Shown here: one piece after another, positions 1-64,000 of the stretch
How positions within the stretch are numbered: the first letter of the stretch is position 1
Layout of the letters: each line of letters opens with the position of its first letter
IMG/VR virus record: IMGVR_UViG_3300028832_000095
Coordinates: 137,896-201,895 of that record
Source: a virus
Lineage: Duplodnaviria > Caudoviricetes
DNA: 64,000 bases
Strand: one strand, 5' to 3'
Notes under the pieces: generated by a model
Databases searched by the model: none
Told to the model about the DNA's origin: nothing
Seen by the model: the letters and a program-made list of their open reading frames with translations, nothing else
Program-made: the position numbers and the translations under genes

Positions 1-2
1 GA

Positions 3-578
3 ATGATAAAGAATATCCTTTATTGGATTACAATCACTGCTTGTATGTGTGGACTTCTTATCTTAGGATTTTTGGTAGGAGTGACATATAAGAACTATGA
101 ACATATAGATAACTTTGAATCAAGTTTTGAACAATCAAGTGAAAGCTATATTAAAACAGAAGATATGACAAAAAACGATAATTTTGAATGTGTTCAAGCA
201 TTTACTTTTTCCGAAATACCTCATATGGATTTATTTGGAGTGGATACGTTAAAATCTGAAACCGCTACACCAACAAGTATTCGTTTTATATGTGATGAAG
301 GAACATTTATTGTGTATAAAGCATTTTGTGTTGTTGATTCTGATGGGTACATTGTTTCAGAATATAGTTCAGTTGCTCAGTTTATAGATACATATGGGAA
401 TAAAACAACAATAGGTGAAGATAGTTTTAATGATGTTGTTATTGTTCCAAAAAACGAACAATTTAATCTTGGTGATAGAACATTTCTCGCACACAATGGT
501 TGGTACATTATATATAATGGAAATTATTATAGAATAAATAAAATTGAATCTGTGGATTATAGATATTGGGAGGATTGA
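3..578 (+). CDS. membrane-anchored hypothetical protein
   Basis: 191 aa ORF with N-terminal hydrophobic segment ILYWITITACMCGLLILGFLVGV. Confidence 0.7.
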   Translation: MIKNILYWITITACMCGLLILGFLVGVTYKNYEHIDNFESSFEQSSESYIKTEDMTKNDNFECVQAFTFSEIPHMDLFGVDTLKSETATPTSIRFICDEGTFIVYKAFCVVDSDGYIVSEYSSVAQFIDTYGNKTTIGEDSFNDVVIVPKNEQFNLGDRTFLAHNGWYIIYNGNYYRINKIESVDYRYWED

Positions 579-582
579 TATT

Positions 583-1605
583 ATGACCAGACAAGGATTT
601 GAACTATGGTGCAAAAAGATGTTTGATAACTTTTCATATGAGTATAAAACATCTACAGAAAGATTGAAAGAGATGATTGTAAATAATACAAACAACTATG
701 ATCGAAGAATGATTCTGAGAACATTGGATGATGGAACTCATAGTCCATTTGTTATAGCTATTGACATTAAACACGGTGATATTAGGATCACAAATGTAAA
801 GACAGGTAAAACAGGAAAAGCCCATTGTCATCCAAAGGAAGAATTTGATCCAATTAAAGGAATTGCTATTGCTTGGGCAAGATATACAAAAACAGATATT
901 CCAGAAATTACTCCGGAAAAGATTGAATTCCTTGCTCCGAGTGATAAAGCACGCCTAAAAGAACTTGTTTCATCTATAGCAGATTATCACAATTGCACAA
1001 AAGAAAATGTACTCAGTCTGATGTATAAGTATATTTCTGGAATGGTAATTGAAACAGAGGAAAAGAAAGACAGGGATATTTTCACAGTAGATCCAAAGTC
1101 ATTCATCAATACAAAAGAATTCAAGGATGTAATGAAACACAGCAAACACGAATATAAAGACACAGATTTGTTTATATTTAATGTAAAGTTATTGGACAGT
1201 TATATGGAAGATAATGAATGTCTTTCTTATCATGAGATTGAGGAACTTCATAATAAAAAAGTTTTTAATGGAAAATTGATTTACTATAAAAGTAAACCTG
1301 TTGCAAGAATTTTTCATACACTTTTGATTAGTGACAATGATTATAATCTTAATCCTCAAAGAGAATTAAGAGCATATGCATACACTGTACGTCATGCAGG
1401 AAATGATGATATTATTGAAAAGATCATATCAGGTAAACTTGATAAATGTTATGTTGTATATACATTTATGAGAAGAATATGTTCCATTTGTGGGGAGAAT
1501 TATTGTTCTGCACATAGAAAGGGTGGGACGTATGACGGTAAGGTAGCACAGGACACGATTGAGGAAGTTACTGGTATCCATGATATTTATTTTGTGGAGG
1601 ATTGA
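583..1605 (+). CDS. two-domain hypothetical protein; C-terminus resembles a degenerate phage prohead-protease-like domain
   Basis: GGAGGA RBS before ATG 583. N-terminal KAHCHPKEEFDPIKGIAIAWARY motif is shared with 12273. C-terminal ARIF..LRAYAY..IEKIISG..CSICG..C.AHRKG..Y.G motif string. Confidence 0.55.
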   Translation: MTRQGFELWCKKMFDNFSYEYKTSTERLKEMIVNNTNNYDRRMILRTLDDGTHSPFVIAIDIKHGDIRITNVKTGKTGKAHCHPKEEFDPIKGIAIAWARYTKTDIPEITPEKIEFLAPSDKARLKELVSSIADYHNCTKENVLSLMYKYISGMVIETEEKKDRDIFTVDPKSFINTKEFKDVMKHSKHEYKDTDLFIFNVKLLDSYMEDNECLSYHEIEELHNKKVFNGKLIYYKSKPVARIFHTLLISDNDYNLNPQRELRAYAYTVRHAGNDDIIEKIISGKLDKCYVVYTFMRRICSICGENYCSAHRKGGTYDGKVAQDTIEEVTGIHDIYFVED

Positions 1606-1608
1606 TTT

Positions 1609-1824
1609 ATGTCTCTCAGTTATGGAAAAACACTAAAAGATAAAGCTGCTGCATTTTGTGTAAACAAATCTATCGAACTTGAAGATATTGTAGAACAGAT
1701 GCAATCTCTTTATGATGAACTCAGTCCGGAAGATGCGTTGCTTATAGGTCTTACTATGAGATCAGTAGAAAAAGCATCTGAAGCATTACATACAGCCGCA
1801 GATAAATTATATGAGGATAATTGA
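1609..1824 (+). CDS. hypothetical protein
   Basis: GGAGG RBS, 71 aa. Confidence 0.65.
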   Translation: MSLSYGKTLKDKAAAFCVNKSIELEDIVEQMQSLYDELSPEDALLIGLTMRSVEKASEALHTAADKLYEDN

Positions 1825-1826
1825 AT

Positions 1827-2234
1827 ATGAGAATTTTTAGAAAGCTATCAGGTTGGGAATACTCTGTATATGAATATGATAAGTTATTCATATACACAAT
1901 AACAATTAAGAATTCAGGACAGCACCTTGTAATTATAAATACAAATAAAGATGTAGATGGATGTATCTTTATTGGTCTTGACCCTTATATTGATATGGAA
2001 AAAACACTTAAAAGATGGATATCATCCGGAGTTATAATGCTTGATGAAGTTTCTTTTTATAGGTGTGTGACATTAGATCCATTAAGAACAGCCGATTATA
2101 TATATCTAATGGATAACGCTCTATATTATATGCAGAGTTGGTTAGAGTTTGACAGGTCGCAAATAACACCCGACAATTTTCAAAAAGAGGTTAGCTCTGA
2201 GATTAAGGAGGTTGGTAAGGATGAGAGCATTTGA
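1827..2234 (+). CDS. hypothetical protein
   Basis: GAGG RBS, tight packing with neighbours. Confidence 0.65.
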   Translation: MRIFRKLSGWEYSVYEYDKLFIYTITIKNSGQHLVIINTNKDVDGCIFIGLDPYIDMEKTLKRWISSGVIMLDEVSFYRCVTLDPLRTADYIYLMDNALYYMQSWLEFDRSQITPDNFQKEVSSEIKEVGKDESI

Positions 2235-2541
2235 ATCCTATGAACAGGAGTACAAGAAAAACCTAAAATTCACATATCCCGAAGAAATGAAAACAATTAT
2301 TGATTATATAGAAAAGAGTGGTAAATGCAATCTGGATTATAAGAATTTGGAAAAGGCGTGGTATGTTTTCTCAGAAATTTATGATGCTACATTCCTAACT
2401 CCTGATGATCAATTACTTCATGATTTCGGAGAATGGCTTACAGACTATGATGTAGAGGAAATCCGTAAGATGAATTACTATGGATATATGGAAGACACAC
2501 CCTATGAACCGTGGAAAGATGATTTTGAATATAAGGATTAA
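2221..2541 (+). CDS. hypothetical protein
   Basis: AGGAGG RBS before ATG 2221. Confidence 0.7.
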   Translation: MRAFESYEQEYKKNLKFTYPEEMKTIIDYIEKSGKCNLDYKNLEKAWYVFSEIYDATFLTPDDQLLHDFGEWLTDYDVEEIRKMNYYGYMEDTPYEPWKDDFEYKD

Positions 2542-2552
2542 AAATAAACAAA

Positions 2553-2604
2553 AATAGATATCATACATAATGTTAAAAACGTAACTATATGTATGATATC
2601 TATT
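2553..2604. repeat. 17-bp perfect inverted repeat (terminator or operator candidate)
   Basis: AATAGATATCATACATA (2553-2569) / TATGTATGATATCTATT (2588-2604), 18-nt spacer, intergenic. Confidence 0.8.
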
Positions 2605-2629
2605 ATTTTATAAAGGAGTTGTTTTTTCT

Positions 2630-3424
2630 ATGGTATTATACTATGAGAACATAATTACAGATTTACGCAGAAACAATATTAAGGTGACACAGAAGGTATT
2701 TGACTATTTGAATGAGTATGTAGATTTACAGAATTCAACAATAGAAAAAATGGAGCCGGAGACATATAGAGATTTGAAAGACAAGAATGTTCTTGTTGTT
2801 GACGATTCAAATGTTATTGCTGTATATGGGCAAAATAAGTTTATGTATAATCCAAATAAGATAAAGGCTTCTGCTATTCCTGAGTATGATGTTTATGAGG
2901 TTATTCAGGGCGGTGTGAATGTTCAAAATAGGAGAGAACAAAGAAGAGATTACTTAAAAGGATTGTCAAGTACAAAAGATTCTAAATTCAGTAATGTTCC
3001 AAGATCATCTAATTATATTTGGGATAAAGACTGGAATCCAGAAGTCAATAAGCGTTATTACACAAAGTTATTACAACAGAATCATCTTGGTAAATATGCA
3101 CAACAGTTAAATGATGCCTATGATGTTGTTAAAGAACTAATAGATCAACGTAGAGAAAGATTGACTGGTAAGAGGTCTGAGTATGATAGAATCATAACTG
3201 ATATATCTAGGCAAATCAGTCGTATTGAAGATGAAATGGTAGCTGCCGAAAGAGATTTTAGTTTTGATCCAGATAAACTTAAAAAGGAAATTTCAAAACT
3301 ACCAAGAATGATTAGCAATGCACAGTTCTTTATTGATACAGAGAATAAGGAATTTGCCATTGCTGCAAGATATAATGGAACAGGTAGACGTAAACCTATT
3401 CCATATACTAAGATCGAGAAGTGA
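2630..3424 (+). CDS. hypothetical protein with helical C-terminal half
   Basis: AAGGAG RBS, 264 aa. Confidence 0.75.
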   Translation: MVLYYENIITDLRRNNIKVTQKVFDYLNEYVDLQNSTIEKMEPETYRDLKDKNVLVVDDSNVIAVYGQNKFMYNPNKIKASAIPEYDVYEVIQGGVNVQNRREQRRDYLKGLSSTKDSKFSNVPRSSNYIWDKDWNPEVNKRYYTKLLQQNHLGKYAQQLNDAYDVVKELIDQRRERLTGKRSEYDRIITDISRQISRIEDEMVAAERDFSFDPDKLKKEISKLPRMISNAQFFIDTENKEFAIAARYNGTGRRKPIPYTKIEK

Positions 3425-3457
3425 TTAAGTTAAATAAAAAACTTTTTCAAAAAGTCC

Positions 3458-3487
3458 TTGACAAATCTCCTGATAATATGTTATAAT
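3458..3487 (+). promoter_or_regulatory. sigmaA/sigma70-type promoter
   Basis: TTGACA-18nt-TATAAT with extended -10 TG and A-rich upstream element. Confidence 0.8.
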
Positions 3488-3525
3488 ATGTTTATAGTAT
3501 AATGTGTGATTGGAGGAAATAAGTC

Positions 3526-3918
3526 ATGATTAAGAAGTATATGAATCAACTCTATAAGGAAATCATGTGGTATAAGAAAAAGATTGATAATGGTAAGCTC
3601 CAATATTTCGGGAAGAAGGATATCGGAGACACTAATTGTTTTACTGTTATTTTGAAAGACGGTTCGTATTTTTATATCAATATTGGAACTGATAAGATTC
3701 CGTATGTTCAGAAAAGACAAGTAGCGTATATCTTTAAGGAATTGCACAGAAGAGATGACAGACTTAATAAGTGGTATTTGGATTCCATAGATTCTGACCG
3801 TGGGTACTATTGTTACAAAAAAGAGGATATATACGGACAGAGTAACTATGTGACAGAAAAAATGAAATATTATAAAGTTGACTATAATAAAGAATATGAT
3901 ACTGGTTGTTGGGATTGA
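3526..3918 (+). CDS. hypothetical protein (paralog of 31084)
   Basis: GGAGG RBS; VILKDGSYF versus VILKDKTYF in 31084. Confidence 0.75.
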   Translation: MIKKYMNQLYKEIMWYKKKIDNGKLQYFGKKDIGDTNCFTVILKDGSYFYINIGTDKIPYVQKRQVAYIFKELHRRDDRLNKWYLDSIDSDRGYYCYKKEDIYGQSNYVTEKMKYYKVDYNKEYDTGCWD

Positions 3919-3975
3919 ACGAAACCTATATTGAATAGATATTAAAAATGAGATTATGAAGAGGAATGATGATTT

Positions 3976-4545
3976 ATGATAACCCTGATGAATGAAGATG
4001 TATTATTTGAAAAACTAACTGGAAAACAATTCTTCCAATCACTTCTTGAATATCTAACAAAAGATACGATGATTAAATACGCCGATGATTATATTCCTAA
4101 TTTTGATAAATCAAAGAAACAGAAATATGCAAAAGAGTATCCGATCAAAGATATCAAAGATGATATCGCTTCTTTTATAGATGACTGGTTAAGCGAAATA
4201 AAGACCGAGTGTGACGTTTACTCTATGAAAAATAATCGTAAGTCTGATTCCTATGGATTCTCAAATTATATAACACTATCCTTTAATCGTCCTGCTGATA
4301 GAAGACTGTATCAGTTCTACAAGGATAACGATGAACTATATAACAATGTGAAATTCCGTTTCTCGGAACACGAATCCAGAAATGATGATTCTGATATTGA
4401 GGATTGGGTAAACTTCACTGGTAAAACATTTAACCAAGCAGCAGAAGAAATGAAGTATAAGATTCAAAACTATGTCGTAGACCTTAGATCAAAAGAAAAG
4501 CAATATTTGAAGAAACTGGATAAGAAGAATAAGAAAAGATGGTGA
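3976..4545 (+). CDS. hypothetical protein, SNYI/RFSxHE family (paralog of 31812 N-terminus)
   Basis: GAGG RBS; GFSNYI..KFRFSEHE. Confidence 0.75.
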   Translation: MITLMNEDVLFEKLTGKQFFQSLLEYLTKDTMIKYADDYIPNFDKSKKQKYAKEYPIKDIKDDIASFIDDWLSEIKTECDVYSMKNNRKSDSYGFSNYITLSFNRPADRRLYQFYKDNDELYNNVKFRFSEHESRNDDSDIEDWVNFTGKTFNQAAEEMKYKIQNYVVDLRSKEKQYLKKLDKKNKKRW

Positions 4546-4551
4546 TTATAT

Positions 4552-4827
4552 ATGATTATTCTTGAGGATGTTGGGGTTAAAGACAACCATATTAAAAAAA
4601 TATATGATATAATCAAACAAAATTTCGATAATAAAAACTATAAGTTCGAGGAAAAAATAGAAGATTATGTTATCTGGTGTGATAACGATAAAGAACGTGC
4701 TGTATTCATTCAGGCAAAAGATGGTTCATGCTATGGAACTGTCTGTAAGAATGATATTGATACTGGTTCGGAAGCTGATATTTTAGATTATATAAAAGAT
4801 CAGCTTAACGATACAAAAGACGATTAA
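4552..4827 (+). CDS. hypothetical protein
   Basis: GGTGA RBS, 91 aa. Confidence 0.65.
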   Translation: MIILEDVGVKDNHIKKIYDIIKQNFDNKNYKFEEKIEDYVIWCDNDKERAVFIQAKDGSCYGTVCKNDIDTGSEADILDYIKDQLNDTKDD

Positions 4828-4845
4828 GGAAGGGAGTTATTTATT

Positions 4846-5139
4846 ATGACTACTACTCACGAATTTGATATTAGAAAAGATTGTTGGGGCGGGGCAGAAG
4901 ACAGAATCAAAGAACTTACAGATGATCAAATTGATGAACTGGAAGCCGTATTAGAGGATTATTTTATTGATGCTGATAATATTCCAAGCGATACAGATGT
5001 AAATGATTTCATTTGGTTTGAGGAAGAGACATGGAAAGAATGGATCGGACTTGGTGAAACCGATGAAGATGAAGATTTCTATGACGAATACGAAGATGAA
5101 GAATTTGAAGATTTCGATGATGAAGAATTTGAAGATTAA
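4846..5139 (+). CDS. very acidic small phage protein
   Basis: GGGAG RBS; WGGAEDRI..SDTDVNDFIWFE and a D/E-rich tail. Confidence 0.75.
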   Translation: MTTTHEFDIRKDCWGGAEDRIKELTDDQIDELEAVLEDYFIDADNIPSDTDVNDFIWFEEETWKEWIGLGETDEDEDFYDEYEDEEFEDFDDEEFED

Positions 5140-5160
5140 ATAATCATAAAACATAGTATA

Positions 5161-5192
5161 AGGCACATCCTTTATAGGGTGTGCTTTTTTTG
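5161..5192 (+). terminator. Rho-independent terminator
   Basis: GCACATCCT-TTAT-AGGGTGTGC followed by a T-run. Confidence 0.8.
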
Positions 5193-5221
5193 TTTAATAA
5201 TAAAAATATTTCAAAATCCTA

Positions 5222-5250
5222 TTGACATTTTCTAAGTTTTGTGTTATACT
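5222..5250 (+). promoter_or_regulatory. sigmaA-type promoter
   Basis: TTGACA-17nt-TATACT with TG extension. Confidence 0.85.
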
Positions 5251-5284
5251 ATAATTACACTATTATATCATGGAGGTTGATATT

Positions 5285-7336
5285 ATGTCCTATTCAAAAA
5301 CAATCAATGAACTTGTGGAGTACCTTAATGTATGCCGTGATGCTTATTATAATCTAAATAAACCTATTATTACAGATCAACAATATGACGATTTATTTGA
5401 CAAACTTACAGAACTTGAAAAGGAATCCGGTATTGTTCTAAGCAACTCCCCGACACAGACAGTTGGTTATACTGTTGCATCGGAGTTTAAGAAAGTAAAA
5501 CATTATAAACCACTTCTTTCATTAGATAAAACAAAATCCTACGAAGACATTGTAGCATTTTGTGATTATAGAGATGTTCTGTTCATGCATAAACTAGACG
5601 GACTCACAATTCAATTGACATATGAAAATGGTGAGTTTGTTCGTGCTGAAACCCGTGGTGATGGTTTTATTGGTGAAGACATTACAGATAATGCAAAAAC
5701 ATTCATTGGAGTTCCTAAAACTATTCCGGTAGATGGAACAGTTAGGATCACAGGTGAAGCGATCATCAATAAAAATGATTTTGAATATATCAATAGTAAA
5801 CTTCCAGAAGATGAGCAGTATGCCAATCCTAGAAATCTTGCGAGTGGGTCTGTTAGACAACTTGATAGCAAAGTGTGTGCTTCCCGGAAAGTACGATTCA
5901 TTGTATGGAATGCAAATGATCTTTCCTCAGACGGAACAATGCTTAGTGGTATTGTAAAAGCGCATGAATACGGGTTTAACATTGTTCATTTCTGTGAAGC
6001 TAATAAAGTGAATGATACTTCTTATGTTGAAACAGTTTTCAACAATATGAAATCTGCTTCTACAACAAATGGAATTCCTATTGATGGTATCGTTGTAATG
6101 TTTAATGACATTAGCTATGGTGATCTTCTTGGAAAAACGGCACACCACTTTAAGAACGGTATTGCTTTTAAGTTCTATGATGAAGGATCAATTACAGTTC
6201 TTGAAAACGTAGAATACACAATTGGAAAAACAGGTGTATTGACACCTACTGCTGTATTTAGTCCTGTGGAACTTTGTGGAACAACTGTAACAAGAGCAAG
6301 TGTTCATAATATCTCAATTCTTAAAAAGTTGAATCTTAAAGTCGGAGATGAAATTGAAGTATATAAAAGTAATGAAATTATCCCCCAGGTAAGATGTAAT
6401 AATACACTCCACAACAATGAAAAAGAATATACATACACAATTCCAAAGACTTGTCCATATTGTTCGTTCCCAACGGAGATTAAAACAAATAGAGTTAGAA
6501 TAAATAAAGATACTGAAAAAGAAGTATCTGTTCTGATGTGTACTAACCCAAAATGTCAGGGAAGACTTCTTAGAAAGCTCACGGCATTTGTTTCCAAACA
6601 AGCAATGGATATTAAGGGTTTGTCAGACAAAACACTTGAAAAGTTTATTGAGCTTGGCTATCTGAATACATATGCGGATATTTATACTCTTATGGAAAAC
6701 TACGCACAAGCTATTAGTAAACTTGATGGGTTCGGGGATAAGTCTGTTTCACAATTAAATAAATCTATTGAGGATTCTAAAAATACTACTTTTGACAGAG
6801 TTCTTACGGCATTGAATATTGATGGTGTTGGCGTAAATGTAGCAAAAACTATTTGTAAATACTTCAACAATAGTGTCGATAAGTTCTTGGAAAGTGTTGA
6901 AAATAAAACCTTGTATGCTTCACTTAATTCAATTAAAGGTCTTGGAGACTTTGTAGCATCCAATGTAGCAGAATATTTCAATGCACAAAGCACATATAAT
7001 GAGTTTAAGAACCTTGTTTCTTACCTTACTCTTTATACGGGAGAAACAGTATCCGGAACTAAATTAAGCGGTAAGACATTTGTAATCACAGGTTCTTTGG
7101 AGTATTATGCTAATAGGGATGAGTTAGTTAAAGAGATTGTTGATAATGGTGGAAATATTGATCCGTCTGTAAAGAAAACAACTTCATATCTTATCAATAA
7201 TGATGTGACAAGTAATTCCAGCAAGAATAAGAAAGCAAAGGAACTTGGTGTAGCCATTATTTCCGAAAAAGAATTTATTGATATGCTTGGAAGCACAAAG
7301 GATATGAAGCCTAAAAAGTCAGGCAAACTGTTCTAA
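5285..7336 (+). CDS. ligA: NAD-dependent DNA ligase
   Basis: LSLDK, HKLDG adenylation motif, TRGDG..GEDIT, ANPRN..SGS, IDGIV, AFKF, OB fold, CPYC zinc finger, HhH, C-terminal BRCT (GKTFVITGSL). Confidence 0.97.
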   Translation: MSYSKTINELVEYLNVCRDAYYNLNKPIITDQQYDDLFDKLTELEKESGIVLSNSPTQTVGYTVASEFKKVKHYKPLLSLDKTKSYEDIVAFCDYRDVLFMHKLDGLTIQLTYENGEFVRAETRGDGFIGEDITDNAKTFIGVPKTIPVDGTVRITGEAIINKNDFEYINSKLPEDEQYANPRNLASGSVRQLDSKVCASRKVRFIVWNANDLSSDGTMLSGIVKAHEYGFNIVHFCEANKVNDTSYVETVFNNMKSASTTNGIPIDGIVVMFNDISYGDLLGKTAHHFKNGIAFKFYDEGSITVLENVEYTIGKTGVLTPTAVFSPVELCGTTVTRASVHNISILKKLNLKVGDEIEVYKSNEIIPQVRCNNTLHNNEKEYTYTIPKTCPYCSFPTEIKTNRVRINKDTEKEVSVLMCTNPKCQGRLLRKLTAFVSKQAMDIKGLSDKTLEKFIELGYLNTYADIYTLMENYAQAISKLDGFGDKSVSQLNKSIEDSKNTTFDRVLTALNIDGVGVNVAKTICKYFNNSVDKFLESVENKTLYASLNSIKGLGDFVASNVAEYFNAQSTYNEFKNLVSYLTLYTGETVSGTKLSGKTFVITGSLEYYANRDELVKEIVDNGGNIDPSVKKTTSYLINNDVTSNSSKNKKAKELGVAIISEKEFIDMLGSTKDMKPKKSGKLF

Positions 7337-7349
7337 GGAGGAATAAGAT

Positions 7350-8163
7350 ATGATACTGAACGATGGTATATCAAAAAATTTTGAAGGAAAATACGATTTT
7401 TGATTATACACAGGATTTAGATACAGATATTTTACATCTATCAACAGATGAGAGTGGTGTTAAAACAGCTAACGGTCTTACATATTTCTACGCATACCAA
7501 TTCAATCCGAAAGCGGATTATAACGAAGTAAAAACATTTAGAAAATTATTCAACTATAATTATAGAGATTCACATTATTTTTATAATGACGATGTTTTTG
7601 ATTTCATTGAGGTTGGAATGCTTCATATGGATCATTTCAAAAAATTAGAATCCTTTGATATTGTGTTCATGACAGATTTTGGAAACGGTACATCTGCAGG
7701 AGTTATGGCATTGCTAGATAGTATGTTGTTAGAATATACAAATGGATCATTTCTTGATGTAAGACTTGTTAAAAAGACATATGAAAATGTTAAATTTGAC
7801 AGGGATAAAGCTAAACAAGCAATACTAAGTACAAATAAATATTCTAATGAATATCAGGCTGAACGTGCTGTAAGATCTATGGAGGATACATTTAATCAGT
7901 TGAAAACAAGTGGCGAATTGTTCAAGATGAAAAGATATCTTCCGGCAGCTGGTAGAGTAGGTTTTTACAATTTTCTAAAATTTGATACAGAGGAGCATAA
8001 AAGTGCTTTTATGTCTATGGAAAACGGATCAGAAGCCCTTATATGTGATGATCTAATAACATCAGGTTCTACAATAAAAGAAATAAAAAGATATTTACAC
8101 TCAATAAATCCAAATGTAAATATAACAGTGTTTGTTCTTATAGATCAGATGAGAGAATATTGA
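7350..8163 (+). CDS. phosphoribosyltransferase-like protein, apparent frameshift near 7400
   Basis: PRPP-binding-like motif LICDDLITSGSTI. AGGAGG RBS fits ATG 7350, which joins the main frame if the T5 run at 7397-7401 has one extra T. Confidence 0.7.
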
Positions 8164-8177
8164 TATGGAGGACTAAC

Positions 8178-8684
8178 ATGAAAAAATCCAATTTTCAAAA
8201 ACCTTTATTCGGTGTTTCGGACAAGAAAGATACTAAGGCAATAGAACAGCCAAAAAGAAGAGGAAGACCGCCGAAGCAGAAACAGGACAAAACACTTAAA
8301 CAAAATACTCCTAAAAAGGATTCTCCTAAAATCGTATCGAAAATAGGAGAAAAGAAAAAATTAGGAGAAAAAATAGTAGAAAAATCTACCCCGCAAAAAT
8401 CAAATGTAAAGGCAAATAAAGGATGGAAAGACTATAACACATCAAAACCAGAACTGATGCATCCTTGTGAATTCTATACTCAGGATGATAAAGGAAAACA
8501 ATATATGTTCTATGGGTATTTGGAATCAGATGGATGGGCGGTTACGGATGATCCATATAAGCTAGTGGTTCTTAGAAAGAAGTTTGGCAATATGTTTTAT
8601 CGGGAGCTTCCTTGTAAAGATTTGTCAAACTGTAAAGATAACTTCCCACATTGTAAAACTTGTAAACTAAATAAGGAGAAATGA
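8178..8684 (+). CDS. basic hypothetical protein with AT-hook-like motif
   Basis: PKRRGRPPK, Lys-rich N-terminal half, Cys cluster at C-terminus. Confidence 0.7.
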   Translation: MKKSNFQKPLFGVSDKKDTKAIEQPKRRGRPPKQKQDKTLKQNTPKKDSPKIVSKIGEKKKLGEKIVEKSTPQKSNVKANKGWKDYNTSKPELMHPCEFYTQDDKGKQYMFYGYLESDGWAVTDDPYKLVVLRKKFGNMFYRELPCKDLSNCKDNFPHCKTCKLNKEK

Positions 8685-8686
8685 TT

Positions 8687-9151
8687 ATGGGGCTTGAAAA
8701 TTCAATTTATCTAACTATAAGAGATAAAGAAACACACATAACGCAATATGAGGTAAGCGTTGCATACTGGCGAAAGTATTTTGGTGTTCGTGATACCCTT
8801 CTAAGATTGTTTAAGAATGAACGATATTTGATTGAACAGAAGAGTGAATACTTGTTTATTTGTAGTCCAAATATTCTAACAAGTGTTATCTCAGAACTTA
8901 TGGAACATATAGGTACACTTGATTGTGAACTATGGACTAATTCATTCTGGGAGCCTGTAATTTCCCGTGACAGAACAATTCGCAATGTCGCAAATCTGTA
9001 CGCTCTGCAAGCATGGATTTATGATCCGGAAAATGATGATGCACTGAATATTTGTAGATATGATACCGATGAAGATATTGGATGGTATGAAACTTATTTG
9101 AAAGATAAAGATAAATATGAAATACTTATCACATTTGAAGATAGCTATTAA
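8687..9151 (+). CDS. hypothetical protein
   Basis: AGGAG RBS; YWRK motif. Confidence 0.7.
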   Translation: MGLENSIYLTIRDKETHITQYEVSVAYWRKYFGVRDTLLRLFKNERYLIEQKSEYLFICSPNILTSVISELMEHIGTLDCELWTNSFWEPVISRDRTIRNVANLYALQAWIYDPENDDALNICRYDTDEDIGWYETYLKDKDKYEILITFEDSY

Positions 9152-9162
9152 AGGAGGTTACA

Positions 9163-10311
9163 ATGAATATTAAGGAAGCTATATCCGGACAAGAATATTC
9201 GTTTCTTGTAGACTGTGAGTATTTACACAATATACTATTTCTTTGTTTTGGAGGAAGTCACGCTTACGGTCTGAATACAGAAACATCGGACGTTGATATT
9301 AGAGGATGTTGTTTTCCTCCAATGGAAGGAATAGTTGGTTGTGGATTCTTACAGGAGAAAACAGAGCCTTATGTTATTCTCGGTGAAAACGGATTTGAAC
9401 AAATAACAGAAACAAACACAGATACAACCATTTACAGTTTCTATAAACTTCTTAAACTGCTTTATAACTGTAACCCAAATACAATTGAGATGCTTGGGTG
9501 TAGAGAACAAGATTATATTATTTATCATCCGGCAGGACAATATTTGATTGATCATAGTGAAGTGTTTTTATCTAAAATGGCATACAGATCCTTTGCTGAG
9601 TACGCACGAGGACAGTTTCAACGACTTAAAAATGCCCTCGGTAGACAAAGACAAGGAAATTTATCTAATTGTCTGTGTATGACAGATGCAATAGGAAGAA
9701 TGCAAAAACATCTTGAACGGGAGTACAGCGATTATAATTCTAATATGGTAAATGTTAGAATAACAGATAAAAGTGGAAATCCTGTTTATTGTGGTGTAAA
9801 ACAAATTGTCCCGGATGATGTGGAGCTTCTGTTTTATGATAACTATAAAGAACTTACAGTAAACGGAAAACCAATTAAAGACGAGGACATTCAAGTTACA
9901 TTTGATGTTCATGTAGATGGTCTACCTTCAAATCAGTTTACATCTGTTATGAATGAAATTGGTTCTAATATAAAAGAATTTAACAAAGTTCTTGGACACC
10001 GAAATCATAAGAAAGATGATTACCATCTCTCGAAACACGCAATGCACTTGCTCCGTCTGTATATGATGGGTAGGGAGATTCTTGAAAATCATGTCATCAA
10101 TACATATAGAGTCCATGAACACGACTTCTTAATGTCTGTTAAAAACGGAGCATATTTCAACGGTGAGTCTTTTAGCAAGGAGTTCTTTGATATTGTTTCA
10201 GAACTTAGTGTAAAACTGGATGAAGCATATAAGAATACAACACTTCCAGATACTCCGAACAAAAATCATATTATACAACTATCTAAAAAGATATCATCTT
10301 GGTTCTTCTAA
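9163..10311 (+). CDS. DNA polymerase beta-superfamily nucleotidyltransferase (RlaP/YcgL-like)
   Basis: GGSHAYGLNTETSDVDIRG, CNPNTIEML, KHAMHLLRL, TTLPDTP. Confidence 0.85.
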   Translation: MNIKEAISGQEYSFLVDCEYLHNILFLCFGGSHAYGLNTETSDVDIRGCCFPPMEGIVGCGFLQEKTEPYVILGENGFEQITETNTDTTIYSFYKLLKLLYNCNPNTIEMLGCREQDYIIYHPAGQYLIDHSEVFLSKMAYRSFAEYARGQFQRLKNALGRQRQGNLSNCLCMTDAIGRMQKHLEREYSDYNSNMVNVRITDKSGNPVYCGVKQIVPDDVELLFYDNYKELTVNGKPIKDEDIQVTFDVHVDGLPSNQFTSVMNEIGSNIKEFNKVLGHRNHKKDDYHLSKHAMHLLRLYMMGREILENHVINTYRVHEHDFLMSVKNGAYFNGESFSKEFFDIVSELSVKLDEAYKNTTLPDTPNKNHIIQLSKKISSWFF

Positions 10312-10327
10312 AAAAAGGAGGGTTATT

Positions 10328-11317
10328 ATGAATAGTCTAACTGCAAAAGTAATTAAAGATTATGATATTCCGATTCAAACTGTTTCAAATAAACATATGG
10401 AATATGCATTAACTGAATTCAAAGAATTTGATAAGTATAAAGACGCATTCTTCTTCGCTAAAAAGTATACGGAGACAGAAGGATTAAATACAGAACAATT
10501 TGATGCTAAAACACATGAAGTATCCGATAGATGCATTCAATCAGTTATGAACCTTGATTCATATAAGTATTTTTGTATGAAGAATTTACCAGTTCTTGAT
10601 AAAGAAACAACTCCATTTCCGCAGTATAGCAAAGGATTAGATATCTACAAAAATCAAAATAACGGAAAGAGATTCATTTCTATCGACCTCACTCATGCCA
10701 ATATACAATCACTTAAATTTTCAGATGCTTTGTTTGAACCTAAGTTTGCAGATCAGGTTGATAATTTTGCAGAATTCATAGAACACTTTGGAACTTGCAC
10801 GAACTATTATTTGAAACAGTATATTTCTAACAGCAAGAGAATGCGCCAAATCATATTCGGTAATCTGAATCCAAAACGCCAACAGCATATGGAAAGATAC
10901 ATGGTTGAATCTCTTATAAAAGAACTAATTGATTGGAAAGTGTTGAAACCGGAAGATTTTTACGGATATACAACAGATGAAATAATCTTAAATGAAACTC
11001 CAAATACAATAGTTCTTGCATACAATAAATTCGATTCTATTTATAATATTACGACTAGCGGAGAAATTGTAGATGAAAATAATGTTGGCAAAGAGATAAC
11101 AGTTCATATCGAGGATTTCAACTTGGAAAAACTAGAACCCTATGATTTTTGGGTGAAGAAAGACCACTATGGAAATATACTGTCAATTAAGAAAGTTCCT
11201 ATCGTATACTACTTACAGGTATTGAAACATCTAAATAATAAACCATTGATCGAGGAAGATATGATGTTCCTGTATGAGAAAGTTCCATGCAAGTTTATTG
11301 ATCCCTTGTGGAAATAA
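10328..11317 (+). CDS. hypothetical protein, possible divergent polymerase palm
   Basis: AGGAGG RBS; FISIDLTHAN, RQIIFGNLNPKRQ, YTTDEII. Confidence 0.6.
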   Translation: MNSLTAKVIKDYDIPIQTVSNKHMEYALTEFKEFDKYKDAFFFAKKYTETEGLNTEQFDAKTHEVSDRCIQSVMNLDSYKYFCMKNLPVLDKETTPFPQYSKGLDIYKNQNNGKRFISIDLTHANIQSLKFSDALFEPKFADQVDNFAEFIEHFGTCTNYYLKQYISNSKRMRQIIFGNLNPKRQQHMERYMVESLIKELIDWKVLKPEDFYGYTTDEIILNETPNTIVLAYNKFDSIYNITTSGEIVDENNVGKEITVHIEDFNLEKLEPYDFWVKKDHYGNILSIKKVPIVYYLQVLKHLNNKPLIEEDMMFLYEKVPCKFIDPLWK

Positions 11318-11344
11318 TTAAATAAAAAAATTTTTATAAACCTC

Positions 11345-11373
11345 TTGACATTTCCGGAAATATGTGTTATACT
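11345..11373 (+). promoter_or_regulatory. sigmaA-type promoter
   Basis: TTGACA-17nt-TATACT with TG extension. Confidence 0.85.
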
Positions 11374-11405
11374 ATATTTACTAGGATATGTCAGGATGTT
11401 ATTAT

Positions 11406-11579
11406 ATGTCACTTAGAGTTATTCAAGTTATCGTTATGGCTTTCGCATGTTTCTACAACTTCTTTCAGGCTGTGGAAGAAAAGAGTCATAAGAAAAGTGT
11501 TCAATACGCATTTGTTAGTGGATGTTGTTTTATGACTCTTGTTATCTATCTTGTCTTTATTGTGGGGAGGTATTTCTAA
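11406..11579 (+). CDS. small membrane protein
   Basis: two hydrophobic segments; first ORF after the promoter. Confidence 0.55.
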   Translation: MSLRVIQVIVMAFACFYNFFQAVEEKSHKKSVQYAFVSGCCFMTLVIYLVFIVGRYF

Positions 11580-11782
11580 TGAGGGCATATACAGTTAATT
11601 ATAGACTTCATCCATATGACGAACATGAGACACAAATTTCTTTTCTTGCAAAAAATAAGCAAGATGCTTATGATAAAGCTGTATTTGAGATCATCCCACA
11701 AATGGAAGGTGAATCTCCTTATCACGCTTATGTTTATTCTGTGACTTATCAGAATGGTAATTATAAGATTTTTAATTGGTAA
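11579..11782 (+). CDS. hypothetical protein
   Basis: GGAGG RBS; TAATG stop/start overlap. Confidence 0.65.
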   Translation: MRAYTVNYRLHPYDEHETQISFLAKNKQDAYDKAVFEIIPQMEGESPYHAYVYSVTYQNGNYKIFNW

Positions 11783-11800
11783 GGTTATAAGAGGGACTGA

Positions 11801-12256
11801 ATGGGAATGAGAATGTGGCATTACAAGTTATTGGACGTTCTTCCTGAACTTCAATTTAGAGGACAGTTGAGGGAGTTAGTTGCAATCTGTTCTAATATTC
11901 AACAGTTTGCAACTCCCCGACACCTTCTTGTTAATATTCTTCAGCAATATCCACCTGAACATCTTGCAACATATATTGATTACTATATCAGTATATATGA
12001 AAAGTGGTACGGTAAGAAGCCTAATAGTTATGATAAACTTCGAGAGTTTATTTATGATTTCCTAAATGTAAAGCCGTATGAAACTGTTGACGGAATATAT
12101 TCTGAGTGGCATAACAGAGAATATTTACGAGTGTGTATGGCAAACCTTTATGAGAAGTTTGCATACAGTGATGGAAAATCAAAGATCAGTGAAAGTGACT
12201 GGAAACGTCTTACAGATCGTTATTTAGAACTTACCGGACATAACTATATTATTTAA
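11801..12256 (+). CDS. pyrimidine-dimer DNA glycosylase (T4 endonuclease V-like family)
   Basis: MRMWHYKLLDVLPELQFRGQLREL N-terminus; HNREYLRVCMANL. Confidence 0.8.
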   Translation: MGMRMWHYKLLDVLPELQFRGQLRELVAICSNIQQFATPRHLLVNILQQYPPEHLATYIDYYISIYEKWYGKKPNSYDKLREFIYDFLNVKPYETVDGIYSEWHNREYLRVCMANLYEKFAYSDGKSKISESDWKRLTDRYLELTGHNYII

Positions 12257-12272
12257 TTGGAGGTAAAATAAA

Positions 12273-12713
12273 ATGAGAAAGAATTGCAAGACATTTAAGG
12301 AATGGATTGATTCTCAAGTAGCTGAATTTAATGCAGCTCACCACGGGGATGATCACGGGTATCATCTGTCTGCTAGTATTTGGTCTACTCCTCTTGGTGG
12401 ATCTGTGAGATGTATGATCATAAATGATAGAAGAAACAAAACAGGATTTGCTTCTGTATCTGCAAAAGCATATAATGATCCTACTCAGATTGCAATCGGT
12501 CTGGCATGGGCAGATTATAAGGGAGAGGAAATTCCTGATTTTAGCATTCCGCTGTATAAGTTGGGTAGAATGGATAAGTTTGAATACGGCGGCGAAACAT
12601 ATAAATACCTTACAACAAATCCTTGTCTACCTGATAATATCATTGTATGTGATTATAAAGGATTTCCTTTTAATTTTAATCGGAATACAAAAGTTAGAAT
12701 TAAGGAGGTGTAA
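12273..12713 (+). CDS. hypothetical protein (shares motif with 583)
   Basis: KTGFAS..IAIGLAWADY. Confidence 0.7.
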   Translation: MRKNCKTFKEWIDSQVAEFNAAHHGDDHGYHLSASIWSTPLGGSVRCMIINDRRNKTGFASVSAKAYNDPTQIAIGLAWADYKGEEIPDFSIPLYKLGRMDKFEYGGETYKYLTTNPCLPDNIIVCDYKGFPFNFNRNTKVRIKEV

Positions 12714-12717
12714 GGAT

Positions 12718-13071
12718 ATGACACTTACAGATTCTAAAGGAAGAGAATGTACTCCGGTTATGATTTCTACATCATTTGGAGCAGGATTTTCTACATGGCA
12801 TTATGGATCCGCTACAGATGATCGACTTATTACATATTTATTTAATAATTATCAGCAGGAGCTTGGAACATATTGCTGTGAGTATTCCGAGCATGAGTTT
12901 GATTGCTACGAGTTTGAGCACAGACCTCTTTTTCCAAAAGGGATGAACGGTTTCATTGATGATGATATTACTGTTGTTCTTATTCCAAAAGGAACTGCTT
13001 ATCGTATCAATGAGTATGACGGACAAGAGAGTATTGAAATTTATTGTCCGGGAGGATACTCTATTGCATAA
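12718..13071 (+). CDS. phage hypothetical protein
   Basis: FGAGFSTW..YRINEYDGQESI motifs; RBS present. Confidence 0.7.
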   Translation: MTLTDSKGRECTPVMISTSFGAGFSTWHYGSATDDRLITYLFNNYQQELGTYCCEYSEHEFDCYEFEHRPLFPKGMNGFIDDDITVVLIPKGTAYRINEYDGQESIEIYCPGGYSIA

Positions 13072-13120
13072 GATGTGTATAGTATGAACGAATTGGGTAA
13101 CTTTATAATTGAGGTAAGAT

Positions 13121-13345
13121 GTGATGGATAATCCATGTTATGATAAGATTACAAAAACATCGTGCTCAAGGCGGTGTGCTGGTTGTTCTATAGACTGTCC
13201 GGATTGGAAGCTATATGAATCAGAACGAAACGAGAAATATTATCAGAAGAAAACTGAATACAGTCATGTTGCAAATAGCTATGAGATACAAAGAACTCAA
13301 AGAATTAAGAAAAAGATGAAAAGACATGATTGGAATAGGTATTAA
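13121..13345 (+). CDS. small Cys-rich protein
   Basis: C..CSRRCAGCSIDC. Confidence 0.6.
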   Translation: MMDNPCYDKITKTSCSRRCAGCSIDCPDWKLYESERNEKYYQKKTEYSHVANSYEIQRTQRIKKKMKRHDWNRY

Positions 13346-13360
13346 GCTGGAGGAGTTATT

Positions 13361-13600
13361 ATGTCTAAAGAATTTGAGTTGAACTCAATTACCAATGAAG
13401 ATATTTCTTCAATCATTCAGTTATGTGCAAGACAAATCGGTATCTTGCAAACTCAGGTTAATGAGCTGCAAACTATTATCGTTGAATTGGAAAATAGAGT
13501 TGTTTCTAATGAGAAACTTCTTGAAAATGTATGTACTCAGTATAATAATCATATATGCGGTCAGGAATCTTTTTTAGTTGACATTGATGCTGATTATTAA
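13361..13600 (+). CDS. coiled-coil hypothetical protein
   Basis: GGAGG RBS. Confidence 0.65.
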   Translation: MSKEFELNSITNEDISSIIQLCARQIGILQTQVNELQTIIVELENRVVSNEKLLENVCTQYNNHICGQESFLVDIDADY

Positions 13601-13619
13601 ATTAAAGGAGTGTTGAAAA

Positions 13620-14393
13620 ATGGCAATGTTTGATTATGGATATATTTTACTTCGTGATGGAAAACTTATTGATTGTACTGATAATCATATGTTTATGGAA
13701 GTATCTGATGTAGAAATTCCTCCGGTAGAAGAAGCATATGATTATTATAATAAACAACATAGCATTAGAGGAAACTATTTCGCATATGTTGGTGACGAAA
13801 ATCTTATGCTATGTTTCTATAAGACACACATCAAACTTGTTCGCGGTGATAGAGTATTAGGAACTATTTACTGCGGTCATTATAGTGAAAAATATCCAGA
13901 TGATAAGAATGTGTATTACTCCACAATGCCCATTGAAACTCTTTATAATCCATTTAACTGTGGTATTGATATTAAGATTGATCTTCTTGATAGGAACTAC
14001 TATCTTATGGATTGTGGCACAGTACGGGATGATGGTTTAACTTTTTGGGAATATTATAAGAAGTGTATTGGTTGGGAAAACGAAAGAACAAGTGCTTATA
14101 CTGAAAGAGAGCATAAGAAATTCCTTAAAAATATGAGAGCAAGAAAAGTTCTTGAAAAAATCTACAAAGGTAGAGATTTGTGGGAACTTCCAGATGCTTA
14201 TGTAAATAATGATCAAAGTCATAAATTTGATGTAACATTTACTTTGAACGGATTTGAATATGAAATTATTTTTGGATATGGAATTAAAGGATTCAAAGAA
14301 CACTATCCTATAAGTTATACGGCGCAGGAAGTATGGAGCTTAATGTGTGCTGATCCAAATGCAACTATCCCTAAATATCCGAACTGGTGGTGA
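13620..14393 (+). CDS. hypothetical protein
   Basis: AAGGAG RBS, 257 aa. Confidence 0.75.
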   Translation: MAMFDYGYILLRDGKLIDCTDNHMFMEVSDVEIPPVEEAYDYYNKQHSIRGNYFAYVGDENLMLCFYKTHIKLVRGDRVLGTIYCGHYSEKYPDDKNVYYSTMPIETLYNPFNCGIDIKIDLLDRNYYLMDCGTVRDDGLTFWEYYKKCIGWENERTSAYTEREHKKFLKNMRARKVLEKIYKGRDLWELPDAYVNNDQSHKFDVTFTLNGFEYEIIFGYGIKGFKEHYPISYTAQEVWSLMCADPNATIPKYPNWW

Positions 14394-14398
14394 TAATA

Positions 14399-14911
14399 AT
14401 GTCTAATGTATGGTTTATTTCAGATACCCATTTTGGACATGAGAATATAATTAAATATTGTGACAGACCATTTAAGGATGTACCCCAAATGGATCAATAC
14501 CTGATCAAACAGTGGAACTCTGTTGTAAAGAAAAATGATACAGTTTATCATCTAGGAGATTTTTCATTAGGACATCCAAAGGAAGTTGTGAAAATGATTG
14601 TAGAGGAATTGAACGGCAATATCAAACTTGTAAAAGGTAATCATGATACATGGAGCAATGAAGTCTATCGTGAACTTGGATTTAAGGAAGTATATGATAA
14701 ACCAATCCTTATAAATGAATTTTTACTTCTTTCACATGAACCAGTACCATTTAGGATCAGTTCAATGTTTGTAAATATATATGGTCATGTTCATAATAGT
14801 AATCTGTTTGATACATATAAAGATGGATTCTTTTGTGTTTGTGTTGAAAGACATAACTATACTCCGATTAGTCTTAAAGATATTGGAAGAATCGTGGTGA
14901 GTGGAACATGA
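14399..14911 (+). CDS. calcineurin-like metallophosphoesterase
   Basis: SDTHFGH, HLGDF, GNHD, SHEP, GHVH motifs. Confidence 0.92.
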   Translation: MSNVWFISDTHFGHENIIKYCDRPFKDVPQMDQYLIKQWNSVVKKNDTVYHLGDFSLGHPKEVVKMIVEELNGNIKLVKGNHDTWSNEVYRELGFKEVYDKPILINEFLLLSHEPVPFRISSMFVNIYGHVHNSNLFDTYKDGFFCVCVERHNYTPISLKDIGRIVVSGT

Positions 14912-15251
14912 GGAATTTGACAACAAAAGAAAAGCAAGATTGCTTTGATAAGTATAAAGATATACAAAATAAAGTACAAGTACATGACTTCCAGTCTGCA
15001 ATAGAAGCGTGTAAGCAAAAAGTATGTCAGGCTGTTCGCAAAAAACATAGAGATGATAAACGCAGATGCCGGAAATATGGAAATGGTAAGTTATCAGACT
15101 ATAACTATCGGGGAAAGATTCTTAGGGGGAGATACATCCTCCATGCGCAGAGAATACAAAAAGATTTGTAGCAATCATGAAAAATAAATATGGATCTGTT
15201 GAAAACTATCACATTCAGAGAAAGGTTTATAAGGTGTTGAAAAATGGATAA
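14908..15251 (+). CDS. hypothetical protein, apparent frameshift in G5 run 15125-15129
   Basis: alternate frame GEIHPPCAENTKRF..VLKNG* fills the gap to the next gene. Confidence 0.5.
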
Positions 15252-15465
15252 AGAACTGATTTTGTCAGCTACAAAACAACCTAAGAATGATAAAACATAT
15301 ATTTGTCCTATTTGTGGAAAATCATTTTATGTTTCGGATAGGAATTATATTTATAAGAAGAAAAACAAGGAAGGTTTTACAAGATGGACTTGTAGCTATT
15401 CATGCAATAATAGATTAGGTGAAATTATTGAGGAATCCAAACATAATTACTATTGGTTAAAATAA
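15244..15465 (+). CDS. zinc-finger small protein
   Basis: CPICGK..CSYSC. Confidence 0.7.
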   Translation: MDKELILSATKQPKNDKTYICPICGKSFYVSDRNYIYKKKNKEGFTRWTCSYSCNNRLGEIIEESKHNYYWLK

Positions 15466-15484
15466 AAAAATTTTTGAAAACCTA

Positions 15485-15513
15485 TTGACAAAACGATAAA
15501 AATATGTTATACT
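15485..15513 (+). promoter_or_regulatory. sigmaA-type promoter
   Basis: TTGACA-17nt-TATACT with TG extension. Confidence 0.85.
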
Positions 15514-15570
15514 ATATATGTAAGTTGAAGGACTTACGAAACAAAAATAATATAAAGTGAGGTACTTATT

Positions 15571-15867
15571 ATGAAGATGTTTGATGCAGGAAGATCCAGT
15601 ATTTACAGTATTCTCGAAAAGAATGGATTCACATACTATAAGGGATATGAGAGTGTGTGGATCGCAAAGACACCTATCGGTTATATCACTGTTGACGGTG
15701 ATGATACAACAGAACTTTGGACAAAGAAGGATGGAGTTTTTGTGACGGATGAGATGTTTGTCGAAGCCGTTACCGGTTCGGACATTCAGATGTATGAAAA
15801 TGTGAGAGATATGTTCGTCATCGAAAATGTTGGAATCCTTTATGCACTTGGTATTGCAGAGGACTGA
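15571..15867 (+). CDS. hypothetical early protein
   Basis: GAGGT RBS; first gene after the promoter. Confidence 0.75.
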   Translation: MKMFDAGRSSIYSILEKNGFTYYKGYESVWIAKTPIGYITVDGDDTTELWTKKDGVFVTDEMFVEAVTGSDIQMYENVRDMFVIENVGILYALGIAED

Positions 15868-15879
15868 CAATTAAACAGG

Positions 15880-15927
15880 AACAATTAACCATAGGATTCA
15901 AACTCCTCTGGTTAATTGTTTAGGAGT
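15880..15927 (+). promoter_or_regulatory. leader hairpin with anti-SD upstream of RNA ligase
   Basis: AACAATTAACCA/TGGTTAATTGTT stem, inner AGGA/TCCT, loop TTCAAAC; ACTCCT is complementary to the RBS AGGAGT. Confidence 0.6.
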
Positions 15928-15933
15928 GATTGT

Positions 15934-17025
15934 ATGTTAAAAGTATCTAAGTTTATTCGTGACAACAATAATTGGGAAGAGTTGTTACGGTCTGATCCAT
16001 ACAATGTATCAATTAAACATCAAAATAACCTCATTCTTCTTAATTATATTCAAGGAGCATCTACTGTTTGTGATATAACAAATGAGTGTAGAGGTCTTGT
16101 TCTTGACATTGCAGATGAAAGAAATCCAAAAGTGGTTCGGTGTGGATTTTATAGATTCTTCAATCTTGGAGATCCTAATGCAGTTACTATTGGAAATCAT
16201 ATTACAGCATATGAAAAAGTTGATGGATCACTTGTGTTCCTTTACTTTGTAAACGATAAATGGTGTTTTGGAACAAGAAATACATTTGATCTTGAAGTAG
16301 ATGAAGTTACAGCCGGAAATACACCTAAACTTAGAAAAATGGCTAAACAGATTCGCAGTGTACTGAATCCAAACATTTTTGATTCCCTCAATAAGAACTT
16401 TACATACTGTTTTGAGTTTGTATCTCCTGATTTCCAAATTATTGTTCCTTATGAGAAACCGGATATGTATCTACTTATGATTAGGAATAATAATACATTG
16501 GAAGAGGTTGAAACTGCTATTTCTGTTGAATTCAAAAAGCCGAAAGTATATAGTCTTAATTCTATTTCTGAAATTGAAAAGTATGTATCTCAATTCTCGG
16601 CAACTGAGTTTGAGGGCATTGTTGTCAAAGACGAAAACAATAATCGTATTAAGATCAAAAACCTTAATTGGCTTCAACTTCACTATCTGTATAATAACGG
16701 TCAGTTTTCAGATAGATACTTTATTCATTTGTATATGAATGATGACTATCAGGAGCTTTTAAGTTATTTCACAAACCTGAAAGAACGGTTTAACAAGGTT
16801 GTGAATAGATATAACACGATTAAAGAAGCTGCCAGATTGATGGATAATATTCCTGTTAATACTATTATGACTAAAAAACAATTCTTTGAACTTGTAGATA
16901 GAACAGTTAAAGACAAAGGTTTTCAAATGCTTGCTTTGAAGTCCTATAATAATTGTGCATATAACTGGTTTTGTATGTTAGATGAACATTGGTATTCACA
17001 TTATTTTGTAGGAGAAGAAAGATGA
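15934..17025 (+). CDS. RNA ligase, T4 Rnl1-like
   Basis: ECRGLV, RFFNLG, EKVDGSL (motif I), FEFVSP, FEGIVV, RIKIKN. Confidence 0.9.
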   Translation: MLKVSKFIRDNNNWEELLRSDPYNVSIKHQNNLILLNYIQGASTVCDITNECRGLVLDIADERNPKVVRCGFYRFFNLGDPNAVTIGNHITAYEKVDGSLVFLYFVNDKWCFGTRNTFDLEVDEVTAGNTPKLRKMAKQIRSVLNPNIFDSLNKNFTYCFEFVSPDFQIIVPYEKPDMYLLMIRNNNTLEEVETAISVEFKKPKVYSLNSISEIEKYVSQFSATEFEGIVVKDENNNRIKIKNLNWLQLHYLYNNGQFSDRYFIHLYMNDDYQELLSYFTNLKERFNKVVNRYNTIKEAARLMDNIPVNTIMTKKQFFELVDRTVKDKGFQMLALKSYNNCAYNWFCMLDEHWYSHYFVGEER

Positions 17026-17945
17026 TTACTTTATTTATGACAATTGGACTTCCCGGTTCTGGAAAATCTCATTGGGCATCTGAACAGGATGCAAAAGTTG
17101 TATCTTCGGATGCTATCAGGGAAGAACTGTTTGGAGATGTAAATGATCAGAATTATAATAATGAAGTATTCAACGAAGTACATAACCGTATTCAGAACTA
17201 CCTTAAACAGCGGTTTAATGTAGTTTATGATGCAACCAATCTCAGCAGTAAGAGAAGAAAAGGATTTCTTAATACTGTTCCTGAATTTGTAAGAAAGGTT
17301 GCTGTTGTATTCTGTACTGATTATAGTATTTGTCTTAAAAGAAATGCAGAAAGAGAAAGACACGTTCCGGAAGAAGTTATTGAACGTATGTATAAAAGAA
17401 TCACTCTTCCTACACATTTAGAAGGATTCGATCAGATTGAATATATTTTCTGTCCGGAAAATGATAAAACAGAACTTGACTATTATCTTGAAACAGTTGG
17501 TTATAATCAGGATAATCCTCATCACAGTCTTACTCTTGACAAGCATCTTGAAAAAGCATATAATCTTGCTCATGAAAAAGGATCTGACCTTAATGATTAT
17601 GATAAAGAAATTCTTTGTAGGGCTGCTTTGATGCATGATGTTGGAAAGCCTGTTTGTAAAACATATGAACTTTTCTCCGGAAAAGTAGATGATCATGCAC
17701 ACTATTATAATCATGCTAATGTAGGAGCATATAAGATTCTTTGTTCAAGACCTATTATTTTTGGGTTAGATAAAATTCATAATAGAATGGAAAGACAGAA
17801 ATTAGTCGCTATTGCTACACTTATTCAGTTACATATGAACTTCTTTGACAGCAACTTCTCACTTAATGAATATAGAAAATACTACGAAAATAACCTCATT
17901 ACACTCCTTGAAATTTTACATGAGTGTGATGTAGAAGCGCATTAA
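17022..17945 (+). CDS. polynucleotide kinase-like P-loop domain fused to HD phosphohydrolase
   Basis: GLPGSGKS, SDAIR, YDATN, RNAER; HH..H..LMHDVGKP..HANVGA..HM..D. Confidence 0.88.
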   Translation: MITLFMTIGLPGSGKSHWASEQDAKVVSSDAIREELFGDVNDQNYNNEVFNEVHNRIQNYLKQRFNVVYDATNLSSKRRKGFLNTVPEFVRKVAVVFCTDYSICLKRNAERERHVPEEVIERMYKRITLPTHLEGFDQIEYIFCPENDKTELDYYLETVGYNQDNPHHSLTLDKHLEKAYNLAHEKGSDLNDYDKEILCRAALMHDVGKPVCKTYELFSGKVDDHAHYYNHANVGAYKILCSRPIIFGLDKIHNRMERQKLVAIATLIQLHMNFFDSNFSLNEYRKYYENNLITLLEILHECDVEAH

Positions 17946-17965
17946 AAAAAGGAACTGATGACTTA

Positions 17966-18721
17966 ATGAAGAAAAAAATATTTATTCTTATTATGCAAAT
18001 AACAATTATTATATTGTTATTTGCTGTAACCGAAAAGAAAAACACTATCAAGAATGATTCAACAGCATCAATTGAAACAGTATTTATTGATACCTGTATA
18101 TACGAAACTACGGCTTGGGTTTCTACCATATCAACTTATCCGGAAACAACTACCACAACTATACAGGAGACAAGCACAACCTCTGTTCCTGAAACCAATA
18201 CAACGATAACAAATACAGAAGGATCAACTAAAAAGACAACAAATACGACCACAAAAAGATATACTACTACTTCAAAAACTACCACAAAAATAACTACAAC
18301 AAAAACAACCACATCAACTACAAAAACAACTACTACCACAACACAGAAAAAAGAATCTAATAATATGGAGCTAGTTGGAACATTCAAACTAACATACTAT
18401 ATTCCTACATCAAAACAGAATCCAAATACTCTTGTTGGTGGATCAGGTAGGAAACTAATTGATTGTTCTATGGGTGATGGAACAGTAAAAGGATCTGTTG
18501 CTTGTCGCGCTGTGTACGAAAAATATGGATATAAATATAACGGAAAAAGAACTATGATATATTTGGATGTACCGAATTTCAAATATTTAACCGGATATTA
18601 TTATGTAGACGATTGCTGTGGTGGAAAAGCAACTGTTGATATTTACTATAATTCTAAGAATAATTGTCCATTTAAGAATATCGGCGTTATTCGTGGGGCT
18701 AAGTGTTATATTGTTAAATAA
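17966..18721 (+). CDS. membrane-anchored 3D-domain (peptidoglycan transglycosylase-like) protein with Thr-rich stalk
   Basis: N-terminal hydrophobic helix, about 65 aa Thr/Lys linker, FKLTYY..SVA..VDDCCGG..VDIY. Confidence 0.7.
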   Translation: MKKKIFILIMQITIIILLFAVTEKKNTIKNDSTASIETVFIDTCIYETTAWVSTISTYPETTTTTIQETSTTSVPETNTTITNTEGSTKKTTNTTTKRYTTTSKTTTKITTTKTTTSTTKTTTTTTQKKESNNMELVGTFKLTYYIPTSKQNPNTLVGGSGRKLIDCSMGDGTVKGSVACRAVYEKYGYKYNGKRTMIYLDVPNFKYLTGYYYVDDCCGGKATVDIYYNSKNNCPFKNIGVIRGAKCYIVK

Positions 18722-18740
18722 AAAACATATTCCAAAATAC

Positions 18741-18769
18741 TTGACATTTTGGAATAGTTGTGTTATACT
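18741..18769 (+). promoter_or_regulatory. sigmaA-type promoter
   Basis: TTGACA-17nt-TATACT with TG extension. Confidence 0.85.
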
Positions 18770-18804
18770 ATATTTATAAGTTATTCTGGAAAGGACTATC
18801 ATAT

Positions 18805-19428
18805 ATGATTCTAATTCTATGCGGTAAATCCGCAAGTGGTAAAGATACAATCCTAAATGATTTTATTCAAGATGGGTTTGTTCATAAGATTGTATCCTAC
18901 ACAACAAGACCTAAAAGAGATGGCGAAGTAAACGGAATTGATTATAATTTTGTTACAGAACGTCAGTTCATTGACATGATGAATGAAGGATTGTTCTTCC
19001 AAACAAGACAATATAATACAAATGTTAATGGACATCTTGATACTTGGTATTATGGATCGAAAAAGGTAGAAATTGATAAAAATATTCATTTTGGTTGTAT
19101 TGTTGATATGGGTGGAGTTAGAGATTATGTGAATACATACGGTAAAGAAAATGTGTTTGTTGTTTATGTTGATGCTCCGGATGAAATACGAAAACAGAGA
19201 TGTATCAAGCGTGGATCTTTTGATGAAACTGAATGGAACAGACGATTAGAGGATGACACAATTAAATTTGATATCAACAATCCAGAAGTATATAATCTAA
19301 TCAATAGGGTTGTTGAAAACACCGGAGATATCCGTGATGCTAAATTTGAAATCTCTTATGATTTTTATAACTACATCATGGATAGATATAAAAATGAAAA
19401 TCATACACGTTTTGGAGGAAACAAATGA
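18805..19428 (+). CDS. gmk: guanylate kinase
   Basis: GKSASGKDT P-loop; SYTTRPKRDGEVNGIDYNFV signature; WYYG. Confidence 0.9.
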   Translation: MILILCGKSASGKDTILNDFIQDGFVHKIVSYTTRPKRDGEVNGIDYNFVTERQFIDMMNEGLFFQTRQYNTNVNGHLDTWYYGSKKVEIDKNIHFGCIVDMGGVRDYVNTYGKENVFVVYVDAPDEIRKQRCIKRGSFDETEWNRRLEDDTIKFDINNPEVYNLINRVVENTGDIRDAKFEISYDFYNYIMDRYKNENHTRFGGNK

Positions 19429-19610
19429 AAGTATCAACTAAAAAGAAGATGGGTGAACTCAAAGAATACCTTGAAGAACTTGGTCTGTTTATCTGGCAAC
19501 TTAATCAGAAGGATGATGAGGAACTGAAAGAACTTGCTAAAAAGATGCAACTCTGCTATACTGTATGTATGAAGCAGATCAAACAAATCACCAAGGAGGA
19601 ATTTGAATAA
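19425..19610 (+). CDS. hypothetical protein
   Basis: GGAGG RBS, ATGA overlap. Confidence 0.6.
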   Translation: MKVSTKKKMGELKEYLEELGLFIWQLNQKDDEELKELAKKMQLCYTVCMKQIKQITKEEFE

Positions 19611-20059
19611 TGTATCTGGTATCAAAACGACATAAGTTGTTTAATGATCCACCTGAAAATCTTAAAGTATTTCAAACAGAATCCGCAGCATTATCATTTA
19701 TAAATAGCCTTGTATCAGATAGCGATTATGTGTACTGTATGACAGAAATTCGCAGTGGTAATGATTATCATATGCACTATGGATATCGGTATAGAGTATA
19801 TGTTACATGGCATATGATATATTTCTGTGTTGAAAGAGTTGAAGTTCTTGACAGATGTGAGATTAAAAATGATTGTTTATATCTTACAAATGTAAAGAAA
19901 GATGATTATGAATTCTGTTTTGAGATTGAAACAATGTATGAACTTCATACAGATGAATGGATTGAAAGTCATGGATATTGTAGCAGTACAATTTCAGACG
20001 ATATACTCAGACAGAATAAACTTCCGAGGTTGATTGAAAAGTTATATTCAATTAAATAA
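19610..20059 (+). CDS. hypothetical protein
   Basis: AGGAGG RBS, TAATG overlap. Confidence 0.7.
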   Translation: MYLVSKRHKLFNDPPENLKVFQTESAALSFINSLVSDSDYVYCMTEIRSGNDYHMHYGYRYRVYVTWHMIYFCVERVEVLDRCEIKNDCLYLTNVKKDDYEFCFEIETMYELHTDEWIESHGYCSSTISDDILRQNKLPRLIEKLYSIK

Positions 20060-20079
20060 TTACTTTATGGTGATTAAAT

Positions 20080-20520
20080 ATGATTAAATTATATGTCGAA
20101 AGACGAAAGAGGTTATCAGAAAGTCTTGATGCCCCGTGTGAAGGGATATTTTGGATTATTGATAATGAACTAATCGCATACACAGATCAGGTTGATACAT
20201 CTGGAAAATTATCTACCACTCTTGAACATAGGAAGATATGGAATGAGATTAAAGATAAGTACACAGATGATGAAATGCAATTAGTTCCTTATGATTATTA
20301 TCCTCGTGGAAGAGTTATGGTGAATCCTATTTATAAAGATGGGAAGTTCGATCACTATAATGCATATATTTATATGGATGAATGTATCAAAACATATGAA
20401 AACATAACTGATATAATCTATGAGTTTAGGCTTAAAAATAATTGTGATATTAAGTATGTTGGTTCATCTGGTGGTGTTGAATCAGGTCATTATGTATGTC
20501 ATAACTGCAAAGGAGGATGA
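20080..20520 (+). CDS. GIFW/H..W/PRGRV-family protein with KLxxE leader
   Basis: MIKLYVE leader; GIFWII..LEHRKIW..YDYYPRGRV; paralogs at 60216 and 60733. Confidence 0.75.
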   Translation: MIKLYVERRKRLSESLDAPCEGIFWIIDNELIAYTDQVDTSGKLSTTLEHRKIWNEIKDKYTDDEMQLVPYDYYPRGRVMVNPIYKDGKFDHYNAYIYMDECIKTYENITDIIYEFRLKNNCDIKYVGSSGGVESGHYVCHNCKGG

Positions 20521-20524
20521 TACA

Positions 20525-20728
20525 GTGGATCCTATTTGTGTAAATATTGCGTGTAGACAGAATGGTATGTGTGATACTTGCATTAAAGAATGTCAATTTT
20601 ATACAGATATAGACTCTTTACTTAGAGTTCTCAGTTCGACAAAATATGGATTTGATGTTATCAGTGATGCTCATGAAATGACAATTCAGGAATACTATAA
20701 TGATATTGAAACGGAACTGATATTTTGA
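20525..20728 (+). CDS. small Cys-rich protein
   Basis: AGGAGG RBS, GTG start. Confidence 0.6.
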   Translation: MDPICVNIACRQNGMCDTCIKECQFYTDIDSLLRVLSSTKYGFDVISDAHEMTIQEYYNDIETELIF

Positions 20729-20749
20729 AAAGAGATAAGGAGGATTAAG

Positions 20750-20959
20750 ATGGATATTAGAATTCTTGGTTACGCCGGAATTATTTGTTTTGCAATTCTT
20801 GTAATTTGTGCTTTATATGCTGTTATTATGATCGCAGCAAACACTAAAAGGATTGCGGATGAATTAAAATATCTTAACAGGAATGTTTCTGACTTAAAAC
20901 TCAAAATGACGGGCAAGGATAATAAAACAGGGATTTATGATGATCTTGGAGGTGAATAA
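20750..20959 (+). CDS. small membrane protein
   Basis: N-terminal TM helix, AGGAGG RBS. Confidence 0.7.
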   Translation: MDIRILGYAGIICFAILVICALYAVIMIAANTKRIADELKYLNRNVSDLKLKMTGKDNKTGIYDDLGGE

Positions 20960-20960
20960 G

Positions 20961-21188
20961 ATGGATTCTAAAGTAACAAAACAAATCATGGCAGTTTCTA
21001 TCTGTCAACTTAGCAACAGTATCTCGGATCTCGGAAAGTTGCTACAAAATGATGAATTCACAGACACACTGTTTTTTAAAATGGAAGATGATTTGGAAGA
21101 TTTCATCATTGAGGTTTCAGATAAAATTATGGATGTTACAAGAAAAATGGCTTTAATGAAACTATCGGAGGGTAAGAATGAAGTTTAA
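20961..21188 (+). CDS. hypothetical protein
   Basis: GGAGG RBS. Confidence 0.65.
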   Translation: MDSKVTKQIMAVSICQLSNSISDLGKLLQNDEFTDTLFFKMEDDLEDFIIEVSDKIMDVTRKMALMKLSEGKNEV

Positions 21189-21393
21189 GTTGATAGGTAG
21201 CTGCAAGAATTGTGATAAAGTTATCACTATGACACAAAGATTTGATATTCCTGAAACTGAAAAAGAATTCAGTGAAGCTGAAATTCTAAATGCTATTGCT
21301 TGTAAAGTACATAATGAAATTCATAAATGTTCTGCCGGAAGTCCTAATGTATTTGGTCTTGTAGAACCTTTTCAAATTGTAAAGGAGGATTGA
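21178..21393 (+). CDS. hypothetical protein
   Basis: GGAGG RBS; CKNC..HKC. Confidence 0.65.
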   Translation: MKFKLIGSCKNCDKVITMTQRFDIPETEKEFSEAEILNAIACKVHNEIHKCSAGSPNVFGLVEPFQIVKED

Positions 21394-21400
21394 GTCAAAA

Positions 21401-22198
21401 ATGCTCTATGTTAGTTTAATTATCATTGGATTTCTTTTATGTGTTTGTATTTATTTAATATATCAACTTAAAGGATCTGGTTCAAAACATAACAATGATA
21501 TGAAAGATCTTGATAATAGTTATGTGAAAAAACAAGAGCAACTTCAAAAAGACTTTGAATCTCGTGTAAATGATATAAATGCTAGATTTTATGAGATTCA
21601 ACAATCATATATACAAAAGGAACAATCTTATGATGTTGAGATACAAGATATATTATTTCGGCTAGAGAACTATAAAGAATTAGAAAATAAAGTTGTTGAA
21701 AAGTATAAACAAAAAGAGATTGATGAGAAACAAAGAGATTTTTATAGAATCATCCTAGAAAAGTCTGATCTCTCTGATGTTGAAAAGTTAAATGCTTTTG
21801 CCCCACAACTTTCAAAGCCAGTTGTATTGTATAAACTAATGTATGAGGTATATTACAAATCTAAATTGGAGGAACTATTTAAGAGGTTGATACCTAGTGA
21901 TTGCACATCTGGAGGAATATATAAAATAACAAATATAAAAAATAATAAATGCTATATTGGAAGAACAACTAATTTTCTAACTAGGTGGAGAGATCATGCT
22001 AAGTGTGGGATAGGTGCTGATTCCGGAGCGCAAGTAAGGAATAAGTTTTACGAAGCAATAAAAATGGATGGTATTGAAAATTTTACATTTGAAATTATTG
22101 ATAGGTGTGAAAAAGATATTCAACCAGAACGAGAAAAATTTTGGATTGATTATTATAAATCTACAGAATATGGATATAATACAGTATCAGGAGGTTAA
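21401..22198 (+). CDS. GIY-YIG nuclease-domain protein with N-terminal TM helix and coiled coil
   Basis: GIYKITN..CYIGRT..RW..H..F.FEII..E..WI..GYN. Confidence 0.85.
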   Translation: MLYVSLIIIGFLLCVCIYLIYQLKGSGSKHNNDMKDLDNSYVKKQEQLQKDFESRVNDINARFYEIQQSYIQKEQSYDVEIQDILFRLENYKELENKVVEKYKQKEIDEKQRDFYRIILEKSDLSDVEKLNAFAPQLSKPVVLYKLMYEVYYKSKLEELFKRLIPSDCTSGGIYKITNIKNNKCYIGRTTNFLTRWRDHAKCGIGADSGAQVRNKFYEAIKMDGIENFTFEIIDRCEKDIQPEREKFWIDYYKSTEYGYNTVSGG

Positions 22199-22203
22199 TA
22201 TTT

Positions 22204-23241
22204 ATGAAAAGTGTGTTTAATAAATGCTTGGCAATTCTAGTGTCTATTTGTATGGTTCCTTTGTTTAAGATCCATGTTGAAGCAAAGATAATTGAACCAG
22301 AAGTTGTAAAAACAGAAAAATGGACTACTTCTTATTTTATTGATGATGATATGGAAACTCTTTATCCATATGTTCAATGTGAAGCAGATATTTATAACGA
22401 TGGAACGATTAAATTCTATATGTGGAATACACATGAGTGGAATGGTTTTACAACATATGAACATAATTTATGTATTTGCGGAACACATATTTTTTATGAT
22501 GAAGATTCTATACCGTATCAGTATTATTTTGGGAAACGTGATGATTCTGGTATTCATTTTGAACAAGGAATGCTGGACAATACAATTTTGGAAGACGGTA
22601 TTGTACCAAATGATATAAATAATGAAAAAGTAGTTAATTTGTTTTTGAATTCTTTTAGTTATAAACCGTGTTCTTATGAGTTAGAATTATATGATTGTCC
22701 TATACCAGAGACAATAGGTGTTATAGGAAAGAAAGATTCATTTAAGACATTTCCTATATTTATTGATATGGTTAAAAATATTTCACTTCCGAAGTTTTCA
22801 GAATATTATTCAACTAAAAATAATCCAATAGTAAGGTTTACGTTAAAACCAAAAACAGAACCTATAAAACAGTATGATTTTAAATTATATGGTCACGGTA
22901 TCACGATTACACCAGAACTTCTTTCTGGTAGTGTGATAGCTACTCCGGAGCCTTCCGAACAAGAAAAACGTATTGCAGAACTAGAAGAACAGAATAAAAT
23001 ACTAATTGAACAGAATAATCAACTTGAAGCAGAGATTGATAGAATCAACGAAGAAAATAATCACCTAAGTTTTGAAAATGATAGACTTGAATATGAAGTA
23101 AAATCATTAAAATCTCAGCTTGATTCGATTTTAGTCGGTGATCTAAACAGTGATGGATCAATTGACATCCTTGATGCCATTGTAATTCGTAGATTCCTAG
23201 CAGGAACTATTGAAGAACTACCATATAAAGGAGGAGAATGA
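22204..23241 (+). CDS. secreted protein with coiled coil and C-terminal single dockerin repeat
   Basis: signal peptide ending VEA; heptad region; GDLNSDGSIDILDAIVIRRFLAGTIEELP. Confidence 0.8.
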   Translation: MKSVFNKCLAILVSICMVPLFKIHVEAKIIEPEVVKTEKWTTSYFIDDDMETLYPYVQCEADIYNDGTIKFYMWNTHEWNGFTTYEHNLCICGTHIFYDEDSIPYQYYFGKRDDSGIHFEQGMLDNTILEDGIVPNDINNEKVVNLFLNSFSYKPCSYELELYDCPIPETIGVIGKKDSFKTFPIFIDMVKNISLPKFSEYYSTKNNPIVRFTLKPKTEPIKQYDFKLYGHGITITPELLSGSVIATPEPSEQEKRIAELEEQNKILIEQNNQLEAEIDRINEENNHLSFENDRLEYEVKSLKSQLDSILVGDLNSDGSIDILDAIVIRRFLAGTIEELPYKGGE

Positions 23242-23876
23242 ATATGTCAACCATGTCAGAGTGGGCAAGAAGAGAAGTTGAGATTGCCTGTAAAAAAGAA
23301 GCACCTAACCGAAAAGAATGTGAGTGGGATTATGGTTGTTCATGTTATGAATCAGCCTTAAAAGCATTTGAATCTTTATGTGAAGATGGTCATAGTGGAT
23401 ATAGTTTTTCTGTTACAAGAAATATTCTTACAAGACTTATGAATCATTATCCACTTACTCCAATCAATGATGATGAAACATGGGGAGAGTCAGATCAGTG
23501 TGCAAGAATGTCCTCTCTTTTTCGGGAAACAGATGAAAATGGCAACATCTTATATTCAGATGTAGATAGAGTTATTTGTATTGATACAGAAGATGGATGT
23601 ACTTTTACAAATGGATTCATTACACGGATGATTGATAAGATGTTTCCAATAAAAATGCCATATTATCCGAATGGAAAATATCATGTTGAAGTTGAACATC
23701 TTTCTACTACAAATGATCCGGATAGTTTTGATACCATTATTATTCATTCTATTAAACATCCTGATGGACACACAACGAAAGATTTTATTGCATTCGCAGA
23801 AGATACGGAAGGTAAATTACATAAAATTAGTGAGGAAGAGTTATTGGTTAGAAGAAAAATGGCAGAAATGAGGTGA
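23238..23876 (+). CDS. phage hypothetical protein
   Basis: GHSGYS..PLTPI..RMSSLFR..FPIKMPYYP motifs. Confidence 0.75.
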   Translation: MNMSTMSEWARREVEIACKKEAPNRKECEWDYGCSCYESALKAFESLCEDGHSGYSFSVTRNILTRLMNHYPLTPINDDETWGESDQCARMSSLFRETDENGNILYSDVDRVICIDTEDGCTFTNGFITRMIDKMFPIKMPYYPNGKYHVEVEHLSTTNDPDSFDTIIIHSIKHPDGHTTKDFIAFAEDTEGKLHKISEEELLVRRKMAEMR

Positions 23877-23881
23877 GTACA

Positions 23882-24034
23882 ATGAAAGTATATATCGTAA
23901 CTGACGACTGTGGAGCTATTATAAAAATATTCAAAAGTAAAGAAAGAGCTTATGAACTATATGATGAACTGATGAAAGAAACTCCAAGAACTTCTTTTTA
24001 TTATGAAGTAATGGAGTATGATGTTGAAGAATAA
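23882..24034 (+). CDS. small hypothetical protein (50 aa, not in ORF track)
   Basis: GAGGTG RBS; MKVYIVTDDCGAIIKIFKSKERAYE... Confidence 0.65.
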   Translation: MKVYIVTDDCGAIIKIFKSKERAYELYDELMKETPRTSFYYEVMEYDVEE

Positions 24035-24042
24035 GATTTATC

Positions 24043-24078
24043 AAGTACCTGACAGATTAGTTAGGTACTTTACTTTTG
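24043..24078 (+). terminator. Rho-independent terminator
   Basis: AAGTACCTGAC/GTTAGGTACTT stem then a T-rich tract. Confidence 0.65.
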
Positions 24079-24174
24079 CTTAATTAAAATTAGATTTACT
24101 TTGTTTTTGTATAGTATATACAAAAATCATTATTATTTTGAGAGTAGTTTATAATGCTAAAATTCAAAAACCAC

Positions 24175-24203
24175 TTGACATTTCATAGATTTTGTGTTAT
24201 ACT
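24175..24203 (+). promoter_or_regulatory. sigmaA-type promoter
   Basis: TTGACA-17nt-TATACT with TG extension. Confidence 0.85.
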
Positions 24204-24238
24204 ATATTTACAAAGTATTATAGATGGAGGTACATAAA

Positions 24239-24571
24239 ATGGCAGTCACGTTCATCTCTTACACAGGTAAATATCCATGTCTTTGTTCCGGTATCCTCAC
24301 TGTTGACATTGATGGTAAAGAGTATCGTTTTGGATCGAAATGTGGTGATGATACACTGTATCCTAAGTTCTGGAGTTCCGGTGGATCTTGTGGGTTCGAT
24401 AGTTCTTGGAATAGTTATATAGAACATAATTCCTGGATAGAGAGTTCCTTTTGGAGAACATACAAAGATAAAGATAAGGATAAAGAATTCTTCATTGAAT
24501 CACATCTCAGTGAACTTTTATCTGTTATGAATGCAAATGTTCCTCACGGATGCTGCGGAGGATGTTTGTAA
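24239..24571 (+). CDS. Cys-motif phage hypothetical protein
   Basis: YTGKYPCLCSG..FWSSGG..GCCGGCL. Confidence 0.75.
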   Translation: MAVTFISYTGKYPCLCSGILTVDIDGKEYRFGSKCGDDTLYPKFWSSGGSCGFDSSWNSYIEHNSWIESSFWRTYKDKDKDKEFFIESHLSELLSVMNANVPHGCCGGCL

Positions 24572-24603
24572 AAATAAAAAAAAAGAAACGGAGGACAAAA
24601 AAG

Positions 24604-24843
24604 ATGGGAGTATACGCAAAGGTAAATGGTATTCTTTATTGTAATGCCGGAAATATTAAGACAAAGGATTTCAATATTGTAGATCAATGTCTTAAACGAA
24701 TTATTCACGTTGGTGATCTGAAAAAAGATGACATTGTAATTGAATACTCACAGGGCGGAATTTATACATTCTATATCAAGGAATCTGTATATACTATCTG
24801 CTATTCAAGTGTTATTTCTACATTCAAGGAGGAAAATGTATAA
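24604..24843 (+). CDS. hypothetical protein
   Basis: GGAGG RBS. Confidence 0.6.
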   Translation: MGVYAKVNGILYCNAGNIKTKDFNIVDQCLKRIIHVGDLKKDDIVIEYSQGGIYTFYIKESVYTICYSSVISTFKEENV

Positions 24844-25085
24844 TGGTTACGGTTGATGTTAATATTATGATTGGAAATTTTACAAGTACAAAGACAATGG
24901 AATTTGACAGTCTTAACGAAGCACTTGATTATATCAAAGTTCATATGTTTGACAATTACAAGAATTGTCAGTATGTTCATGTTGATAACTATGATACTGA
25001 AGGTGAAATTTATCTTGTGGTTGTAAACGGAGCTATTATAACCGAGGTTACTATTACTGGAAATCCAGATGAGGAAGATAAATGA
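24843..25085 (+). CDS. hypothetical protein
   Basis: AGGAGG RBS, TAATG overlap. Confidence 0.65.
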   Translation: MVTVDVNIMIGNFTSTKTMEFDSLNEALDYIKVHMFDNYKNCQYVHVDNYDTEGEIYLVVVNGAIITEVTITGNPDEEDK

Positions 25086-25138
25086 ATTCACAGACAGAAA
25101 AACTGTTGATGAATATTTTTATCTATTAGAAAAGGAGT

Positions 25139-25618
25139 ATGGTAATCATGACAAAAGATGATATGAGTACCGCAACAGATAAACTTCCAGTCTTTCTTGA
25201 CGCAAATGAATCACTTAAATTTTATCAAATTGAAAAGAATAGAAAGTATATTCAAATGAGAGACTATCTGCTATATGAGCACAAAATAGACAGTGATAAG
25301 ATTATTTCAGATATTACTGAAAGCATTTCTAGTCTGTTCCCGAAAGAGTTGAACGGGTTTAAGGTTGAATGGGAAGTTATTCTTGATAATATTTCAAGTC
25401 ATGGAAGTGCTATATTCAAAGTAAATAGTAAGATTACAAGATTTGGTAATATGCATCTATATCAAACATTTGGAATTGTATGGGCATTGGATATAAACTA
25501 TTCAGGATTCCTCGGTGATGAATTTATTAAAGACGGAATGAGAAGTGTAGAAGAACAAGTAAAAGAATTGATCTTTACTATGATAGAATGGAGTAATAAA
25601 GAGTATGTGGATTGGTGA
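25139..25618 (+). CDS. hypothetical protein
   Basis: 159 aa ORF, AAGGAG nearby; start uncertain. Confidence 0.65.
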   Translation: MVIMTKDDMSTATDKLPVFLDANESLKFYQIEKNRKYIQMRDYLLYEHKIDSDKIISDITESISSLFPKELNGFKVEWEVILDNISSHGSAIFKVNSKITRFGNMHLYQTFGIVWALDINYSGFLGDEFIKDGMRSVEEQVKELIFTMIEWSNKEYVDW

Positions 25619-25928
25619 AAATAGAACAGTCGTAAGGTGTGAGGAAAGAGATATTAGTATTGTTTCTGCCAAATGTAATAAATGTAATAAATATGTAGAA
25701 CAAGTAAATAACTTTTCTCCTATCCTGTCTTATGTTTACTGTCCGTTCTGTGGAAATAAAAATGCTGAAACAGAAACAAGGACAGACTGTAAAGGTTGTG
25801 ATTATTATATCACTCATACACCGACTCAAGCGTATTGCAGTAAACATAATAAGCACGTTGACGGATATGAAAACTATTTGTATCTCTATAAGATCTGTGG
25901 GTGTGAAGATGTAAAGAACGGAGGTTGA
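25605..25928 (+). CDS. zinc-ribbon protein
   Basis: CNKC..CPFCG..CKGC. Confidence 0.65.
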   Translation: MWIGENRTVVRCEERDISIVSAKCNKCNKYVEQVNNFSPILSYVYCPFCGNKNAETETRTDCKGCDYYITHTPTQAYCSKHNKHVDGYENYLYLYKICGCEDVKNGG

Positions 25929-25933
25929 TTGTT

Positions 25934-26641
25934 ATGTGGGAAGAAGATTTTTGGGAAGACGATTATTCTGAATATGACAAACTTATCTACGACTTAAAAG
26001 AATCTTTGAAGTCTGGGATTAAACAGGAAGTTACAGATAAGATCAATGATTTGGAATCACAGTTATATGAGGTCAGAGAGTTTATTGCGGAACGTGACAG
26101 ATATATGGAAGAAATGAAAACACTTGAAAGAAAACTTGACGAGTGTGAAAAGTCTGTTGACAAACGAGCTAAAGATATTAGACTTCGTGAACTTCTTGAA
26201 ATACTTAAAAAACCTGCTTGGGTGTGTGACTATAAATGGGTATATCCAAAAGAAAAATGTGATAAGTGTGATGATAAAAGAACAATTCATTTCTTTTCTC
26301 CGTCAGGTAAAGAACATACTGAAAGCTGTCCGTTTTGTGGATATCATAGAATGGAATATTACCCGCAAGAAGCAGAACTTATTGAGATCAAAGAAACAAA
26401 ACCTGGTATTCGTATTGAACAAGAAATTCAAGGAGTTCATTTTACATTCGCAGTTCCTAGAAGATATGTAGAAAAGGAATTACGAGGAGAAGATATTTTT
26501 TATACGAACATTGAAATTCTGTATGGTGGAGAAGATTTCAAATATTCTTATGATATCTTCCGTACATATTTCAGGAACAAAGAAGATTGTCAGAGAGCCT
26601 GTGATTGGCTGAATGAGAGAACGATTAATGGTGAAAAATAA
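25934..26641 (+). CDS. coiled-coil plus zinc-finger protein
   Basis: CDKC..CPFC; GGAGG RBS. Confidence 0.7.
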   Translation: MWEEDFWEDDYSEYDKLIYDLKESLKSGIKQEVTDKINDLESQLYEVREFIAERDRYMEEMKTLERKLDECEKSVDKRAKDIRLRELLEILKKPAWVCDYKWVYPKEKCDKCDDKRTIHFFSPSGKEHTESCPFCGYHRMEYYPQEAELIEIKETKPGIRIEQEIQGVHFTFAVPRRYVEKELRGEDIFYTNIEILYGGEDFKYSYDIFRTYFRNKEDCQRACDWLNERTINGEK

Positions 26642-26647
26642 ATTGGG

Positions 26648-26971
26648 ATGGTGAACGATGTGAAAACATATGAAGTTGTAGATATGATCAATATATTCGG
26701 TGAAAATGCAACACTAAAACAAGTTCTTTCAATTGTTTCTGGTGGAAGAAAGTACAAATGCCCGAAATGCATCGGGAAAGGTAAAATTACAGTTAGATAT
26801 AACGGTTATCCGAAAGGTTTACCTGACAGTGGCTTTGTTTACGAAGAATCCTTTAAGGACATTGAATGTGATATATGTTGTGGCGAGGGGTACACAAGAG
26901 AAGAATACAAGCCTAGATATATCCAAGATGGATTTGAAGTAGTCGTTGGAAACGGAGGAAAGCAGAAATGA
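26648..26971 (+). CDS. DnaJ-type zinc-finger small protein
   Basis: CPKCIGKG and CDICCGEG. Confidence 0.7.
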   Translation: MVNDVKTYEVVDMINIFGENATLKQVLSIVSGGRKYKCPKCIGKGKITVRYNGYPKGLPDSGFVYEESFKDIECDICCGEGYTREEYKPRYIQDGFEVVVGNGGKQK

Positions 26972-27225
26972 CAATGAGCAAGGATGAATTCGAGGCATAC
27001 ATCAAAAAACACAAAATCGCCAAAAAGACTATTATTGAGGCGTACATAGCGGAGAACCCGAAGGACGAATACCACTATGATGACATCGACGCTGTGTACC
27101 AGCTCCAAGTTGACACACAGATTGGAGCACATACCATCGGGCGTACAAGGCAGGGTCGCGTGGGATGCGGGCATGGATCGACAAGGACAATGAACGGCAC
27201 AAAGTACGGACATGACTACCAGTGA
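26968..27225 (+). CDS. hypothetical protein, GC-rich gene
   Basis: GGAGG RBS, ATGA overlap; GC well above flanks. Confidence 0.65.
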   Translation: MTMSKDEFEAYIKKHKIAKKTIIEAYIAENPKDEYHYDDIDAVYQLQVDTQIGAHTIGRTRQGRVGCGHGSTRTMNGTKYGHDYQ

Positions 27226-27295
27226 AGGGGATAATCAAGAATAGTAGTAATTATTTTATGAATTAGTATATTATTGTTGGTGAGGAGCGTAAATA

Positions 27296-27493
27296 ATGAC
27301 AAATTCTGATAGGATTAGACAGATGACGGACGAGGAACTTGCGGAGTTTCTGGATGAAGATGCAAGCTATACGTGCAGTATATGCACAAGGCATGATGCT
27401 AAAAATTCTTGTAGTGATTACGAGTGTAAAAAATTTGTGCTTAACTGGCTACAAAAGGAGGCTGACGAAGATGAAACTAAAAGAATTGATTGA
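27296..27493 (+). CDS. small phage protein
   Basis: MTNSDRIRQMTDEELAEFL..C..C..C..WL pattern. Confidence 0.75.
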   Translation: MTNSDRIRQMTDEELAEFLDEDASYTCSICTRHDAKNSCSDYECKKFVLNWLQKEADEDETKRID

Positions 27494-27707
27494 TAACATG
27501 GCATATGGAACACATTACAAGTTGCTTGGTGCTAGTACAGGTAAACATCTTGCAGACAGTTGGAAGAATAAAGAGGATTTCATTAAGGCATTTTTTGAAG
27601 ATGATGTTTCTGGTATTTTCCCATCTTTTGATGCCCAGAAAGATCACATTACGAAAGTTCCAAAATACATAGGACCTATGATTTGCATTTGGTTGAGTGG
27701 GAGGTGA
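27471..27707 (+). CDS. hypothetical protein
   Basis: AGGAGG RBS; MKLKELI start. Confidence 0.65.
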   Translation: MKLKELIDNMAYGTHYKLLGASTGKHLADSWKNKEDFIKAFFEDDVSGIFPSFDAQKDHITKVPKYIGPMICIWLSGR

Positions 27708-27712
27708 TAGAG

Positions 27713-28057
27713 ATGACAGAATTGATTGATAAACAGAAAGTTATAAGATTGTTTATTGAAGGTGATGGTCACGATGATGACAGATTCACAGAAGGATATA
27801 ATTTTGCTACTGAGAAATATCGTGAAGCAATCAAAAACATTAAACCATTAGATAACTGGATTCCATGCATTGAGAAACTACCGGAACAGTTAGTGGATGT
27901 AATTGTTTGTACTGACATTAAGACAGTCACACTTGCATGGCTGAATGGAGATCATTGGGTATTTGCTGATACTGGAAATGGACATACAGAGAATTGGAGT
28001 TTGGATGCCGTGACACATTGGCAACCGAAGCCAAGACCTGTGGGGGAATATGCATAA
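27713..28057 (+). CDS. DUF551-like protein
   Basis: WIPCIEKLPE..V.V..VTHWQPKP. Confidence 0.75.
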   Translation: MTELIDKQKVIRLFIEGDGHDDDRFTEGYNFATEKYREAIKNIKPLDNWIPCIEKLPEQLVDVIVCTDIKTVTLAWLNGDHWVFADTGNGHTENWSLDAVTHWQPKPRPVGEYA

Positions 28058-28209
28058 TGAAAATGAATAAAGAAGATTTTGCTGCCCTGATTTGTTTACT
28101 ACTTATATTTTTTCTGATAGGTGTTCTTGTTGGAGGTTATTGGTGTAGGAAGAATATGAGTAATGAAGAATCTAATAATCAATGTTCTTGTAGATGTTGT
28201 GAAGAATAA
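28057..28209 (+). CDS. small membrane protein
   Basis: TM helix, TAATG overlap. Confidence 0.55.
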   Translation: MKMNKEDFAALICLLLIFFLIGVLVGGYWCRKNMSNEESNNQCSCRCCEE

Positions 28210-28241
28210 CATTATATAGTTTTGAAAGGTGTGAATAAAAA

Positions 28242-28454
28242 ATGATTGAATCCTTTAAACAAGAAACGGTTGATAATACCACTACACATAAGATCAAAAT
28301 GGTTACAGGTGCTTGGTTATTTTGTGGTAACTATAAAGATTATGACGGAGATATATGTTCGGTTTACAGATGCTCTAATTGTTCGGAAAAAGTTATGAAA
28401 AGATCTAACTTCTGTCCGAACTGTGGATCTGAAATGAAAGGTTGGGCTAAATAA
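28242..28454 (+). CDS. zinc-ribbon protein
   Basis: CSNC..FCPNCG. Confidence 0.7.
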   Translation: MIESFKQETVDNTTTHKIKMVTGAWLFCGNYKDYDGDICSVYRCSNCSEKVMKRSNFCPNCGSEMKGWAK

Positions 28455-29197
28455 TGGGAGAAGAATTAAAATATTATGATCTAAAAGATATTCTAAGATT
28501 TATTGGAATTGATTATGAATTTGAAAGAAAGAAAACATACCCTTTTAATAAGGATCCAAAACAAATCTCATTCTCATGGGGTCAGATCATAATTCCAAAA
28601 CAAGGTATCCGAGATGTCGTAAAGAATAAGATTTGTGACAATAAAGAACTTCCTATTGATAGCATTAAGATGATGTATCAAATCCCGTTTAAGAATGATT
28701 GGAAAGATGGAACCGTTGGTATTGGAGTTATCAATCAGGATATTCAACTTACATTTAGATATGATAAAGAATATAAATATGGGAATATTACGAAATCAAT
28801 TTACGAGGTTTGTTTTTATATCCTTGAAAATGCAACCGCTACAAATGATTTTTATATTATAACAGATGAAGAAGTTTTCAATTTCTTTTCCTATTACATT
28901 ATTCCAAATCAATGGGGTCTTGGAAGAATGACAGTTTCAAGTCCTTGTGTTGAAAAATGGGAAATAAATGAGGATCAGATTAAGGAAGAAAAGGAAGAAT
29001 ACACTGCTGCTGAAGAGGATAAAAGCAATGATGTTCCATGCGAATCTTGTTCACACCTAATTCCAACAGCACCATTTGTAGCATCCTGTTCTAAATGTAA
29101 TGTAGTTGTTGATGGTGATAATTGGACAAACACAAAAAATAATATGTGGAATAAGTGTAAGGGAGTGTGTGCTAAGTCATGTCGGATGAAGAAGTAA
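28454..29197 (+). CDS. hypothetical protein
   Basis: 247 aa, Cys-rich C-terminus. Confidence 0.7.
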   Translation: MGEELKYYDLKDILRFIGIDYEFERKKTYPFNKDPKQISFSWGQIIIPKQGIRDVVKNKICDNKELPIDSIKMMYQIPFKNDWKDGTVGIGVINQDIQLTFRYDKEYKYGNITKSIYEVCFYILENATATNDFYIITDEEVFNFFSYYIIPNQWGLGRMTVSSPCVEKWEINEDQIKEEKEEYTAAEEDKSNDVPCESCSHLIPTAPFVASCSKCNVVVDGDNWTNTKNNMWNKCKGVCAKSCRMKK

Positions 29198-29382
29198 AGA
29201 ATGGATATTGGAAAGGTCTTACATCAAGATATTGGAAAGCTAATAAAGATGGATACAGTGGAGAATATAAAGATTATATATTCTATAAATGCTCTGTATG
29301 TGGTAGAAAAACTGTAATCAGGGAAAATTTCTGTCCGAGTTGCGGTAAAAAAATGAGTAAGGAGGAAATAAGAAATGACTGA
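29179..29382 (+). CDS. zinc-ribbon protein
   Basis: CSVCG..FCPSCG. Confidence 0.7.
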   Translation: MSDEEVKNGYWKGLTSRYWKANKDGYSGEYKDYIFYKCSVCGRKTVIRENFCPSCGKKMSKEEIRND

Positions 29383-29576
29383 TTGGATCAAATGTAAAGA
29401 TAAGTTACCAAAGGATCAAGTTAGAGTTTTGATTTTTACAAAATATAAAGGAAATGCAATCGCTAAAAGATGTGGCAATGGTGATTGGTATCTTGATAAG
29501 AATGATTATCTGGCTGTCTATCATGCAAATGATAGACACGCACTGGATGCCACTTCCTAATGATCCGGAAGAATAA
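29375..29576 (+). pseudogene. frameshifted DUF551-like gene
   Basis: MTDWIKCKDKLP in one frame; canonical THWMPLP C-terminus in the +1 frame after about 29537. Confidence 0.7.
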
Positions 29577-29601
29577 AAGAAATAATATTCGTTATAATCA
29601 A

Positions 29602-29640
29602 CAAAAACCTCACATAAAGTTTGTGAGGTTTTTGCTTTCT
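29602..29640 (+). terminator. Rho-independent terminator
   Basis: CAAAAACCTCACA/TGTGAGGTTTTTG stem plus T-rich tail. Confidence 0.75.
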
Positions 29641-29657
29641 TATTTATCAAATATCTA

Positions 29658-29686
29658 TTGACATTTTACTTATTTTATGTTATACT
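29658..29686 (+). promoter_or_regulatory. sigmaA-type promoter
   Basis: TTGACA-17nt-TATACT with TG extension. Confidence 0.85.
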
Positions 29687-29745
29687 ATATTTACAGAATG
29701 TTTAATAGACATTTCTGATAACATTACTTTTCGGAGGTAGTTATT

Positions 29746-29925
29746 ATGGATAATACTGTTAGAGTTTGTCCGGAATGTAAAAAAGAATTTACAGGTTATG
29801 GATCAATATCAAGAAAAGATGATAAAACAATTATATGTCCTGAATGTGGAGTAAAACAGGCAATGGGAGCATACGTTGAATATTTTGGCAGTCTTTCAAA
29901 AAATAAAGAAGAGGAATATTTTTAA
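29746..29925 (+). CDS. small zinc-finger protein (59 aa, not in ORF track)
   Basis: GGAGG RBS; CPEC..SRKD..ICPECG. Confidence 0.7.
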   Translation: MDNTVRVCPECKKEFTGYGSISRKDDKTIICPECGVKQAMGAYVEYFGSLSKNKEEEYF

Positions 29926-29927
29926 CT

Positions 29928-30140
29928 ATGAGTGAATATCTTAATGAAATTGATAATATCTCAACTGAAACTGTTCTGGACTTTGCGGCTAGGACTAATA
30001 ACGAAACGGCAAGCTACCTTCTTCGGTTTTATGGAGTAGAGAATTTTGACGGATCAGAACAAGAATATATGGAACTTATGGAGTTCCTGACAAGAAAAAG
30101 AAAAGTAAAGAATAACAAAGGCAATAAGGTAATGGCGTAA
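29928..30140 (+). CDS. hypothetical protein
   Basis: GAGG RBS. Confidence 0.6.
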   Translation: MSEYLNEIDNISTETVLDFAARTNNETASYLLRFYGVENFDGSEQEYMELMEFLTRKRKVKNNKGNKVMA

Positions 30141-30234
30141 AATATATAAACAATCATTCTCACACAAATAAAAGTTATCTATAAAGGAACAATAAAATTG
30201 ATTTAAGTAATCACAATTTATCTTATATGAAAGG

Positions 30235-31056
30235 ATGTTTAATATGGATAATTATTTTGTTGGTGTGTTTAAGAATGATGATTACGATGCTGACGGCAAT
30301 CGTATCTATGATGATGTTTTTACATTTGACGATAGATCCGATGCTTGGGATGAAGCCCTAAAATGGAACCTAAAAGGATATTGGGTTGAATTCGCTTCCA
30401 TTGAAAAAGTAGGTTATGGTGATTATAGAGATGACTATGACTACTACGAAGAAGAGGATTACAATACATATGATTATGCTCCCTATGAGATGAGAAAATA
30501 TATGTCCTCTATGGGAGAATCAAACAGGAGGAAAAACATGAAACTTAGAATTGATGAAGATAACTATGGTTATGATTCTAATGGTAATGAGATTGATGAG
30601 TCTATGGTAGAGGAACTTTATAGAGTTGCCAATAGTGAAATTCTTTCTGAGTCTGAATTAGCTAAGATTGGTTATGCTGATATTGATGAAGATTCGTGGG
30701 AAGTGTATAACACCGGAACGGCATACGGGATGAATCTTACATACAATATCAATTTTGATGTAGATAGTAATGCTATTGATCTTGAACAGTTTGTTACTGA
30801 TAAAAATATTCTAATACCTATTTTTGATGCAGATCATGCTACGGCAAAACTCAATTTCGTTATCCATGTCTATAACGGAACTGATATTGAAGTAGAACTT
30901 ACTGACTATTCTGTATATGACTGCGGAGACTTCTATAGTGAATATGATACAAATAACTTCAAGAGTTATGTCAATGTCAAAGCACTGGAACAGCTTGTAA
31001 AGGATATGTCTCAGGAAGTTGTAAATGAGATTCAGGGAACATTGAGTAATATTTGA
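30235..31056 (+). CDS. acidic two-module protein with internal RBS and MKLRIDE
   Basis: AGGAGG at about 30527-30532 precedes in-frame ATG 30538. Confidence 0.75.
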   Translation: MFNMDNYFVGVFKNDDYDADGNRIYDDVFTFDDRSDAWDEALKWNLKGYWVEFASIEKVGYGDYRDDYDYYEEEDYNTYDYAPYEMRKYMSSMGESNRRKNMKLRIDEDNYGYDSNGNEIDESMVEELYRVANSEILSESELAKIGYADIDEDSWEVYNTGTAYGMNLTYNINFDVDSNAIDLEQFVTDKNILIPIFDADHATAKLNFVIHVYNGTDIEVELTDYSVYDCGDFYSEYDTNNFKSYVNVKALEQLVKDMSQEVVNEIQGTLSNI

Positions 31057-31083
31057 TTTTTGTGAAAATGGAGGAACACAAAA

Positions 31084-31806
31084 ATGTTAGATAATATCAT
31101 GCTTTCACTAAAAGAGGAACTTAAAAACATTAAGCATGAAATAGAAGAAAATAGATATTTCACAACTAAGGGAAATATTGACGGAGTTATTTATGGTGTC
31201 ATATTGAAAGATAAAACATATTTTACTCTTACGGCGAATAATTCAACATTGTTTCCTACCATTGATTTTAATGATATTTGTTTTATATATAAGAAAAGAG
31301 ATATAGACAAACACTCAGATAGAAAAGAAACCTGTAATTCAGATACAGGTGATTCTAATATAGGTGTTGATTTCGACAGTTACTTGAAACTATATAATGC
31401 CTTTGGAAATAAACTTATTATTAAAAGAACAGTATCAGAGTATCTACCTGAAATCAAATCCGATGTTGAATACCTTCTTAGTGAAAAATATTGGGAAAAG
31501 AGTATTGAGGATGATTACGATTGGGAAGATGAGTTCTATACATATTCACAAGATCATTCTTGTTGGAATGTTTCAATTCATAGTAAATACTTCTCAATAG
31601 ACCCTCAAACAAGTGAAGATGATCTCAGAACAATTCTTAAAAATATTGATAATATCTCATATGCTATGAAGGACTTTATTTGGGATACAGTTGTTGGTGA
31701 CATTGAAGATTTTTGTGATTTTCAAAATCATGGATGTCATTATATTGAACTTGCCGAAAAATATTGTGGTAATTTTACGATTGATTTAATGAAAGCTAGG
31801 TTGTGA
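31084..31806 (+). CDS. hypothetical protein (paralog of 3526)
   Basis: GGAGG RBS; VILKDKTYF. Confidence 0.75.
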   Translation: MLDNIMLSLKEELKNIKHEIEENRYFTTKGNIDGVIYGVILKDKTYFTLTANNSTLFPTIDFNDICFIYKKRDIDKHSDRKETCNSDTGDSNIGVDFDSYLKLYNAFGNKLIIKRTVSEYLPEIKSDVEYLLSEKYWEKSIEDDYDWEDEFYTYSQDHSCWNVSIHSKYFSIDPQTSEDDLRTILKNIDNISYAMKDFIWDTVVGDIEDFCDFQNHGCHYIELAEKYCGNFTIDLMKARL

Positions 31807-31811
31807 TAATA

Positions 31812-33020
31812 ATGATTGAACAGATAAAAAGAATATTTATAGATATACTTCCATCATATATTATAAAAGAGTATCTGATGGAAGAAATACTCGATCCTAA
31901 CGATACTATAATGTCTGGTAATAAATATAAGGATCATATTGAAACAAGAAAGAGTATAAACACACATCTAAAAGGACTTGCTACAAGAATTAGAAATTTA
32001 CCGTATATAAAAAGTTGTAATCCAGACCCATCCAGAAGTAAGGGAAAAGGACTATCTAACTATATAGAAGTTCAATTCAACTATCCAGACGGTTTAACAA
32101 AAGATGAGATTGATAAGAATTATAAATATACAATACGATTTTCTGATCATGAGGATACACATAAAGATTCCAGAACTCATAAAACTTCTTATGTTGATGT
32201 TGTTGGTAGAAAAGTTAAGAATCTTGAAAAAGCAGGTATACGTGAGTTTAAGACATCGTTAGTTGATATACAAAATAAAATAAAGGATTTTGAGATTGGA
32301 AAATTTGGAGAACAAAAAACATTTATAAATAGAACAGATGAATGTAAACTACGAATAAGGGAGTTGACAATAAATGAGAACTTAGAAGAAATAGCTCCAT
32401 CAACCTACTGTACCGATAGTGCAAAAGATATCGCTAACTGGATCGTAAATAAACCAAAACCATATAGAATTCTATATGATGTAAAATATGATATCTGGTG
32501 TATTGCGGATGCAATGTCTCAGACACACAGAGATATGTCAATAGATATGTTCGATACAGATACAAAATATCTATATGGGTATGCAAGAGATCTGGATAAT
32601 GATATTATAAAAATGCGCCAAATTGGTAATTATAGTAGTGGATGGACTGATGCGGAAGTATATTCAGATTTCCAGTTTGAACATAGAAATCTAGTAGGAA
32701 TGATATTCATTCCAAATAATATGAATTATAGAGACTATGAAGAATCTGGATTCTACGAGAATCAAACAAGACTTACAACCGGAACGATGTTTACATTATT
32801 CCCGTTCAACAGTACCGGAGTATTCAAGGATCTATATAGAAAACTATTTTACATGAATGCTATTCCTGTTTCTCTTAAACAGTTATTTAAGAACTGCTAT
32901 AAAGAAATGGGAAGTGACTGCTTGGATAAGTTCTATCAAGATGCAGAAGCAATGGGATATTCAGAAAGTGAGATTCAGGACTTTCTAAACAGTCCGGAAA
33001 TGGCAGATGTTGTTATATGA
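31812..33020 (+). CDS. two-module protein: SNYI/RFSDHE domain, KLRIRE linker, second domain
   Basis: GLSNYI..IRFSDHE; KLRIRELTINE at about 32346. Confidence 0.75.
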   Translation: MIEQIKRIFIDILPSYIIKEYLMEEILDPNDTIMSGNKYKDHIETRKSINTHLKGLATRIRNLPYIKSCNPDPSRSKGKGLSNYIEVQFNYPDGLTKDEIDKNYKYTIRFSDHEDTHKDSRTHKTSYVDVVGRKVKNLEKAGIREFKTSLVDIQNKIKDFEIGKFGEQKTFINRTDECKLRIRELTINENLEEIAPSTYCTDSAKDIANWIVNKPKPYRILYDVKYDIWCIADAMSQTHRDMSIDMFDTDTKYLYGYARDLDNDIIKMRQIGNYSSGWTDAEVYSDFQFEHRNLVGMIFIPNNMNYRDYEESGFYENQTRLTTGTMFTLFPFNSTGVFKDLYRKLFYMNAIPVSLKQLFKNCYKEMGSDCLDKFYQDAEAMGYSESEIQDFLNSPEMADVVI

Positions 33021-33307
33021 TTATTTTTGGTAAAAAGTTAAATTTGACACAGTATAAAAACTATTTACTTCAATCTCTGGCACATAAGAATCCAAAAGTG
33101 GTATCAGATACAGAAAGCTATTTTTCAATGAATGTGCAAAAGGATGAACGAAATATATCTATAAATCTAAATAATCAAACAAAAGGATACATCATTATTG
33201 ATGTAATAGATCCTTATGCTATTATCCGCATTCCGAGAACAAAGATTTCAGACTTTGAGAAATTCAGGGAATTCTGTTTAAATACGATCAACGTAAACCT
33301 GATTTGA
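33017..33307 (+). CDS. hypothetical protein
   Basis: ATGA overlap, 96 aa. Confidence 0.6.
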   Translation: MIIFGKKLNLTQYKNYLLQSLAHKNPKVVSDTESYFSMNVQKDERNISINLNNQTKGYIIIDVIDPYAIIRIPRTKISDFEKFREFCLNTINVNLI

Positions 33308-33347
33308 TAACCGTATAGAAATTATCTAAATTCGCATAACAATAACT

Positions 33348-33385
33348 TTACTCATACTTACAATAAGTATGAGTAATTTTTTTTT
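33348..33385 (+). terminator. Rho-independent terminator
   Basis: TTACTCATACTTA-CAA-TAAGTATGAGTAA then T9. Confidence 0.8.
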
Positions 33386-33410
33386 GAATTTTATTTTGGT
33401 GGTGATTTAT

Positions 33411-34250
33411 ATGGATATTACAGAATTACTCTCCGAGATTGATAGATCAGAGACATATCCAAAAATGTTATCCATGACACTGGAAACGAATGCATTGTAT
33501 CTGAAAATCAATACAACAGATTGGACAGAACAGATGCTTGCAGAGCTTCCGTCAATACAATTTGACATATATACAAATACAAATGGAACATATATCAAGT
33601 ACAAAACCGTAACAGTTTGTTTAGACACAGATATTTGTAACGGTAATTATGCTGTAGAAATTAAGGATGTACCGAATGATTCTTATCTAGCTGTCACTCC
33701 TATGTTTGATAATAACGCTATTGAATCACACAATAATCTTGTCTCTACTGGTATTATTGATAGTGATATGTGGGATACTGAAACAAGTTCTTTTGATGTT
33801 TCTATTTCATATGGAGCAGAAGAAGGTGCTCCACCAACACCGCCTTCCCCGACACCAGAAGATTGTCCTTTTACTTGTGATATAGAATATTTTCTCGACT
33901 CCGAAAAAGAGTGGACTATAAACACCGCTACATATAAGAAATCAACAGACGAATATGGTGTTGGTATTTGCTGCACATTAGAGTCTGGTGGAACATGGAC
34001 AGCACCTATTTTACTATCACCAACACAAACCGCTGTTGGATATCTTGTGAACGGCAGTGCAGAAGGAGTATTGGGTGGTTCTGTTGTATACGATAATGTT
34101 ACATGGTATTACAGTATATCTTATGGTCAGAGTGGAAGTTATGTAGCTGATGGTATGCCTATGTCTACATATGAAAATGTTAATTATCCTTTCTCTGAGC
34201 AACAAATACTTGATTTCTTAGCTGAAATGAATGTTCAAAATAAATCTTAA
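33411..34250 (+). CDS. putative virion/tail-associated protein (paralog of 34273)
   Basis: WTEQMLAELP..PMFDNNAI; Pro-rich linker; located at start of fibre cluster. Confidence 0.65.
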   Translation: MDITELLSEIDRSETYPKMLSMTLETNALYLKINTTDWTEQMLAELPSIQFDIYTNTNGTYIKYKTVTVCLDTDICNGNYAVEIKDVPNDSYLAVTPMFDNNAIESHNNLVSTGIIDSDMWDTETSSFDVSISYGAEEGAPPTPPSPTPEDCPFTCDIEYFLDSEKEWTINTATYKKSTDEYGVGICCTLESGGTWTAPILLSPTQTAVGYLVNGSAEGVLGGSVVYDNVTWYYSISYGQSGSYVADGMPMSTYENVNYPFSEQQILDFLAEMNVQNKS

Positions 34251-34272
34251 TATAACATGGTGGTGATTAAGT

Positions 34273-35109
34273 ATGGCACAGACACAAATAGTAAACAGTA
34301 TTTCGAGGTCTGATTCATTTCCAGTTAGTGCTACATTAAGTGCTTCTTATAATTGTGGAACATTGATGTTAATACTTTCCGGAACATGGACAGAACAAAT
34401 GGTATGTGAATTACCTGCTCTAAACTGCACTATTTACATTGATTCAGACACTATCTTACAATCTTTCAATGTGAATATGAGAACAGTATTAGAGAGATCT
34501 ACTCCGGCTGATCCATATTGCATTCCTGTTTACGATATTCCTAGTCAATGTATTATCAAAGTAAGTCCATTATTTGATAATAATGCTATTATAGCTCATA
34601 ATGATATGATAGAAACAGGTGTTGGTGGAACTGATGGAGGTATTATTTGGACAACTCCTACACAAACATTTGATCTTACTCTTGTATTTGATAATGCAAA
34701 TATTAAATCTGGAAATTCCTCCGGTGGTGGCGGTGGAGGCGGAAGCTCTGATGCAAAGGATATTTCTTTTAATAATCTAGGAACATCACTGGCATCCACA
34801 AATGTTCAAGATGCAATCGTGGAAGTTGCAAATAAAACATCCACATCCGCTACTACAAATGCTACATTATATGCTAATAGCTGGGATACTGTAAATAGAA
34901 CATATGCAATTCCATGTGCAGATATTACATCTCAATCTGATATCTTTATTTCACTTCCTTCCAATACATCCGATGCTAATTATAATGCGATTGCAGAAGC
35001 TAACATTGTAGCACAAAGTCAGTCTACCGGACAGGTTGTGGTTAAAGCAGTTGGAACTATTCCTACTATTGATACTCAGTTAGTTATAACTGTTTACAAT
35101 AAAGGTTAA
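34273..35109 (+). CDS. putative virion/tail-associated protein (paralog of 33411)
   Basis: WTEQMVCELP..PLFDNNAI; poly-Gly linker; LASTNVQDAIVEV fibre-type motif. Confidence 0.7.
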   Translation: MAQTQIVNSISRSDSFPVSATLSASYNCGTLMLILSGTWTEQMVCELPALNCTIYIDSDTILQSFNVNMRTVLERSTPADPYCIPVYDIPSQCIIKVSPLFDNNAIIAHNDMIETGVGGTDGGIIWTTPTQTFDLTLVFDNANIKSGNSSGGGGGGGSSDAKDISFNNLGTSLASTNVQDAIVEVANKTSTSATTNATLYANSWDTVNRTYAIPCADITSQSDIFISLPSNTSDANYNAIAEANIVAQSQSTGQVVVKAVGTIPTIDTQLVITVYNKG

Positions 35110-35123
35110 AGGAGGAACATATT

Positions 35124-35495
35124 ATGGCAATTTATGTGGTTCTTCCAAATGAGAGAAAAGATAATAATATATCAAATTATATTCCCACGCAAAATATATC
35201 ATCAACCACATTTAATAATGGTTATAATGAATGTATACTATATAAAAATAATGACGAAGCAGCTTATAATGATTATAGAGAGAGATGTTTGGCAAAATTT
35301 CCGATTCAAATAGATAATCAGCTATTGTATTATATTGGAACAAATCCAGATTTCTGGAGTGATTGTTATGTGTATACATCTGTTGGTGATGAAGGTAATT
35401 CTTCTGGTGCGGCTCCTAAATACAGGGTTTGTTATGCAATTGTCGAGAACTCTGTGATAACATTTAGAATCTATGAAAACACCTTTAATATGTAA
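35124..35495 (+). CDS. hypothetical protein in tail-fibre cluster
   Basis: AGGAGG RBS. Confidence 0.7.
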   Translation: MAIYVVLPNERKDNNISNYIPTQNISSTTFNNGYNECILYKNNDEAAYNDYRERCLAKFPIQIDNQLLYYIGTNPDFWSDCYVYTSVGDEGNSSGAAPKYRVCYAIVENSVITFRIYENTFNM

Positions 35496-35512
35496 TAAAG
35501 AGGTGAATATGC

Positions 35513-35806
35513 ATGGGAATCTATATAACAACTCCTTCTCACATTAGCACAATAGAAGCTGAAAAAGTAAAGTATACAAATCCTCTTGGGACACTCACAA
35601 ATGTAAAAAGTTCTTTGGATGATCTGTATGCCGCTAAAAATCCTGTTTACTTTGGGTCATATATGGAATTCCCAAATGTAGGATCTGAGGATATACTTTA
35701 CATTGACAAATCTACAACCTATATGTATTTATGGGATACTGAAACAGCATCATATAAACAACAGGTCAGTGATGTTACAAATTACATATTTCAATCAACA
35801 TTATAA
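35513..35806 (+). CDS. small tail-fibre-related protein
   Basis: NVKSSLDDL; FPNVG..LYID..MYLWD motifs. Confidence 0.65.
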   Translation: MGIYITTPSHISTIEAEKVKYTNPLGTLTNVKSSLDDLYAAKNPVYFGSYMEFPNVGSEDILYIDKSTTYMYLWDTETASYKQQVSDVTNYIFQSTL

Positions 35807-35827
35807 TTATAAAGGGGAGATGTTTTT

Positions 35828-37762
35828 ATGGCTGATGTAAGCATGAATGTAAAAATATTACAAGTCACAAAAACAACCGCACAGTGGGCATCTGTCACTG
35901 ATATTATTTCAAAGGGTTTACTTTGTGTAGAATTAGATACGAATGAAAAATCTTGGGTTAAGATTGGTGATGGTGTTCATACATATGCACAATTACCATA
36001 TATTACAGACGCTGCTATTGCAAGTCTTGGAGATTTTCTAAGAGTTAAGGGCGTTGTAGCAACTACATCATTACTTCCGACAACTGGAAATAAAGTTGGT
36101 GATGTTTACTTTGTAGGTGATGCATCAACAGCAGGATCAGATAAGTTTGAAGAATATGTTTGGACAACTGGAAGTACATGGGAATTTATTGGTAAGATTT
36201 CTGATCCACCTACATATCATGGTGGAACTGGAATCACTATTGACAACAGTAATAATATCAACTTATCACAAGCAACAGATTCAAGTCTTGGCGGTATTAA
36301 GGTAGGTACTAATCTGTCAATAAATTCTTCTACTGGTGAATTAAGTGCAACAGATACTACATACAGTATAGCAGGTGCTTATGGTTCTGGTAATGATACA
36401 TGGGTTACAACTCTTACTCCTTCCTCCGGTAGTGCGACAACTTCAACAGTTCCAAAAGCAACCACATCTGTTTACGGTATTACTACTTTAACAGACTCCA
36501 CATCATCTACATCCACAACAACAGCGGCTACACCAAACGCTGTTAAAAGTGCTTATGATCTGGCAAATGGAAAATCAACAGTTTCTCAATTCAGTGATCT
36601 AAGTGCTAATGGTTTAACGATTGGATCTGTTACTATTGATGGAACTGCAAACACTCTTAAAGTTCCTACTGGAACTACATCTTCAACAGTGGCATTAGGT
36701 AATCATACTCATACAACTACTATTGCTGCTGGAACATCCGGAGATACAAATCAACTTACAATGGCATCTAATACAAAATATAAAATGACAACTGGCGGAA
36801 CTAATTTTGTATTTACAACTCCACCTGGAACAACTGTTTCAGTCAGTGATACAGTTGCAACCGGAACTAAGATTGCTACGATTACAGTTGATGGAACAGC
36901 AAATGACATAAATGTGAAAACAACCGCTATCGCTACTTCTTCTGCATCAACAGGTGTTACAGATTTATCTGCTAATACAAAGTATGAACTTACAGCAGGA
37001 AATAACTCAATTGTATTTAAGACACCTTCTGATACTACATATGAATTTGCTGACAGTTACAATGCTTCTACAAATAAGGGTGCAACTGTTGCAACTGTTA
37101 CAAATGCAATAAACGGTATTGATTTTCCGGTTGATGATGTTAAAATAGGCACAGCATCAATTGTAAGTAGTGGTATAGCAACAATTGCTGTTGAAGGTAC
37201 ATATAATAGTTCATCTAATAAAATTGCAACACAAACAACTGTATCAGATGCTATTGCTTTACTTGATGGGAGTATAACAGGTACAGGTGGAACAACAAAA
37301 ACTATAACATCTTTATCACAAACAGACGGCGTTGTATCTGCTACATTTGAAAGCATTGATTTTCCAGTTACAGATGTTACTGTTAATGGAACTTCTGTAT
37401 TAAGTAGTGGTGTTGCTGCATTAGGTGTTGCTGCCGGAAAAGATGTTACAGATAATTCAACGGCAACCGCTGTTACATCAACAGATACAAATCTAATTAC
37501 AGGAAGAACATTATATAATGCCGGATATATTAAAAATGTATCTATAAACGGAACAAGTGGAACTACATTTACTGGTATTGCAAAATCTGCAACAATAAAT
37601 GGCGGTGCTACAATATCCGCTGATAGTTCTACTGGAAATATTGCTTTAACTGGATTGGTGACAGGATTAAGTTATACAAATTCATCTGGAACAACATCTA
37701 CTCTATCTCCTACAAATGGAAATCTTGATGTAACATCTTTAATTCTTAACTGCTCACTATAA
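35828..37762 (+). CDS. tail fibre protein with Mtd-N/hyaluronidase-N-like N-terminus
   Basis: QW..KG..VELDT..KIGDGVHTYAQLPY; LGGIKVG; ATTSVYGITTL..AATPNAVKSAYD fibre repeat; S/T/G-rich. Confidence 0.85.
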   Translation: MADVSMNVKILQVTKTTAQWASVTDIISKGLLCVELDTNEKSWVKIGDGVHTYAQLPYITDAAIASLGDFLRVKGVVATTSLLPTTGNKVGDVYFVGDASTAGSDKFEEYVWTTGSTWEFIGKISDPPTYHGGTGITIDNSNNINLSQATDSSLGGIKVGTNLSINSSTGELSATDTTYSIAGAYGSGNDTWVTTLTPSSGSATTSTVPKATTSVYGITTLTDSTSSTSTTTAATPNAVKSAYDLANGKSTVSQFSDLSANGLTIGSVTIDGTANTLKVPTGTTSSTVALGNHTHTTTIAAGTSGDTNQLTMASNTKYKMTTGGTNFVFTTPPGTTVSVSDTVATGTKIATITVDGTANDINVKTTAIATSSASTGVTDLSANTKYELTAGNNSIVFKTPSDTTYEFADSYNASTNKGATVATVTNAINGIDFPVDDVKIGTASIVSSGIATIAVEGTYNSSSNKIATQTTVSDAIALLDGSITGTGGTTKTITSLSQTDGVVSATFESIDFPVTDVTVNGTSVLSSGVAALGVAAGKDVTDNSTATAVTSTDTNLITGRTLYNAGYIKNVSINGTSGTTFTGIAKSATINGGATISADSSTGNIALTGLVTGLSYTNSSGTTSTLSPTNGNLDVTSLILNCSL

Positions 37763-37799
37763 TGATTATATAATTCTAAGAGTGAGGTGATATTTATAT

Positions 37800-40700
37800 A
37801 TGTCAGATGTAATCGTAGAACTTAAAGAATTTAATGTTGAATTTGATGATACTAATACAAGTAAAAGTGCAAATATAGTTTCCGGTCATGATATAAAAGA
37901 ATCATTTGCTACAATTCATAAAAGATTGAATAATATTGGATACACTTGGGGAACAGAAAGAATTATAATTGACTCAAATGCAGACTTAGACAACTATAAG
38001 ACACCTGGAATTTATGAAATGATATCTTCAAGCTACACGATAACACATTCTCCAATTGATGATAGATTTAGAATGTATGTAATGACTGTTGGAAATAACA
38101 TGACAGCACAATATTATATTCCTGAAAACTATGATTGTATTTATACAAGAAAATATAGTGATATTAGTGGGTTTGAAGGATGGTCTGATTGGAAACGTAT
38201 TGGCGAACAGATAATACTATCTTATGGAAATTCAACATGGGACGATTTCTACAATGCATATATTCATAATGCGGTCGTTTATTGTAGAGCTAGTTCCAAT
38301 ACTAATCCAGCGACCGGAAGTCAAACAAGAATGGCATTTATGGCATATGTTAATAATGGAACAAGCCCAACAGAAGTTGAATTCCAATATTATAGAAGTG
38401 TAAGTTCTCATTCAGATTCCCAACAAGGAGATCAGGTATTTGTATATAAATTGGTTAAAAATAGTGGATGGTCTGTTACAACAAGAGAAGCAAGTTCTAA
38501 AATTGCTGTGACTTCTCCTATTGCGAAAAGCTATTCAAGTGGAACAATAACACTCAGCCATGCTACATCTGGTGTGACAGCCGGAACATATGATTCTGTT
38601 ACAGTGGATGCAAAAGGTCACGTTACAGCGGGAACAAACTATCAACAAGAAGAAATTAACTATGCAATAAATACTGGTGTAAAGAACATACTCAAAATAA
38701 CAGAACGCTATAAGGAACATCAAGGCGTCACATTTACTGTGAACGCAGATGAGTCGGTTTCAATTTCAGGTGGAACTACCGGAACTAATTCATTTATAAG
38801 ATTAACCGGAAGTCAACCTTCAACCGACTATACCGATCAGGTTCCGATCCCAAAAGGAAAATATAAGATTAGTTGTCCAAAGGCAGTATCAACCGATACA
38901 TTTATTTTAGTAATAGGATATCGGGAATCATCCAGTGACACAAGGCATACATTACAGGCAAACTCTGGGAACGATTTTACAAATGAGTTTGAAATTACTA
39001 CAGACACAGGACGATTTGATGTAACACTGCTATCTTATAGCACAGATACCTCATATACTGCCACGGTTTATCCAATGGTTAGGTCAGCAGAGATTACTGA
39101 TAATACGTTTGAATCATACGCGCTTCCTAATCCCGAACTAACAGCGTCAGAAATAGAACTAGTTGATAATGGGGCGAAGAATAAATTTTCTGGAACATAT
39201 ACTTCGCAAACTCGGAGTGGGATTGCATTCACTGTAAATGCGGATGGAACGATTACAGCCAATCGAGTATCTTCTTCTAATTCTGCGGCGAACATGCCTT
39301 CAACGAGTTTTACCCTTAAAGCTGGAACATATGTATTCAGTTGTTCGCCCAATCCACAAAGAGATGTTACATACGATTCATATGTATACAACATAGATGC
39401 TTCTGCAACAATAGCAAGAGACAATCCAAACGACCCTCCAGGAAATGTTTTTACAATAACACAGGATACAACGGTTAGAGTAAATGTAAGAGTTGCAAGT
39501 GGTTATGCTGCATCAAATCTTATATTCTCGCCAATGATATGCTCTCTTGCAGAATGGAATGTATCTAAAAAATTTGTTCCTTATGTTTCGACAATTAGAG
39601 AATTATTTGAATCAATACAAGATAATGATAATATAATCTCAGGATATGTTTCGGATAATACGGGAACAACAAAAACAGTAATAACAAGCGGTGTAAATGC
39701 AACAAAAAGTGTTAAAGATGGTACAATAGCATATATAACATTTAAGGAAGATAATACAGCTACTTATACAGATATAACAACAACTGGTATTAGTTTGTCT
39801 GTAAATGGAACATCTGCTTTAATACCCGGTACCGGAAATGAATGTTATGATTATGATAATACATCAACAGTAAACCCTGCTGTCGGATCTATTGATACTA
39901 TGTATATTGAATTAAATCCTCGTTATGGAATACAGGGTTGTACCAATTTATATATCTATAAAGATTTTGGAAATAATAATACTAAGTGGATATATTTATG
40001 TTCAACAGGTTTGGATTTATGGTCTTTTTATAATTTCACCGGAATTAGTGGGACACTACAAAACATATACATGAATACAAATAGTTCCGGTTATAGCGTT
40101 AATCTAAAAGGTGATACTGTTTTTCCTTTTGCATTAGCAACCTGTGACACTTCTGCATCAGCACAAAATAAAGTAGCATCGGTATCTCAGTCAGCATGGA
40201 GTAGAAAAGTTGGTTGTATTGTTGCTGTAAAATATGCTAATACTAATACTTATAATGCTAATAATTCTACCACAGGAACAGGTTCTATAACACTTAATGT
40301 TAATGGCACTGGTGATGCAAATATTTATTATGGCTCGACTGCTGATCCAACAGGAACGAATTCAGCAGCATTTGGTTATGCTAATAGATATGCTTACTAT
40401 ATGTGGGATGGTACATATTGGGTTTGGTTGAGCCAAAGTACAGATAACAACACGACATATTCAGCAATATCACAAGCCAACATAACAAATGGTTCTGGAA
40501 CAAGTAGTGGACTTATTACAGGTCAGAGAGCTAAACAAGCAGTCGATAAATTTGCATTTGGAACGAATACACAAATAACTTCCGGTTCTAATTTTGATAG
40601 TTATACAACCGTTGGTGTTTATTATGTTGCTTCGGACACTGATGCATTAAATATAACTCACTGTCCTGTGGAATATCACGGAAGATTAGAAGTAATTACA

Positions 40701-41132
40701 ACAAAAAGTGATTCAAACATAATGCAAATATACTATGCTAATATATCAAGTATAGACTGTCCTCAAATATTTGTTAGAGTTAGGGCAACAAATTGGGGTG
40801 GTTGGGTTGCACTAAATGGACAATCTGTTGGTATTCATCTGTCAACTGGAGATGACCTTGATAATATAGTAGATCCGGGTATTTACCAGTGTGGAACAGT
40901 TACAAAAGCAAAATCATTATTACATACACCATTTGCAGATGCTACAACACCGATAGGTCAAACTAATTATAACTCTGCCGCATTCAAATTTATTGTTGAA
41001 AACGTAAACTCGCCATCAACAATTAAACAAACCATAATACCGTTATATGGAAATTCAACACATTTTGAAAGAACAAGACTGAGTGGTGTTTGGAATACAT
41101 GGTATGCATTTTCCGGTACTGCTGTGATATAA
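37800..41132 (+). CDS. large mosaic tail fibre / receptor-binding protein
   Basis: three knob-like motifs DLDNYKTPGIY, NFDSYTTVGVY, DLDNIVDPGIY; GTYDSVTVDAKGHVT repeat; two G.xFTVNAD modules. Confidence 0.85.
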   Translation: MSDVIVELKEFNVEFDDTNTSKSANIVSGHDIKESFATIHKRLNNIGYTWGTERIIIDSNADLDNYKTPGIYEMISSSYTITHSPIDDRFRMYVMTVGNNMTAQYYIPENYDCIYTRKYSDISGFEGWSDWKRIGEQIILSYGNSTWDDFYNAYIHNAVVYCRASSNTNPATGSQTRMAFMAYVNNGTSPTEVEFQYYRSVSSHSDSQQGDQVFVYKLVKNSGWSVTTREASSKIAVTSPIAKSYSSGTITLSHATSGVTAGTYDSVTVDAKGHVTAGTNYQQEEINYAINTGVKNILKITERYKEHQGVTFTVNADESVSISGGTTGTNSFIRLTGSQPSTDYTDQVPIPKGKYKISCPKAVSTDTFILVIGYRESSSDTRHTLQANSGNDFTNEFEITTDTGRFDVTLLSYSTDTSYTATVYPMVRSAEITDNTFESYALPNPELTASEIELVDNGAKNKFSGTYTSQTRSGIAFTVNADGTITANRVSSSNSAANMPSTSFTLKAGTYVFSCSPNPQRDVTYDSYVYNIDASATIARDNPNDPPGNVFTITQDTTVRVNVRVASGYAASNLIFSPMICSLAEWNVSKKFVPYVSTIRELFESIQDNDNIISGYVSDNTGTTKTVITSGVNATKSVKDGTIAYITFKEDNTATYTDITTTGISLSVNGTSALIPGTGNECYDYDNTSTVNPAVGSIDTMYIELNPRYGIQGCTNLYIYKDFGNNNTKWIYLCSTGLDLWSFYNFTGISGTLQNIYMNTNSSGYSVNLKGDTVFPFALATCDTSASAQNKVASVSQSAWSRKVGCIVAVKYANTNTYNANNSTTGTGSITLNVNGTGDANIYYGSTADPTGTNSAAFGYANRYAYYMWDGTYWVWLSQSTDNNTTYSAISQANITNGSGTSSGLITGQRAKQAVDKFAFGTNTQITSGSNFDSYTTVGVYYVASDTDALNITHCPVEYHGRLEVITTKSDSNIMQIYYANISSIDCPQIFVRVRATNWGGWVALNGQSVGIHLSTGDDLDNIVDPGIYQCGTVTKAKSLLHTPFADATTPIGQTNYNSAAFKFIVENVNSPSTIKQTIIPLYGNSTHFERTRLSGVWNTWYAFSGTAVI

Positions 41133-41152
41133 TTTTTTAGGAGAGTGATTTT

Positions 41153-41365
41153 ATGTATTATTTAGTAATTATTCAAAATAACAATACACAATCTATATTT
41201 TCATATCAAACTATTGATGAGGCACTATCTGTATTTCATACAGAGTTAGCATATCGTGGAGAAACAAGAAATTCTACTGTGTGTGTTATTCTGGAAGAAA
41301 CAGGTGCTTTGATCAAAAGAGATTCTTGGCAAAGACCAACTAATGCACAAACATCCGAAGAATAA
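41153..41365 (+). CDS. small protein after tail fibre
   Basis: AGGAG RBS, 70 aa. Confidence 0.7.
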   Translation: MYYLVIIQNNNTQSIFSYQTIDEALSVFHTELAYRGETRNSTVCVILEETGALIKRDSWQRPTNAQTSEE

Positions 41366-41370
41366 TAAAA

Positions 41371-41400
41371 ATGGAACCCTAATTTTAATTAGGGTTCCAT
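41371..41400. terminator. hairpin between convergent genes (bidirectional terminator candidate)
   Basis: ATGGAACCCTAATT/AATTAGGGTTCCAT. Confidence 0.75.
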
Positions 41401-41404
41401 AATA

Positions 41405-41668
41405 TCAACATTCTCTAAACACATAAACAGGAATTCCATTTTTTGTTTTGTTGTCTACAAGCCACCATGTACTCTCGGATTCACCATCTGATTTTCCGTA
41501 ACCGAAATACATATGATTATATTCATTTGTCTTTTTTACGGTTTCACAGAATAGTTTTTCTTTTGCAATGGATCTTGCTTTGTCAACAGAACAATAATCT
41601 TCCCTGATTGCACATAACATTCCTTTTTTGTCAGAGAACACCATAGCATTTACCTTTGATTTACTCAT
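41405..41668 (-). CDS. hypothetical protein (moron-like, own promoter)
   Basis: GGAGG RBS on - strand; promoter at 41718-41746. Confidence 0.75.
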   Translation of the reverse strand: MSKSKVNAMVFSDKKGMLCAIREDYCSVDKARSIAKEKLFCETVKKTNEYNHMYFGYGKSDGESESTWWLVDNKTKNGIPVYVFREC

Positions 41669-41717
41669 AGTTAAACCCTCCAAATATAATATAGTGGTAG
41701 ATAATACCTACACATAT

Positions 41718-41746
41718 ATTATAACATATTTTATAGAAAATGTCAA
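41718..41746 (-). promoter_or_regulatory. sigmaA-type promoter
   Basis: TTGACA-17nt-TATAAT with TG on - strand. Confidence 0.85.
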
Positions 41747-41783
41747 TATGAAAATTAGATTTTTTGAAAGGGGTTGCTTCACA

Positions 41784-43157
41784 ATGGTAAAAGAATATCA
41801 ATATGGAGATACAACTCAACTATCTGAGCATTTTAATGCAAAGGAATTTCAATGCAAATGTGGAAAACCACACAGCTTCTTTGTTTCGGAGGAACTTATT
41901 GCAAATCTTGAAATTCTAAGATCAACACTTGACTGCCGAAATATTCATGTTTCAAGTGGTTTCCGCTGTCCGGAACATGATGTTGCTGTTGGCGGTAAGG
42001 GAAATGGTAAACATACAAAAGGACTTGCTGCTGATGTTATTTGTTATGATAAAAATGGAAATCCTATTTCATCTAAACTTGTTAGCTGTAAAGCACAAGA
42101 CATTGGATTTAAGGGAATTGCAAATATCACAAAATCATACACTTCTACTCATTTAGATATGCGTGAGGGCAAGAAGTGGTATGGTGATGAAACAAAAGGA
42201 ACATCTTGGGCTTGCAATGATTTTTATGAATACTATGGTATTCCTAGGGATAATAGTGATGAGGATGATAATATGAGTGATACAACAAAACGTGGAATGG
42301 ATATTTCTTATTGTCAAAAGAAAGTTACATGGAGTAAAGTTAAAGGAATTGATTTTGCTATCCTTCGTGCTGGATATGGAAGATATACAAATCAAAAGGA
42401 CTCAATGTTTGAGAGTCATTATGCAGGAGCAAAATCCGTAAATATTCCGGTAGGTGCTTATTGGTACTCATATGCTACAACACCGGAAGATGCTAAAAAA
42501 GAAGCAGATGCTTGTATTGAAGTTATTAAAGGTAAACAATTCGAGTATCCGATATGGTATGATATCGAAGAACAAAAACAGCTTGAAACAGGTAAAAAGA
42601 ATGTTTCTGCTATCGTTCGTGCATTCTTAGAAAAAGTACAGAAAGCCGGATATTGGGTAGGAGTATATTCAATGGTAAGTGCCTTGAACAATTATGTTGA
42701 AGACGATATCTTACAAAAATATTCTGTATGGGTAGCTCATGTCGGCGTTAAGAAACCTTCTTATTCAAAGCCTTATGGAATGTGGCAGTATTCATGGAAA
42801 GGTGTGGTTGATGGAATAACTGGTGACGTTGACATGGATTATGGATATGTTGACTACCCAACCATGATTAAGGAAAAGGGTCTTAATGGCTTTGGTACAC
42901 CTACAGATGATACAGATGATAACAAATGTCCATACCCAGAACCTACAAAAGCAATTCGTGAAGGTGATACCGGAGACAGTGTTAAATGGTTACAATGGAA
43001 TCTAATATATCTTGGATATTTCAATGATGAAATAAATGGAATTTTTGATATCTTTACTCTTGGATCACTTCTTGCATATCAATTAAAGAATAATCTTGCC
43101 GTAGACGGTGTATGTGGTTCTGCTACAAGAAGTTCAATTATAAGTCAAAGTAAATAA
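41784..43157 (+). CDS. endolysin: peptidase M15 + GH25 muramidase + peptidoglycan-binding domain
   Basis: HFNAKEFQCKCG..SSGFRC..H..GLAAD..HLD; GMDISYCQ..ILRAGYG..YWYSYA..YDIEE..WQYS..VDMD; GDSVKWLQ..YQ..L.VDGVCG. Confidence 0.92.
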   Translation: MVKEYQYGDTTQLSEHFNAKEFQCKCGKPHSFFVSEELIANLEILRSTLDCRNIHVSSGFRCPEHDVAVGGKGNGKHTKGLAADVICYDKNGNPISSKLVSCKAQDIGFKGIANITKSYTSTHLDMREGKKWYGDETKGTSWACNDFYEYYGIPRDNSDEDDNMSDTTKRGMDISYCQKKVTWSKVKGIDFAILRAGYGRYTNQKDSMFESHYAGAKSVNIPVGAYWYSYATTPEDAKKEADACIEVIKGKQFEYPIWYDIEEQKQLETGKKNVSAIVRAFLEKVQKAGYWVGVYSMVSALNNYVEDDILQKYSVWVAHVGVKKPSYSKPYGMWQYSWKGVVDGITGDVDMDYGYVDYPTMIKEKGLNGFGTPTDDTDDNKCPYPEPTKAIREGDTGDSVKWLQWNLIYLGYFNDEINGIFDIFTLGSLLAYQLKNNLAVDGVCGSATRSSIISQSK

Positions 43158-43163
43158 TGATAT

Positions 43164-43199
43164 AAAAAAGCAAGTGGTGTAAAAGCCACTTGCTTTTTC
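43164..43199. terminator. bidirectional Rho-independent terminator
   Basis: AAAAAGCAAGTGG..CCACTTGCTTTTT between convergent genes. Confidence 0.85.
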
Positions 43200-43205
43200 T
43201 TTTAC

Positions 43206-43589
43206 TTATTCATCATCTTCATCAGTATCTTGACCAAATAGATTCAGAAAAGCATCGTATCCAATTCCGTCAATATCATCATAATCATCTTCTTCGTCAC
43301 TACTCATAAGCTGTTCGTAAACATATTGAGCCTGAACATAAACAGCCATCTCAGAGGAAATATCAAGTTTTCCGTCCTGATACATTTTATTTACAAGTTC
43401 CATCCCTTTTTGGAAGTTTTCAACGTACACTTCAATTCTCTGAAATATTCCGGTTGAAAGAAAACATATAACCCATTGATTTTTATTTGTTTCCTTATCA
43501 ACAACAGAAAAGCAGTCAACTTTATCTACTTCTAACAGACTGAGGGAAGATGATCCAGTTTCACTATACATCAATAACATATTATACAA
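43206..43589 (-). CDS. acidic hypothetical protein
   Basis: 127 aa, downstream of - strand promoter. Confidence 0.7.
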   Translation of the reverse strand: MYNMLLMYSETGSSSLSLLEVDKVDCFSVVDKETNKNQWVICFLSTGIFQRIEVYVENFQKGMELVNKMYQDGKLDISSEMAVYVQAQYVYEQLMSSDEEDDYDDIDGIGYDAFLNLFGQDTDEDDE

Positions 43590-43908
43590 TTTCCTTTCTA
43601 TTATAGATTTCTTTTACCTTAGACATGAAGTTTTCAATGTCAGTTTGTGCATTTTCAAAACTATTTACATCTAGTGTAAATGTCATATTTCTTTTAGCTT
43701 GTGGATAGATTGAATTATATCTATAATCTGGAATAGTTGCAATCATCTTTCTATCATTCACAAAGTATTCAAATTTTAATGACATATCCGAATTTCCGCT
43801 TGCATATTTTGAACAATCATTACAAGTCGGAAAGAAACCTTGTGATAAAAGGTAAAGTCTAAGATCTGGTAAACATCTGATTTCAATCATAGTTATAATC
43901 CTCCTCAT
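43582..43908 (-). CDS. hypothetical protein
   Basis: GAGGAGG on - strand; true start may be the downstream MIEIR. Confidence 0.7.
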   Translation of the reverse strand: MRRIITMIEIRCLPDLRLYLLSQGFFPTCNDCSKYASGNSDMSLKFEYFVNDRKMIATIPDYRYNSIYPQAKRNMTFTLDVNSFENAQTDIENFMSKVKEIYNRKEIV

Positions 43909-43935
43909 GTTATAATAGAACTATTCTATAAACAC

Positions 43936-43964
43936 AGTATAACATATAATTGCAAAAAAGTCAA
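43936..43964 (-). promoter_or_regulatory. sigmaA-type promoter
   Basis: TTGACT-17nt-TATACT with TG on - strand, back-to-back with 44006. Confidence 0.8.
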
Positions 43965-44005
43965 GTAATATTAGATTGTTAAATAAAAAAATTTTCAAAA
44001 AACAC

Positions 44006-44034
44006 TTGACAAATATCTAAAAATGTGTTATACT
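44006..44034 (+). promoter_or_regulatory. sigmaA-type promoter
   Basis: TTGACA-17nt-TATACT with TG extension. Confidence 0.85.
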
Positions 44035-44078
44035 ATATTTACAAGGTTAAGATGTGTGATCGGAACAGGAGGTACATT

Positions 44079-44717
44079 ATGGATTCCACAAAGATGATTG
44101 AAACCATTAAGAAATTACTTAGAACTTCTATGGATAGTGGTGCTACTGAGAATGAAGCGAGACTGGCTTCCCTCAAAGCACAGAAACTTATGGCAAAATA
44201 CAACATCGAGATCACTGATGTTGAAGAACAGGAAGAAGATATTTCCTATACTGTTATTGATACAGGAACAGGAAATAAGTGGAAGTATTCTTTGGCAATT
44301 ATTGTTGCAAGAAACTTCTGCTGTAAGTTCTTTACTATCGGAACTGGTAAAATGGCATTCTATGGGTACAACCATAACACAGCGGTTGCAAAAGAAGTTT
44401 TTAATTTTCTGTATAATGTTGGTAACAGACTTGCAATGAGACATTATCAGAATCTCAGATATCGCAATGAGGAAACAAAAGGTGTTAAAAATTCTTTCCT
44501 TATTGGATATGTAAAAGGTATTGCAAGCGTTCTTGATCAGCAGTGCAGAGCCTTAATGCTTGTAACACCTAAGAAGGTTGAAGAAACCTATAAGGAAATG
44601 ACTTCCGAAAATGACTTCCGAACAAAGAATACACGAACTGCATATAATGAAGGAAAGTCTTACGAAGAAGGATACAAAAGGGGCAGAGAAACTGCCGAGA
44701 GTAGATATATTGAATAA
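44079..44717 (+). CDS. DUF2786-domain protein
   Basis: IKKLL..ENEARLASLKAQKLMAKYNI; SFLIGY..GI. Confidence 0.8.
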   Translation: MDSTKMIETIKKLLRTSMDSGATENEARLASLKAQKLMAKYNIEITDVEEQEEDISYTVIDTGTGNKWKYSLAIIVARNFCCKFFTIGTGKMAFYGYNHNTAVAKEVFNFLYNVGNRLAMRHYQNLRYRNEETKGVKNSFLIGYVKGIASVLDQQCRALMLVTPKKVEETYKEMTSENDFRTKNTRTAYNEGKSYEEGYKRGRETAESRYIE

Positions 44718-44759
44718 AGATAAATAATTGTAGGACAAAAAGAAAAGGAGATAACTAAA

Positions 44760-44963
44760 ATGAAAACTTTCAAAAATAAGGCATCCAGAAACGGTTATAT
44801 ATTCGGTCAGATCTGTTCTGTTGTCGGTGTACTGATGATTCTGGTATCTCTTATAACAATGGAAACAGCAGAACAAACAATTAACATCAAAGGATTTATG
44901 ACTGCCATGATCGGATTCCTTGTATACAAATACGGTGATTTTAGAACAGGAGGATTGAAATGA
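44760..44963 (+). CDS. small two-TM membrane protein
   Basis: AAGGAG RBS, two hydrophobic segments. Confidence 0.7.
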   Translation: MKTFKNKASRNGYIFGQICSVVGVLMILVSLITMETAEQTINIKGFMTAMIGFLVYKYGDFRTGGLK

Positions 44964-45340
44964 AAAAGTTCGGCTATTTCATCAAGTTCACAACACTTGA
45001 TATTATCATTAGTGGAGTATGTGGATATATCACATACACGAAAACTCTTTCCGGATCTCTTTGGTGGCTTCTCGGTGGAGCTGCTTGTGGATATCTTGCA
45101 CTAATATTTGCAATTGATATCCTTGTAGAGATCAACCTATTTCTCTGTGGAGAAATTGATAATGAATGGTTAGTTGTAAGAGAAGCTATCCCTGGTGTTG
45201 GAGAAATCCTTGCTGCAATGTTTGAAGGATTTGGAACTAGCACAAGACTTTCTGCAAATGAAAAACTCAAAGTAAAAGACCTTATGCAGACTATTGATGA
45301 GTATCATAACGGAAGTCACAACCGGATTGATCGTAAATAA
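44960..45340 (+). CDS. membrane protein
   Basis: AGGAGG RBS, two TM segments. Confidence 0.7.
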   Translation: MKKFGYFIKFTTLDIIISGVCGYITYTKTLSGSLWWLLGGAACGYLALIFAIDILVEINLFLCGEIDNEWLVVREAIPGVGEILAAMFEGFGTSTRLSANEKLKVKDLMQTIDEYHNGSHNRIDRK

Positions 45341-45365
45341 ATATAGTACATCTAGTGTTAAATTT

Positions 45366-45398
45366 TGTAACCCTTGTAACCGCCATACAAGGGTTACA
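45366..45398. repeat. 13-bp perfect inverted repeat at the edge of an AT-rich non-coding tract
   Basis: TGTAACCCTTGTA-ACCGCCA-TACAAGGGTTACA. Confidence 0.8.
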
Positions 45399-45633
45399 TT
45401 TTGTAACATAAAATATATTATATATTAACCACAAAAAAAACAGCATAAAACATAAGATAATATACATTAAACAATAAGTATAATAACACAATAATATAAT
45501 AACTATATGTATATACATTCTTTTAGTAGATAATTGTTTGTTGATTATTTATTAAGATTTTGGCGTTCGTTATATGTTTTAACAATTACAAAAACCGATC
45601 ATATATCAACATAATATTTGTGTAAAATAACTA

Positions 45634-45662
45634 TTGACAACGATTTGCAAATATGTTATACT
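45634..45662 (+). promoter_or_regulatory. sigmaA-type promoter
   Basis: TTGACA-17nt-TATACT with TG extension. Confidence 0.85.
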
Positions 45663-45668
45663 AAAAAT

Positions 45669-45795
45669 GTAAAAGAGTAACGGCTTTACAACATAATTGA
45701 ATAAATACTTGTCCGTGTTTTGTGGTTGTAAAGTCGCTACATGGAGGAATAAACACATCCAGAAGTCCGTTACCTTTTGGGTGTGTTTATTTTTT
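45669..45795 (+). ncRNA. candidate sRNA or attenuator leader (about 127 nt)
   Basis: lies between promoter and terminator, no ORF; stem 45677-92/45725-40; terminator stem 45748-65/45774-91 plus U-run. Confidence 0.6.
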
Positions 45796-45871
45796 ATGTG
45801 TTTGATTTTAATAAGTGTGAAACAAAACAAAACAATATAGGTAAAATATTCTGTTTTGGAGGGGATTCAAA

Positions 45872-47167
45872 TTGGAACAGTCTTTTTTAAGTACAGTGGT
45901 TTCATTGAAGAAATCTGGAATGGGCAACGGTGATATCTATAAAGTGTTGCATAATAAATTTCCAGAACTCACATATGAGTGCATTCGATCCAGAGTTAGA
46001 AGATTAAATATTGATAATATACAGACAGAAAGCGTAAGAGTAGAAGATCAGGAATTAGAACCACAAACAACCTCAATGGAATATCGCAAAGATGGAACTA
46101 TTGTCTTTGAAAAAGTTATTTGTTTAGCAAAGAATCAGGAACTAACACCTGAGAATATACTTATTGCACATGGTATGAATCCTGATAAATGGGAGATTAT
46201 TTCATATAAGAATAACTTTTGGCAATCGCAGAAAAAAGGTGGAGAGATATTAAACCTTTACCAAAGCAAGATTACCGCCAAACCAAGAAAAGAGTATATA
46301 AGCCTAGAAGATATCAAAAAACATTTTGATACTTTTAGCAGAGAACATAAAGCACCAACACCTTTTGATAACTATGTATATCCAAAAGGAAACAGAGAAC
46401 TGTTATATGAAATAAACATATGTGATCTTCATCTTGGAAGATTTTGTTATGACAACGAAACAGATGAACCACTAAGCACAGAGATCACAAAGAAAAGATA
46501 CTTTGATGTTATTAAAGCTGAGTGTGAAAGAATCAAAAGTTTTGGGAATGATGTTTCTAAAATCCTGTTTGTTTGGTCAAATGATTTCTTTAATTCGGAC
46601 GGTATATCAGGATGCACAACTGGTGGAACTCCACAAGATACTGATAAGAAATGGCAAGAATTATATAAAATAGGAATTGAAATGCTTGTTGATACTGTTG
46701 AGATGTTAGTTCAATATGCTCCTGTTATTACATTCTATATAGCTTCTAACCACAGCCGTCAGGTAGATTTTTTTGCGATTAACTATCTGTATGCTTGGTT
46801 TAGAAAATATAGTAATGTCGATGTGTGGACTAACTGTTCTCCAAGACAGTATGTTGTATTTGGTCAAAACTTATTAGGTTTTGCTCATGGGTATTATGAA
46901 AAGAAAGATCAACTTCCATTTTTAATGAGTAATGAGTGTTCTAAAGAATGGTCTAATACAAAGTATAGAGAATTCCACTTAGCACATATTCACTCCGAGA
47001 AAGTAGAAGAAAAAGGCGGTATTGTATTCCGTTGGCTACCAAGTGTGACAAGTGCTGATACATGGTCAAAAGAATGTGGATATGTAATGGCAACAAAAAG
47101 AAGTTATAGTTTTGTATATGATCATGATAAAGGACTTATTCAGATCAATTCAACTATTGTGGAGTGA
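45872..47167 (+). CDS. calcineurin-like phosphoesterase with N-terminal HTH-like region
   Basis: CDLHLG, SNDFFN, SNH, FAHG, AHIHSE; GGAGG RBS with TTG start. Confidence 0.8.
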   Translation: MEQSFLSTVVSLKKSGMGNGDIYKVLHNKFPELTYECIRSRVRRLNIDNIQTESVRVEDQELEPQTTSMEYRKDGTIVFEKVICLAKNQELTPENILIAHGMNPDKWEIISYKNNFWQSQKKGGEILNLYQSKITAKPRKEYISLEDIKKHFDTFSREHKAPTPFDNYVYPKGNRELLYEINICDLHLGRFCYDNETDEPLSTEITKKRYFDVIKAECERIKSFGNDVSKILFVWSNDFFNSDGISGCTTGGTPQDTDKKWQELYKIGIEMLVDTVEMLVQYAPVITFYIASNHSRQVDFFAINYLYAWFRKYSNVDVWTNCSPRQYVVFGQNLLGFAHGYYEKKDQLPFLMSNECSKEWSNTKYREFHLAHIHSEKVEEKGGIVFRWLPSVTSADTWSKECGYVMATKRSYSFVYDHDKGLIQINSTIVE

Positions 47168-47481
47168 TTTATGTGAGCAGATCATATAGGAAGAATCCTA
47201 TTCTAAAAGATAGATATGGTTCTAAAGCATTGCGTTTTTTCAAAAGACAATCAAATAAAAAGGTTCGTAAGGATGACAATATTGCACAACATGGAAAATT
47301 CAAAAAGATTTATAACTCATGGGAGATACATGATTATATTGGAAGATACTCAGAACAGGAATTTCAAGAATCATGGAAATCAGAAACTTCAAAACCAAAA
47401 TACTTACAATGGATGCATAAACAATTTAAGACATATAAAGAAGCGCTTATATGGTGGAAGAAGAAATACAGATATAAATAA
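47164..47481 (+). CDS. basic hypothetical protein
   Basis: SRSYRK..KRQSNKKVR..FKK..SWEIHD. Confidence 0.7.
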   Translation: MIYVSRSYRKNPILKDRYGSKALRFFKRQSNKKVRKDDNIAQHGKFKKIYNSWEIHDYIGRYSEQEFQESWKSETSKPKYLQWMHKQFKTYKEALIWWKKKYRYK

Positions 47482-47486
47482 AGGAG

Positions 47487-47687
47487 TTGGTTAAATTGAA
47501 ACTTAGAATCAATGAAGATACTGCTTGTATTCCTTCAAAAACATCTTATATGAATGAAGATGGATTTTATAATGGAATATATTATTTTGGAGATCCTAAA
47601 CAGCCAAAGAGTTGGAGAGATTATGTAAAGAGTAAAAAGAAACAAACAGAAAAACTAACAATTGCAGAAACAGACGAACAGCTTTAA
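47487..47687 (+). CDS. small protein with KLRINE leader
   Basis: AAGGAG RBS; start uncertain. Confidence 0.6.
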   Translation: MVKLKLRINEDTACIPSKTSYMNEDGFYNGIYYFGDPKQPKSWRDYVKSKKKQTEKLTIAETDEQL

Positions 47688-47699
47688 GGAGTTGTAATA

Positions 47700-48395
47700 A
47701 TGATAATAGGTGGTATACAAAAACTAACACTTTTAGATTATCCTGAAAAAGTAGCGTGTACTGTTTTTACATATGGATGCAATTTAAGATGTCCTTTCTG
47801 TCATAATAAAGCATTAGTTACAGAATCCGCAACAAATGTTATTCAGGAACAGCAAATATATGATTTTCTAAAAACAAGAAAAGGAATACTTGATGCTGTA
47901 TGTATCTCAGGTGGTGAGCCTTTTCTTAATTTAGATATAATTGATTTTGCTAAAAACATAAAAGAAATGGGATTCCTTGTAAAAGTAGATACGAATGGAA
48001 CTTTTCCGGAACGATTAGAAGAACTATGTAATACCGGATATATAGATTATGTAGCAATGGATATAAAGAACAGTATTGATAAATATACCATGACTTGCGG
48101 AATAGATAAGATCGTTGTTGGAAAAGTTATGAAATCGGTTAGTTACCTAATGTCACAAGATAAAGTTGATTATGAGTTCAGAACAACTTGCACAGAGACA
48201 TTTCATACTGAGGAAGATATAGATAAAATAGCTTCTTGGATCAAAGGATGTAATCACTATTATTTACAGAAATATCTTTATCGAGAATCCGTTATAGACA
48301 AAACTTGTTTAGAATGTAGTAATGAGAAGATGAAAGACTTCTTAGCTATTGCACAACGGCATATACCGAATACAAAACTAAGAGGAGTTGAATGA
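47700..48395 (+). CDS. nrdG: anaerobic ribonucleotide reductase activating protein (radical SAM)
   Basis: GGIQKLTLLDYP..GCNLRCPFCHN (CxxxCxxC), ISGGEP, KVDTNG, AMDIK, YEFRTT. Confidence 0.9.
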   Translation: MIIGGIQKLTLLDYPEKVACTVFTYGCNLRCPFCHNKALVTESATNVIQEQQIYDFLKTRKGILDAVCISGGEPFLNLDIIDFAKNIKEMGFLVKVDTNGTFPERLEELCNTGYIDYVAMDIKNSIDKYTMTCGIDKIVVGKVMKSVSYLMSQDKVDYEFRTTCTETFHTEEDIDKIASWIKGCNHYYLQKYLYRESVIDKTCLECSNEKMKDFLAIAQRHIPNTKLRGVE

Positions 48396-48398
48396 GAG

Positions 48399-48638
48399 AT
48401 GAAACTATATATTCACGAAAAAGGAAAAGATAATCACTATTTTTATGTTATGGGATGGAAGACAGATAATAAGCAATCTGCACCATATAAGAGATGTAAA
48501 TTCGATATCTATGATGAAGCAGTACAGTTCTTCAAAGACATATCTAAGGTATGTAAATATGTTGAAATGTTTGAGTATATTGGAGGAAAAAGAAAGTGGA
48601 TCGCAGATACAGACGATACTTCCATTTTTGAAACCTGA
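48399..48638 (+). CDS. hypothetical protein with MKLYIHE leader
   Basis: GAGGAG RBS. Confidence 0.65.
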   Translation: MKLYIHEKGKDNHYFYVMGWKTDNKQSAPYKRCKFDIYDEAVQFFKDISKVCKYVEMFEYIGGKRKWIADTDDTSIFET

Positions 48639-48654
48639 TATGTAAAATAAATAC

Positions 48655-48730
48655 AAATCACATAAAGATTCTAAGTAGTTTCTTCAACTACAATATTAGC
48701 AAAGATTCTTTGTGTGATTTTTATTTTATT
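48655..48730 (+). terminator. long interrupted stem-loop with U-rich tail
   Basis: AAATCACATAAAGA/TCTTTGTGTGATTT outer stem; inner CTAA/TTAG and GTAGTT/AACTAC. Confidence 0.55.
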
Positions 48731-48745
48731 TTGGAGGTGGTCGAA

Positions 48746-49135
48746 ATGATCTATGTTCCGGTTGATGTAAGGGAACCGATAGTAGGTAAACCATCTATTA
48801 GAATACAGAATGGACTAACTAATAACTTCCCAGAGATCGTTTTTGAACTTCACGATAAATGTAAATACTTTGATCTTGGTGATGATGTATCTTTAATGGC
48901 AGTTATAACAAATACATATGAAGAATCTGTTGTGTTTACTGGTGAACTAAGTATATTGAATCCACATAGAGGACAGATTCTATGCAAACTCAGCGCAAAA
49001 GACTTTACTAGAACAGGGTTAAACACTTTAACTATCTTATGTACTTCACAGAATTTTGACATTTCATTTCAAAAAACGGTATTTGTAGAATCCATAAGTG
49101 ATTCTATATTAGATATTATGGAAAGGGGAAGCTAA
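48746..49135 (+). CDS. BppU N-terminal-like (baseplate upper protein) domain protein
   Basis: I.QN..IVFEL..FDL..ILNP.RGQI..L..G pattern; GGAGG RBS. Confidence 0.5.
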   Translation: MIYVPVDVREPIVGKPSIRIQNGLTNNFPEIVFELHDKCKYFDLGDDVSLMAVITNTYEESVVFTGELSILNPHRGQILCKLSAKDFTRTGLNTLTILCTSQNFDISFQKTVFVESISDSILDIMERGS

Positions 49136-49137
49136 TT

Positions 49138-49527
49138 ATGAAAGAGTTTTTTATTGCGTTAGGATCAACGGTTGTTCTTATCATTCTTTCTAGTGTTCTT
49201 GTGGCGGTTGGTAGATTTGCCCATGTTCAGTTTGAAAGACTTAAACAAGCAACCGATAATGAAACATTAAAGAACCTTATATCTAAATTAGATTATATTG
49301 TTCAATTATGTGTAGAAGCAACCAATCAAAAGTTTGTGAATGATAAAAAGAAAACAGGAGAGTTTACAAAAGAAGATATGGAAGAAGCATTTACACAAAC
49401 TCTTAACAATATCACTAATATGCTAACAGATGAAGATAAGGAAATGATTATAAGCAATTTCGGTGATGTTAGCACCCTTATCTGTAATTCTATTGAATCT
49501 TATATTAAACAATCAAAAGACATTTAA
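49138..49527 (+). CDS. putative holin (LL-H-like)
   Basis: single N-terminal TM; VEATNQKFV..GEF..EAF..IESYI. Confidence 0.55.
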   Translation: MKEFFIALGSTVVLIILSSVLVAVGRFAHVQFERLKQATDNETLKNLISKLDYIVQLCVEATNQKFVNDKKKTGEFTKEDMEEAFTQTLNNITNMLTDEDKEMIISNFGDVSTLICNSIESYIKQSKDI

Positions 49528-49541
49528 GGAGTGTGACAATA

Positions 49542-49934
49542 ATGGATAATGAAAAGATTGTAGAAAAAGTCGCAGAACATGATGTTCGTATAGGAGTTCT
49601 TGAAAGAGATCACGCCCAGCTAGAAACAGATGTTAAAAAACTATCAGACATGAATGTTTCTATACATGATATGCTTGGCGAAATGAAAGCTATGAGAATT
49701 GAAACAAACGGCAAAATTGATACATTGGATACTAAGTTTGAAAATTTAACAACTGATGTGAAACAAGTAAAAACAGGATTATCTGAGGTATCAAATAAAG
49801 TCACAGAACTTGAGACAGTTCCGGATAAAAAAGATGCAAAACTCTTTAATGATATAAAGTATAAAATACTGTGGATCATTATAGCTGGAGCAGTAGGTTT
49901 TCTTTTAGCACAAGCATTTCCACAAATATTCTAA
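49542..49934 (+). CDS. XhlA-like / coiled-coil protein with C-terminal TM (lysis-associated)
   Basis: heptads then ILWIIIAGAVGFLLAQ. Confidence 0.55.
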   Translation: MDNEKIVEKVAEHDVRIGVLERDHAQLETDVKKLSDMNVSIHDMLGEMKAMRIETNGKIDTLDTKFENLTTDVKQVKTGLSEVSNKVTELETVPDKKDAKLFNDIKYKILWIIIAGAVGFLLAQAFPQIF

Positions 49935-49946
49935 GGAGAGGATTAT

Positions 49947-50249
49947 ATGGTTCGTCTATTAGAATATGAACAGTTGATACATGTTGATGCAAAAACAGAA
50001 TTGAAAAAAGCTACAATTCAGTATGCTTTGTATAATGCTCAATATACAAGAAGATATGCAAAGTTTTATACTGGAAAATATTATATCACAGTTTCATTCA
50101 ACCGTGATAATACAATTCAACTATCATCCAATTATCGTGTTGACATGAAGTTTAATAGAGACTTACAGCGATTGGAAGATCAAAAGTATACTCTTTATAA
50201 GACTACATACTTTATTTGGTATTGGATGAATAAACTAAGAAAACTATAA
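49947..50249 (+). CDS. hypothetical protein
   Basis: GGAGAGG RBS; MVRLLE start. Confidence 0.7.
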   Translation: MVRLLEYEQLIHVDAKTELKKATIQYALYNAQYTRRYAKFYTGKYYITVSFNRDNTIQLSSNYRVDMKFNRDLQRLEDQKYTLYKTTYFIWYWMNKLRKL

Positions 50250-50266
50250 GAAAGGATCTAGTTGCT

Positions 50267-50980
50267 ATGAATAAATTTATTACAAAGGTTTTCAAAGGCG
50301 CAGGAGTTAATGCAAAAGTGTCTAAAGATTCTAAAAATCCAAGATTTAAGGTAGTAGAGAATAAGCTAACACTTGAAGGCGTTGTGACTCCTACAAGATA
50401 TAAGATGACAATCACAGATAATACTGGTGCTGAGATTGATGAACTTTCTGTTTCTATTAAGAATAGCAATGATGTTGTAAATAGAATCAATGAATCTATT
50501 CAAACACTTCAAATGCTTTCTAAGGCATATGACCACAAGAAACTTGTCGAGGAAGATGAAGAGTTTGATACTGTCACAGTAGATGATGAAGAAGAAATTA
50601 TTGACGAAGAGCCAAAGGATATTGTTGATGGTCTTGCAGAAGTATATGAGGATGTTCTTGATATCGCTGAAAAAGTACAGTCTTTAACAGATCTTGTTGA
50701 TGATAACGATGCAGAAACAATTAACAACATTATCGGAATAACAAGTTCTTTATATGATTGTGCCATTGATATTGATGATTTCAAAATGGAGTTAGAGCCA
50801 GAGGAAGAAGAGGATATGGACGAATCCTTAAACAGAAAAAAGACTTCTTCCGGATATGTTAAGAATGTTATCAGTAACCTTACAATGTCTGAATCACTGC
50901 TTAGAGGAAACAAAGAACTTAGAGATATCTATAATGCTATAAAGGATATTAAATCAGAGTTGATAGTTAGGGGATATTGA
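50267..50980 (+). CDS. acidic helical protein (possible head core/scaffold-like)
   Basis: KKLVEE and MDESLNRKK motifs bracket an acidic helical segment. Confidence 0.6.
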   Translation: MNKFITKVFKGAGVNAKVSKDSKNPRFKVVENKLTLEGVVTPTRYKMTITDNTGAEIDELSVSIKNSNDVVNRINESIQTLQMLSKAYDHKKLVEEDEEFDTVTVDDEEEIIDEEPKDIVDGLAEVYEDVLDIAEKVQSLTDLVDDNDAETINNIIGITSSLYDCAIDIDDFKMELEPEEEEDMDESLNRKKTSSGYVKNVISNLTMSESLLRGNKELRDIYNAIKDIKSELIVRGY

Positions 50981-50982
50981 TT

Positions 50983-51414
50983 ATGATCTTCTTAAATCAT
51001 GAGGAAGAACCTGTTGTTACAATAAACAAAGACATGGTTCTTGATTATAAACAAACAGGTGACGATTGTTTAGTTGGAATTAAAAGAGAACTTTCTAAGC
51101 AGCTCGTATACTATATCTTATATACAGACCTACAAGAAGTGAATGCTTCATTTGGAACAATTATTGAAAAATTGCTTGATAATAAGTATTTAGATGTTCG
51201 TGATCTGGATAAAGACATAGCGAAACTAGATAAGAACTGCAAGGCTTTATTAAAAAGCTGTGATGGTTTTGTTGAAGAATATGTTATCGAAAATGTAAAA
51301 ATATGGGTTGATAGACTTCTCCTTTGTGTTTCAAAGTTGAAGTATATCCTTGATAAGTTCTGTACTGATAATTCGGAGGGAGTATTTAGAAATGAAGTTC
51401 GTCCAGTTTTCTAA
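50983..51414 (+). CDS. hypothetical protein
   Basis: AGGGG RBS. Confidence 0.65.
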   Translation: MIFLNHEEEPVVTINKDMVLDYKQTGDDCLVGIKRELSKQLVYYILYTDLQEVNASFGTIIEKLLDNKYLDVRDLDKDIAKLDKNCKALLKSCDGFVEEYVIENVKIWVDRLLLCVSKLKYILDKFCTDNSEGVFRNEVRPVF

Positions 51415-51610
51415 TATGCCTGTAAAGGTAAGAATCAAATGGGTTCAGGATAAACTAATTAAGTTCGGTTATTTGTCTGAAGGGGAGAGTGTTCCATTTA
51501 AAAGAGATAAAAAATATATCAAAGCTCTTATGAGATTTCAAGATAATCATGGAATGACCCCTAATGCAGATATAACCGAACCTCTTTTTGATAAATTAAA
51601 CTATAATTAA
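51392..51610 (+). CDS. stand-alone peptidoglycan-binding domain protein
   Basis: IKWVQDKLIKFGYL..KALMRFQDNHGM..I..L. Confidence 0.65.
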   Translation: MKFVQFSNMPVKVRIKWVQDKLIKFGYLSEGESVPFKRDKKYIKALMRFQDNHGMTPNADITEPLFDKLNYN

Positions 51611-51630
51611 ATCAAAGGAGGATAATTTAA

Positions 51631-52011
51631 GTGAGATTCAATAAAAGGTTTAATAAGTTTTATGATAAAAAACTTAAAGAAGCAGATGATGCTGAAATTG
51701 AAAATGATGAGATAGAAGAAATTGAAGATGTGATTGAGGAACTTGATATTGAAGCGGTACTTGAAGAAATAGCAGATAAACTAGGATTTGATTATACAAG
51801 TTCTAATGGATCTGGATCATATTCTATTTCAGATAATGTTGAAGTTCGTGTTAGATTTACACCAAAGAAGATTTCAAGAATTCAAACTGTTATTCTTAAA
51901 AATCCGGCAAGATTTGATTGTACTAAAAATACAACAACAGTTGATAATTTATCAGTAGAACTACAAACAAGTGTTCTTATTATAAAAGAAATAAAACAAA
52001 AACTTATGTAA
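51631..52011 (+). CDS. hypothetical protein, basic leader then acidic segment
   Basis: AGGAGG RBS, GTG start; KKLKEA. Confidence 0.7.
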   Translation: MRFNKRFNKFYDKKLKEADDAEIENDEIEEIEDVIEELDIEAVLEEIADKLGFDYTSSNGSGSYSISDNVEVRVRFTPKKISRIQTVILKNPARFDCTKNTTTVDNLSVELQTSVLIIKEIKQKLM

Positions 52012-52020
52012 TGGGGTGTT

Positions 52021-53010
52021 ATGATGAAACTTGTGTTTGAAGATTTTGAAAGCACAACTTCTATTGGAACAGAAGATAATCCTCTTTCAGTTTTTGAACA
52101 AGGGGATTTTGTGCAATACGGTGATTATGTCGATATAGCATCTGCTATGGAACCAATTGCAGATGCATCAAGTGTATACGAAGATTTAGAAGCTATTGGA
52201 TTTGTACTTATGTTAGCATCTAACGATATTCATACAATTCATATCAATGCCCACGGTAAGGATTTTACAAGACTTCACCTTGAAACAGATGAATTGTATA
52301 AACAGTTAAATGAGTACAGCGATACTTGCTTAGAGATGTGTTGTGAGGATGGACACTTTATTCACAATCTCAACAATGCAAAAGATTGCTTAACTCAGTG
52401 GAGTATTGAAGTTCCTGACTGTGAAGGTTTTACTCTTATAGACGGGATTCGTGTTACAACGGAAATTCTTAATAATGTTATTGTTGCTATTTCAGAGGTA
52501 TATAATGATTGCACAACAGATGTTCAGTCTACATTAGATGAGTGGTTACGCTATCTAAATTCTAAGATGAACTATTTCCTCGGAAGAATTTTACAGGAAA
52601 GCAAAAAGCGTACAAATGAAAGTATGATGAACAGAAACACAAGACATGATAAAAAGAAATGTGTTTGTGAACATCTTGATTATCTGAAATTAGGTCAGCC
52701 TTATAAGATGTTCTGTCAGGTGGAAGACCATATTGATGATTATAATTGTGATACTGTTTCACTTAAACCGGGTGATTTCATTATAAGAGATTTCCAATTT
52801 GGTCACTTGCCAAACGGAGGAAATAAAGGTTATATACCATATGAAGTAATTGATATTGAATATGATAGAGATGATGATAACGGCGGTTATTGGGATGCAA
52901 GAAAAAGACTTCACCTTTATGACGGAGAAGAAGATTTCTACATTGAGTGCTATAATGAAAGATTCAATGGTATGTTCCATAAACTGAAAAAGAGTTCTGT
53001 TAAGGAGTGA
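52021..53010 (+). CDS. Dps/ferritin-like domain fused to a second module
   Basis: HINAHGKDFTRLHLETDELY..SDTCLE resembles the Dps ferroxidase signature; MMKLVFE leader. Confidence 0.65.
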   Translation: MMKLVFEDFESTTSIGTEDNPLSVFEQGDFVQYGDYVDIASAMEPIADASSVYEDLEAIGFVLMLASNDIHTIHINAHGKDFTRLHLETDELYKQLNEYSDTCLEMCCEDGHFIHNLNNAKDCLTQWSIEVPDCEGFTLIDGIRVTTEILNNVIVAISEVYNDCTTDVQSTLDEWLRYLNSKMNYFLGRILQESKKRTNESMMNRNTRHDKKKCVCEHLDYLKLGQPYKMFCQVEDHIDDYNCDTVSLKPGDFIIRDFQFGHLPNGGNKGYIPYEVIDIEYDRDDDNGGYWDARKRLHLYDGEEDFYIECYNERFNGMFHKLKKSSVKE

Positions 53011-53016
53011 TCTACT

Positions 53017-53250
53017 ATGAAAATAATGGGAGAAGAATTTTTTGATAAGGATGATTTTTCTTCCTTAGTACGAGACATTTATGATATGTTAAACGAAATA
53101 GAAAAAAGATCCCGTAAATATGAAAAATCCATTCGAACTGAAATTCGACTTGGTTTTGATCCAGACCCACAGGACGATGATCTAAAGAAACTAGACTTTA
53201 TTCATAACAACCTACTCGGTATTATAGAAGAGCTTGATGAAAGGGAGTAA
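53017..53250 (+). CDS. hypothetical protein
   Basis: AAGGAG RBS. Confidence 0.65.
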   Translation: MKIMGEEFFDKDDFSSLVRDIYDMLNEIEKRSRKYEKSIRTEIRLGFDPDPQDDDLKKLDFIHNNLLGIIEELDERE

Positions 53251-53256
53251 TTTATT

Positions 53257-53817
53257 ATGACTGAGTATGTAGCAGAAACAAGGATTTTTCTAAAAGAATA
53301 TACAGACGAAAGAGTAGATTATTATTGTGAAAAAGGTTATGTACCTACTGAGGAAGAAGTTATTGTTGACATTTATGAAGATCTAACTCCTATGTCTTAT
53401 GACGAAGCACAATTATATAATCGTTCTGGAGTAGAAATTCTAAGTGTTGACGATTTAGCAAAGAACATTCAAAATCTAGTTTCTTTCAATCTAGATGAAA
53501 TTGATGAAAGCCTCAAACTTAAAATTCGTGAAGAGGTGGAATATACAGATACTATAGACGCTATCTATGATATCCTAAAAAGAAAATATAGAAACGATGA
53601 TAGATTTGTAGAAATTAAAGTAGTAAATAAACCAAGAAGAGCGGTTCATGTTGAAACAGAAAAAGAAATCGAAGACGGAGAAACCTTTAATATGGACAGA
53701 TATATCTATGTAGATGATTCTGATAGAATCACTATGGTTTCAAAAGATGATAAAACAAGAAAATTCGTAGATGTCGAAGCCGTTTCAGATTTCTTTGACG
53801 AATATCTAAATTCATAA
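53257..53817 (+). CDS. acidic two-module protein
   Basis: internal IDESLKLKIREE. Confidence 0.7.
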   Translation: MTEYVAETRIFLKEYTDERVDYYCEKGYVPTEEEVIVDIYEDLTPMSYDEAQLYNRSGVEILSVDDLAKNIQNLVSFNLDEIDESLKLKIREEVEYTDTIDAIYDILKRKYRNDDRFVEIKVVNKPRRAVHVETEKEIEDGETFNMDRYIYVDDSDRITMVSKDDKTRKFVDVEAVSDFFDEYLNS

Positions 53818-53821
53818 GGTC

Positions 53822-54046
53822 GTGACTAAATTGATATGTAAACATTGTGGGTGCGAAACATCTACTGTAATTTGTCATAATTGTGGAATCAATGTTGTTT
53901 GGTATAATAAATACGGTCAGTTAAACGATGATATTGAATCTGGGGAACTTGATCTTCTTTCGTATCTCAACAAAGATTCCACAGAAAAACCTAAAATAGA
54001 GGAAGTTGTAAAAGAAGTATTTAATCCAGATGGTTCTGGAGATTAA
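53822..54046 (+). CDS. zinc-ribbon protein
   Basis: CKHCG..CHNCG. Confidence 0.6.
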   Translation: MTKLICKHCGCETSTVICHNCGINVVWYNKYGQLNDDIESGELDLLSYLNKDSTEKPKIEEVVKEVFNPDGSGD

Positions 54047-54065
54047 GAAAGGGTGTAAAACTATT

Positions 54066-55103
54066 ATGGATACATACGAGATTATCTACGATTATTGTGA
54101 TGAAGACGGTTACGAGGAAACAGATTGTTCTGAAGAGTTTACTGGCACTTGGTCTGAGTTACAGGATTATATTAAAAAAATGAGAAGAAATGGTTGTTAC
54201 AACATTGATGCTAATTCTATTACGCAAGGTTTCGAAGAAAATGACTATTATGAGTCTGTTAGAAAACCTATGAAACTTAGAATAACGGAATCCGAAGAGT
54301 CCCTATGTGATAAAGTAATGGAAGTAAATGATAATGCTGGTTTCTGGACTAGAGAAGATGAGTTCGTCGAAGATATGGAAAATGCTGGACTAGAAGTCAC
54401 TGAATTCAATTATGAATATGCAACTATTGAAGATGATGACGAATGGTGTCAAGTAGATTTCATTAGAGCTAACGATACATTTACTATCGGAAATATTCGT
54501 AGGTGTGAAGAAAAGACTTGGGAAGAAAGTTATAGTATTAAGGAAGCATTTAGCAGTGATGATGATTTAGAAGATCTTATACAGTCCTTTGAACAGGAGT
54601 ACGATAGTTCTGTAACATCTATCAACTCTGCAAAACTTCCAACTATTTTTGGACTTGTTCAAAAACTCGGAGGGTTTAAGGAAGGAACTATGAATTTGGA
54701 TTTTGGTGGAGGTCGTTTTGATAATGTTGCACAATATCTAAAAGATTATGATGTCCTAAACTTAGTATACGATCCTTTCAACAGAACAAAAGAACATAAC
54801 AAAGATGTATTAGATTTTGTAAAGAAAAACGGCGGCGCTGATACTGTTACATGCTCAAATGTTCTTAATGTCATTAAAGAGCCCGAAAATAGACTTGCTG
54901 TGATTAGGAACTGTGATAGACTTGTAAAATCTGGTGGAACTGTTTATTTTACAGTATATGAAGGTTCTGGTTCCGGAGAGGGTAAGGCAGACGATAAGAG
55001 AAAGTCTTATCAAACAAATATGAAAACGGCAGATTATCAGTCTGAGTTAGAACAAGTATTTTCCGATGTTAAGAGAAAAGGAAAATTATTTATTTGTAAA
55101 TAA
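54066..55103 (+). CDS. three-module protein ending in a class I SAM-dependent methyltransferase
   Basis: NLDFGGGRFD, YDPFN, VTCSNVLNVI, GGTVYFTVYEG; linkers YESVRKPMKLRITES and WEESYSIKEA. Confidence 0.8.
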   Translation: MDTYEIIYDYCDEDGYEETDCSEEFTGTWSELQDYIKKMRRNGCYNIDANSITQGFEENDYYESVRKPMKLRITESEESLCDKVMEVNDNAGFWTREDEFVEDMENAGLEVTEFNYEYATIEDDDEWCQVDFIRANDTFTIGNIRRCEEKTWEESYSIKEAFSSDDDLEDLIQSFEQEYDSSVTSINSAKLPTIFGLVQKLGGFKEGTMNLDFGGGRFDNVAQYLKDYDVLNLVYDPFNRTKEHNKDVLDFVKKNGGADTVTCSNVLNVIKEPENRLAVIRNCDRLVKSGGTVYFTVYEGSGSGEGKADDKRKSYQTNMKTADYQSELEQVFSDVKRKGKLFICK

Positions 55104-55140
55104 TAAATATTTATTAAAACAAAAATATTTATAAATACTA

Positions 55141-55169
55141 TTGACAAATCTATATAATTGTGTTATACT
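55141..55169 (+). promoter_or_regulatory. sigmaA-type promoter
   Basis: TTGACA-17nt-TATACT with TG extension. Confidence 0.85.
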
Positions 55170-55217
55170 ATATTTAGTGTAACACAATTATATAGGGGTA
55201 GAAAGGAAGAAAATATT

Positions 55218-55469
55218 ATGATTAGACTAATTAGAGAAAATGAAGATAAGTGGTTTCAGGATACTTTAACAGTTGTTCTTGATTATTTTAATAAAAAGCA
55301 ATGGGATACTAATATTCCAGAAGTCATGAATTATGCAGAAGCCGTTGCAGAACAACTCAATAGAGACCCTGATTGGATTGACGGTAATTATACTATAAGA
55401 GATTGGTATAGAGATACATATAGAAATTATCCAGAAGAGATTGAATGGTTAGATTCTACGACTTACTGA
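55218..55469 (+). CDS. hypothetical protein with MIRLIRE leader
   Basis: AAGGA RBS. Confidence 0.7.
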   Translation: MIRLIRENEDKWFQDTLTVVLDYFNKKQWDTNIPEVMNYAEAVAEQLNRDPDWIDGNYTIRDWYRDTYRNYPEEIEWLDSTTY

Positions 55470-55493
55470 TATTAAAATAAAAGAGGTGTTATT

Positions 55494-56156
55494 ATGATTA
55501 AAATTATCAAAGAATCCTATTCCTATGATAACCAAAGAATAATGGATATACTGGATAAAATTGAATTTACTAACGATGATAGGAAAATCAATAAAGCATA
55601 TGATTTTGTAAATCATGCTTGCAGTAATATTGATGATTGTATAGAAAGTGGTTTTTATGATTTATCCGAAGCTGATTGGGCATACGGTACAGATTATATT
55701 ATTGAAGAACTTACTGATATTTTGAATGAATCTACTAGCAGATCTGTCTATACTAAAAGATCAAAAGGTAGAAGAGTTGTGGAATCTACAAATGGTAATA
55801 GAATGGTAATCACAGTTTCTAGTGGAATTAGTGCAGATGGTTTCAGTATTACTGTCACAGATAGACAAGATAACGTAGTATTCAAAGATTCTTATAGCTA
55901 TGGTTACAATGCCAGCCACGATAGAAAGTATGCAGAGTTTGCTCATAATGATGTTGTTAATGCCAAAAAGTATGGTTGGAAAGGTAGTTATACAGAACAA
56001 CCTTATGTAACAGATATTATAAATGATCTTCTCACAAAGTACAATATAGATAAGGAAGATATAGAGGTTACATCCGGAAGAAATACTTTTAGAGGGCAGA
56101 ATGTAGATTCTAAAGATGTAGATAGATTTGTTGATAAATATATCTCTCAACTTTGA
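55494..56156 (+). CDS. two-module protein with MIKIIKES leader
   Basis: internal ILNES..KGRRVVES. Confidence 0.75.
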   Translation: MIKIIKESYSYDNQRIMDILDKIEFTNDDRKINKAYDFVNHACSNIDDCIESGFYDLSEADWAYGTDYIIEELTDILNESTSRSVYTKRSKGRRVVESTNGNRMVITVSSGISADGFSITVTDRQDNVVFKDSYSYGYNASHDRKYAEFAHNDVVNAKKYGWKGSYTEQPYVTDIINDLLTKYNIDKEDIEVTSGRNTFRGQNVDSKDVDRFVDKYISQL

Positions 56157-56180
56157 TGTATTGGAAAGAAGTGATCAAGT

Positions 56181-56744
56181 ATGAAACTTATATTTGAAGG
56201 TAAAAATAAATACCGTGTATGGTATAGACCTTATTCATATCCAGATGAAGAAGATTTTATTGATGTTACAGCAAATACAGAACAAGAAGCCGTAGAATTT
56301 GCAAGAACATTAGGGTATGAAACAGAAGTGGAATTAAAAGAAGAATCTATTACAGAGGGTGTCGAAAACAAAGATATAATGGATCTTCTTACTTCTGAAA
56401 GAGTAGATCTTATGATCAAAGCATGGCAAAATTTAACAGGTTCCCTTAGCATGGAAAAGTGTTTACAGTATTTTGAAAAACTTGGTTACGATTGTTCTGG
56501 GTATACTAATGAAGAATTTAATCGTGTTTGGGATTTAGCTTGTGATGAATTTGATAATAGATATGGTGTCGAAGAAGAGGAAGAGGATTCCGTTGATGGA
56601 ATCGAAACCAAAGAAGATGCTTATCGTTGGTTACAAGATAAATTAGAAGAGTATGGAAATACATATCATTTTCCAAATGAGGACAGATATAAGTTAGACA
56701 GACTTATTGATAAGTTTGGTTCTACTTATTTCTGGAGAAGATAA
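56181..56744 (+). CDS. acidic multi-module protein with MKLIFE leader
   Basis: internal LKEESITEG. Confidence 0.75.
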   Translation: MKLIFEGKNKYRVWYRPYSYPDEEDFIDVTANTEQEAVEFARTLGYETEVELKEESITEGVENKDIMDLLTSERVDLMIKAWQNLTGSLSMEKCLQYFEKLGYDCSGYTNEEFNRVWDLACDEFDNRYGVEEEEEDSVDGIETKEDAYRWLQDKLEEYGNTYHFPNEDRYKLDRLIDKFGSTYFWRR

Positions 56745-56769
56745 TAATAGAAAGGAGCTGTATTGAACA

Positions 56770-56988
56770 ATGATTAAACTTAAAGATTTTTGTAATTCTG
56801 TCAACCTCAATACAACTTTAAATGTTTATATTAAAGGTGAGGATGAACCTACATATCAGTATATCACTGCCTATGAACTTAAACAGGAAGTTCCAAAACT
56901 TGCCAGAGAAATTGGTCTTCGTTATATTTGTATGATTGACTGTTTGGATAAAGATGTTGATATGTCTATTGAACTTTGTACGGGTTGA
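56770..56988 (+). CDS. MIKLKDF-family small protein
   Basis: paralog of 58078 and the 58317 N-terminus. Confidence 0.7.
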   Translation: MIKLKDFCNSVNLNTTLNVYIKGEDEPTYQYITAYELKQEVPKLAREIGLRYICMIDCLDKDVDMSIELCTG

Positions 56989-56999
56989 GGTGTTTTAGT

Positions 57000-57472
57000 A
57001 TGATTAAACTTATAATGGAAAATTTAAGTGACAAAGATCTTCTAGACCAATTAAATTCATTAACTAGGTATGAGGGGTCAGGAAAATTCCTTACAAGGAA
57101 ATAAAGGTATGGGAAAAGATATTGAACCAATTTGATGTTGGAACCGTTATTGCTATGGACACACACGGGGGTTATGAATGTTTTTATAAGGTTTCTGATG
57201 AGTACGATGGATGGAAACACGCCTGTCTGCACCCACCACATATTTCGGTTGTTACAACTTTTGATGTAGCGAGGAATTTGGGCGGCAGCGCATGGGTGAC
57301 AGATAATAAGAATTTTTATTTGGACAGTTTGGAGAAGTTTGAAAAGATAGCGGACTTATATTATCACAGGGATTCAAATGCTGGATCAGGCTATAATTTT
57401 TTTTTGGACCCTCTGATAAAAGAAATTTTGGTCAAAAGAAAGGTTTTTATGGATTTTAATAGCCTGGGTTGA
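57000..57472 (+). CDS. hypothetical protein with MIKLIME leader, apparent frameshift in G4 run 57074-57077
   Basis: GAGG RBS before ATG 57000; one added G joins the downstream open frame. Confidence 0.55.
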
Positions 57473-57512
57473 ATTTACCTACAGAATTATAGAGAAAGGA
57501 ATTTTAATTACT

Positions 57513-58055
57513 ATGAAACTTATTTTTGAAAAAAGACTAACCCCGGAGGAGGTTTATTCCCTTTCTAAGGGTCAGTGTTATGATTTTGAAGAATATGTAG
57601 AAGATAATTTAATGAGTTTTTATGACTATGAAATCCCAGAAGATTTTCATCTTTGTTCTTTTTCTGAATATAAAAAGATAAGTGATAAACTTGAAAGATT
57701 TTTGAAAAGTAAGAAAATTGATTTAAGTTACGATAGTATGAATCTTCCTTATTTCGGGATTAAAATTGGTGGAAATTCGGGTGGTATTGCCAGTGATTTT
57801 CTTAGAGGGATAATTAAGATTTCATGGAAACAAATTAACTTAGGTGAATTAGATAATATTCAAATAAATAAAGTATATACAAGAGATAAGTATGGTTTTT
57901 GTGTTCCAGCAACACCTAGAGAAATTAAAATTGTAAACTCTTTTCAAGATGTTGGAATTGGTTCTCGGGCATCTGTAATAGAAACGAAAACAAAATTGTA
58001 TGTAGATGATGACAATAATATCCTTGTTTCTACTTCTTCCTTTACATGGGATTAA
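57513..58055 (+). CDS. hypothetical protein with MKLIFE leader
   Basis: 180 aa. Confidence 0.75.
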   Translation: MKLIFEKRLTPEEVYSLSKGQCYDFEEYVEDNLMSFYDYEIPEDFHLCSFSEYKKISDKLERFLKSKKIDLSYDSMNLPYFGIKIGGNSGGIASDFLRGIIKISWKQINLGELDNIQINKVYTRDKYGFCVPATPREIKIVNSFQDVGIGSRASVIETKTKLYVDDDNNILVSTSSFTWD

Positions 58056-58077
58056 AAAAATATTGAAGGTGATAACT

Positions 58078-58299
58078 ATGATTAAACTTAAAGATTTTAT
58101 TGATATGTGTTCTATATCGTTTCTTTTATATGTCTATGATACAGATGACCAATTAGAAGATAGTGTTTGGAACGGATATTCTGTCAACCTTTTAAAGGAT
58201 CTTGATAACAGAGATTTATTGGACTGTTATATTACAGAGTGGGGAATGACTGACGAAGGTACTAATGAATTTATTATCTGGGTTAATGTTGAAAGATAA
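58078..58299 (+). CDS. MIKLKDF-family small protein
   Basis: AGGTGA RBS. Confidence 0.7.
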   Translation: MIKLKDFIDMCSISFLLYVYDTDDQLEDSVWNGYSVNLLKDLDNRDLLDCYITEWGMTDEGTNEFIIWVNVER

Positions 58300-58316
58300 A
58301 AAAGAGGTGTTTTAGT

Positions 58317-59099
58317 ATGATTAAACTTAAAGAGTTTTTAGATACTTGTGATTTTGTTCCTTATTTAACTATTTACACTCTAGAAGAGGAAGGTCCTGTT
58401 TTTGAAGGGGATGCAAAATTACTTTATAAGCGTCCGGCATACAAACAGCTTTTGACATCCTCTATTGAAAATTGGGGAAACTCTACCGACATTAGAGATC
58501 GCATGGCTTTTTGGGTTACACTTGATGTTATCGATTTTATTCCTTTTGATGAAAGTTACAAATCAAAGGAGAAATTAGCGATTAAAGAGTCCGATGATAA
58601 AATCACGGCAAAGAATTTTCAAGAGCTTATTGATAAGCTAGAAGATCATGGGTACTCCTGTGGACATTATTATGATGTTGATTGTCCAGATGATAATTGG
58701 CTTTATATCACTAAAAATGGGGATCCCTACGAAGCAGAGTTTTACAGATACAGTGATGGAGAGTATGAACTTTATTTAAGAAATATTCATCCCACAAAGG
58801 AAAGAACAGAAGGATGTCACGGAAAGAAAACGAAAAAGAAGTCTAAAAGAATAAAGGAAGATTCTTATGATGATATTCTTCAACCCAAAACATTTTATAT
58901 AAGAGATGTATGGGATGATGATTTATACGATATTAACGATTATGCTGAAACACTAGGTTTTTCTATGGATCAATTTGAATATGATGGAAAAGATCTTAAA
59001 ATAACTTACGATGCCTATGACAGATTAGGTTATGAAAAATGTGCTAAACTGTATAACTGGTATATAGAAAATATTTATCCGGAACACGAGGAGTATTGA
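58317..59099 (+). CDS. three-module protein
   Basis: MIKLKEF module; linkers FDESYKSKEKLAIKES and RTEG..KKSKRIKED. Confidence 0.75.
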   Translation: MIKLKEFLDTCDFVPYLTIYTLEEEGPVFEGDAKLLYKRPAYKQLLTSSIENWGNSTDIRDRMAFWVTLDVIDFIPFDESYKSKEKLAIKESDDKITAKNFQELIDKLEDHGYSCGHYYDVDCPDDNWLYITKNGDPYEAEFYRYSDGEYELYLRNIHPTKERTEGCHGKKTKKKSKRIKEDSYDDILQPKTFYIRDVWDDDLYDINDYAETLGFSMDQFEYDGKDLKITYDAYDRLGYEKCAKLYNWYIENIYPEHEEY

Positions 59100-59100
59100 T

Positions 59101-59586
59101 ATGCTAAAACACGTTATGAAAAGCTGGTATGCTCATAACTCTAATTACAAAGAATGGGAAGATAAGGTCCTTAAATATATGAACAAGGAAGAATTTGAGG
59201 ACCTTATATTCTTCCTCAAAGATTTGTATAATAGAGAAATTGGAATAGATAGTTATGTATTAAAGTTTGATTCTTTAACAAATAAGATCTCCTTTATATC
59301 TACTCCGGATTGGGATACTGAGAATGAACCTACTGTTGGTGATTCTATTTGTGCTTGGGTAGATGATAATGGAGAATTTCAGGCAAAGAAAATTAAAGGA
59401 AAGAATCAAATTTATCATAACAAGTGGCAATTCGTTCAACCTAACTATTCTGGCTTCGATGTAGAAGCCGCCAAAGAAAGAACAGATCTTTGGAATTCAA
59501 TTTCAGACATTAACAAACATAAATCCAGAATAGGATATAGAAGTTATTGGAATCAATTATTAAATGATAATGGAATTCCACTATGA
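59101..59586 (+). CDS. hypothetical protein resembling the C-terminal domain of phosphorothioation-associated methyltransferases
   Basis: KISF..PDWD..EP..S..IYHNKWQFV..Y..SRIG....W. Confidence 0.55.
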   Translation: MLKHVMKSWYAHNSNYKEWEDKVLKYMNKEEFEDLIFFLKDLYNREIGIDSYVLKFDSLTNKISFISTPDWDTENEPTVGDSICAWVDDNGEFQAKKIKGKNQIYHNKWQFVQPNYSGFDVEAAKERTDLWNSISDINKHKSRIGYRSYWNQLLNDNGIPL

Positions 59587-59597
59587 AGGGTGATTTT

Positions 59598-59936
59598 ATG
59601 AAACTACGAATTAAAGAATGGACAAAGGTAACATACTCAAAATCTAAGAAACACACCGAAAAAATATTGCTCGGAAGTGGTAAATTATGTATTAGACCAC
59701 TATGATATTCCAACAGCTATTTATTATGATAAAGTCTCTTGGGAAAATATGCTGGGAATTATGGCATTTCTATACCAAATATAACTGATGAAGATCTAAG
59801 AAATACTATTGTAAGAGATGTAAAAATTTATTTCAGACAAAGGGATATTATAGTAAGAATTTATAGTTCTGGTACCACGGTTAGAATATATGTAAAACCT
59901 TATGACACTGGTAAAAACATAAGTGATGATATTTGA
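59598..59936 (+). pseudogene. MKLRIKE-leader gene broken by two compensating indels
   Basis: one extra A in A6 59659-64 and one missing base near 59741-47 restore a continuous ORF. Confidence 0.5.
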
Positions 59937-59984
59937 GATTGATAGTAGGAAGAATGTTAAATATCTAAAATTATTCAAAACCAC

Positions 59985-60013
59985 TTGACATTTCTCTTAA
60001 TATGTGTTATACT
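59985..60013 (+). promoter_or_regulatory. sigmaA-type promoter
   Basis: TTGACA-17nt-TATACT with TG extension. Confidence 0.85.
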
Positions 60014-60067
60014 ATATTTACAAAAGTATATTTGAAAATATGAACATATATCTGGGAGGAAATAATT

Positions 60068-60199
60068 ATGTTGAAATATGGTATCTACACTATTGAATAC
60101 TGGACACGGTTACCGTTAAAAGATCCAATGACTATTGCAAAGTGGATAGATATTGACGTTAAACCTGATTTTGAATCTGACAACTTGGAAGATGTGTAA
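60068..60199 (+). CDS. 43-aa early peptide (not in ORF track)
   Basis: GGGAGG RBS; first ORF after the promoter. Confidence 0.6.
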   Translation: MLKYGIYTIEYWTRLPLKDPMTIAKWIDIDVKPDFESDNLEDV

Positions 60200-60215
60200 T
60201 ATCGGAGGTGATTAT

Positions 60216-60713
60216 ATGAAACTCAGAATTCCAGAAAGTTCGGATTGGAATACAAACACAAAGAATGAAAAAATAAATTTCATCAGAACTATAATGAAAG
60301 AGGATAATGATTATGTTGGTGACCCTTGTGTTGGTATTTTTTGGTATGATTCAAATAAAAAAGAATTATTTGGGGTTCGTTCGAATATCGCAGAAGATAC
60401 GCAGTATCATCTATCCCCTATGACACACCAAGAGATTAGAACAACAAAATTTTTGCACTATTCTGTATGGCAAAAAGAATGCAATAAAAAAGTTGATCAA
60501 AGATTTCAAACAATGGACTATACCAAGTATCCAAGGGGTAGGGTTTTTCAAGTTAAGAATAAGGGATTTGAAGTCTATGTTGGAACATGGATTAACGATT
60601 ATCCGGAGTGTAAATCCTTAGTTATTGAAGAATTTGATTTACCAGATAATACTGAATTTATTATTGATTCCCATTGGGATCTTGGTCATGGTTGGTCAGA
60701 CAAAGACTTTTAA
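60216..60713 (+). CDS. GIFW/H..W/PRGRV-family protein with MKLRIPES leader
   Basis: GGAGGTG RBS; VGIFWY..LHYSVW..YPRGRV. Confidence 0.8.
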   Translation: MKLRIPESSDWNTNTKNEKINFIRTIMKEDNDYVGDPCVGIFWYDSNKKELFGVRSNIAEDTQYHLSPMTHQEIRTTKFLHYSVWQKECNKKVDQRFQTMDYTKYPRGRVFQVKNKGFEVYVGTWINDYPECKSLVIEEFDLPDNTEFIIDSHWDLGHGWSDKDF

Positions 60714-60732
60714 TCATATTTGGTGATATTTT

Positions 60733-61164
60733 ATGATATTAAAAGAAAGTCCTGTATATCCATATGAAGGATATTTTTGGATAATAAATAATGAAGTTAT
60801 AGGTATAACCTCAGAAGTACCACACTATAATTACGACTATTCCCTGAACGGTAAAACACATCAAAATACATGGAGTAAGTTTAGTAAAGATTATTTGGTT
60901 GGTGGTAAAGAAGTTGCTTGGGATTACTTTCCTCGCGGCAGAATTATGATTGATCCAAATTATGACTTGAATGGTAAGTTTGAAGATTATTCCTGTATAG
61001 TGTTTTTGGATAAGTGCATAAATAATGTCCAATGCAAACAATTGATTACAGATTATTATAATTTGGACTTGCTAACGATTCCACATATTATGTGGACTAT
61101 GCTTGGAGAACGGGCAGGAATAGATCATTATACTTGTCATAATTGTAAAAATGGAGGATTTTGA
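60733..61164 (+). CDS. GYFW/H..W/PRGRI-family protein (close paralog of 20080)
   Basis: EGYFWII..THQNTW..WDYFPRGRI..HYTCHNCK. Confidence 0.8.
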   Translation: MILKESPVYPYEGYFWIINNEVIGITSEVPHYNYDYSLNGKTHQNTWSKFSKDYLVGGKEVAWDYFPRGRIMIDPNYDLNGKFEDYSCIVFLDKCINNVQCKQLITDYYNLDLLTIPHIMWTMLGERAGIDHYTCHNCKNGGF

Positions 61165-61165
61165 T

Positions 61166-61492
61166 ATGAGTGATGAAGTAATCAGATTTTTGCTTAATAA
61201 TTATTTTTCGGATAAGTTTGCAGAAACAGATGATGTTTATATTAGGGTATTTGAGATGTGCTCTAATTGTGGTAATTTATGGTCATTAAGTATTTACAAT
61301 AATGGTGATTGGCTTATTACCAATGAGTTTTCACAACCATGTTGGCAAAATGGTTATAATGTAATACATCAAGACAACAAATTCAAGATAGAAAATGTAC
61401 CTTGGTTTAGTAAAGAAATTCCGGAAAAAGTATCTACTATTAAAGATGTTGAAATTCTAATAAAATTTGTAGAGTCCTATAAACACAATTAA
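61166..61492 (+). CDS. hypothetical protein
   Basis: GGAGG RBS; CSNCG. Confidence 0.65.
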   Translation: MSDEVIRFLLNNYFSDKFAETDDVYIRVFEMCSNCGNLWSLSIYNNGDWLITNEFSQPCWQNGYNVIHQDNKFKIENVPWFSKEIPEKVSTIKDVEILIKFVESYKHN

Positions 61493-61507
61493 GGAGTTGG
61501 TTTATTT

Positions 61508-62176
61508 ATGAAACTGATTATCAAAGAAGAAAAATATGATCTTTCTTGGAAAGAACATGATGTAAAAATGAGAGTTGATGGAGAAATGGGAACATATCCG
61601 TCATATGCAAAAAGAGTTGGAAATTTAGTAGTAAACATTGACCCGGAGGTATTCAATAATGGAGAATTTGGATATACTGTTTACTATACTCCGCATATCG
61701 GTAAAGCAGGATTTAAGAAATCTGAATCTGGTTTTATGAATAGTTCTGAAGCTATTGATTATGCGGATACATATATTTTTGGTGCTGATGATTTTTATGA
61801 ATCAACATACTATAAAGGTGGAAAAGAATCTATTAAAACAGAGGGTTTTGGAATTGAGGATGCTCCGGGACTTTATAAACGTATATATAAAATAATTAGT
61901 GATAATCATATAAATGCTGATATTGTAGATACAGATGATAGTGATGATTATGGTTTTGTTGAACTTGATGTTGACGGCGACTGGAAGCATGATCACCTTA
62001 GATTAAAGTATCTGCTTAATCAGGCATTTAATACTGTTATCTGGAGAGAAAAAGAAAACTTCCCTAGTGATGAAGATTGTTTTAGAGCAATATATATGGT
62101 ATATCTAGCTGATCCTAAAGACGATTCTTATACAGAATCCGTAAGAAAAAGAATCAGATCTAAAAGGAAATCTTAA
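61508..62176 (+). CDS. two-module protein with MKLIIKEE leader
   Basis: linker FYES..KESIKTEG; basic tail YTESVRKRIRSKRKS. Confidence 0.75.
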   Translation: MKLIIKEEKYDLSWKEHDVKMRVDGEMGTYPSYAKRVGNLVVNIDPEVFNNGEFGYTVYYTPHIGKAGFKKSESGFMNSSEAIDYADTYIFGADDFYESTYYKGGKESIKTEGFGIEDAPGLYKRIYKIISDNHINADIVDTDDSDDYGFVELDVDGDWKHDHLRLKYLLNQAFNTVIWREKENFPSDEDCFRAIYMVYLADPKDDSYTESVRKRIRSKRKS

Positions 62177-62223
62177 GAATAATATTAAATAACTTATTTT
62201 TGAATGTAAGGGAATGAATTATT

Positions 62224-63300
62224 ATGATTAAACTATTTATGGAAAACGATTATTCAGAAACAGATGAATTTACTCTTATTAAAGAGATGAATCACTGGAT
62301 CAACTACCTAAAGAAATTCTTTGTTGATGATAAGAAAGCTCAAAAAGTTATTGCTGATTATTTCTACTACGATGATGGCGCTCATCAAGAAGACTTCAAA
62401 GAGCTTCAATCAACTGTAAAAACTCTCAGAAAATTGTGGAAGAAGTTAGATGCTATTACAGAGGATGCGGAAGAAAAAGAATATAAAGAGAAGAATAAAA
62501 AAGAATCCTACAAAAGACTTCATGAACAGGATGTAGAGATAGAAGTAAAACACGAAGGCATTCTTGAGGTTCCGGAAGGAAAGAATGTAGATGATCTTCC
62601 TATGTCTCATTTCGAGAAACTTGTAAAGAAAAATGGTCTTTCTAAAATTACAAAAGCTCTGAATAATTTACAAGTTTGGAATAAGAATGATAATAAAAAA
62701 CTTTCTAAATGGGCAGGAGATATGATTGATAAACTTACTAAAAAATATGGTAAGAATGAATCAATTTCCGTAAAGAGATTCAATGAGGGTTGGCATAATG
62801 GAGATGCAATTATAACATTTACACATAACGATGATCTTGAAGCCGATCTTGAAGAATTCCTATTTGATATCTTCAAAGATAATCCAGACGTATTTGATTT
62901 CGATTGGTCTGGAAGTAATACAAACTTATATCTGGCTTGTAATAAAGATGATTATGACTACATTAAATGGTTTATAGAGGATTGGAAAGATAAGCACAAA
63001 GATGAATATGATGAATCCTTGAAAGAAGATACATATAAATCATATTGGAAATATGATGTTGAAAGCCCTGTACTTAATAGAAATGAAGATAGTGACACAT
63101 ATCTTACAAAATACGACATAAAGAAGGTTAAACTAATTCCTTGTAAAACCCCAGAAGAATGTTACGAGGATGAAAGATATTGGGCTGTTTGTAATTACGA
63201 CTATCCACACGATGAATTTTATGGAACAAAACAAGAAGCATATGATATGTTATTAACATCATGGAACAACTCAACATATGAAAGAATTCATGATATTTAA
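62224..63300 (+). CDS. four-module protein with MIKLFME leader
   Basis: linkers KESYKRLHEQ, KNESISVKRFNEG, YDESLKED. Confidence 0.75.
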   Translation: MIKLFMENDYSETDEFTLIKEMNHWINYLKKFFVDDKKAQKVIADYFYYDDGAHQEDFKELQSTVKTLRKLWKKLDAITEDAEEKEYKEKNKKESYKRLHEQDVEIEVKHEGILEVPEGKNVDDLPMSHFEKLVKKNGLSKITKALNNLQVWNKNDNKKLSKWAGDMIDKLTKKYGKNESISVKRFNEGWHNGDAIITFTHNDDLEADLEEFLFDIFKDNPDVFDFDWSGSNTNLYLACNKDDYDYIKWFIEDWKDKHKDEYDESLKEDTYKSYWKYDVESPVLNRNEDSDTYLTKYDIKKVKLIPCKTPEECYEDERYWAVCNYDYPHDEFYGTKQEAYDMLLTSWNNSTYERIHDI

Positions 63301-63318
63301 GAATGGGTGGTGTATTAG

Positions 63319-64000
63319 ATGAAACTATTTATTGAAGAATATCCAAAACAGACAATACACAAAACAGATGAGTCCTTGAAAGAAGACTATATCAATATAG
63401 ATGGAGTTTATTATGATGATTATGAAATCTATAGAGAATACCATGATCTTATTAGATCAGACATAGTGAGCAAATTGCATGGAATATATTATGATGTCGG
63501 TGGAAACGAAGATGAATTTGTTATCGAAGCATTAGATAATGGTTTCTCTAAATTAGACATAGCGGCATTTCTTATGTATGCTGTAGAGGATAGTCTTTCT
63601 TTAAGAGAAATTAAAGCATTGTTTAAGTCATTAAATGTAAATTTAAAAGAATCCGGAATGTATGATTATTATGATACACCAAATAGTGCTTTTGATATGC
63701 ATAATGATATGCCTACACCGGAAGATGAATGGTGGGCTTCAATTCCATCTGAATTAAGAGCAGTTGTTCATGAGATGGAAGAACAAGGTTGGGAAGGTGT
63801 TGGATTTACGACAACTGGTGTTGATTATTGTATTTCCACCGAGGATAAAAATAGACCTGAACTATCATATGAAATGTGTATAAGCATTCATGACGGGGAT
63901 GATTCAGTATATCTTTCTAAATATGTTGATATCTTTGATTGGGATAAGGAAAAAGAAGTTTCCAGTATTCCAAATACATCCGGAGTAACTATTCAGAACT
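63319..64000 (+). CDS. acidic multi-module protein with MKLFIEE leader (runs off window end)
   Basis: open frame from ATG 63319 to the end; TDESLKED and NLKES motifs. Confidence 0.75.
   Translation, partial: MKLFIEEYPKQTIHKTDESLKEDYINIDGVYYDDYEIYREYHDLIRSDIVSKLHGIYYDVGGNEDEFVIEALDNGFSKLDIAAFLMYAVEDSLSLREIKALFKSLNVNLKESGMYDYYDTPNSAFDMHNDMPTPEDEWWASIPSELRAVVHEMEEQGWEGVGFTTTGVDYCISTEDKNRPELSYEMCISIHDGDDSVYLSKYVDIFDWDKEKEVSSIPNTSGVTIQN

Follow-up and report, generated by a model that had tools for sequence, protein, structure and literature searches.

Why would a rumen phage encode a secreted protein that ends in half of a dockerin? This question is raised by a gene located at positions 22204 to 23241 (+ strand) of the window analysed here, i.e. 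the whole 64,000-nucleotide stretch, which forms the final 64 kb of a single virus record of 201,895 bp (CheckV completeness 84%). The open frame (345 codons plus stop) encodes a 345-aa protein from which the two tandem repeats that characterize canonical dockerins are absent, as only one repeat is present. As judged from its sequence, this protein belongs to an unnamed family in which a signal peptide and a beta domain are combined with a leucine zipper and one dockerin repeat, and it probably serves to place a two-chain phage protein on the host surface.

The limits of the gene can be set with some precision. A ribosome-binding site, GGAGG, is read directly from the sequence at 22190 to 22194 (+ strand), 9 nt before the first ATG, which supports the 345-aa form carrying the signal peptide. 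Another gene caller starts the protein at the internal Met17 (P0002, 329 aa), a choice that would entail the loss of the signal peptide seen in every homologue listed. At the 3' end, the gene overlaps the one that follows, its stop codon sharing the sequence ATGA with the start of that gene. The 201,895-bp record also carries genes for an NAD-dependent DNA ligase, an RnlA-like RNA ligase, a tail fibre, an endolysin and an SbcD-like exonuclease; these phage genes confirm the phage setting and, with it, the claim made from the sequence alone that the protein is phage-encoded. All large ORFs of the record lie on one strand, and its G+C content is about 32%.

The half-dockerin gene is placed within a run of small genes. 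Its upstream neighbour is a GIY-YIG nuclease gene, the product of which has an N-terminal hydrophobic helix, and its downstream neighbour codes for a Tad3-like type I Thoeris inhibitor (E 4e-24); a terminator-like hairpin follows on the 3' side at 24043-24070. With its GIY-YIG and Tad3-like anti-Thoeris genes, this neighbourhood is an accessory region of the arms-race type. A structural role in the virion was considered for the 345-aa protein and is unlikely, given its signal peptide and its location among accessory genes.

Residues 1-27 (22204 to 22284, + strand) have the n/h/c layout of a Sec-type signal peptide when read from the sequence, with a predicted cleavage between VEA and K. The same kind of signal is found in all homologues listed, where it ends in A and is followed by KVIEPE, so that the signal peptide noticed by the sequence-only reading holds for the family as well. 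Residues 28-251 are beta-rich and form a cargo domain for which AlphaFold2 gives a domain model with a pLDDT of 79 and a pTM of 0.79. This domain of about 220 aa had been described as unique, a description that we cannot retain, as a large family is defined by it: 120 hits at E <= 1e-17 were obtained among 5.8 billion proteins searched, and HMMER, run exhaustively on 1.84 billion representatives, yielded 77 hits at E <= 1e-10 (50% identity representatives). In all, the sequence clusters of the family number more than 140, and their members occur both in phage contigs and in Ruminococcus/Oscillospiraceae genomes.

Conservation is very unevenly distributed along the cargo domain. Its N-terminal part, residues 28-95 (22285 to 22488, + strand), carries the motifs KIIEPEVVKTEKWTTSYFIDDD, YPYVQCEADIYNDG and WNTHEW, varies little in length across the family (67-72 aa), has a mean pairwise identity of 0.75 and is modelled with a pLDDT of 84-96. 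In the family alignment, W40, S43, Y44, D47, Y54, P55, Y56, A61, D62, I63, Y64, G67, W74, N75, E78 and G81 are invariant in this part. The mature N-terminus itself is near-invariant, being of the type KVIEPEIVKTE.WTTSYYIDDD together with a GHDITITPELLSG-type motif, both of which are present in the 345-aa protein. The middle part, residues 96-215 (22489 to 22848, + strand), is delimited by family identities and length spread and is hypervariable: among 48 members its mean pairwise identity is 0.18 and its length ranges from 57 to 159 aa, and model confidence is low there (pLDDT of about 40-60 in parts). Conservation resumes with the C-terminal strands and hinge, residues 216-251 (22849 to 22956, + strand), which include the LYGHGITITPELLSG motif (family consensus FRLFGHDITITPELLSG) and in which P216, H231 and L240 are invariant across the family alignment; the conserved block 216-270 has a mean pairwise identity of 0.56 and a length of 51-78 aa.

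The cargo domain has no recognisable fold in the searches that we ran, which does not imply that the fold is new. Foldseek gave a best E of only 0.36 against PDB and of 0.08 against BFVD, a VIA-align comparison with 48,161 chains reached a best Z of 4.2, below a trustworthy level, and a search of the ESM Atlas returned no usable match. The weak VIA-align resemblances (Z 3.4-4.2) are to Gram-positive adhesin beta-sandwiches and to beta-pore-forming toxins (Fap1, haemolysins, PsrP). When the whole protein was used with VIA-align, coiled coils only were retrieved, and PHROGs (E >= 5.7e-4) and PADLOC (E >= 0.007) likewise returned coiled-coil noise only. No activity was linked to the domain by these fold and family searches. 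Trp and Tyr abound in the conserved cargo frame, which also includes invariant Asp, Asn, Glu and His, residues that would suit a putative binding site, although this is a guess made from sequence.

Between cargo and repeat lies a leucine zipper of eight heptads, residues 252-311 (22957 to 23136, + strand). Heptad scoring finds a single clear frame over these residues (11.5, versus 0.5 for the runner-up) and AlphaFold2 models them as one long helix, in agreement with the coiled coil of about 55 aa noticed beforehand; weak Pfam matches of the coil are to bZIP_1, bZIP_2, DivIC, YabA and HALZ. Position a is occupied by I257, N264, N271, I278, N285, N292, V299 and L306, and position d by L260, L267, L274, I281, L288, L295, L302 and I309, i.e. 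by Leu or Ile in eight of eight heptads. Parallel, in-register zippers that form dimers, such as those of GCN4 and bZIP proteins, are classically recognised by a buried Asn at a combined with Leu at d. The core of the first two heptads is kept in the aligned members (I257 in 40, L260 in 44, N264 in 43 and L267 in 47 of 48), and this Ile-Leu-Asn-Leu core, conserved in most of the 48, points to a parallel dimer as far as sequence can indicate one. The resemblance to GCN4 and bZIP zippers thus suggested by sequence extends to the unbroken heptads, to Leu at d (Ile in two) and to Asn at a. In contrast with them, the zipper described here is predicted to be extracellular, lacks a basic DNA-binding region and has four Asn at a instead of one, a number which, in eight heptads, would weaken it.

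The zipper forms a module with the repeat. It is found together with a single repeat behind unrelated secreted cargo (P0169 and P0240), and in a protein of 126 aa (P0204) both follow almost no cargo. Coil and linker together measure between 23 and 61 residues in the family, save one member with an insertion, and the coil of the 345-aa protein is the longest.

The C-terminal segment, residues 312-345 (23137 to 23238, + strand), consists of a single dockerin repeat and a short tail; G312 corresponds to nt 23137, exactly where the repeat had been placed by the sequence-only reading. The segment is composed of a Ca loop, a helix (322-332) and the tail EELPYKGGE. All ligand residues are present, as the Ca-coordinating positions 1, 3, 5, 9 and 12 of dockerins (PMC4582956) are occupied by D313, N315, D317, D321 and D324. 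Its dockerin nature is supported by an HMM search, in which Pfam Dockerin_1 (PF00404) aligned to residues 312-333 over model positions 2-23 of 57 (E 4.4e-4). The score of 20.8 bits lies under the curated cut-off of 22.9 bits because half of the model is missing; in a six-frame search of the genome the score was 22.8 bits, or 23.3 with neighbours. Using phmmer against PDB sequences, the best match was the ScaB dockerin of A. cellulolyticus (4uyq_B, E 7.4e-6), and other matches were to C. thermocellum CelS (1DAQ, 6.3e-5) and A. cellulolyticus DocCel5 (5NRK, 1.4e-4). When residues 270-345 alone were used as a database query, only the protein itself was found.

A lone repeat could have a partner elsewhere in the phage. 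No second dockerin repeat was detected at E <= 10 in any frame of the 201,895-bp genome (84% complete), and a partner half-dockerin encoded elsewhere is thus rejected within the available 84%; a six-frame search of the record with a cohesin model gave no match. Relatives of the protein show the same pattern. Exactly one repeat is carried by 124 of the 142 family members scanned, while 16 have none, being fragments or falling just outside the pattern, and apparent second hits in the two others lie in the cargo domain. A second repeat was not found in any of the 142, whereas ordinary dockerins retrieved by the same search have their repeats paired, 32-36 residues apart. One repeat is therefore the conserved state of this family and no truncation.

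Single-repeat dockerins are already known, which goes beyond what the sequence-only reading had assumed. Five dockerins of R. flavefaciens FD-1, termed "group-2", possess only one Ca-binding repeat, located C-terminally, and their binding partner is the cohesin of ScaE, a scaffoldin anchored to the cell wall (Duarte et al. 2025, PMC12270676; Rincon et al. 2010, PMC2930009). In the structure PDB 9GVB, two copies of RfDoc2 sit antiparallel on one ScaE cohesin, where they imitate a complete dockerin and all four chain ends lie near each other, and RfDoc2-cohesin complexes occur at 1:1 as well as 2:1 (PMC12270676). Truncated type-I dockerins, namely CtDocCel48S's N-terminal half and BcDocCel48's C-terminal half, retained full affinity, and group-2 dockerins are, according to the authors, the only known functional, naturally truncated ones (Duarte et al. 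2025, PMC12270676).

How close is the phage protein to this precedent? Like group-2 dockerins, it is predicted to be secreted, ends in a single Ca loop plus helix at its extreme C-terminus and keeps the Ca-ligand pattern, and the two copies per cohesin seen for RfDoc2 are, by analogy, the arrangement that a parallel zipper would favour. There are also differences. Among the canonical cohesin-recognition positions 10, 11, 18 and 22 (PMC4582956), positions 10/11 are Ile322-Leu323 here instead of the Gly-Arg of RfDoc2, and positions 17/18 are Arg-Arg; position -2 is Val. There is no sequence match between the two, as phmmer against PDB sequences matched the 345-aa protein to neither 9GVB nor 8AJY at E <= 10. 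The long tail of RfDoc2 forms a second helix, whereas the tail of the 345-aa protein (11 residues, LPY-type) is non-helical in the AlphaFold2 model. Furthermore, the phage protein is virus-encoded and has a conserved leucine zipper ahead of its repeat, while the text of PMC12270676 contains no coiled coil, zipper or phage. Sequence relates the repeat to another subtype than RfDoc2: it resembles the type-I repeats of clostridial dockerins (4UYQ, 1DAQ), which are its best sequence matches and with which it shares the GD.N.DG...D loop, a basic pair at 17/18 and an LPY-type tail. Type-I dockerins have two repeats and a linker helix per chain, whereas each chain of the phage protein has a single repeat that follows a coiled coil. 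By analogy, we file the repeat as one that would work like a group-2 dockerin, yet lies outside that sequence group.

Some other members of the family come closer to the group-2 precedent. The family spans several dockerin subtypes, as opposed to the five sequences from one strain described for group 2 (PMC12270676). One member (P0070) gives a match to 9gvb_B with E 2.6e-13, identity being about 70% across 44 residues, and the group-4 dockerins 8AJY (8ajy_B, 6.8e-9) and 4IU2 are matched by it as well. Of the 93 distinct family repeats, 12 have Gly-Arg, the recognition pair seen in groups 2 and 4, and 43 of the 93 have an aromatic residue (Tyr, Phe or Trp) at position -2, which is the position of the Phe (Phe29) that clasps the two copies in 9GVB (PMC12270676); the median tail is 21 residues. 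A Pfam Dockerin_1 match at E <= 0.01 is obtained for 19 of 48 members. Over the repeat segment (residues 311-334, 24-33 aa in length) mean pairwise identity is 0.39. The family logo keeps positions 1, 3, 5, 6, 9, 12 and 13 while 10, 11, 14, 18 and 22 vary; the Ca-ligand positions are conserved across 87 distinct repeats, and variation hits recognition positions 10, 11, 18 and 22. Identity to the 345-aa protein is 0.56-0.79 in the N-terminal frame and 0.17-0.77 in the repeat. Repeat subtype is thus uncoupled from cargo, which, at the sequence level, points to an exchange of modules.

Bacterial carriers of the gene are rare, numbering three among 185,579 species representatives: Ruminococcus sp. 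XPD3002, a Ruminococcus MAG and an Oscillospiraceae MAG. When 301 genomes were sampled from the family of a carrier, the only one with the gene was the carrier itself. The three carriers have 11, 1 and 16 cohesin matches, against a background of 109 genomes with such matches among 401 sampled in the family (27%). Strain XPD3002 has at least 110 dockerins, and the repeat of its own family member is 56-65% identical to dockerin repeats of the same genome, mostly to the second of each pair. The proposal that the repeat points to a cellulosomal host is therefore sustained for the family, cohesins being found in three of three bacterial carriers. For the phage itself, a host search with the repeat among 401 genomes of the carrier's family gave 40-55% identity to dockerins in 48 of them and no clear best match.

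These observations can be assembled into the following scheme. The infected cell would export the 345-aa protein via the Sec pathway and, after cleavage of the signal peptide, two chains would pair in parallel through the Asn-at-a zipper, as sequence rules suggest. Pairing would bring two identical single-repeat dockerins next to each other at the tip of the stalk, where they may form a symmetric, Ca-bound, dockerin-like unit filling both halves of the face of one host cohesin; the two free group-2 dockerins of PDB 9GVB would be, by analogy, the precedent for such paired docking. The dimer would then be attached to the exterior of a Ruminococcus-type host that bears cohesins and would display two orphan beta-rich domains with their hypervariable middle. 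We consider this the probable reading on balance, namely that a Sec-exported, zipper-paired homodimer docks two half-dockerins on one host cohesin and thereby displays a hypervariable domain. That the coiled coil could rebuild a two-fold dockerin had been proposed from the sequence alone. As a structural idea it now has an experimental precedent in the two RfDoc2 per ScaE cohesin of 9GVB, and it fits the conserved Asn-at-a zipper, the presence of a single repeat at most in 142 of 142 members and the occurrence of the zipper plus half-dockerin module on unrelated cargo (P0169, P0204, P0240); dimerisation, cohesin binding and stoichiometry are what we infer from sequence and analogy. Cohesin-bearing carriers, as well as family repeats that are host-like or group-2-like in sequence, speak for docking. 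Counting against it, the helix of the shortest family members runs directly into the Ca loop, which leaves little slack for an antiparallel arrangement; the four Asn at a, the Pfam score under the cut-off and the missing match between the repeat and RfDoc2 also count against it.

Two other functions would use the same parts differently. The single repeat might bind a cohesin alone, with one chain per site, the coil being a spacer stalk or a device that oligomerises the cargo, possibly as a trimer. Such binding has its own precedents in the 1:1 complexes of RfDoc2 and in the unaided, full-affinity binding of truncated type-I dockerins (PMC12270676), and the wide variation of coil length, from 23 to 61 residues, is spacer-like. 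However, what is conserved in the coil is not its length but a dimer-type Ile-Leu-Asn-Leu core, a parallel dimer would inevitably juxtapose two repeats, a pair of which fits one cohesin in 9GVB, and the zipper travels with the single repeat on unrelated cargo domains; we therefore regard one-chain binding as unlikely. The repeat might also have nothing to do with cohesins and be an EF-hand-like, Ca-binding cap or a self-association element, in which case the protein would be a free factor, a wall adhesin or a carbohydrate binder acting through its aromatic-rich beta domain. Dockerin-like repeats are indeed widespread outside cellulosomes (in a control, the Pfam model matched 8 of 14 non-cellulosomal genomes at a permissive E <= 10), the Pfam score of the protein is under the cut-off, Trp and Tyr are frequent in the conserved cargo frame, and there is the weak likeness in fold to adhesin beta-sandwiches. 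This likeness is below any trustworthy level, however, and it is hard to see a mere cap in a family whose repeats include true group-2 dockerins and resemble the host's own, whose carriers bear cohesins and in which repeat variation falls on the canonical cohesin-recognition positions. A role independent of cohesins appears to us unlikely as well.

It could further be argued that the gene is a decayed dockerin gene that lost its second repeat by frameshift or deletion and has no special function, as only half of the Pfam model is matched. An origin by frameshift or truncation is rejected by the lack of any trace of a second repeat in all frames of the genome and in the 142 relatives scanned, and by the overlap of the stop codon with the start of the next gene in a compact operon; the reading frame is moreover intact and conserved, and we hold decay to be extremely improbable. 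If paired docking on a cohesin is retained, the most likely purpose for the phage would be, as a conjecture, to alter the surface of the infected cell and to occupy or compete for anchoring cohesins. Equally conjectural gains are that other phages could be excluded, that progeny could be kept off debris, or that the cell or its cellulosome could be released.

Phage surface proteins that act in superinfection exclusion or receptor masking include Sie2009 of lactococcal phages, Ltp of S. thermophilus and Llp of T5; proteins of this type have a membrane helix or a lipid as their anchor and are not known to use a dockerin. The 345-aa protein is like them in being phage-encoded, exported (by prediction), accessory and placed among arms-race genes, and unlike them in anchoring and, as far as the searches show, in sequence or fold, PHROGs and PADLOC having given nothing beyond coiled-coil noise and BFVD no match better than E 0.08.

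Three aspects of the system are apparently new: a conserved zipper which, judging by sequence, would pre-pair two half-dockerins, the carriage of a half-dockerin by a phage, and a hypervariable cargo domain without recognisable fold. Single-repeat dockerins had been regarded as an oddity of five proteins from a single R. flavefaciens strain, and the device is now seen in over 140 sequence clusters that cover several dockerin subtypes, and in phages and mobile elements. The zipper almost always precedes the single repeat, which would provide a natural reason for the two-dockerins-per-cohesin complex of the crystal. More tentatively, since we think it possible but doubtful, the family may represent undescribed and widespread docking modules of rumen phages and mobile elements, in which the zipper pre-assembles two half-dockerins and grafts a hypervariable protein on the cellulosome anchors of Ruminococcus, in competition with the cellulosome. 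Should the docking-module reading be true, it would amount to a new viral means of remodelling, masking or unhooking the apparatus with which the host degrades fibre. If binding is confirmed, viruses would plug proteins of their own into the cohesin network that holds the main fibre-degrading machinery of the rumen, dockerin subtype could mark the host range of uncultured rumen phages, and the zipper and repeat could provide a compact, self-pairing docking tag for designer cellulosomes.

The gene had no tblastn match in 50,697 GenBank phage records, neither P0169 nor P0204 retrieved anything from viral contigs, and a scan of viral contigs with the family alignment returned only one other contig. 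The family is not phage-specific: its gene copies have as neighbours an integrase and a dockerin ORF, a resolvase, a NERD nuclease, type I restriction-modification genes (twice), two full-dockerin proteins, or plain housekeeping genes. Two phage-like contigs carrying the gene resemble the present phage in other respects, one (L003) having six other genes in common with it and the other (L015) the same upstream GIY-YIG gene, at 47% identity. Other family members were observed on contigs of up to 319 kb.

The half-dockerin gene (22204-23241, + strand) lies between two genes on the same strand that may bear on the interplay of the phage with its host. Its stop overlaps the start of the next gene downstream (23238-23876, +), which encodes a product of 212 residues matching Pfam Tad3 over residues 4-117 (E = 4e-24, 85 bits). 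Tad3 inhibits type I Thoeris, and the Tad3-like gene is a candidate phage anti-defence gene. On the 5' side, the product of a gene at 21401-22198 (+) has a hydrophobic helix at its N-terminus, then a long coiled-coil-like stretch and a nuclease domain of the GIY-YIG type, which Pfam recognises at E = 1.5e-10; PADLOC matches include homing endonucleases and UzuA (3e-7). The hydrophobic helix suggests a membrane-anchored GIY-YIG protein, which would be unusual. The same pairing of a GIY-YIG gene with a half-dockerin gene is found in L015, a second phage-like contig, where the GIY-YIG gene (9144-10004) shows 47% identity.

Family members also occur in metagenome contigs of bacterial type. In three of them (L023, 107-5890; L028, 44-1309; L026, 498-1865), the family member is located directly 3' of type I restriction-modification genes (HsdM/HsdS/HsdR) or of a NERD nuclease-domain gene, in settings that resemble defence islands. 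At another locus (L019, 4763-11158), it is flanked by two proteins with two-repeat dockerins, one of which carries a heparinase II/III-like domain, and this copy therefore lies within a cellulosome-type gene neighbourhood.

The zipper and single type-I-like repeat with its ELPY end are not confined to the family: they are present in P0204, an almost cargo-free database protein of 126 aa, and follow unrelated cargo domains in P0169 and P0240. Moreover, P0169 and the family member P0003 start with nearly identical signal peptides. Such comparisons suggest that cassettes have been exchanged between genes.

Elsewhere in the window (15916-17945, +), an RnlA-like RNA ligase gene (PHROG 562) is followed by a gene for an AAA_33 kinase and HD phosphatase-like protein, a pair that looks like T4-style RNA repair (Rnl and Pnk-like).

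Follow-up and report, generated by a model that had tools for sequence, protein, structure and literature searches.

Locus and Promoter

The stretch of DNA analyzed here (the window) comprises the final 64 kb of G000, a 201.9-kb IMG/VR virus record; its G+C content is 32%, and nearly all of its genes are carried on the + strand. Within it, 530 bp without genes separate a group of small ORFs from a phosphoesterase/exonuclease gene, the first gene of a DNA-repair/nucleotide-metabolism operon that includes a radical-SAM NrdG/QueE-like gene. The neighborhood contains the following features:

41628–43157, endolysin (GH25/M15/PG-binding), in the 5′ neighborhood of the RNA
44025–44717, DUF2786/DUF7168 gene, followed by small ORFs
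45634–45662, + strand, sigma-A/sigma-70-type promoter, 11/12 consensus plus extended −10
45833–45843, + strand, CAnTATAG/A-TA-like motif, 25–40 nt 5′ of the exonuclease ribosome-binding site
45858–45864, + strand, ribosome-binding site GGAGGGG of the phosphoesterase/exonuclease gene
45872 (TTG) to 47167, + strand, phosphoesterase/DNA-repair exonuclease, 431 aa (phrog_704, E 3.7e-62)
47700–48395, radical-SAM NrdG/QueE-like gene (PF04055)

The terminator of the upstream gene (45366–45398) lies inside a 38-nt imperfect palindrome. After it, within 45341–45633, come ∼235 bp that hold no genes, are very rich in A+T, and contain several short palindromes. The counterpart of this spacer in L004 and L136, two of the relatives described below, contains direct repeats of AATAAGTATTAAAAC.

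The original prediction, made from the DNA letters and a list of ORFs, placed a consensus promoter at the start of the locus, and there we found a −35 element TTGACA (45634–45639), a 17-nt spacer with TG at 45654–45655, and a −10 element TATACT (45657–45662), in total 11 of the 12 consensus positions plus the TG. Transcription is predicted to start at about G45669. The promoter is one of ∼45 near-identical sigma-A-type promoters in G000, which have the form (aaaacaC)TTGACW-N14-TGTGTTATACT, lie nearly all on the + strand, and as a rule precede ATATTTACAAGG and a short 5′ UTR. Because it belongs to so large a class, the promoter is very likely real and is in any case credible, yet its match to the consensus is ordinary for this genome. 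Examples of the class within the window are found at 3458, 5222, 11345, 15485, 18741, 24175, 29658, 44006, 45634, 55141, and 59985, and no further consensus promoter of the class lies between 45634 and 55141.

Downstream of most stereotyped G000 promoters, the first transcribed nucleotides are conserved as ATATTTACAAGGTTAAG. One stereotyped promoter outside the window (G000:C1:69907–70300) precedes a structured leader and then a tRNA-like gene cluster, which implies that the phage encodes its own tRNAs. A k-mer search for a second promoter class found ACTATA near gene starts, mostly as part of sigma-A promoters, and is suggestive only.

A Predicted Structured Noncoding RNA

From promoter to terminator, the stretch encodes a predicted noncoding RNA of ∼127 nt, the range across its family (family A) being about 105–145 nt. 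The 129-nt predicted transcript folds at −47 kcal/mol (z = −7.33), and none of 200 shuffled sequences did as well. The elements of the RNA are:

45669–45689, + strand, H1, the 5′-terminal hairpin, starting at about +1; conserved, with covarying stems
45677–45683, + strand, X, heptamer GUAACGG in the H1 loop, one of the two putative kissing partners; pairs with X′ in 11 of 11 sequences
45677–45692, + strand, 5′ strand of P1, overlapping X and the 3′ arm of H1
45725–45740, + strand, segment b, the 3′ strand of P1 and an imperfect decoy for X
45746–45795, + strand, intrinsic terminator T, with the 8-nt loop UCCGUUAC at 45766–45773 and T6 at 45790–45795
45767–45773, + strand, X′, terminator-loop heptamer CCGUUAC, exactly complementary to X

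Stem P1, an 18-bp terminator with a U-run, and a complementarity between the 5′ segment and the terminator loop had all been predicted, and each was found in its place. The 16-nt arms of P1 (45677–45692 and 45725–45740) are 88% complementary with one A·C and one G·U; within the heptamer, segment b faces X with an A·C mismatch and a G·U pair, and in sequence it is similar to the upper part of the terminator 5′ arm together with the terminator loop. The terminator arms (45748–45765 and 45774–45791) are 18 nt long, with the stem extending to 20–22 pairs when G·U is counted, and the 12-nt segments 45672–45683 and 45767–45778 are 83% complementary. H1 is made of the 5′ arm GUAAA(A)G (45669–45675), the loop (45676–45683), and the 3′ arm CUUUAC (45684–45689); in the window, it would form in place of P1 and is absent from the minimum-energy fold. 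In the DNA, GTAACGG and CCGTTAC form an inverted repeat with the copies ∼85 bp apart.

The transcript had been described as lacking an ORF, and it contains no conserved one. A small-ORF reading was considered, based on a 3-codon ATG-GAG-GAA-TAA and a 47-aa TTG frame at 45697–45840, and rejected, as neither is conserved. No tRNA was found at the RNA, and blastn of the region against GenBank phages gave no match. Rfam 15 searched at gathering thresholds over the whole window returned 0 matches, and at E ≤ 10 the interval 45560–45880 returned chance matches only, at 14–25 bits against thresholds of 47–211; this Rfam/Infernal-type scan of the window agrees with the earlier statement that the RNA could not be matched to a known family.

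Distribution among Relatives

More than 240 homologs of the exonuclease were found in metagenomes, and contigs of relatives, fetched via this protein, were searched by eye and with a covariance model (R1) built in this analysis. The RNA occurs at 11 loci belonging to seven lineages (window and L134; L135; L004 and L136; L137; L138 and L164; L165; L167 and L168), all of the sequences being metagenomic and the related contigs stemming from metagenomes of rumen/gut type. Exonucleases at the RNA-bearing loci are 55–97% identical to that of the window, and the family members score 30–110 bits with R1. At all 11 loci, the RNA stands directly 5′ of the phosphoesterase/exonuclease gene and on its strand, with a promoter at the equivalent place in each (11/11); the gene farther upstream varies. 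The predicted position, a leader before the phosphoesterase-to-radical-SAM operon, is conserved among the family members, as is the order promoter, leader, terminator, and gene on one strand, with a TATAG-type motif 3′ of the terminator. That the same downstream gene is kept with a varying upstream neighbor argues for a leader role, as do the lack of another promoter of the class between 45634 and 55141 and the sigma-A promoter found in its place in two relatives without the RNA (L176 and L149).

A single copy of the RNA was found in each of the two genomes searched whole with a positive result, G000 and G001, and R1 found no family-A copy elsewhere in L139–L142, L149, L150, and L176 or in the genomes G002, G004, and G005. 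Further relatives with 55–58% identical exonucleases have no such RNA (L176, L149, L141, L142, L150, L171, L139, and L169). In L176 and L149, a sigma-A promoter of the same type at that spot drives the gene directly; L141, L142, L150, and L171 have no promoter at the equivalent position; and L139 and L169 have a different promoter–RNA–terminator unit there. The last of these (L139:2230–2400 and L169:1190–1340) consists of a consensus promoter and a ∼160-nt RNA dissimilar to the family, ends in a terminator of the form CCGCUAUUGC...GCGAUGGCGG plus U7, and precedes an exonuclease ∼58% identical to that of the window.

Several relatives carry, 5′ of the RNA or of the exonuclease, a gene for a 315–369 aa protein with a weak Pfam match to PemK toxin:

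L137:1268–2215, PemK-like upstream gene
L138:1015–2124, PemK-like upstream gene
L139:1102–2184, PemK-like upstream gene
L142:1294–2298, PemK-like upstream gene

The operon of L142 also holds a 278-aa protein with a YafQ-toxin domain.

A first metagenome scan with a two-sequence protein alignment as the query found no relatives. The exact 15-mer AGTARCGGCTTTACA had 87 matches in viral contigs, which were chance, intragenic matches except for the L004/L068 contig, and a pattern of promoter plus GTAAA..CTTTAC hairpin had 37 matches in viral contigs, which belonged to other phages and were unrelated promoters having a hairpin at +1; none of the 37 had a complementary terminator loop.

Conserved Core and Matched Loop Codes

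Comparison of the 11 sequences indicates that the conserved core is H1 plus the terminator, with complementary loops, and not P1. H1 begins 6–8 nt after the −10 element in the 11 members, that is, at about +1, and its stems covary (GUAAAG/CUUUAC, AUAAAG/CUUUAU, CAAGG/UCUUG, CAAGG/CCUUG, and GAAG/CUUC). The sequences of the terminator stems are unrelated. Across the family, the loops of H1 and the terminator are exactly complementary, with four matched codes (H1 loop/terminator loop):

GUAACGG/CCGUUAC, in six sequences including the window
(G)UAGCGG/CCGCUA(U), in L004 and L136
GUGACGG/CCGUCAC, in L167 and L168
GUUACGG/CCGUAAC, in L165

In an alignment fitted to the H1 and terminator helices of R1 and covering seven lineages only, 98.9% of the cells of the 17 aligned terminator pairs are paired, 16 of these 17 pairs have changed on both sides, and the structure as a whole has 93.8% of its cells paired, in comparison with 74.1% in shuffled data (0 of 500 shuffles reached 93.8%). 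The seven pairs of the loop–loop helix are 100% paired, all with standard pairs, in the 11 sequences, and two columns show double changes (AU 8, GC 2, UA 1; AU 9, GC 2). When the partners were slid by 1–3 columns, 35–50% of the cells of the whole structure were paired. As the loop–loop pairs are absent from R1, they are not biased by the alignment. The RNA of L004 folds with z = −8.2.

Compensatory changes in the stems and in the loop–loop pairing at 11 loci make the RNA element more than chance, and as judged from these sequences it constitutes a conserved RNA family with self-complementary loops. Complementary loops kept by compensatory changes, as expected of a kissing-loop pair, are thus present, and the covariation analysis that the original prediction proposed as a check came out in its favor: the alternative pairing of the 5′ segment with the terminator loop is kept in 11 of 11 sequences. 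That prediction had recognized the 5′ segment as one side of a competing pairing, which stands, and had missed the 5′-terminal hairpin that presents the complementary heptamer in its loop. Since the terminator top is an imperfect inverted copy of H1, the loop contact can extend into the stems, which accounts for the 12 bp originally noted. In transcripts truncated before the lower 3′ arm, the minimum-energy fold is this extended pairing of the 5′ segment with the terminator top.

The same comparison bears on what kind of regulator the RNA might be. It had been called an attenuator or riboswitch-like switch. Gating of the operon by a riboswitch for a metabolite or ion, or by a classical terminator/antiterminator attenuator, would suit the leader position, the competing pairings at the terminator region, and the nucleotide-metabolism genes downstream. 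The riboswitch part of the claim was not upheld: we found no aptamer-like core, and the 40–95 nt between H1 and the terminator are unrelated among the seven lineages, being conserved in neither sequence, length, nor structure. A classical antiterminator fits no better, as the alternative pairing takes up the loop and no more than 5 nt of the 3′ arm. The terminator 5′ arm and lower stem are not sequestered, and at least 13 bp of stem stay in place beside the U-run. The pairing crosses the terminator stem as a pseudoknot or kissing contact and is not mutually exclusive with the terminator. With no Rfam match in addition, we regard a riboswitch or classical attenuator as highly improbable.

P1 and Predicted Bistability

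P1 or an analogous helix masking X is the minimum-energy fold in 8 of the 11 sequences and five of the seven lineages; helices analogous to P1 of the window are found in L134, L135, L138, L164, L165, L167, and L168. In each, the masking is long range, X pairing with a segment b that follows H1 and precedes the terminator. In their distal parts, the P1 helices of the window type and of L135 differ entirely and yet stay complementary, a pattern of covariation, and L138/L164, L165, and L167/L168 have their own versions of the helix. Segment b pairs with X imperfectly, with A·C or G·U in the heptamer, in contrast to the perfect pairing of X with the terminator loop. L137 and L004/L136 (two of seven lineages) have no decoy, and H1 is constitutive in their predicted folds.

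By nearest-neighbor estimates that ignore kissing geometry, the opening of X and X′ costs 7–11 kcal/mol and the kissing duplex gives −8 to −10.5 kcal/mol. Because these energies are similar, the P1 and kissing states appear roughly balanced, and in the modeled folds of the window and most lineages, the RNA looks bistable, either closed by P1 or with H1 open and kissing. Competing pairings had been predicted with P1 as the core. The two partners of the 5′ segment, the P1 3′ strand and the terminator loop, were confirmed, and both pairings are conserved or covarying in the relatives; the central role of P1 was not, and with L137 and L004/L136 lacking P1 in their predicted folds, the three-element switch is not universal.

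A Second Leader Family with the Same Design

A weak R1 match in G003 revealed a different and unrelated leader, family B, in which a promoter is followed by a 5′ hairpin, a middle hairpin, a terminator, and, 10–25 nt on, a ribosome-binding site (12 nt after the terminator in G003). Family B is present in G000, G001, G003, and two further contigs, in front of a gene different from that of family A; the contigs listed for it are L209/L212, L214, L211, and L213. Its codes (5′ hairpin loop region/terminator loop) are:

UCCCAGUC/GACUGGGA, in G003
CGGGCGG/CCGCCCG, in G000, with the promoter at 48235 and the leader at 48264–48420 (locus G000:C1:48235–48430, outside the window)
GCUGCGGAA/UUCCGCAGC, in L211, part of G001
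UUGCCA/UGGCAA, in L213

In G003, the gene after the leader encodes a 175-aa protein with a homolog at 48494–48952 of G000, outside the window; Pfam gave no family for the 175-aa protein. The proteins downstream of family-B leaders are 175–194 aa long, and ACTATA(T/C) occurs just 5′ of the terminator in all of these leaders.

The four codes of family B are unrelated to one another, and in each, the 5′ hairpin matches the terminator loop. When terminator loops were compared with upstream hairpin loops throughout G000, only families A and B exceeded the reversed-word and complement controls. Family B strengthens the case that loop–loop complementarity is a selected design used in leader positions.

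The inverted repeat GTAACGG/CCGTTAC could in principle act in the DNA, as operator half-sites or as a recombination or replication signal, or be fortuitous. Its copies lie precisely in hairpin loops with covarying stems, one of these hairpins being a canonical terminator 3′ of a consensus promoter, and the four codes of family A and four unrelated codes of family B would demand repeated co-evolution of a binding protein; chance is disfavored by the shuffle controls. In view of the hairpin context and the eight matched codes, a DNA-level element or a chance repeat is very unlikely, the least probable of the explanations that we considered.

Two loops per molecule with covarying complementarity are also the hallmark of pRNA self-association (PMC4201828), and the four codes among the seven lineages resemble specificity groups. 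The loops might accordingly pair between molecules, head to tail, in dimers or rings like those of pRNA and with phage-specific codes. We consider this improbable. The predicted folds, which are three consecutive hairpins or P1 plus the terminator, have neither a three-way junction nor a paired 5′/3′ helix; one of the partners is a terminator loop; and the Rfam pRNA model (RF00044) was unmatched even at E ≤ 10. Moreover, the genome is of ∼200 kb and not of 20 kb as in phi29-like phages, and a second RNA built on this design occupies a plain leader position in the same phage.

The Interval between Terminator and Gene

In family A, a poorly conserved spacer of 60–200 nt separates the terminator from the ribosome-binding site. 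It contains the CAnTATAG/A-TA-like motif, which nearly all relatives share whether or not they have the RNA (seen at the equivalent position in L004, L134–L142, L149, L150, L167–L171, and L176). In the window, the motif (45833–45843) falls within the loop of a hairpin (45823–45839/45842–45858) abutting the ribosome-binding site. The motif may be a second, phage-specific promoter or a 5′-UTR element, and if it were a separate promoter, the RNA would be an independent transcription unit.

The motif and the spacer speak for a reading of the RNA as a stand-alone, trans-acting sRNA, made early from the strong promoter and released at the terminator, with the operon served by its own promoter; H1 and the terminator loop would then provide a compact stable fold or seeds for host or phage targets. 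In line with this, the terminator is very strong and no ORF is present, the long spacer separates the RNA from the gene, the TATAG-type motif is kept also in relatives without the RNA, and an sRNA can use its terminator loop for functional pairing, an example being the OxyS–fhlA kissing cited in PMC11979758. Against this, the two most conserved single-stranded elements complement each other and not a common target. No standout target emerged in the phage genome either: in G000, GUAACGG and CCGUUAC occur inside genes at chance frequency, and none of the occurrences is enriched or suggestively positioned. The link to the downstream gene is conserved with upstream genes varying, and in family B, the ribosome-binding site comes directly after the terminator, as in a leader. 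A trans-acting sRNA is a serious alternative, though we think it less probable than a role in cis.

Discussion

From the RNA architecture, matched loops, decoy, noncoding nature, and leader position, all read from the compared sequences, we infer that the RNA may be a cis-acting leader in which loop–loop kissing and P1 compete to tune read-through into the operon, and give this reading about an even chance (∼0.5). Its start site, its 3′ end, and the read-through are all predicted. The RNA would be transcribed from the stereotyped sigma-A-type promoter and end at the very strong intrinsic terminator before the operon. The H1 loop GUAACGG and the terminator loop CCGUUAC could form a kissing helix of 6–7 bp, and this contact, or the extended pairing of H1 with the terminator top, probably arises before transcription of the lower stem is complete; the top of the 20-bp hairpin would fold ∼10–15 nt before the polymerase meets the U-run. 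A kissing or strand-exchanged pairing with H1 would give a pseudoknotted, topologically closed structure, which could slow the zipping of the lower stem and, by delaying completion of the terminator, let some polymerases read into the operon. The role of P1 would be that of an anti-antiterminator, taking X out of play and restoring termination. The split between the two states might be kinetic, set by the speed of transcription, or depend on a factor acting in trans, either a protein or accumulated terminated RNA binding to nascent leaders.

With 17–22 perfect pairs and U6, the terminator should terminate efficiently whatever its loop does. As it is near optimal on its own, the loop contact, if it acts on termination at all, more likely reduces it, and as the lower stem stays free, any effect of kissing on termination is putative. 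The scheme would keep the three-element logic of the original prediction, with a mechanism that would be kinetic or topological rather than one of simple mutual exclusion.

A bolder version, which we hold to be rather unlikely, is an address-coded, RNA-only device, in which each regulated operon would carry a leader whose 5′ hairpin loop and terminator loop share a private code of 6–9 nt, with two codes per genome and codes differing between related phages. Kissing in cis, or in trans between accumulated terminated leaders and nascent ones, would decide read-through. If true, the device would provide a self-timed switch from early to delayed expression with neither a protein nor a metabolite sensor and free of cross-talk with co-infecting relatives.

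As far as the literature searched reaches, the RNA family and the recurrent design of 5′ hairpin and terminator loop appear undescribed. Plasmid copy control offers examples of loop–loop kissing beside a terminator, with a separate antisense RNA as the partner (PMC4878617), and covarying loop pairs are known from phi29 pRNA (PMC4201828). In the phage RNA, a terminator loop is kept complementary to the 5′-terminal hairpin of the same transcript, in seven lineages and with four codes. Terminator loops, it follows from this, can carry conserved information, and families A and B together point to a reusable principle of RNA design among large, uncultured phages of Gram-positive-type hosts. Should kissing tune termination, the design would be a compact, programmable, and protein-free attenuator, of interest for the timing of phage genes and for synthetic biology, with orthogonal codes ready-made.

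Comparison with Known Systems

Kissing between two hairpins of one leader is found in the guanidine-II (mini-ykkC) riboswitch, in which conserved ACGR tetraloops kiss in a ligand-dependent manner to control translation. The phage RNA shares the arrangement of one leader with two hairpins that would kiss via their loops, and differs in that its loops are of 6–8 nt, variable in code, and fully complementary, with no sign of a ligand pocket. The ColE1 RNA I/RNA II and HIV TAR/TAR* complexes are intermolecular kissing pairs of sense and antisense RNAs with fully complementary loops of 6–7 nt. The phage RNA, with loops of 6, 7, and 8 nt and 6–7 pairs, resembles these complexes in size, and its kissing could extend into the stems as it does in antisense/target pairs; unlike in them, the contact is potentially intramolecular and located in a phage leader. 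Rules for such kissing motifs have been described (PMC4872101).

Pairing between the 5′ and 3′ parts of an RNA has precedents in the fold-back inhibition of hok mRNA, the pairing of the icaR 5′ and 3′ UTRs, and the contact of the OxyS terminator loop with fhlA (cited in PMC11979758). In these, as in the phage RNA, a 3′-terminal or terminator region pairs with a 5′ element or the terminator loop serves as a specific pairing surface. They concern the translation or stability of mRNA or a target in trans, in contrast to a short, noncoding phage leader that pairs with itself.

The pRNA of phi29 (RF00044; PMC4201828) is likewise a phage RNA of ∼120 nt with a host-type promoter and two covarying complementary loops in an otherwise divergent sequence. 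Its loops, however, are of 4–5 nt and set on a three-way junction, forming an intermolecular ring on the prohead, in which a terminator loop plays no part, and pRNA occurs in podoviruses of roughly 20 kb.

In function, the phage RNA would be most like the kissing-loop attenuators of Gram-positive plasmids, by analogy with the pT181 RNAI/II and pIP501 RNAIII systems, in which an antisense RNA mediates transcription attenuation (PMC4878617). Common to both are a leader of low-GC Gram-positive type, a loop–loop contact beside an intrinsic terminator, and a specificity set by the loop sequence. In the plasmids, the kissing contact decides between termination and read-through; in the phage RNA, such an effect is putative. 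The plasmid partner is a countertranscript from the opposite strand, which frees or blocks a pre-emptor sequence; in the phage RNA, there is no antisense promoter, and both partners belong to one transcript, one of them being the terminator's own loop.

Follow-up and report, generated by a model that had tools for sequence, protein, structure and literature searches.

A shared N-terminal tag on a hypervariable protein set of an uncultured rumen phage matches the predicted cutting rule of its own head protease

Results

The tag is enriched far above chance

About 25–35 otherwise unrelated proteins of an uncultured 200-kb rumen phage, whose host is probably a Gram-positive rumen anaerobe, begin with a common tag of 5–8 residues, M-K-L-x-I-x-E. 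The tag is a real motif under peptide-level selection, is borne by a hypervariable gene set and agrees with the cutting rule predicted for the S77 protease of the phage. We consider it reasonably probable, by analogy with phage T4, that it is a short leader for capsid targeting and cleavage on a hypervariable set of cargo proteins.

In the consensus, Met is generally followed by a basic residue and Leu; P3 is aliphatic, P1 is Glu, and seven residues is the commonest length. A strict pattern, M-x?-[KR]-[LI]-x(1-3)-E (^M.?[KR][LI].{1,3}E), was scored on the 311 called genes; 27 of them started with a match, where the per-residue frequency inside proteins predicts 2.6, and only 5 of 1240 internal Met residues carried it. 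In a cluster spanning the end and the start of the contig, 17 of 44 genes (39%) matched, as compared with 10 of 267 (3.7%) elsewhere (Fisher P = 5.4e-10). In this genome and three related contigs (G1, G2 and G3), [LIV]xE with its Glu at residue 5–9 occurred at 2.2–3.7 times the internal frequency.

Could such a tag be an artefact of composition or translation, AT-rich MK(L/I) starts supplying its beginning and chance or shared ancestry the rest? MK starts are common in low-GC genomes, as in 20 of 90 genes of the control, Staphylococcus phage K (first 50 kb, 29% GC, many small ORFs), and some pattern matches, such as MKLKELID, are clearly unrelated helices. Nevertheless, the strict pattern occurred in only 2 of those 90 genes (leader cluster versus phage K, Fisher P = 5e-8), so that the motif lies far above the start-codon and AT bias against which the first-pass annotation had proposed to measure it. 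Furthermore, the leader Leu codons are synonymous variants, all six being in use (TTA, TTG, CTT, CTA, CTG, CTC), and the sole element common to the DNA upstream of leader genes is the ribosome-binding site; together these indicate selection on the leader peptide. BLAST similarity stops at the tag, internal copies of the motif exist, and G3 retains [IL]-x-E without a Lys at position 2. An artefact is thus extremely improbable.

In an all-against-all BLASTP, most carriers showed no similarity past the tag, the exceptions being one five-member paralogue family and two pairs. A shared N-terminal domain or a paralogous family was ruled out on this basis, similarity ending at the first ~8 residues with few exceptions.

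The information content of the motif is low: [LIV]xE is found at 1.8% of all positions, so about half of the loose matches would be fortuitous, and a confident call cannot be made for any one gene. A few matches to the regular expression probably reflect N-terminal helices of no relation to the tag (MKLKELID at 27471; MIKLKDF at 56770, 58078 and 58317), and one in the endolysin at 41748 is probably fortuitous.

Leader genes in the window

The stretch analysed (the window) is 64,000 nucleotides long, and the leader genes, internal sites and promoters located below lie on its + strand. Every N-terminus listed in the first-pass annotation was present in the sequence, KLRINE belonging to a 63-aa gene with a TTG start at 47496–47687 ((M)KLRINE, then DTACIPSK). 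MKLYIHE (48399–48638, 79 aa) has a G1 orthologue starting MRLHIRE, and the leader-like MVRLLE, followed by YEQ (49947–50249, 100 aa), is conserved as MKLLYE in G1 and MIPLLE in G2. The gene at 52021–53010 (MMKLVFE then D, 329 aa) encodes a protein of phrog_3636 ('DNA binding protein') in which an acidic, disordered linker joins the leader to a four-helix bundle of ferritin/Dps-like type, with a beta domain after it; MKIMGEE (53017–53250, 77 aa) is homologous to a G1 protein starting MKLIIKE.

Two strong host-type promoters lie within the cluster, at 55141–55169 (TTGACA, 17 nt, TGTGTTATACT) and 59985–60013. The first gene behind the former is MIRLIRE (55218–55469, 83 aa). MIKIIKE (55494–56156, 220 aa), two MKLIFE genes (56181–56744, 187 aa; 57513–58055, 180 aa) and MKLIIKE (61508–62176, 222 aa) have no homologue in the relatives. 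The 34-aa ORF MIKLIME (57000–57104) looks like a broken gene and is probably the 5′ end of one frameshifted into the ORF at 57122–57472; after MKLRIKE (59598–59705, 35 aa) come in-frame stops and an ORF at 59739–59936, and it is probably a decayed leader gene. MKLRIPE (60216–60713, 165 aa) is a distant member of the YPYEGYFW paralogue family, next to MILKE (60733–61164, 143 aa), which continues SPVYPYEGYFW. The 358-aa protein MIKLFME (62224–63300) shares modules piecewise with leader proteins that are built differently from it: residues 234–358 match a G1 protein starting MKLYIEE, and residues 89–213 a G2 protein starting MIKLIEK. MKLFIEE (63319–64000), whose G1 orthologue starts MKLYIEEYPKQTIY, leaves the window and continues at the contig start.

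Dispersed cases include MIKLYVE (20080–20520), a YPYEGYFW-family paralogue, and the leader-like MIILE then D (4552–4827, 91 aa), also present in the sequence as listed; in G2, MIILE genes form a tandem run. A PRTase-domain protein (7363–8163) begins MVYQKILKE then N; it shares 40% identity with its paralogue at contig position 1904, the leader protein MKLEFEG. The earlier statement that recognisable enzymes are free of the tag therefore stands only in part: the PRTase-domain and ferritin/Dps-like proteins are tagged, and a methyltransferase has an internal copy.

A radical-SAM gene lies between two leader genes (47700–48395), as would be expected if a dedicated enzyme recognised and modified the tag. 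Its product is, however, the NrdG activase, scoring 208 bits against TIGR02495 (cut-off 131), and NrdD is also encoded by the phage. The window's radical-SAM gene has no SPASM domain above cut-off in Pfam or NCBIfam, the only other radical-SAM gene (contig position 61028) is probably QueE, and the tag is only 5–8 residues long. A radical-SAM/SPASM maturase beside the tagged genes was rejected on the NrdG assignment, and a modifying enzyme of this kind is scarcely credible.

Conservation and predicted structure of the tag

Two families were followed across homologues. In the ferritin-like family (52021), M-K-L-x-I-x-E-[DN] opens at least 55 of the 69 homologues; P6, P5, P3 and P1 are conserved (entropy ~1.6–2.0 bits), while P4 and P2 vary freely (3.0–3.2 bits). 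An aliphatic P3 (I, L or V) follows by construction in carriers picked by the pattern; in an unconstrained alignment of the ferritin-like family, P3 was I in 45 of 63 and P1 was E in 63 of 63. The alternation of conserved and variable positions is what would be expected of an extended strand in a protease cleft. In the 60733 family, M-x-[ILV]-x-E-[NS] precedes the conserved domain by four residues in ~85% of 101 homologues and is missing from a few. In both families, then, most homologues have the tag, a minority do not, and its spacing from the conserved domain is constant.

AlphaFold2 (AF2) models place the tag outside the folded domain, in a predicted disordered tail, in both families. The 60733 protein (mean pLDDT 87) had pLDDT below 50 at residues 1–6 and its first strand from residue 11; the 52021 protein had pLDDT below 50 at residues 1–30, helices at 52–195 and strands at 238–322.

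Copies of the motif at domain junctions

The motif also occurs inside proteins. In the 30244–31056 protein, MKLRIDE then D (residues 99–105; 30538–30558) has its own AGGAGG ribosome-binding site, and the part downstream is a stand-alone leader protein in G1 (MKLFILE then D). In the 31812–33020 protein, RELTINE then N (residues 183–189; 32358–32378) lies at a domain junction, and the downstream part stands alone in G2 behind MKIMIKE then G. A methyltransferase-domain protein (54066–55103; Methyltransf_23 at residues 197–307) contains P-MKLRITE then SEE (residues 69–75; 54270–54290), with no ribosome-binding site upstream of this internal ATG. Conversely, the post-Glu sequence of the 47496 gene is internal in G1 behind ESLKLYISE (residue ~520 of 576), outside any start or ribosome-binding-site context, and in G2 behind RLILSIAE. 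Altogether, at six sites in four domain families, an internal motif directly precedes a domain that stands alone with an N-terminal tag in relatives; copies at domain junctions were counted as lacking start-codon or ribosome-binding-site context.

The 30244 and 31812 proteins have no N-terminal tag, and for these a cleavage site is a better fit than an N-terminal address. This lends some weight to a reading in which the tag is a site for the prohead protease, or for another Glu-specific protease, and not a capsid address, so that processing would take place in the cytoplasm, activating proteins or splitting precursors with neither packaging nor injection. Against this, the N-terminal site is strongly preferred (27 N-terminal cases as compared with 5 of 1240 internal Met residues), and T4 gp21 cleaves core and shell proteins inside the assembled prohead (PMC5694885, PMC9026906).

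The head protease and its predicted sites

The phage encodes a T4-type head module comprising a gp20-type portal, a Gp23 capsid protein and a Peptidase_S77 (gp21-like) protease. The protease scored 46.7 bits against Peptidase_S77 (PF03420; cut-off 27) and E = 2e-5 against the T4 gp21 structure 5JBL (phmmer); in the alignment its GELDHP and VSSRG motifs fall on the catalytic His and Ser. A scaffold-like coiled coil is fused to it. Cleavage by T4 gp21, which itself has LIE-9, follows L/I-x-E (PMC9026906). The N-terminus of the phage protease is MGKKVLIE then TR, and its counterparts start MRVLIE in G1, MKRVLIE in G2 and MKSHLIE in G3.

Counts of [LI]xE were tested against composition-matched shuffles. 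The scaffold-like part contained 18 as compared with 5.8 in shuffles (P < 0.0005), and the capsid propeptide (residues 1–62), which ends in RLAE before A, contained 5 as compared with 1.2 (P = 0.0015); the mature capsid protein showed no enrichment (1 versus 1.1). The first-pass annotation had suggested looking for a gp21-like protease and for the same site in capsid and scaffold proteins. Such a protease is encoded, and [LI]-x-E is found at its N-terminus as well as in the scaffold-like part and the capsid propeptide; each of the computational checks that the annotation proposed favoured its reading. The tag thus conforms to the cleavage specificity predicted for the S77 head protease that the phage encodes. 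That the protease–scaffold protein starts with the same tag is a further argument against cleavage divorced from the capsid.

Relatives and turnover of carriers

G1, G2, G3 and Streptococcus phage GXN1 each have their own version of the tag: K-L-x-I-x-E in G1 and G2, M-I-[IT]-[IL]-[KR]-E in G3, and M-R-L-[IV]-[RK]-L-x-E in GXN1, on small genes among the head and tail genes. In Bacillus phage SP-15, which has the same head module, the leader was not found near the head genes. A homologue in the three related contigs was present for 42% of carriers as compared with 65% of other genes (P = 0.01), 21 of 36 carriers having none. Judged by gene content, the carriers turn over fast and the putative cargo set is hypervariable. 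T4 internal proteins are likewise diverse and have the CTS (capsid-targeting sequence) alone in common (PMC3012670). A search of the literature found no virion proteome of the relatives.

Promoters and charge

The leader-cluster promoters are strong and sigma-A-type, of the same kind as those before the replication and nucleotide-metabolism operons, suggesting that the leader genes are probably transcribed early; a late promoter was sought and none could be defined. Carriers are mostly acidic, with a median pI of ~5. Both features would suit the cytoplasmic cleavage described above, to which, all evidence taken together, we assign a small though real chance.

The early-type promoters would also suit an N-terminal degradation or recognition signal that would limit the lifetime of early takeover proteins, or a peptide on which another phage factor docks. 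ClpXP-type N-motifs have the order Met-basic-hydrophobic, akin to the M-[KR]-hydrophobic-hydrophobic character of the tag, and the modelled tags lie in disordered tails. Such a signal would account neither for the invariant Glu with its aliphatic P3 nor for the recurrence of that rule in the capsid propeptide and the scaffold-like part. Nor would it account for internal copies that are conserved at a distance from any N-terminus, or for the G3 variant, whose position 2 is not basic. We regard it as quite improbable.

Discussion

The leader of T4-like type that we favour resembles known systems in several respects. In T4, the CTS of IPI, IPII and IPIII is removed by the prohead protease gp21 (Mullaney and Black, 1996; reviewed in PMC9026906, PMC3012670, PMC5694885). 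Like the T4 CTS, the tag is an N-terminal candidate propeptide whose carriers evolve fast and are otherwise unrelated; its aliphatic-x-Glu end fits the cutting rule predicted for the encoded S77 prohead protease, a rule that the capsid propeptide and scaffold-like part follow too. In contrast to T4, the tag has 5–8 residues instead of 10–19, ~25–35 carriers per genome instead of three or four, most of them in one cluster adjoining the terminase gene, and copies at internal domain junctions; the protease is, moreover, fused to a scaffold-like part. By inspection, tag and T4 CTS (MKTYQEFIAE) agree only in the M-K start and the phi-x-E end; given this and the difference in length, homology was rejected and the two are treated as analogous.

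A closer match in length is the packaged ADP-ribosyltransferase Alt of T4, whose six-residue N-terminal propeptide is cut at ITE-6 and which has a second gp21 site at LTE-619 (PMC5694885). Because Alt loses exactly six residues, a propeptide of 5–8 residues has a precedent; Alt is also an enzyme cargo, and its extra site suits the idea of additional internal sites in the present carriers. Alt is a single, conserved protein, whereas the enzyme-like carriers here (PRTase-domain, ferritin-like, methyltransferase) are a minority among orphans. In phiKZ-like phages (phiKZ, 201phi2-1, SPN3US), a diverged homologue of gp21 processes many of the head proteins, cutting after Glu, and a large protein mass is delivered with the DNA (PMC9026906, PMC10052503). 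Their propeptides are long (often >100 residues) with the motif S/A-x-E, in contrast to the short tag here, and the processed proteins are largely conserved core genes and not a hypervariable set with one short tag.

IPII and IPIII of T4 are basic and DNA-associated, unlike the mostly acidic carriers of the present system. The features that count against a capsid cargo are the early-type promoters, the acidic carriers, the low information of the motif, the two proteins with an internal site but no N-terminal tag, and the lack of the leader near the head genes of SP-15.

[quoted passage not shown] The tag would be a substrate site of the phage's T4 gp21-type prohead protease and, at the same time, a very small propeptide for capsid targeting. 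During prohead assembly, proteins with the tag would attach to the scaffold/protease core, and the protease would cut after the tag Glu; where the motif lies between the domains of a fusion protein, such a cut would divide multi-domain cargo into separate parts. Once matured, the cargo would remain in the head and pass with the DNA into the next cell, where it may have an anti-defence or takeover role. If this is true, the phage would practise T4-style loading and trimming of internal proteins at a much larger scale.

A shared N-terminal peptide on unrelated proteins

The contig (201,895 bp, 33% GC), of which the window forms the final 64 kb, carries 311 called genes, 307 of them on one strand. 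Its two ends overlap by 39 identical residues (117 nt; window end 63883–64000 against the contig start), indicating that the record is circular or circularly permuted. The cluster of leader-bearing genes at the end of the window thus continues at contig positions 1–6,200 and runs directly into the head genes.

The first-pass annotation had listed about 20 dissimilar proteins opening with a short M-K-L-x-I-x-E-like peptide (hereafter the tag), and all of the N-terminal starts that it listed are present in the sequence. A strict pattern (^M.?[KR][LI].{1,3}E) was applied to our own gene calls. It occurred at the N-terminus of 27 of 311 proteins, as compared with 2.6 expected from the frequency of the same core at internal positions (0.43%), and followed only 5 of 1,240 internal Met residues. 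Matches were concentrated in contig 185,000–6,200, across the end (17 of 44 genes, against 10 of 267 elsewhere; Fisher p = 5e-10). A looser rule, [LIV]xE with the Glu at residue 5–9, was 2.2-fold above its own internal frequency in this genome. In a control, the first 50 kb of Staphylococcus phage K (29% GC, with many small early ORFs and a different protease type), the pattern was found in 2 of 90 proteins. AT-rich start-codon bias, which the earlier annotation had named as an explanation that would undo its proposal, does not account for these frequencies.

The Leu of the tag is encoded by all six codons and the upstream DNA has only a Shine–Dalgarno sequence in common, consistent with a peptide motif and not a DNA repeat; an origin as a DNA-level cassette or by microhomology was excluded on the same grounds. 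All-against-all BLASTP showed the proteins carrying the tag (carriers) to be unrelated, except for one five-member family and two pairs. Composition or translation bias and shared ancestry were rejected as its source on the data given so far. We conclude that the tag is almost certainly a real, selected peptide signal.

Some strict-pattern matches are likely to be unrelated, among them helices starting MIKLKDF and MKLKELID and the endolysin at window 41748; curation left a genome total of about 34 carriers, about 19 of which lie in the window, individual calls being uncertain for so short a motif. The endolysin (window 41748–43157) has three domains (Peptidase_M15_3, Glyco_hydro_25 and PG_binding_1), and its MKIRFFE start probably matches by chance. 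A small paralogous module of about 70 residues, starting MIKLKDF or MIKLKEF, is found at window 56770–56988, 58078–58299 and 58317–59099, once fused to a longer protein; here the first residues probably belong to the folded domain and do not form a leader. Two leader ORFs stop after 34–35 codons: MIKLIME (window 57000–57472), which a 1-nt frameshift would join to the ORF at 57122, and MKLRIKE (window 59598–59936), in which in-frame stops are followed by the ORF at 59739. Both resemble leader genes in decay, or may reflect errors in sequencing.

Copies of the tag at domain junctions

Most informative was the finding of the motif inside proteins as well, which suggests that it works away from the start codon too. 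The 63-residue protein at window 47496, (M)KLRINE/DTACIPSK (the slash marks the putative cut after Glu), is an internal segment in two related phage contigs, G1 (...TESLKLYISE/DTACIPSK, at about residue 520 of 576) and G2 (...RLILSIAE/DTACVASK). Its host in G1 is a 576-residue leucine-rich-repeat protein with a leader start of its own, MKLRISE. In this protein (G1 165500–167230, reverse-complemented contig coordinates) the repeats appear BspA-like by eye, and the internal leader-like site precedes a small C-terminal module.

Three further domain families show the same pattern of a tag that is N-terminal in one phage and internal in another. The G1 start MKLFILE/D corresponds to residues 99–105 (MKLRIDE/D) of the protein at window 30244, the G1 start MKLYIRE/ to an internal ...IKLRINE/ in G2, and the G2 start MKIMIKE/G to ...KKLFINE/T in G1 and ...RELTINE/N in the protein at window 31812. 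The methyltransferase-domain protein at window 54066 likewise contains an internal P-MKLRITE/SEE. Only at 30244 is there a convincing internal ribosome-binding site and ATG, the other internal sites having no start context. There, within a 270-residue ORF (window 30244–31056), an ATG with a perfect AGGAGG opens MKLRIDE at residue 99. It may be the start of a second, nested product, or the trace of two genes recently fused in frame.

Retention of the motif at domain junctions fits an endoprotease site and does not fit a translation-initiation effect. Less weight is given to a role as a degron or docking peptide, and an N-degron is at odds with these internal copies. Recognition by a radical-SAM enzyme was also considered and ruled out, because the neighbouring radical-SAM gene encodes NrdG; an NrdD is present in the phage too.

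The tag lies outside the fold

In the YPYEGYFW family, represented by the protein at window 60733, about 85% of 101 homologues start M-x-[ILV]-x-E-[NS], with constant spacing to the conserved core, and a few start MTID- or MNNNIN- in place of the tag. The AlphaFold model of the 60733 protein has a mean pLDDT of 87, with residues 1–6 below 50 and the first strand beginning at residue 11. A fold search with this domain model gave no meaningful match (TM about 0.3).

The protein at window 52021 belongs to phrog_3636, annotated 'DNA binding protein' and in some sources 'DNA-binding ferritin-like protein'. At least 55 of its 69 homologues start M-K-L-x-I-x-E-[DN]; counting back from the putative cut, P6, P5, P3 and P1 are conserved while P4 and P2 vary freely. 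Residues 1–30 are disordered in the predicted model and are followed by a four-helix bundle and a beta domain. In this protein (window 52021–53010) the bundle is ferritin/Dps-like, and the linker between it and the C-terminal beta domain is disordered and contains a nearly invariant stretch, NESMM-RNTRH. A protein of this kind, ferritin-like and DNA-binding, would plausibly reside inside the head.

Searches of about 30 carriers against Pfam, PHROGs and NCBIfam showed almost all to be orphans. Carriers are mostly acidic, a point against capsid loading; their pI did not differ significantly from that of other proteins.

The tag and the predicted cutting rule of the head protease

The head module comprises an intein-containing terminase, a gp20-like portal, a 148-residue protein, a 568-residue protein and an intron-split gene for a Gp23-family capsid protein. 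By its portal, the nearest cultured relatives of the phage are Streptococcus phage vB_SagM-GXN1 (PQ819873; 38% identity), Listeria phage LIS04 and Bacillus phage SP-15. Inteins, recognized by Intein_splicing and intein_Nterm matches, are present in the large terminase (contig 6318–8750) and in the anaerobic ribonucleotide reductase NrdD (contig 115139–118657), which ends in a glutaredoxin-like domain.

The first-pass annotation had proposed looking for a protease like T4 gp21, and one was found in the 568-residue protein: its first ~160 residues match Peptidase_S77, the T4 gp21 family (46.7 bits against a cut-off of 27), and the remainder is coiled-coil and scaffold-like. In an alignment to the T4 gp21 structure 5JBL, the positions of the catalytic His and Ser coincide with the motifs GELDHP and VSSRG.

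T4 gp21 cleaves after L/I-x-E; propeptides of the internal proteins (IPs) are 10–19 residues long, six residues are removed from Alt at ITE-6, and gp21 itself has LIE-9 (PMC9026906, PMC5694885). An Asp at the T4 cleavage position prevents processing and leaves targeting intact (PMC9026906). Here the capsid protein starts MASMINE-ALLE-...-LIE-...-IAE-...-RLAE/A, with RLAE/A at residue 62, directly before the Gp23 domain. Measured against composition-matched shuffles, [LI]xE was enriched in the capsid propeptide (residues 1–62; 5 against 1.2, P = 0.0015) and in the scaffold-like part of the protease protein (18 against 5.8, P < 0.0005), bearing out the earlier suggestion that capsid and scaffold might share the site. 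The mature capsid part showed no such excess (1 against 1.1). The protease, whose catalytic domain was placed at contig 11130–11650, most likely starts at contig 11130, reading MGKKVLIE/TRMNSLKLNE/S, and its N-termini in relatives are MRVLIE, MKRVLIE and MKSHLIE. From these sequences, the substrates of the phage protease appear to follow the T4 cutting rule, and the last residues of the tag conform to it. The tag is thus probably the cleavage site of this protease.

That the motif is a cleavage site and does not load proteins into the capsid is a serious alternative, to which we give a low probability. We lean towards a double role, in which the tag is the protease site and also loads cargo. 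The T4 capsid-targeting sequence (CTS) and internal-protein system, together with Alt, has the same working logic, and every feature of it that can be checked in sequence was found here except homology of the tag. The present system differs in its shorter tag (5–8 residues), its ~30 carriers, internal use at domain junctions, a protease–scaffold fusion and a different host group.

Related phages and turnover of the carriers

Megablast of the leader cluster against phage records gave no match, and relatives were subsequently located by protease similarity and taken as whole contigs: G1 (207 kb), G2 (118 kb) and G3 (46 kb), with protease identities of 64, 49 and 39%. All three have a tagged-gene cluster directly upstream of the terminase, and an N-terminal [LIV]xE excess of 2.5- to 3.7-fold. 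The G3 tag, M-I-[IT]-[IL]-[KR]-E, lacks Lys at position 2, showing that the invariant part is aliphatic-x-Glu and not an AAA-rich MK start. In GXN1, M-R-L-[IV]-[RK]-L-x-E-[DS] is found on small genes dispersed among head and tail genes. Nothing comparable was found near the head genes of SP-15, and the trait is therefore not universal in the wider clade. The literature search found no virion proteome for any relative; the SP-15 paper has none, and no paper was found on GXN1.

Homologues in the relatives were found for 15 of 36 carriers, as compared with 179 of 275 other genes (p = 0.01). Most genes in window 55,200–62,200 have no homologue there, nor does the methyltransferase protein at 54066. 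By this comparison, carriers turn over quickly.

Just upstream of the terminase, contig 4726–5445 encodes a leader protein, MRKRYARLKE/AKGS, conserved in all four phages; its orthologues start MIKLIKE/VDKGY, MVKRLYINE/ANKGY and MITIKE/VNKGY. The C-terminus is strongly conserved in this contig, G1 and G2, and absent from G3. We regard this protein as the strongest candidate for a head-internal protein of the core, non-variable set.

Timing of expression

About 45 near-identical host-type promoters are found contig-wide, TTGAC(A/T)-17 nt-TGTGTTATACTATATT (extended, almost invariant). They head early operons, including those for replication and metabolism, and none lies in the 6–43 kb structural block. 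Three lie within the leader cluster or border it (window 45634–45662, 55141–55169 and 59985–60013), with one more at contig position 696. The cluster is therefore probably transcribed early. Early synthesis is compatible with later packaging, yet unexpected for a pure head-protein gene set. As to late promoters, T4's TATAAATA was not positioned before structural genes, and no 6- or 7-mer was enriched upstream of them.

Implications

T4 proteins injected with the DNA act before phage gene expression; among them are IPI, which blocks the GmrSD restriction enzyme, and IPIII, without which T4 cannot do on some hosts (PMC3012670; bioRxiv 10.1101/2022.04.14.488369). A broader proposal, which we put forward tentatively and hold to be possible rather than probable, is that a clade of T4-like phages of Gram-positive hosts in the rumen and gut, with a variant in GXN1, runs a modular 'tag, load, cut' cargo system, each virion delivering tens of rapidly exchanged effectors. 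A seven-residue K-L-x-I-x-E tag, N-terminal or between domains, would recruit any domain into the capsid, and multi-domain precursors would be cut apart inside it. The delivered effectors would include the ferritin/Dps-like DNA-binding protein, PRTase-like proteins and, in a relative, the leucine-rich-repeat protein.

Streptococcus phage GXN1 is in culture and so offers a direct test of the cargo-tag idea. So short a tag could help to load foreign proteins into phages of Gram-positive bacteria. If the tag marks injected cargo, candidate injected effectors could simply be listed in uncultured rumen and gut Firmicutes phages, and the tag would be a sequence-only predictor of injected first-response counter-defence proteins. 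The T4 strategy, which involves about 4 proteins per virion, would then be extendable to about 30, and to multi-domain precursors.

Follow-up and report, generated by a model that had tools for sequence, protein, structure and literature searches.

Shuffled acidic modules and candidate prohead-protease linkers in the accessory proteins of an uncultured phage

In an uncultured gut or rumen phage with a ~200-kb genome, we find that the proteins encoded at 52-64 kb of the 64,000-nucleotide stretch analysed here (the window) are built from small, strongly acidic modules (median pI about 4.4) joined by short basic linkers with a conserved boundary Glu, and that the same modules are shuffled among related phages. 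The reading that we favour, with rather better than even confidence, is that each unit runs from a leader through an acidic domain to a basic tail, that the leaders act like the capsid-targeting sequences of T4, and that a protease would cut after each Glu to free the domains in the prohead. In a literature search we found no paper describing concatenated, shuffled phage cargo of this kind, nor one that reports a proteome of this phage or its cultured relatives.

Results

Modular genes and their linkers

The genes of the cluster are listed below (the arrow marks the putative cut after Glu). Because the ends of the contig overlap by 136 nt, the last ORF of the window wraps to the start of the genome.

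52021..53010, + strand: two-module gene; leader MMKLVFE, Dps-like module (residues ~53-189), linker LQE↓S-KKRTNE↓S, C-terminal module
53257..53817, + strand: two-module gene; linker IDE↓S-LKLKIRE↓E
54030..55103, + strand: three-module gene; module D (YEIIYDY...), middle module, SAM methyltransferase domain
55494..56156, + strand: two-module gene; leader MIKIIKE↓S, linker LNE↓S..basic..VVE↓S
56181..56744, + strand: two-module gene; leader MKLIFE↓G, YRVWY module, short linker KEE↓S-ITE↓G, second module
58078..58299, + strand: stand-alone gene with N-terminus MIKLKD-F, relative of the first module of 58317 (BLASTP 30.6% identity, 72 aa, E = 1.5e-5)
58317..59099, + strand: three-module gene; modules at residues 1-79, 92-165 and 182-260
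60216..60713, + strand: single-module gene; leader MKLRIPE↓S
61166..61492, + strand: single-module gene; ends FVE↓S plus 4-residue tail (61466-61489)
61508..62176, + strand: gene with linker; leader MKLIIKE↓E, FYE↓S..KE↓S-IKTE↓G, C-terminal YTE↓S and basic tail (62129-62173)
62224..63300, + strand: four-module gene; linkers at 62497-62529, 62752-62790 and 63007-63030
63319..64000, wrapping to genome 1-576, + strand: first 227 aa of a 373-aa gene; leader MKLFIE↓E, joint TDE↓S-LKE↓D

Only the Dps-like module (phrog_3636, E = 1e-9 over residues 53-189, with weak Dps matches in the PDB) and the methyltransferase (Pfam Methyltransf_23, 30.1 bits against a cut-off of 27) are recognisable; the other modules are without recognisable function, and module 2 of 58317 gives no match in Foldseek and Atlas structure searches. 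The ORF at 54030 probably starts at its 13th codon (about 54066), judging by its homologue P0065.

All linkers cited by the initial annotation are present in plus-strand ORFs, at most about 25 nt from the positions given there. The linkers and tails are as follows.

52591-52623, + strand: LQE↓S..TNE↓S, in 52021 (additional to the earlier list)
53500-53535, + strand: IDE↓S..IRE↓E, in 53257
54246-54293, + strand: YYE↓S..ITE↓S (YYE↓S-VRKPMKLRITE↓S), linker 1 of 54030
54519-54548, + strand: WEE↓S..IKE↓A (WEE↓S-YSIKE↓A), linker 2 of 54030
55722-55787, + strand: LNE↓S..VVE↓S, in 55494
56337-56360, + strand: KEE↓S-ITE↓G, in 56181 (additional)
58545-58592, + strand: FDE↓S..IKE↓S, in 58317
58803-58862, + strand: RTE↓G..IKE↓D, in 58317
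61466-61489 and 62129-62173, + strand: two C-terminal 'ES + basic tail' ends (additional)
61793-61846, + strand: FYE↓S..KTE↓G, in 61508
62497-62529, + strand: KKE↓S..LHE↓Q, in 62224
62752-62790, + strand: KNE↓S..FNE↓G, in 62224
63007-63030 and 63364-63387, + strand: joint DE↓S-LKE↓D, in 62224 and 63319
Past the window end, in the wrapped part of the last ORF: TKE↓S..basic..IDE↓G (additional)

Two details of the earlier description had to be narrowed. The two DES-LKED joints, called near-identical at the DNA level, are alike at 20 of 22 nt only. A unit beginning MIKLK[DE]F had been placed in 56770, 58078 and the first module of 58317; the BLASTP match given above bears this out for 58078, but 56770 resembles the other two over its first 20-30 residues only.

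The motif is over-represented in the cluster. The 22 proteins encoded at 52-64 kb contain 17 hydrophobic-x-E-S sites where composition predicts 6.6 (P = 5e-4), and the observed/expected ratio is 1.4 in the rest of the genome. The composite linker pattern is found 10 times, compared with 2.9 +/- 1.5 in residue shuffles, none of 200 of which reaches 10, and with 3 in reversed sequences; for the loosely defined motif the enrichment is moderate, about 2.6-3.4-fold. The linkers are basic, with a median of 12 aa, and their basic segments are poorly conserved in length and sequence; within them we found fossil start Met residues, one of them in linker 1 of 54030. In about 40% of cases P3 of the upstream site is not hydrophobic (K, R or T), and such a site may not be a true cut site.

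Boundary glutamates lie in predicted disordered segments

The initial annotation had predicted that structure models would show independent domains with disordered linkers at these sites, and this is what we observe in the one protein folded, 58317. AlphaFold2 places its modules 92-161 and 186-257 at pLDDT 86-94 and the segments 48-91 and 162-185 below 50, so that the four sites of its linkers (E79↓S80 to E91↓S92; E165↓G166 to E181↓D182) all fall in predicted disorder rather than inside folded domains. Across its family E91 and E165 are nearly invariant and E181 is invariant: the boundary Glu is kept although it lies outside the fold.

Leaders are constrained at the protein level

A leader of the form M-K/I-L-x-hydrophobic-x-Glu is common to about 26 otherwise unrelated proteins of this genome, and BLAST reveals one paralogous pair only among the proteins of the region. 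Since the DNA upstream of the leader genes is not conserved and the codons vary while the residues are kept, the constraint acts on the protein. Against the favoured reading, some leaders carry Asp or no Glu (MIKLKD-F in 56770 and 58078; MDTYE in 54030).

Hydrophobic-x-Glu leaders are also present in the related phages L005, L007 and L009, in the last of which nine consecutive genes begin MKL-x-I-x-E, and in a cultured relative, Streptococcus phage GXN1. In GXN1 the form MRL-I/V-R/K-L-x-E-D/S is found on 7 small proteins, 6 of which are encoded within the structural gene block, and its scaffold and capsid protein contain L-x-E↓S/A sites. Homologues of 60216 in L005 and L009 retain a hydrophobic-x-E leader of different sequence.

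The same modules have different neighbours in related phages

The initial annotation had suggested that cargo could be recombined like beads on a string. Comparison with related phages shows this directly: modules stand alone with a leader at the N-terminus or in other combinations, with breakpoints exactly at the motifs. Neither of the two findings that the initial annotation had named as refuting its idea was obtained: the motifs of 58317 lie outside folded domains, and homologues vary in their module combinations while keeping the boundary Glu. Among 38 proteins of 87-950 aa, modules 2 and 3 of 58317 are found by themselves or at the start, in the interior or at the end, with varying neighbours. 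The methyltransferase domain of 54030, which has 671 homologues of variable architecture, has copies of 85-93% identity in proteins of 201-410 aa that differ in their N-terminal modules, and module D of the same gene carries a leader in P0010 and P0029. The 53257 protein is fused whole ahead of the methyltransferase domain in P0066, the YRVWY module of 56181 recurs in P0003, P0012, P0013, P0024, P0056 and P0065, and module 2 of 62224 reappears in P0020 and P0021 behind other linkers.

Comparison with L005, L007 and L009 reveals fusions, fissions and one insertion exactly at motifs. The C-terminal module of 52021 has a stand-alone homologue with its own leader (L005:3895-4284), and the second module of 56181 is a stand-alone, leader-bearing gene in L009. 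The insertion, relative to L007, is the third module of 62224, which lies exactly between ...KNE↓S and LKE↓D, while the L007 gene at 12446.. has the leader and last module in common with the 63319 protein and a different middle. Stand-alone modules retain the basic tail after E↓S or E↓G. An internal leader is equivalent to an N-terminal one: in 23 proteins a given domain is preceded by 'M...hydrophobic-x-E' in some and by 'xE↓S + basic + hydrophobic-x-E' in others.

A gp21-type protease and its presumed substrates

The genome encodes a prohead protease of the Peptidase_S77 family (PF03420, 50.7 bits against a 27-bit cut-off; genome 11139-11630; phrog_207 at 4e-40), fused to a downstream scaffold of about 400 aa; the HK97-type protease family is absent from a genome search. 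The enzyme aligns to T4 gp21 (PDB 5JBL, E = 2e-5). In our own reading of this alignment it keeps the His and Ser of ..ELDHPE.. and ..VSSRG.., which we take to be the catalytic residues of T4 gp21.

In an unbiased ranking of all 320+ proteins of the genome by hydrophobic-x-E-S excess, the protease-scaffold comes first (12 against 1.9 expected, P = 7e-7), a head-block protein at 19053-20210 second (6 against 0.8) and the 55494 protein of the window third. The head-block protein shares the linker 'EE↓SV + basic ... YKE↓S' and ends in 'SE↓SVRRRRK', and the capsid protein has RIAE↓SVQKKK at residue 31, near its N-terminus. Sites of the form 'ES + V/Y/I/L + at least three Lys/Arg' number 19 in the genome; 7 lie in these three head proteins, which hold 2% of residues, and 7 in the 50-64 kb cluster of the window. 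The scaffold, head-block and capsid sites are presumed substrates of the S77 protease, and the interpretation of the linkers as protease sites is consistent with this enzyme and with the motif in head proteins.

Host-type promoters within the cluster

K-mer enrichment and mapping identified two host sigma-A-type promoters in the cluster.

55161..55173, + strand: extended -10 box (TGTTATACTATAT), with a TTGAC -35 box directly upstream
60005-60017: -10 box of the second promoter

About 37 strong promoters of this type are spread over the non-structural genome; the structural block at 1.7-43 kb has none. The cluster thus looks at least partly early in its transcription, which counts against packaged cargo. 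The objection is not conclusive, given that T4 produces IPI-III at early as well as late times (PMC6071114).

Discussion

The modular build and its shuffling, the conserved boundary Glu, the disorder at the linkers, the protease family and the motif excess in head proteins are observed; targeting, cleavage, retention in the head and injection we infer as follows. The repeating unit has a short leader, then a small folded domain that is acidic, then a basic tail starting just after a Glu that precedes Ser, Gly or Cys; in-frame fusion joins the tail of one unit to the leader of the next, giving what appears as a linker. The leader would act as a T4-type capsid-targeting sequence and deliver its precursor into the prohead, to the scaffold core, where the scaffold-fused gp21-type serine protease would cleave every linker behind the Glu at each of its two ends. 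This would free the separate domains, including the Dps-like DNA-binding module and the SAM methyltransferase, together with short basic peptides, and the products would remain in the head with the DNA, probably to be delivered at the next infection. As the signals would travel with each unit, fusing, splitting, inserting or swapping units at the joints would still give functional products, which would explain the extreme mosaicism among related phages.

Might these instead be ordinary early cytoplasmic accessory proteins, never packaged or cut, whose leaders and linkers are recombination joints, short conserved stretches where genes fuse, split and swap, kept only by repeated copying in recombination? 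The host-type promoters, the fossil Met residues inside linkers and the 20/22-nt joint, which occurs twice in the window and again in L007 without the inserted module, would all fit. We nevertheless judge it unlikely, since residues are kept while leader codons and upstream DNA differ between genes, and the boundary Glu, within disordered segments, is invariant across copies below 50% identity. Moreover, E↓S-V-basic also marks the scaffold, the head-block protein and the capsid propeptide, none of which shuffle, and the leader genes of GXN1 are located in the structural block.

The acidity of the modules is awkward for the cargo interpretation, as it fits poorly with retention beside packed DNA. 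T4 internal proteins are basic and help to balance DNA charge. Alternatively, the proteins may enter the prohead and be cut, but for the sake of the basic peptides from linkers and tails, which would remain on the DNA as counter-ions in the manner of T4's small internal peptides; the acidic domains would then be disposable carriers that neutralise these peptides before cleavage and leave with the scaffold fragments. Packed DNA should repel acidic domains, linkers and tails are consistently basic even on stand-alone modules, and in T4 core fragments and propeptides do leave the capsid (PMC5694885). Yet it is the short basic segments that vary in length and sequence, whereas the domains are diverse, folded, well conserved (the methyltransferase as above), include enzymes and are what is shuffled; we regard this explanation as improbable.

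Cleavage in the cytoplasm by another host or phage protease, as in RNA viruses and with no link to the capsid, would suit the early-type promoters and the conserved Glu sites in disordered linkers but is more doubtful still, as, of the protease families looked for, the S77 prohead enzyme is present and the HK97 type absent, and the site signature fits the presumed S77 substrates.

The closest parallel to the favoured reading, processed prohead cargo, is T4, whose internal proteins, otherwise diverse, carry a 10-residue targeting propeptide later removed by gp21 (PMC3012670, PMC9026906), and whose Alt loses 6 residues at ITE-6 and 63 at LTE-619 (PMC5694885). IPI, IPII, IPIII and Alt share with our proteins a gp21-family protease and a short N-terminal propeptide (6-10 residues) that closes with hydrophobic-x-Glu and is borne by unrelated, fast-evolving proteins; the propeptide at each end of Alt and synthesis at early as well as late times are further likenesses. 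T4 cargo, in contrast, consists of single, mostly basic units, whereas here acidic domains are concatenated through two-site basic linkers and reshuffled between related phages. Pfam and PHROGs reveal in the region's proteins neither homology to IPI, IPII, IPIII or Alt nor a peptidase domain.

In phiKZ, 201phi2-1 and SPN3US many head proteins are likewise cut after Glu at a short motif, with multi-site propeptides and paralogues that have conserved N-terminal propeptides (PMC5694885, PMC9026906). Their prohead protease, however, is of the S80 type with the motif S/A/G-x-E rather than hydrophobic-x-E↓S, and long propeptides are removed from single mature proteins, with no described string of independent swappable domains. 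The polyvalent proteins of phages and conjugative elements (Iyer et al. 2017, PMC5512222) are multidomain mosaics whose packaging and joint delivery with the DNA have been predicted; they show extensive domain shuffling, and some are predicted to be processed. Unlike our multidomain proteins, with their tiny domains of mostly no known family and a uniform linker matching the head protease, they are large, with recognisable enzymatic and anti-defence domains and often a metallopeptidase of their own (zincin-like MPTase). RNA virus and retrovirus polyproteins (e.g. Gag-Pol) also hold several units per product, with sites for their own protease that are cut during particle maturation, but there is no evolutionary relation, and here the units are putative accessory cargo of a dsDNA phage that also occur as separate genes.

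More tentatively, and with somewhat less than even confidence, we propose that a whole clade of uncultured T4-like Firmicutes phages uses a general 'cargo cassette' system, in which leader- and tail-flanked domains, involving about a tenth of the genes in the present phage, would be loaded, cut and injected, would evolve by a process like exon shuffling at protease-site joints, and would yield basic peptides that double as DNA counter-ions.

Even without confirmed cleavage, the strict modular grammar and the shuffling clearly illustrate how phage accessory genes evolve at the level of domains. If the favoured reading is true, it would extend the capsid-targeting principle of T4 to a large group of Gram-positive and rumen phages, provide a natural route to load many different small proteins in one capsid from few genes, and explain the fast diversification of cargo, with address and cut sites built into each domain. 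It would also offer a design rule, leader-domain-tail, for putting foreign proteins into phage heads. The 'mini-effector' role earlier proposed for the modules is speculation; under the same reading, dozens of small acidic domains would become candidate first-minute host-takeover or anti-defence factors.

Modular anatomy and shuffling of the linker-joined proteins

Proteins are named here by the window start coordinates of their genes. Comparison with related phages establishes that the proteins of the cluster are built of modules that are shuffled between partners. Searched exhaustively and without profiles, the 58317 protein matched 38 cluster representatives. Its modules 2 (residues 92-165) and 3 (residues 182-260) can each be the sole module of a protein (lengths 99, 93 and 87 aa), and also occupy the first, middle or last place in proteins of up to 950 aa, with varying partners. 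Alignments of these homologues start precisely at the hydrophobic-x-Glu of the linker, the basic segment joining modules. A single global MAFFT alignment of all homologues put module 3 onto module 2 and was replaced by two separate alignments. Conservation peaks at the boundary glutamates: E91 and E165 are nearly invariant in the global alignment, and E181 is invariant in one of the separate ones.

In 23 proteins module 2 is preceded either by an N-terminal leader (M...hydrophobic-x-E-S/A/Q/N) or by a linker (E-S + basic + hydrophobic-x-E-S), and 4-6 residues behind it stands Glu-Ser/Gly/Cys with a basic stretch, kept even at the protein's end. The linker therefore corresponds to two parts, a basic tail belonging to one unit and the leader of the unit behind it.

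The same exchange is visible in related contigs. L005 has the C-terminal module of 52021 as a leader-bearing gene of its own, and L009 encodes the second 56181 module separately. In L007, the window's stand-alone 47496 gene is fused after a leucine-rich-repeat protein through ...TE↓S-LKLYISE↓D (arrows mark proposed cuts after Glu), while 62224 has, compared with L007, an inserted third module that sits precisely between ...KNE↓S and LKE↓D. The SAM methyltransferase domain of 54030 (window 54534-55103) is very widespread: at E <= 1e-5 it matches 671 homologues, hardly any of them named, whose proteins measure 196-625 aa; copies 85-93% identical sit within proteins of 201-410 aa. One homologue is leader plus methyltransferase alone, and another carries the window's separate 53257 protein fused ahead of the domain. 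The differing partners that the initial annotation had proposed are thus seen for 58317 modules 2 and 3, the methyltransferase and the three contigs, and we found shuffled modules with invariant or nearly invariant boundary Glu rather than fixed combinations lacking it. As to the MIKLK unit, described as also existing in stand-alone genes, 58078 is a true relative of 58317 module 1, whereas 56770 is similar over its first 20-30 residues only.

Linker statistics and predicted structure

All the linkers initially listed are present, each at most about 25 nt from where it had been placed, and several more were found. They share a grammar: the domain ends in x-x-Glu, followed by Ser (at times Gly or Cys), 2-20 mainly basic residues, hydrophobic-x-Glu and the next domain. 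The upstream site departs more from the canonical motif than the downstream one. Enrichment is moderate but clear: hydrophobic-x-E-S occurs 17 times in the region against 6.6 expected (P = 5e-4; ratio elsewhere 1.4), and the composite linker pattern 10 times, compared with 2.9 +/- 1.5 after shuffling and 3 on reversal of the sequences. The two DES-LKED joints, described as near-identical in DNA, share only 20 of 22 nt. A fossil Met is kept in some linkers only. Internal translation starts or translated ribosome-binding sites were considered and rejected, as linker DNA is generally devoid of Shine-Dalgarno-like runs and start codons.

The 58317 protein was modelled in two AlphaFold2 predictions, each from a partial alignment. 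Confidence is high for residues 92-161 and 186-257 (pLDDT 86-94), while residues 48-91 and 162-185 fall below 50, and these low-confidence segments contain all four proposed sites (E79, E91, E165 and E181). The expected picture of independent domains with disordered linkers therefore holds for modules 2 and 3, with no site inside a folded domain, but not as clearly for module 1 (residues 1-79), which is predicted weakly. In 52021, the Dps-like match stops 2-4 residues ahead of the linker's first site.

Only the Dps-like and methyltransferase modules are recognisable by Pfam, PHROGs, Foldseek and ESM Atlas: Pfam and PHROGs gave few hits, Foldseek of module 2 against the PDB gave no match at E <= 0.001, and ESM Atlas gave generic small alpha/beta look-alikes only. 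A GIFWY...HWDLGHGWSD family, belonging to no known family, has five paralogous copies in the genome (window 60216-61164; genome 70891, 110389 and 158212), some with the leader and others without.

Genome setting

The window is the final 64 kb of a 201,895-bp virus contig with all genes on the + strand and 31% G+C. The contig ends are identical over 136 nt (window 63865-64000 = genome 1-136), although the source record labels the assembly linear and 84% complete. This overlap indicates that the assembly closes on itself, being circular or terminally redundant, and that the window's last ORF is whole, with 373 aa, continuing to genome 1-576. The portal protein is nearest to those of the cultured Streptococcus phage vB_SagM-GXN1 (GXN1), Listeria phage LIS04 and Bacillus phages SP-15 and HSE3 (30-38% identity), T4-like phages being more distant; the phage is therefore a T4-like myophage, though a distant one, and its host a low-G+C Gram-positive bacterium.

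The linker region covers window 52-64 kb and genome 0.7-6.2 kb. In circular order it is followed by a long ORF, which is probably the terminase, then by the portal gene, a protease-scaffold fusion and an intron-split capsid gene. The presumed terminase (genome 6324-8750) has 808 aa; the large terminase of a related phage (L005:7152-9977) has 941 aa and appears to hold intein-like insertions. At the DNA level, the linker region gave zero matches among about 50,000 phage records, and, at the protein level, the 54030 methyltransferase protein matches 2 distant records only.

Sites shared with the head protease and head proteins

A single prohead protease is encoded in the genome; it scores above the cut-off for Pfam S77, the T4 gp21 family, and an HK97-type protease (PF04586) is absent. 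The S77 enzyme is fused to a coiled-coil scaffold (about 400 residues) and aligns to the T4 gp21 structure; the alignment itself labels no catalytic residues, and the query keeps those that we take to be the catalytic His and Ser of T4 gp21. The fusion occupies genome 11130-12836, its protease domain taking up about residues 1-170.

When every protein of the genome is ranked by hydrophobic-x-E-S excess, the top place goes to the protease-scaffold (12 observed, 1.9 expected, P = 7e-7), followed by a 385-aa head-block protein (genome 19053-20210; 6 against 0.8) and, third, the window's 55494 protein. The head-block protein carries a linker of the cluster type (..FEE↓SV + basic ... YKE↓S), with ..SE↓SVRRRRK at its C-terminal end; the capsid protein has RIAE↓SVQKKK at residue 31. 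Strongly acidic in its middle part and basic in its C-terminal tail, the head-block protein also contains a CxxC...CxxC motif resembling a zinc ribbon and, in all, six hydrophobic-x-E↓S sites. Neither PHROG nor Pfam assigns it to a family; it may represent a novel kind of core or internal head protein.

Glu-Ser-V/Y/I/L followed by at least three Lys/Arg occurs at 19 sites genome-wide. Seven are in the protease-scaffold, the head-block protein and the capsid protein (2% of all residues), seven in the window's 50-64 kb cluster and two in other leader-bearing proteins. We give these counts by place because a strict leader regex, which shows no significant association with such sites (2/12, P = 0.18), misses several evident leaders.

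T4 gp21 cuts behind the Glu of hydrophobic-x-Glu, taking a 10-residue capsid-targeting sequence off otherwise diverse internal proteins (PMC3012670, PMC9026906), and trims T4 Alt at each end, at ITE-6 and LTE-619 (PMC5694885). Predicted processing by the head protease, with the modules as head cargo, is the best explanation of this convergent, indirect evidence, and we consider it fairly probable. The modules are acidic (median pI 4.4), unlike the basic internal proteins of T4, and this difference gives rise to one rival, improbable reading, by which the basic peptides rather than the acidic modules remain with the DNA.

Promoters

Promoters of the host sigma-A type (cTTGACa, 17 nt, TGTTATACTATAT) recur about 37 times in the genome in near-identical form, and two strong ones (TTGAC, 17 nt, TGTTATACTATAT) lie in the cluster. 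Those in the window are:

Window 3479, 5242, 11365, 15505, 18761, 24195, 29678, 44026, 45654, 55161, 60005: host sigma-A-type promoters

The structural block (1.7-43 kb) contains none of the roughly 37, so that these promoters delineate the genome's early and middle part. Promoter sequence thus points to early expression of the cluster, which is compatible with processing as head cargo because T4 IPI-III are produced in large amounts both early and late (PMC6071114).

The leader across the clade

The leader (M-K/I-L-x-hydrophobic-x-Glu) is, judging from sequence, a clade-wide feature and a protein-level signal. Nine successive genes of L009 begin MKL-x-I-x-E. In GXN1, the scaffold and capsid proteins bear L-x-E sites followed by Ser or Ala, and seven small proteins, six of them within the structural gene block, begin MRL-I/V-R/K-L-x-E-D/S. 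The genes of these seven start at GXN1 genome positions 98803, 122094, 132585, 132841, 134401, 143096 and 144003. The idea that the leader comes with a promoter or a DNA cassette was rejected: upstream sequences are unrelated, codons vary and the Leu codon is simply the commonest one. In the window, a 35-codon ORF (59598-59705), made up of a perfect leader, MKLRIKE, and a short basic stretch, is perhaps a cargo-gene remnant or a leader-plus-tail unit with no domain.

No virion proteomics of GXN1, LIS04, SP-15 or HSE3 was found in the searchable literature, nor any description of concatenated, reshuffled cargo with head-protease linkers. Conceptually, such a system comes closest to the capsid-targeting sequence of T4, to the ejection proteins that are processed in phiKZ-like phages and to what Iyer et al. 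called 'polyvalent proteins'. Related loci sought with the homologous proteins P0039 and P0020 were not found. P0039, a distant homologue of 950 aa, joins many domains by I/T-A-R-R-N-K-K/R-A linkers that have no Glu sites. All seven GXN1 leader proteins are single units, so that the concatenated form seems restricted to the window's rumen-type lineage; linker-delimited polyproteins served by different proteases may, as P0039 suggests, occur in further phage lineages.
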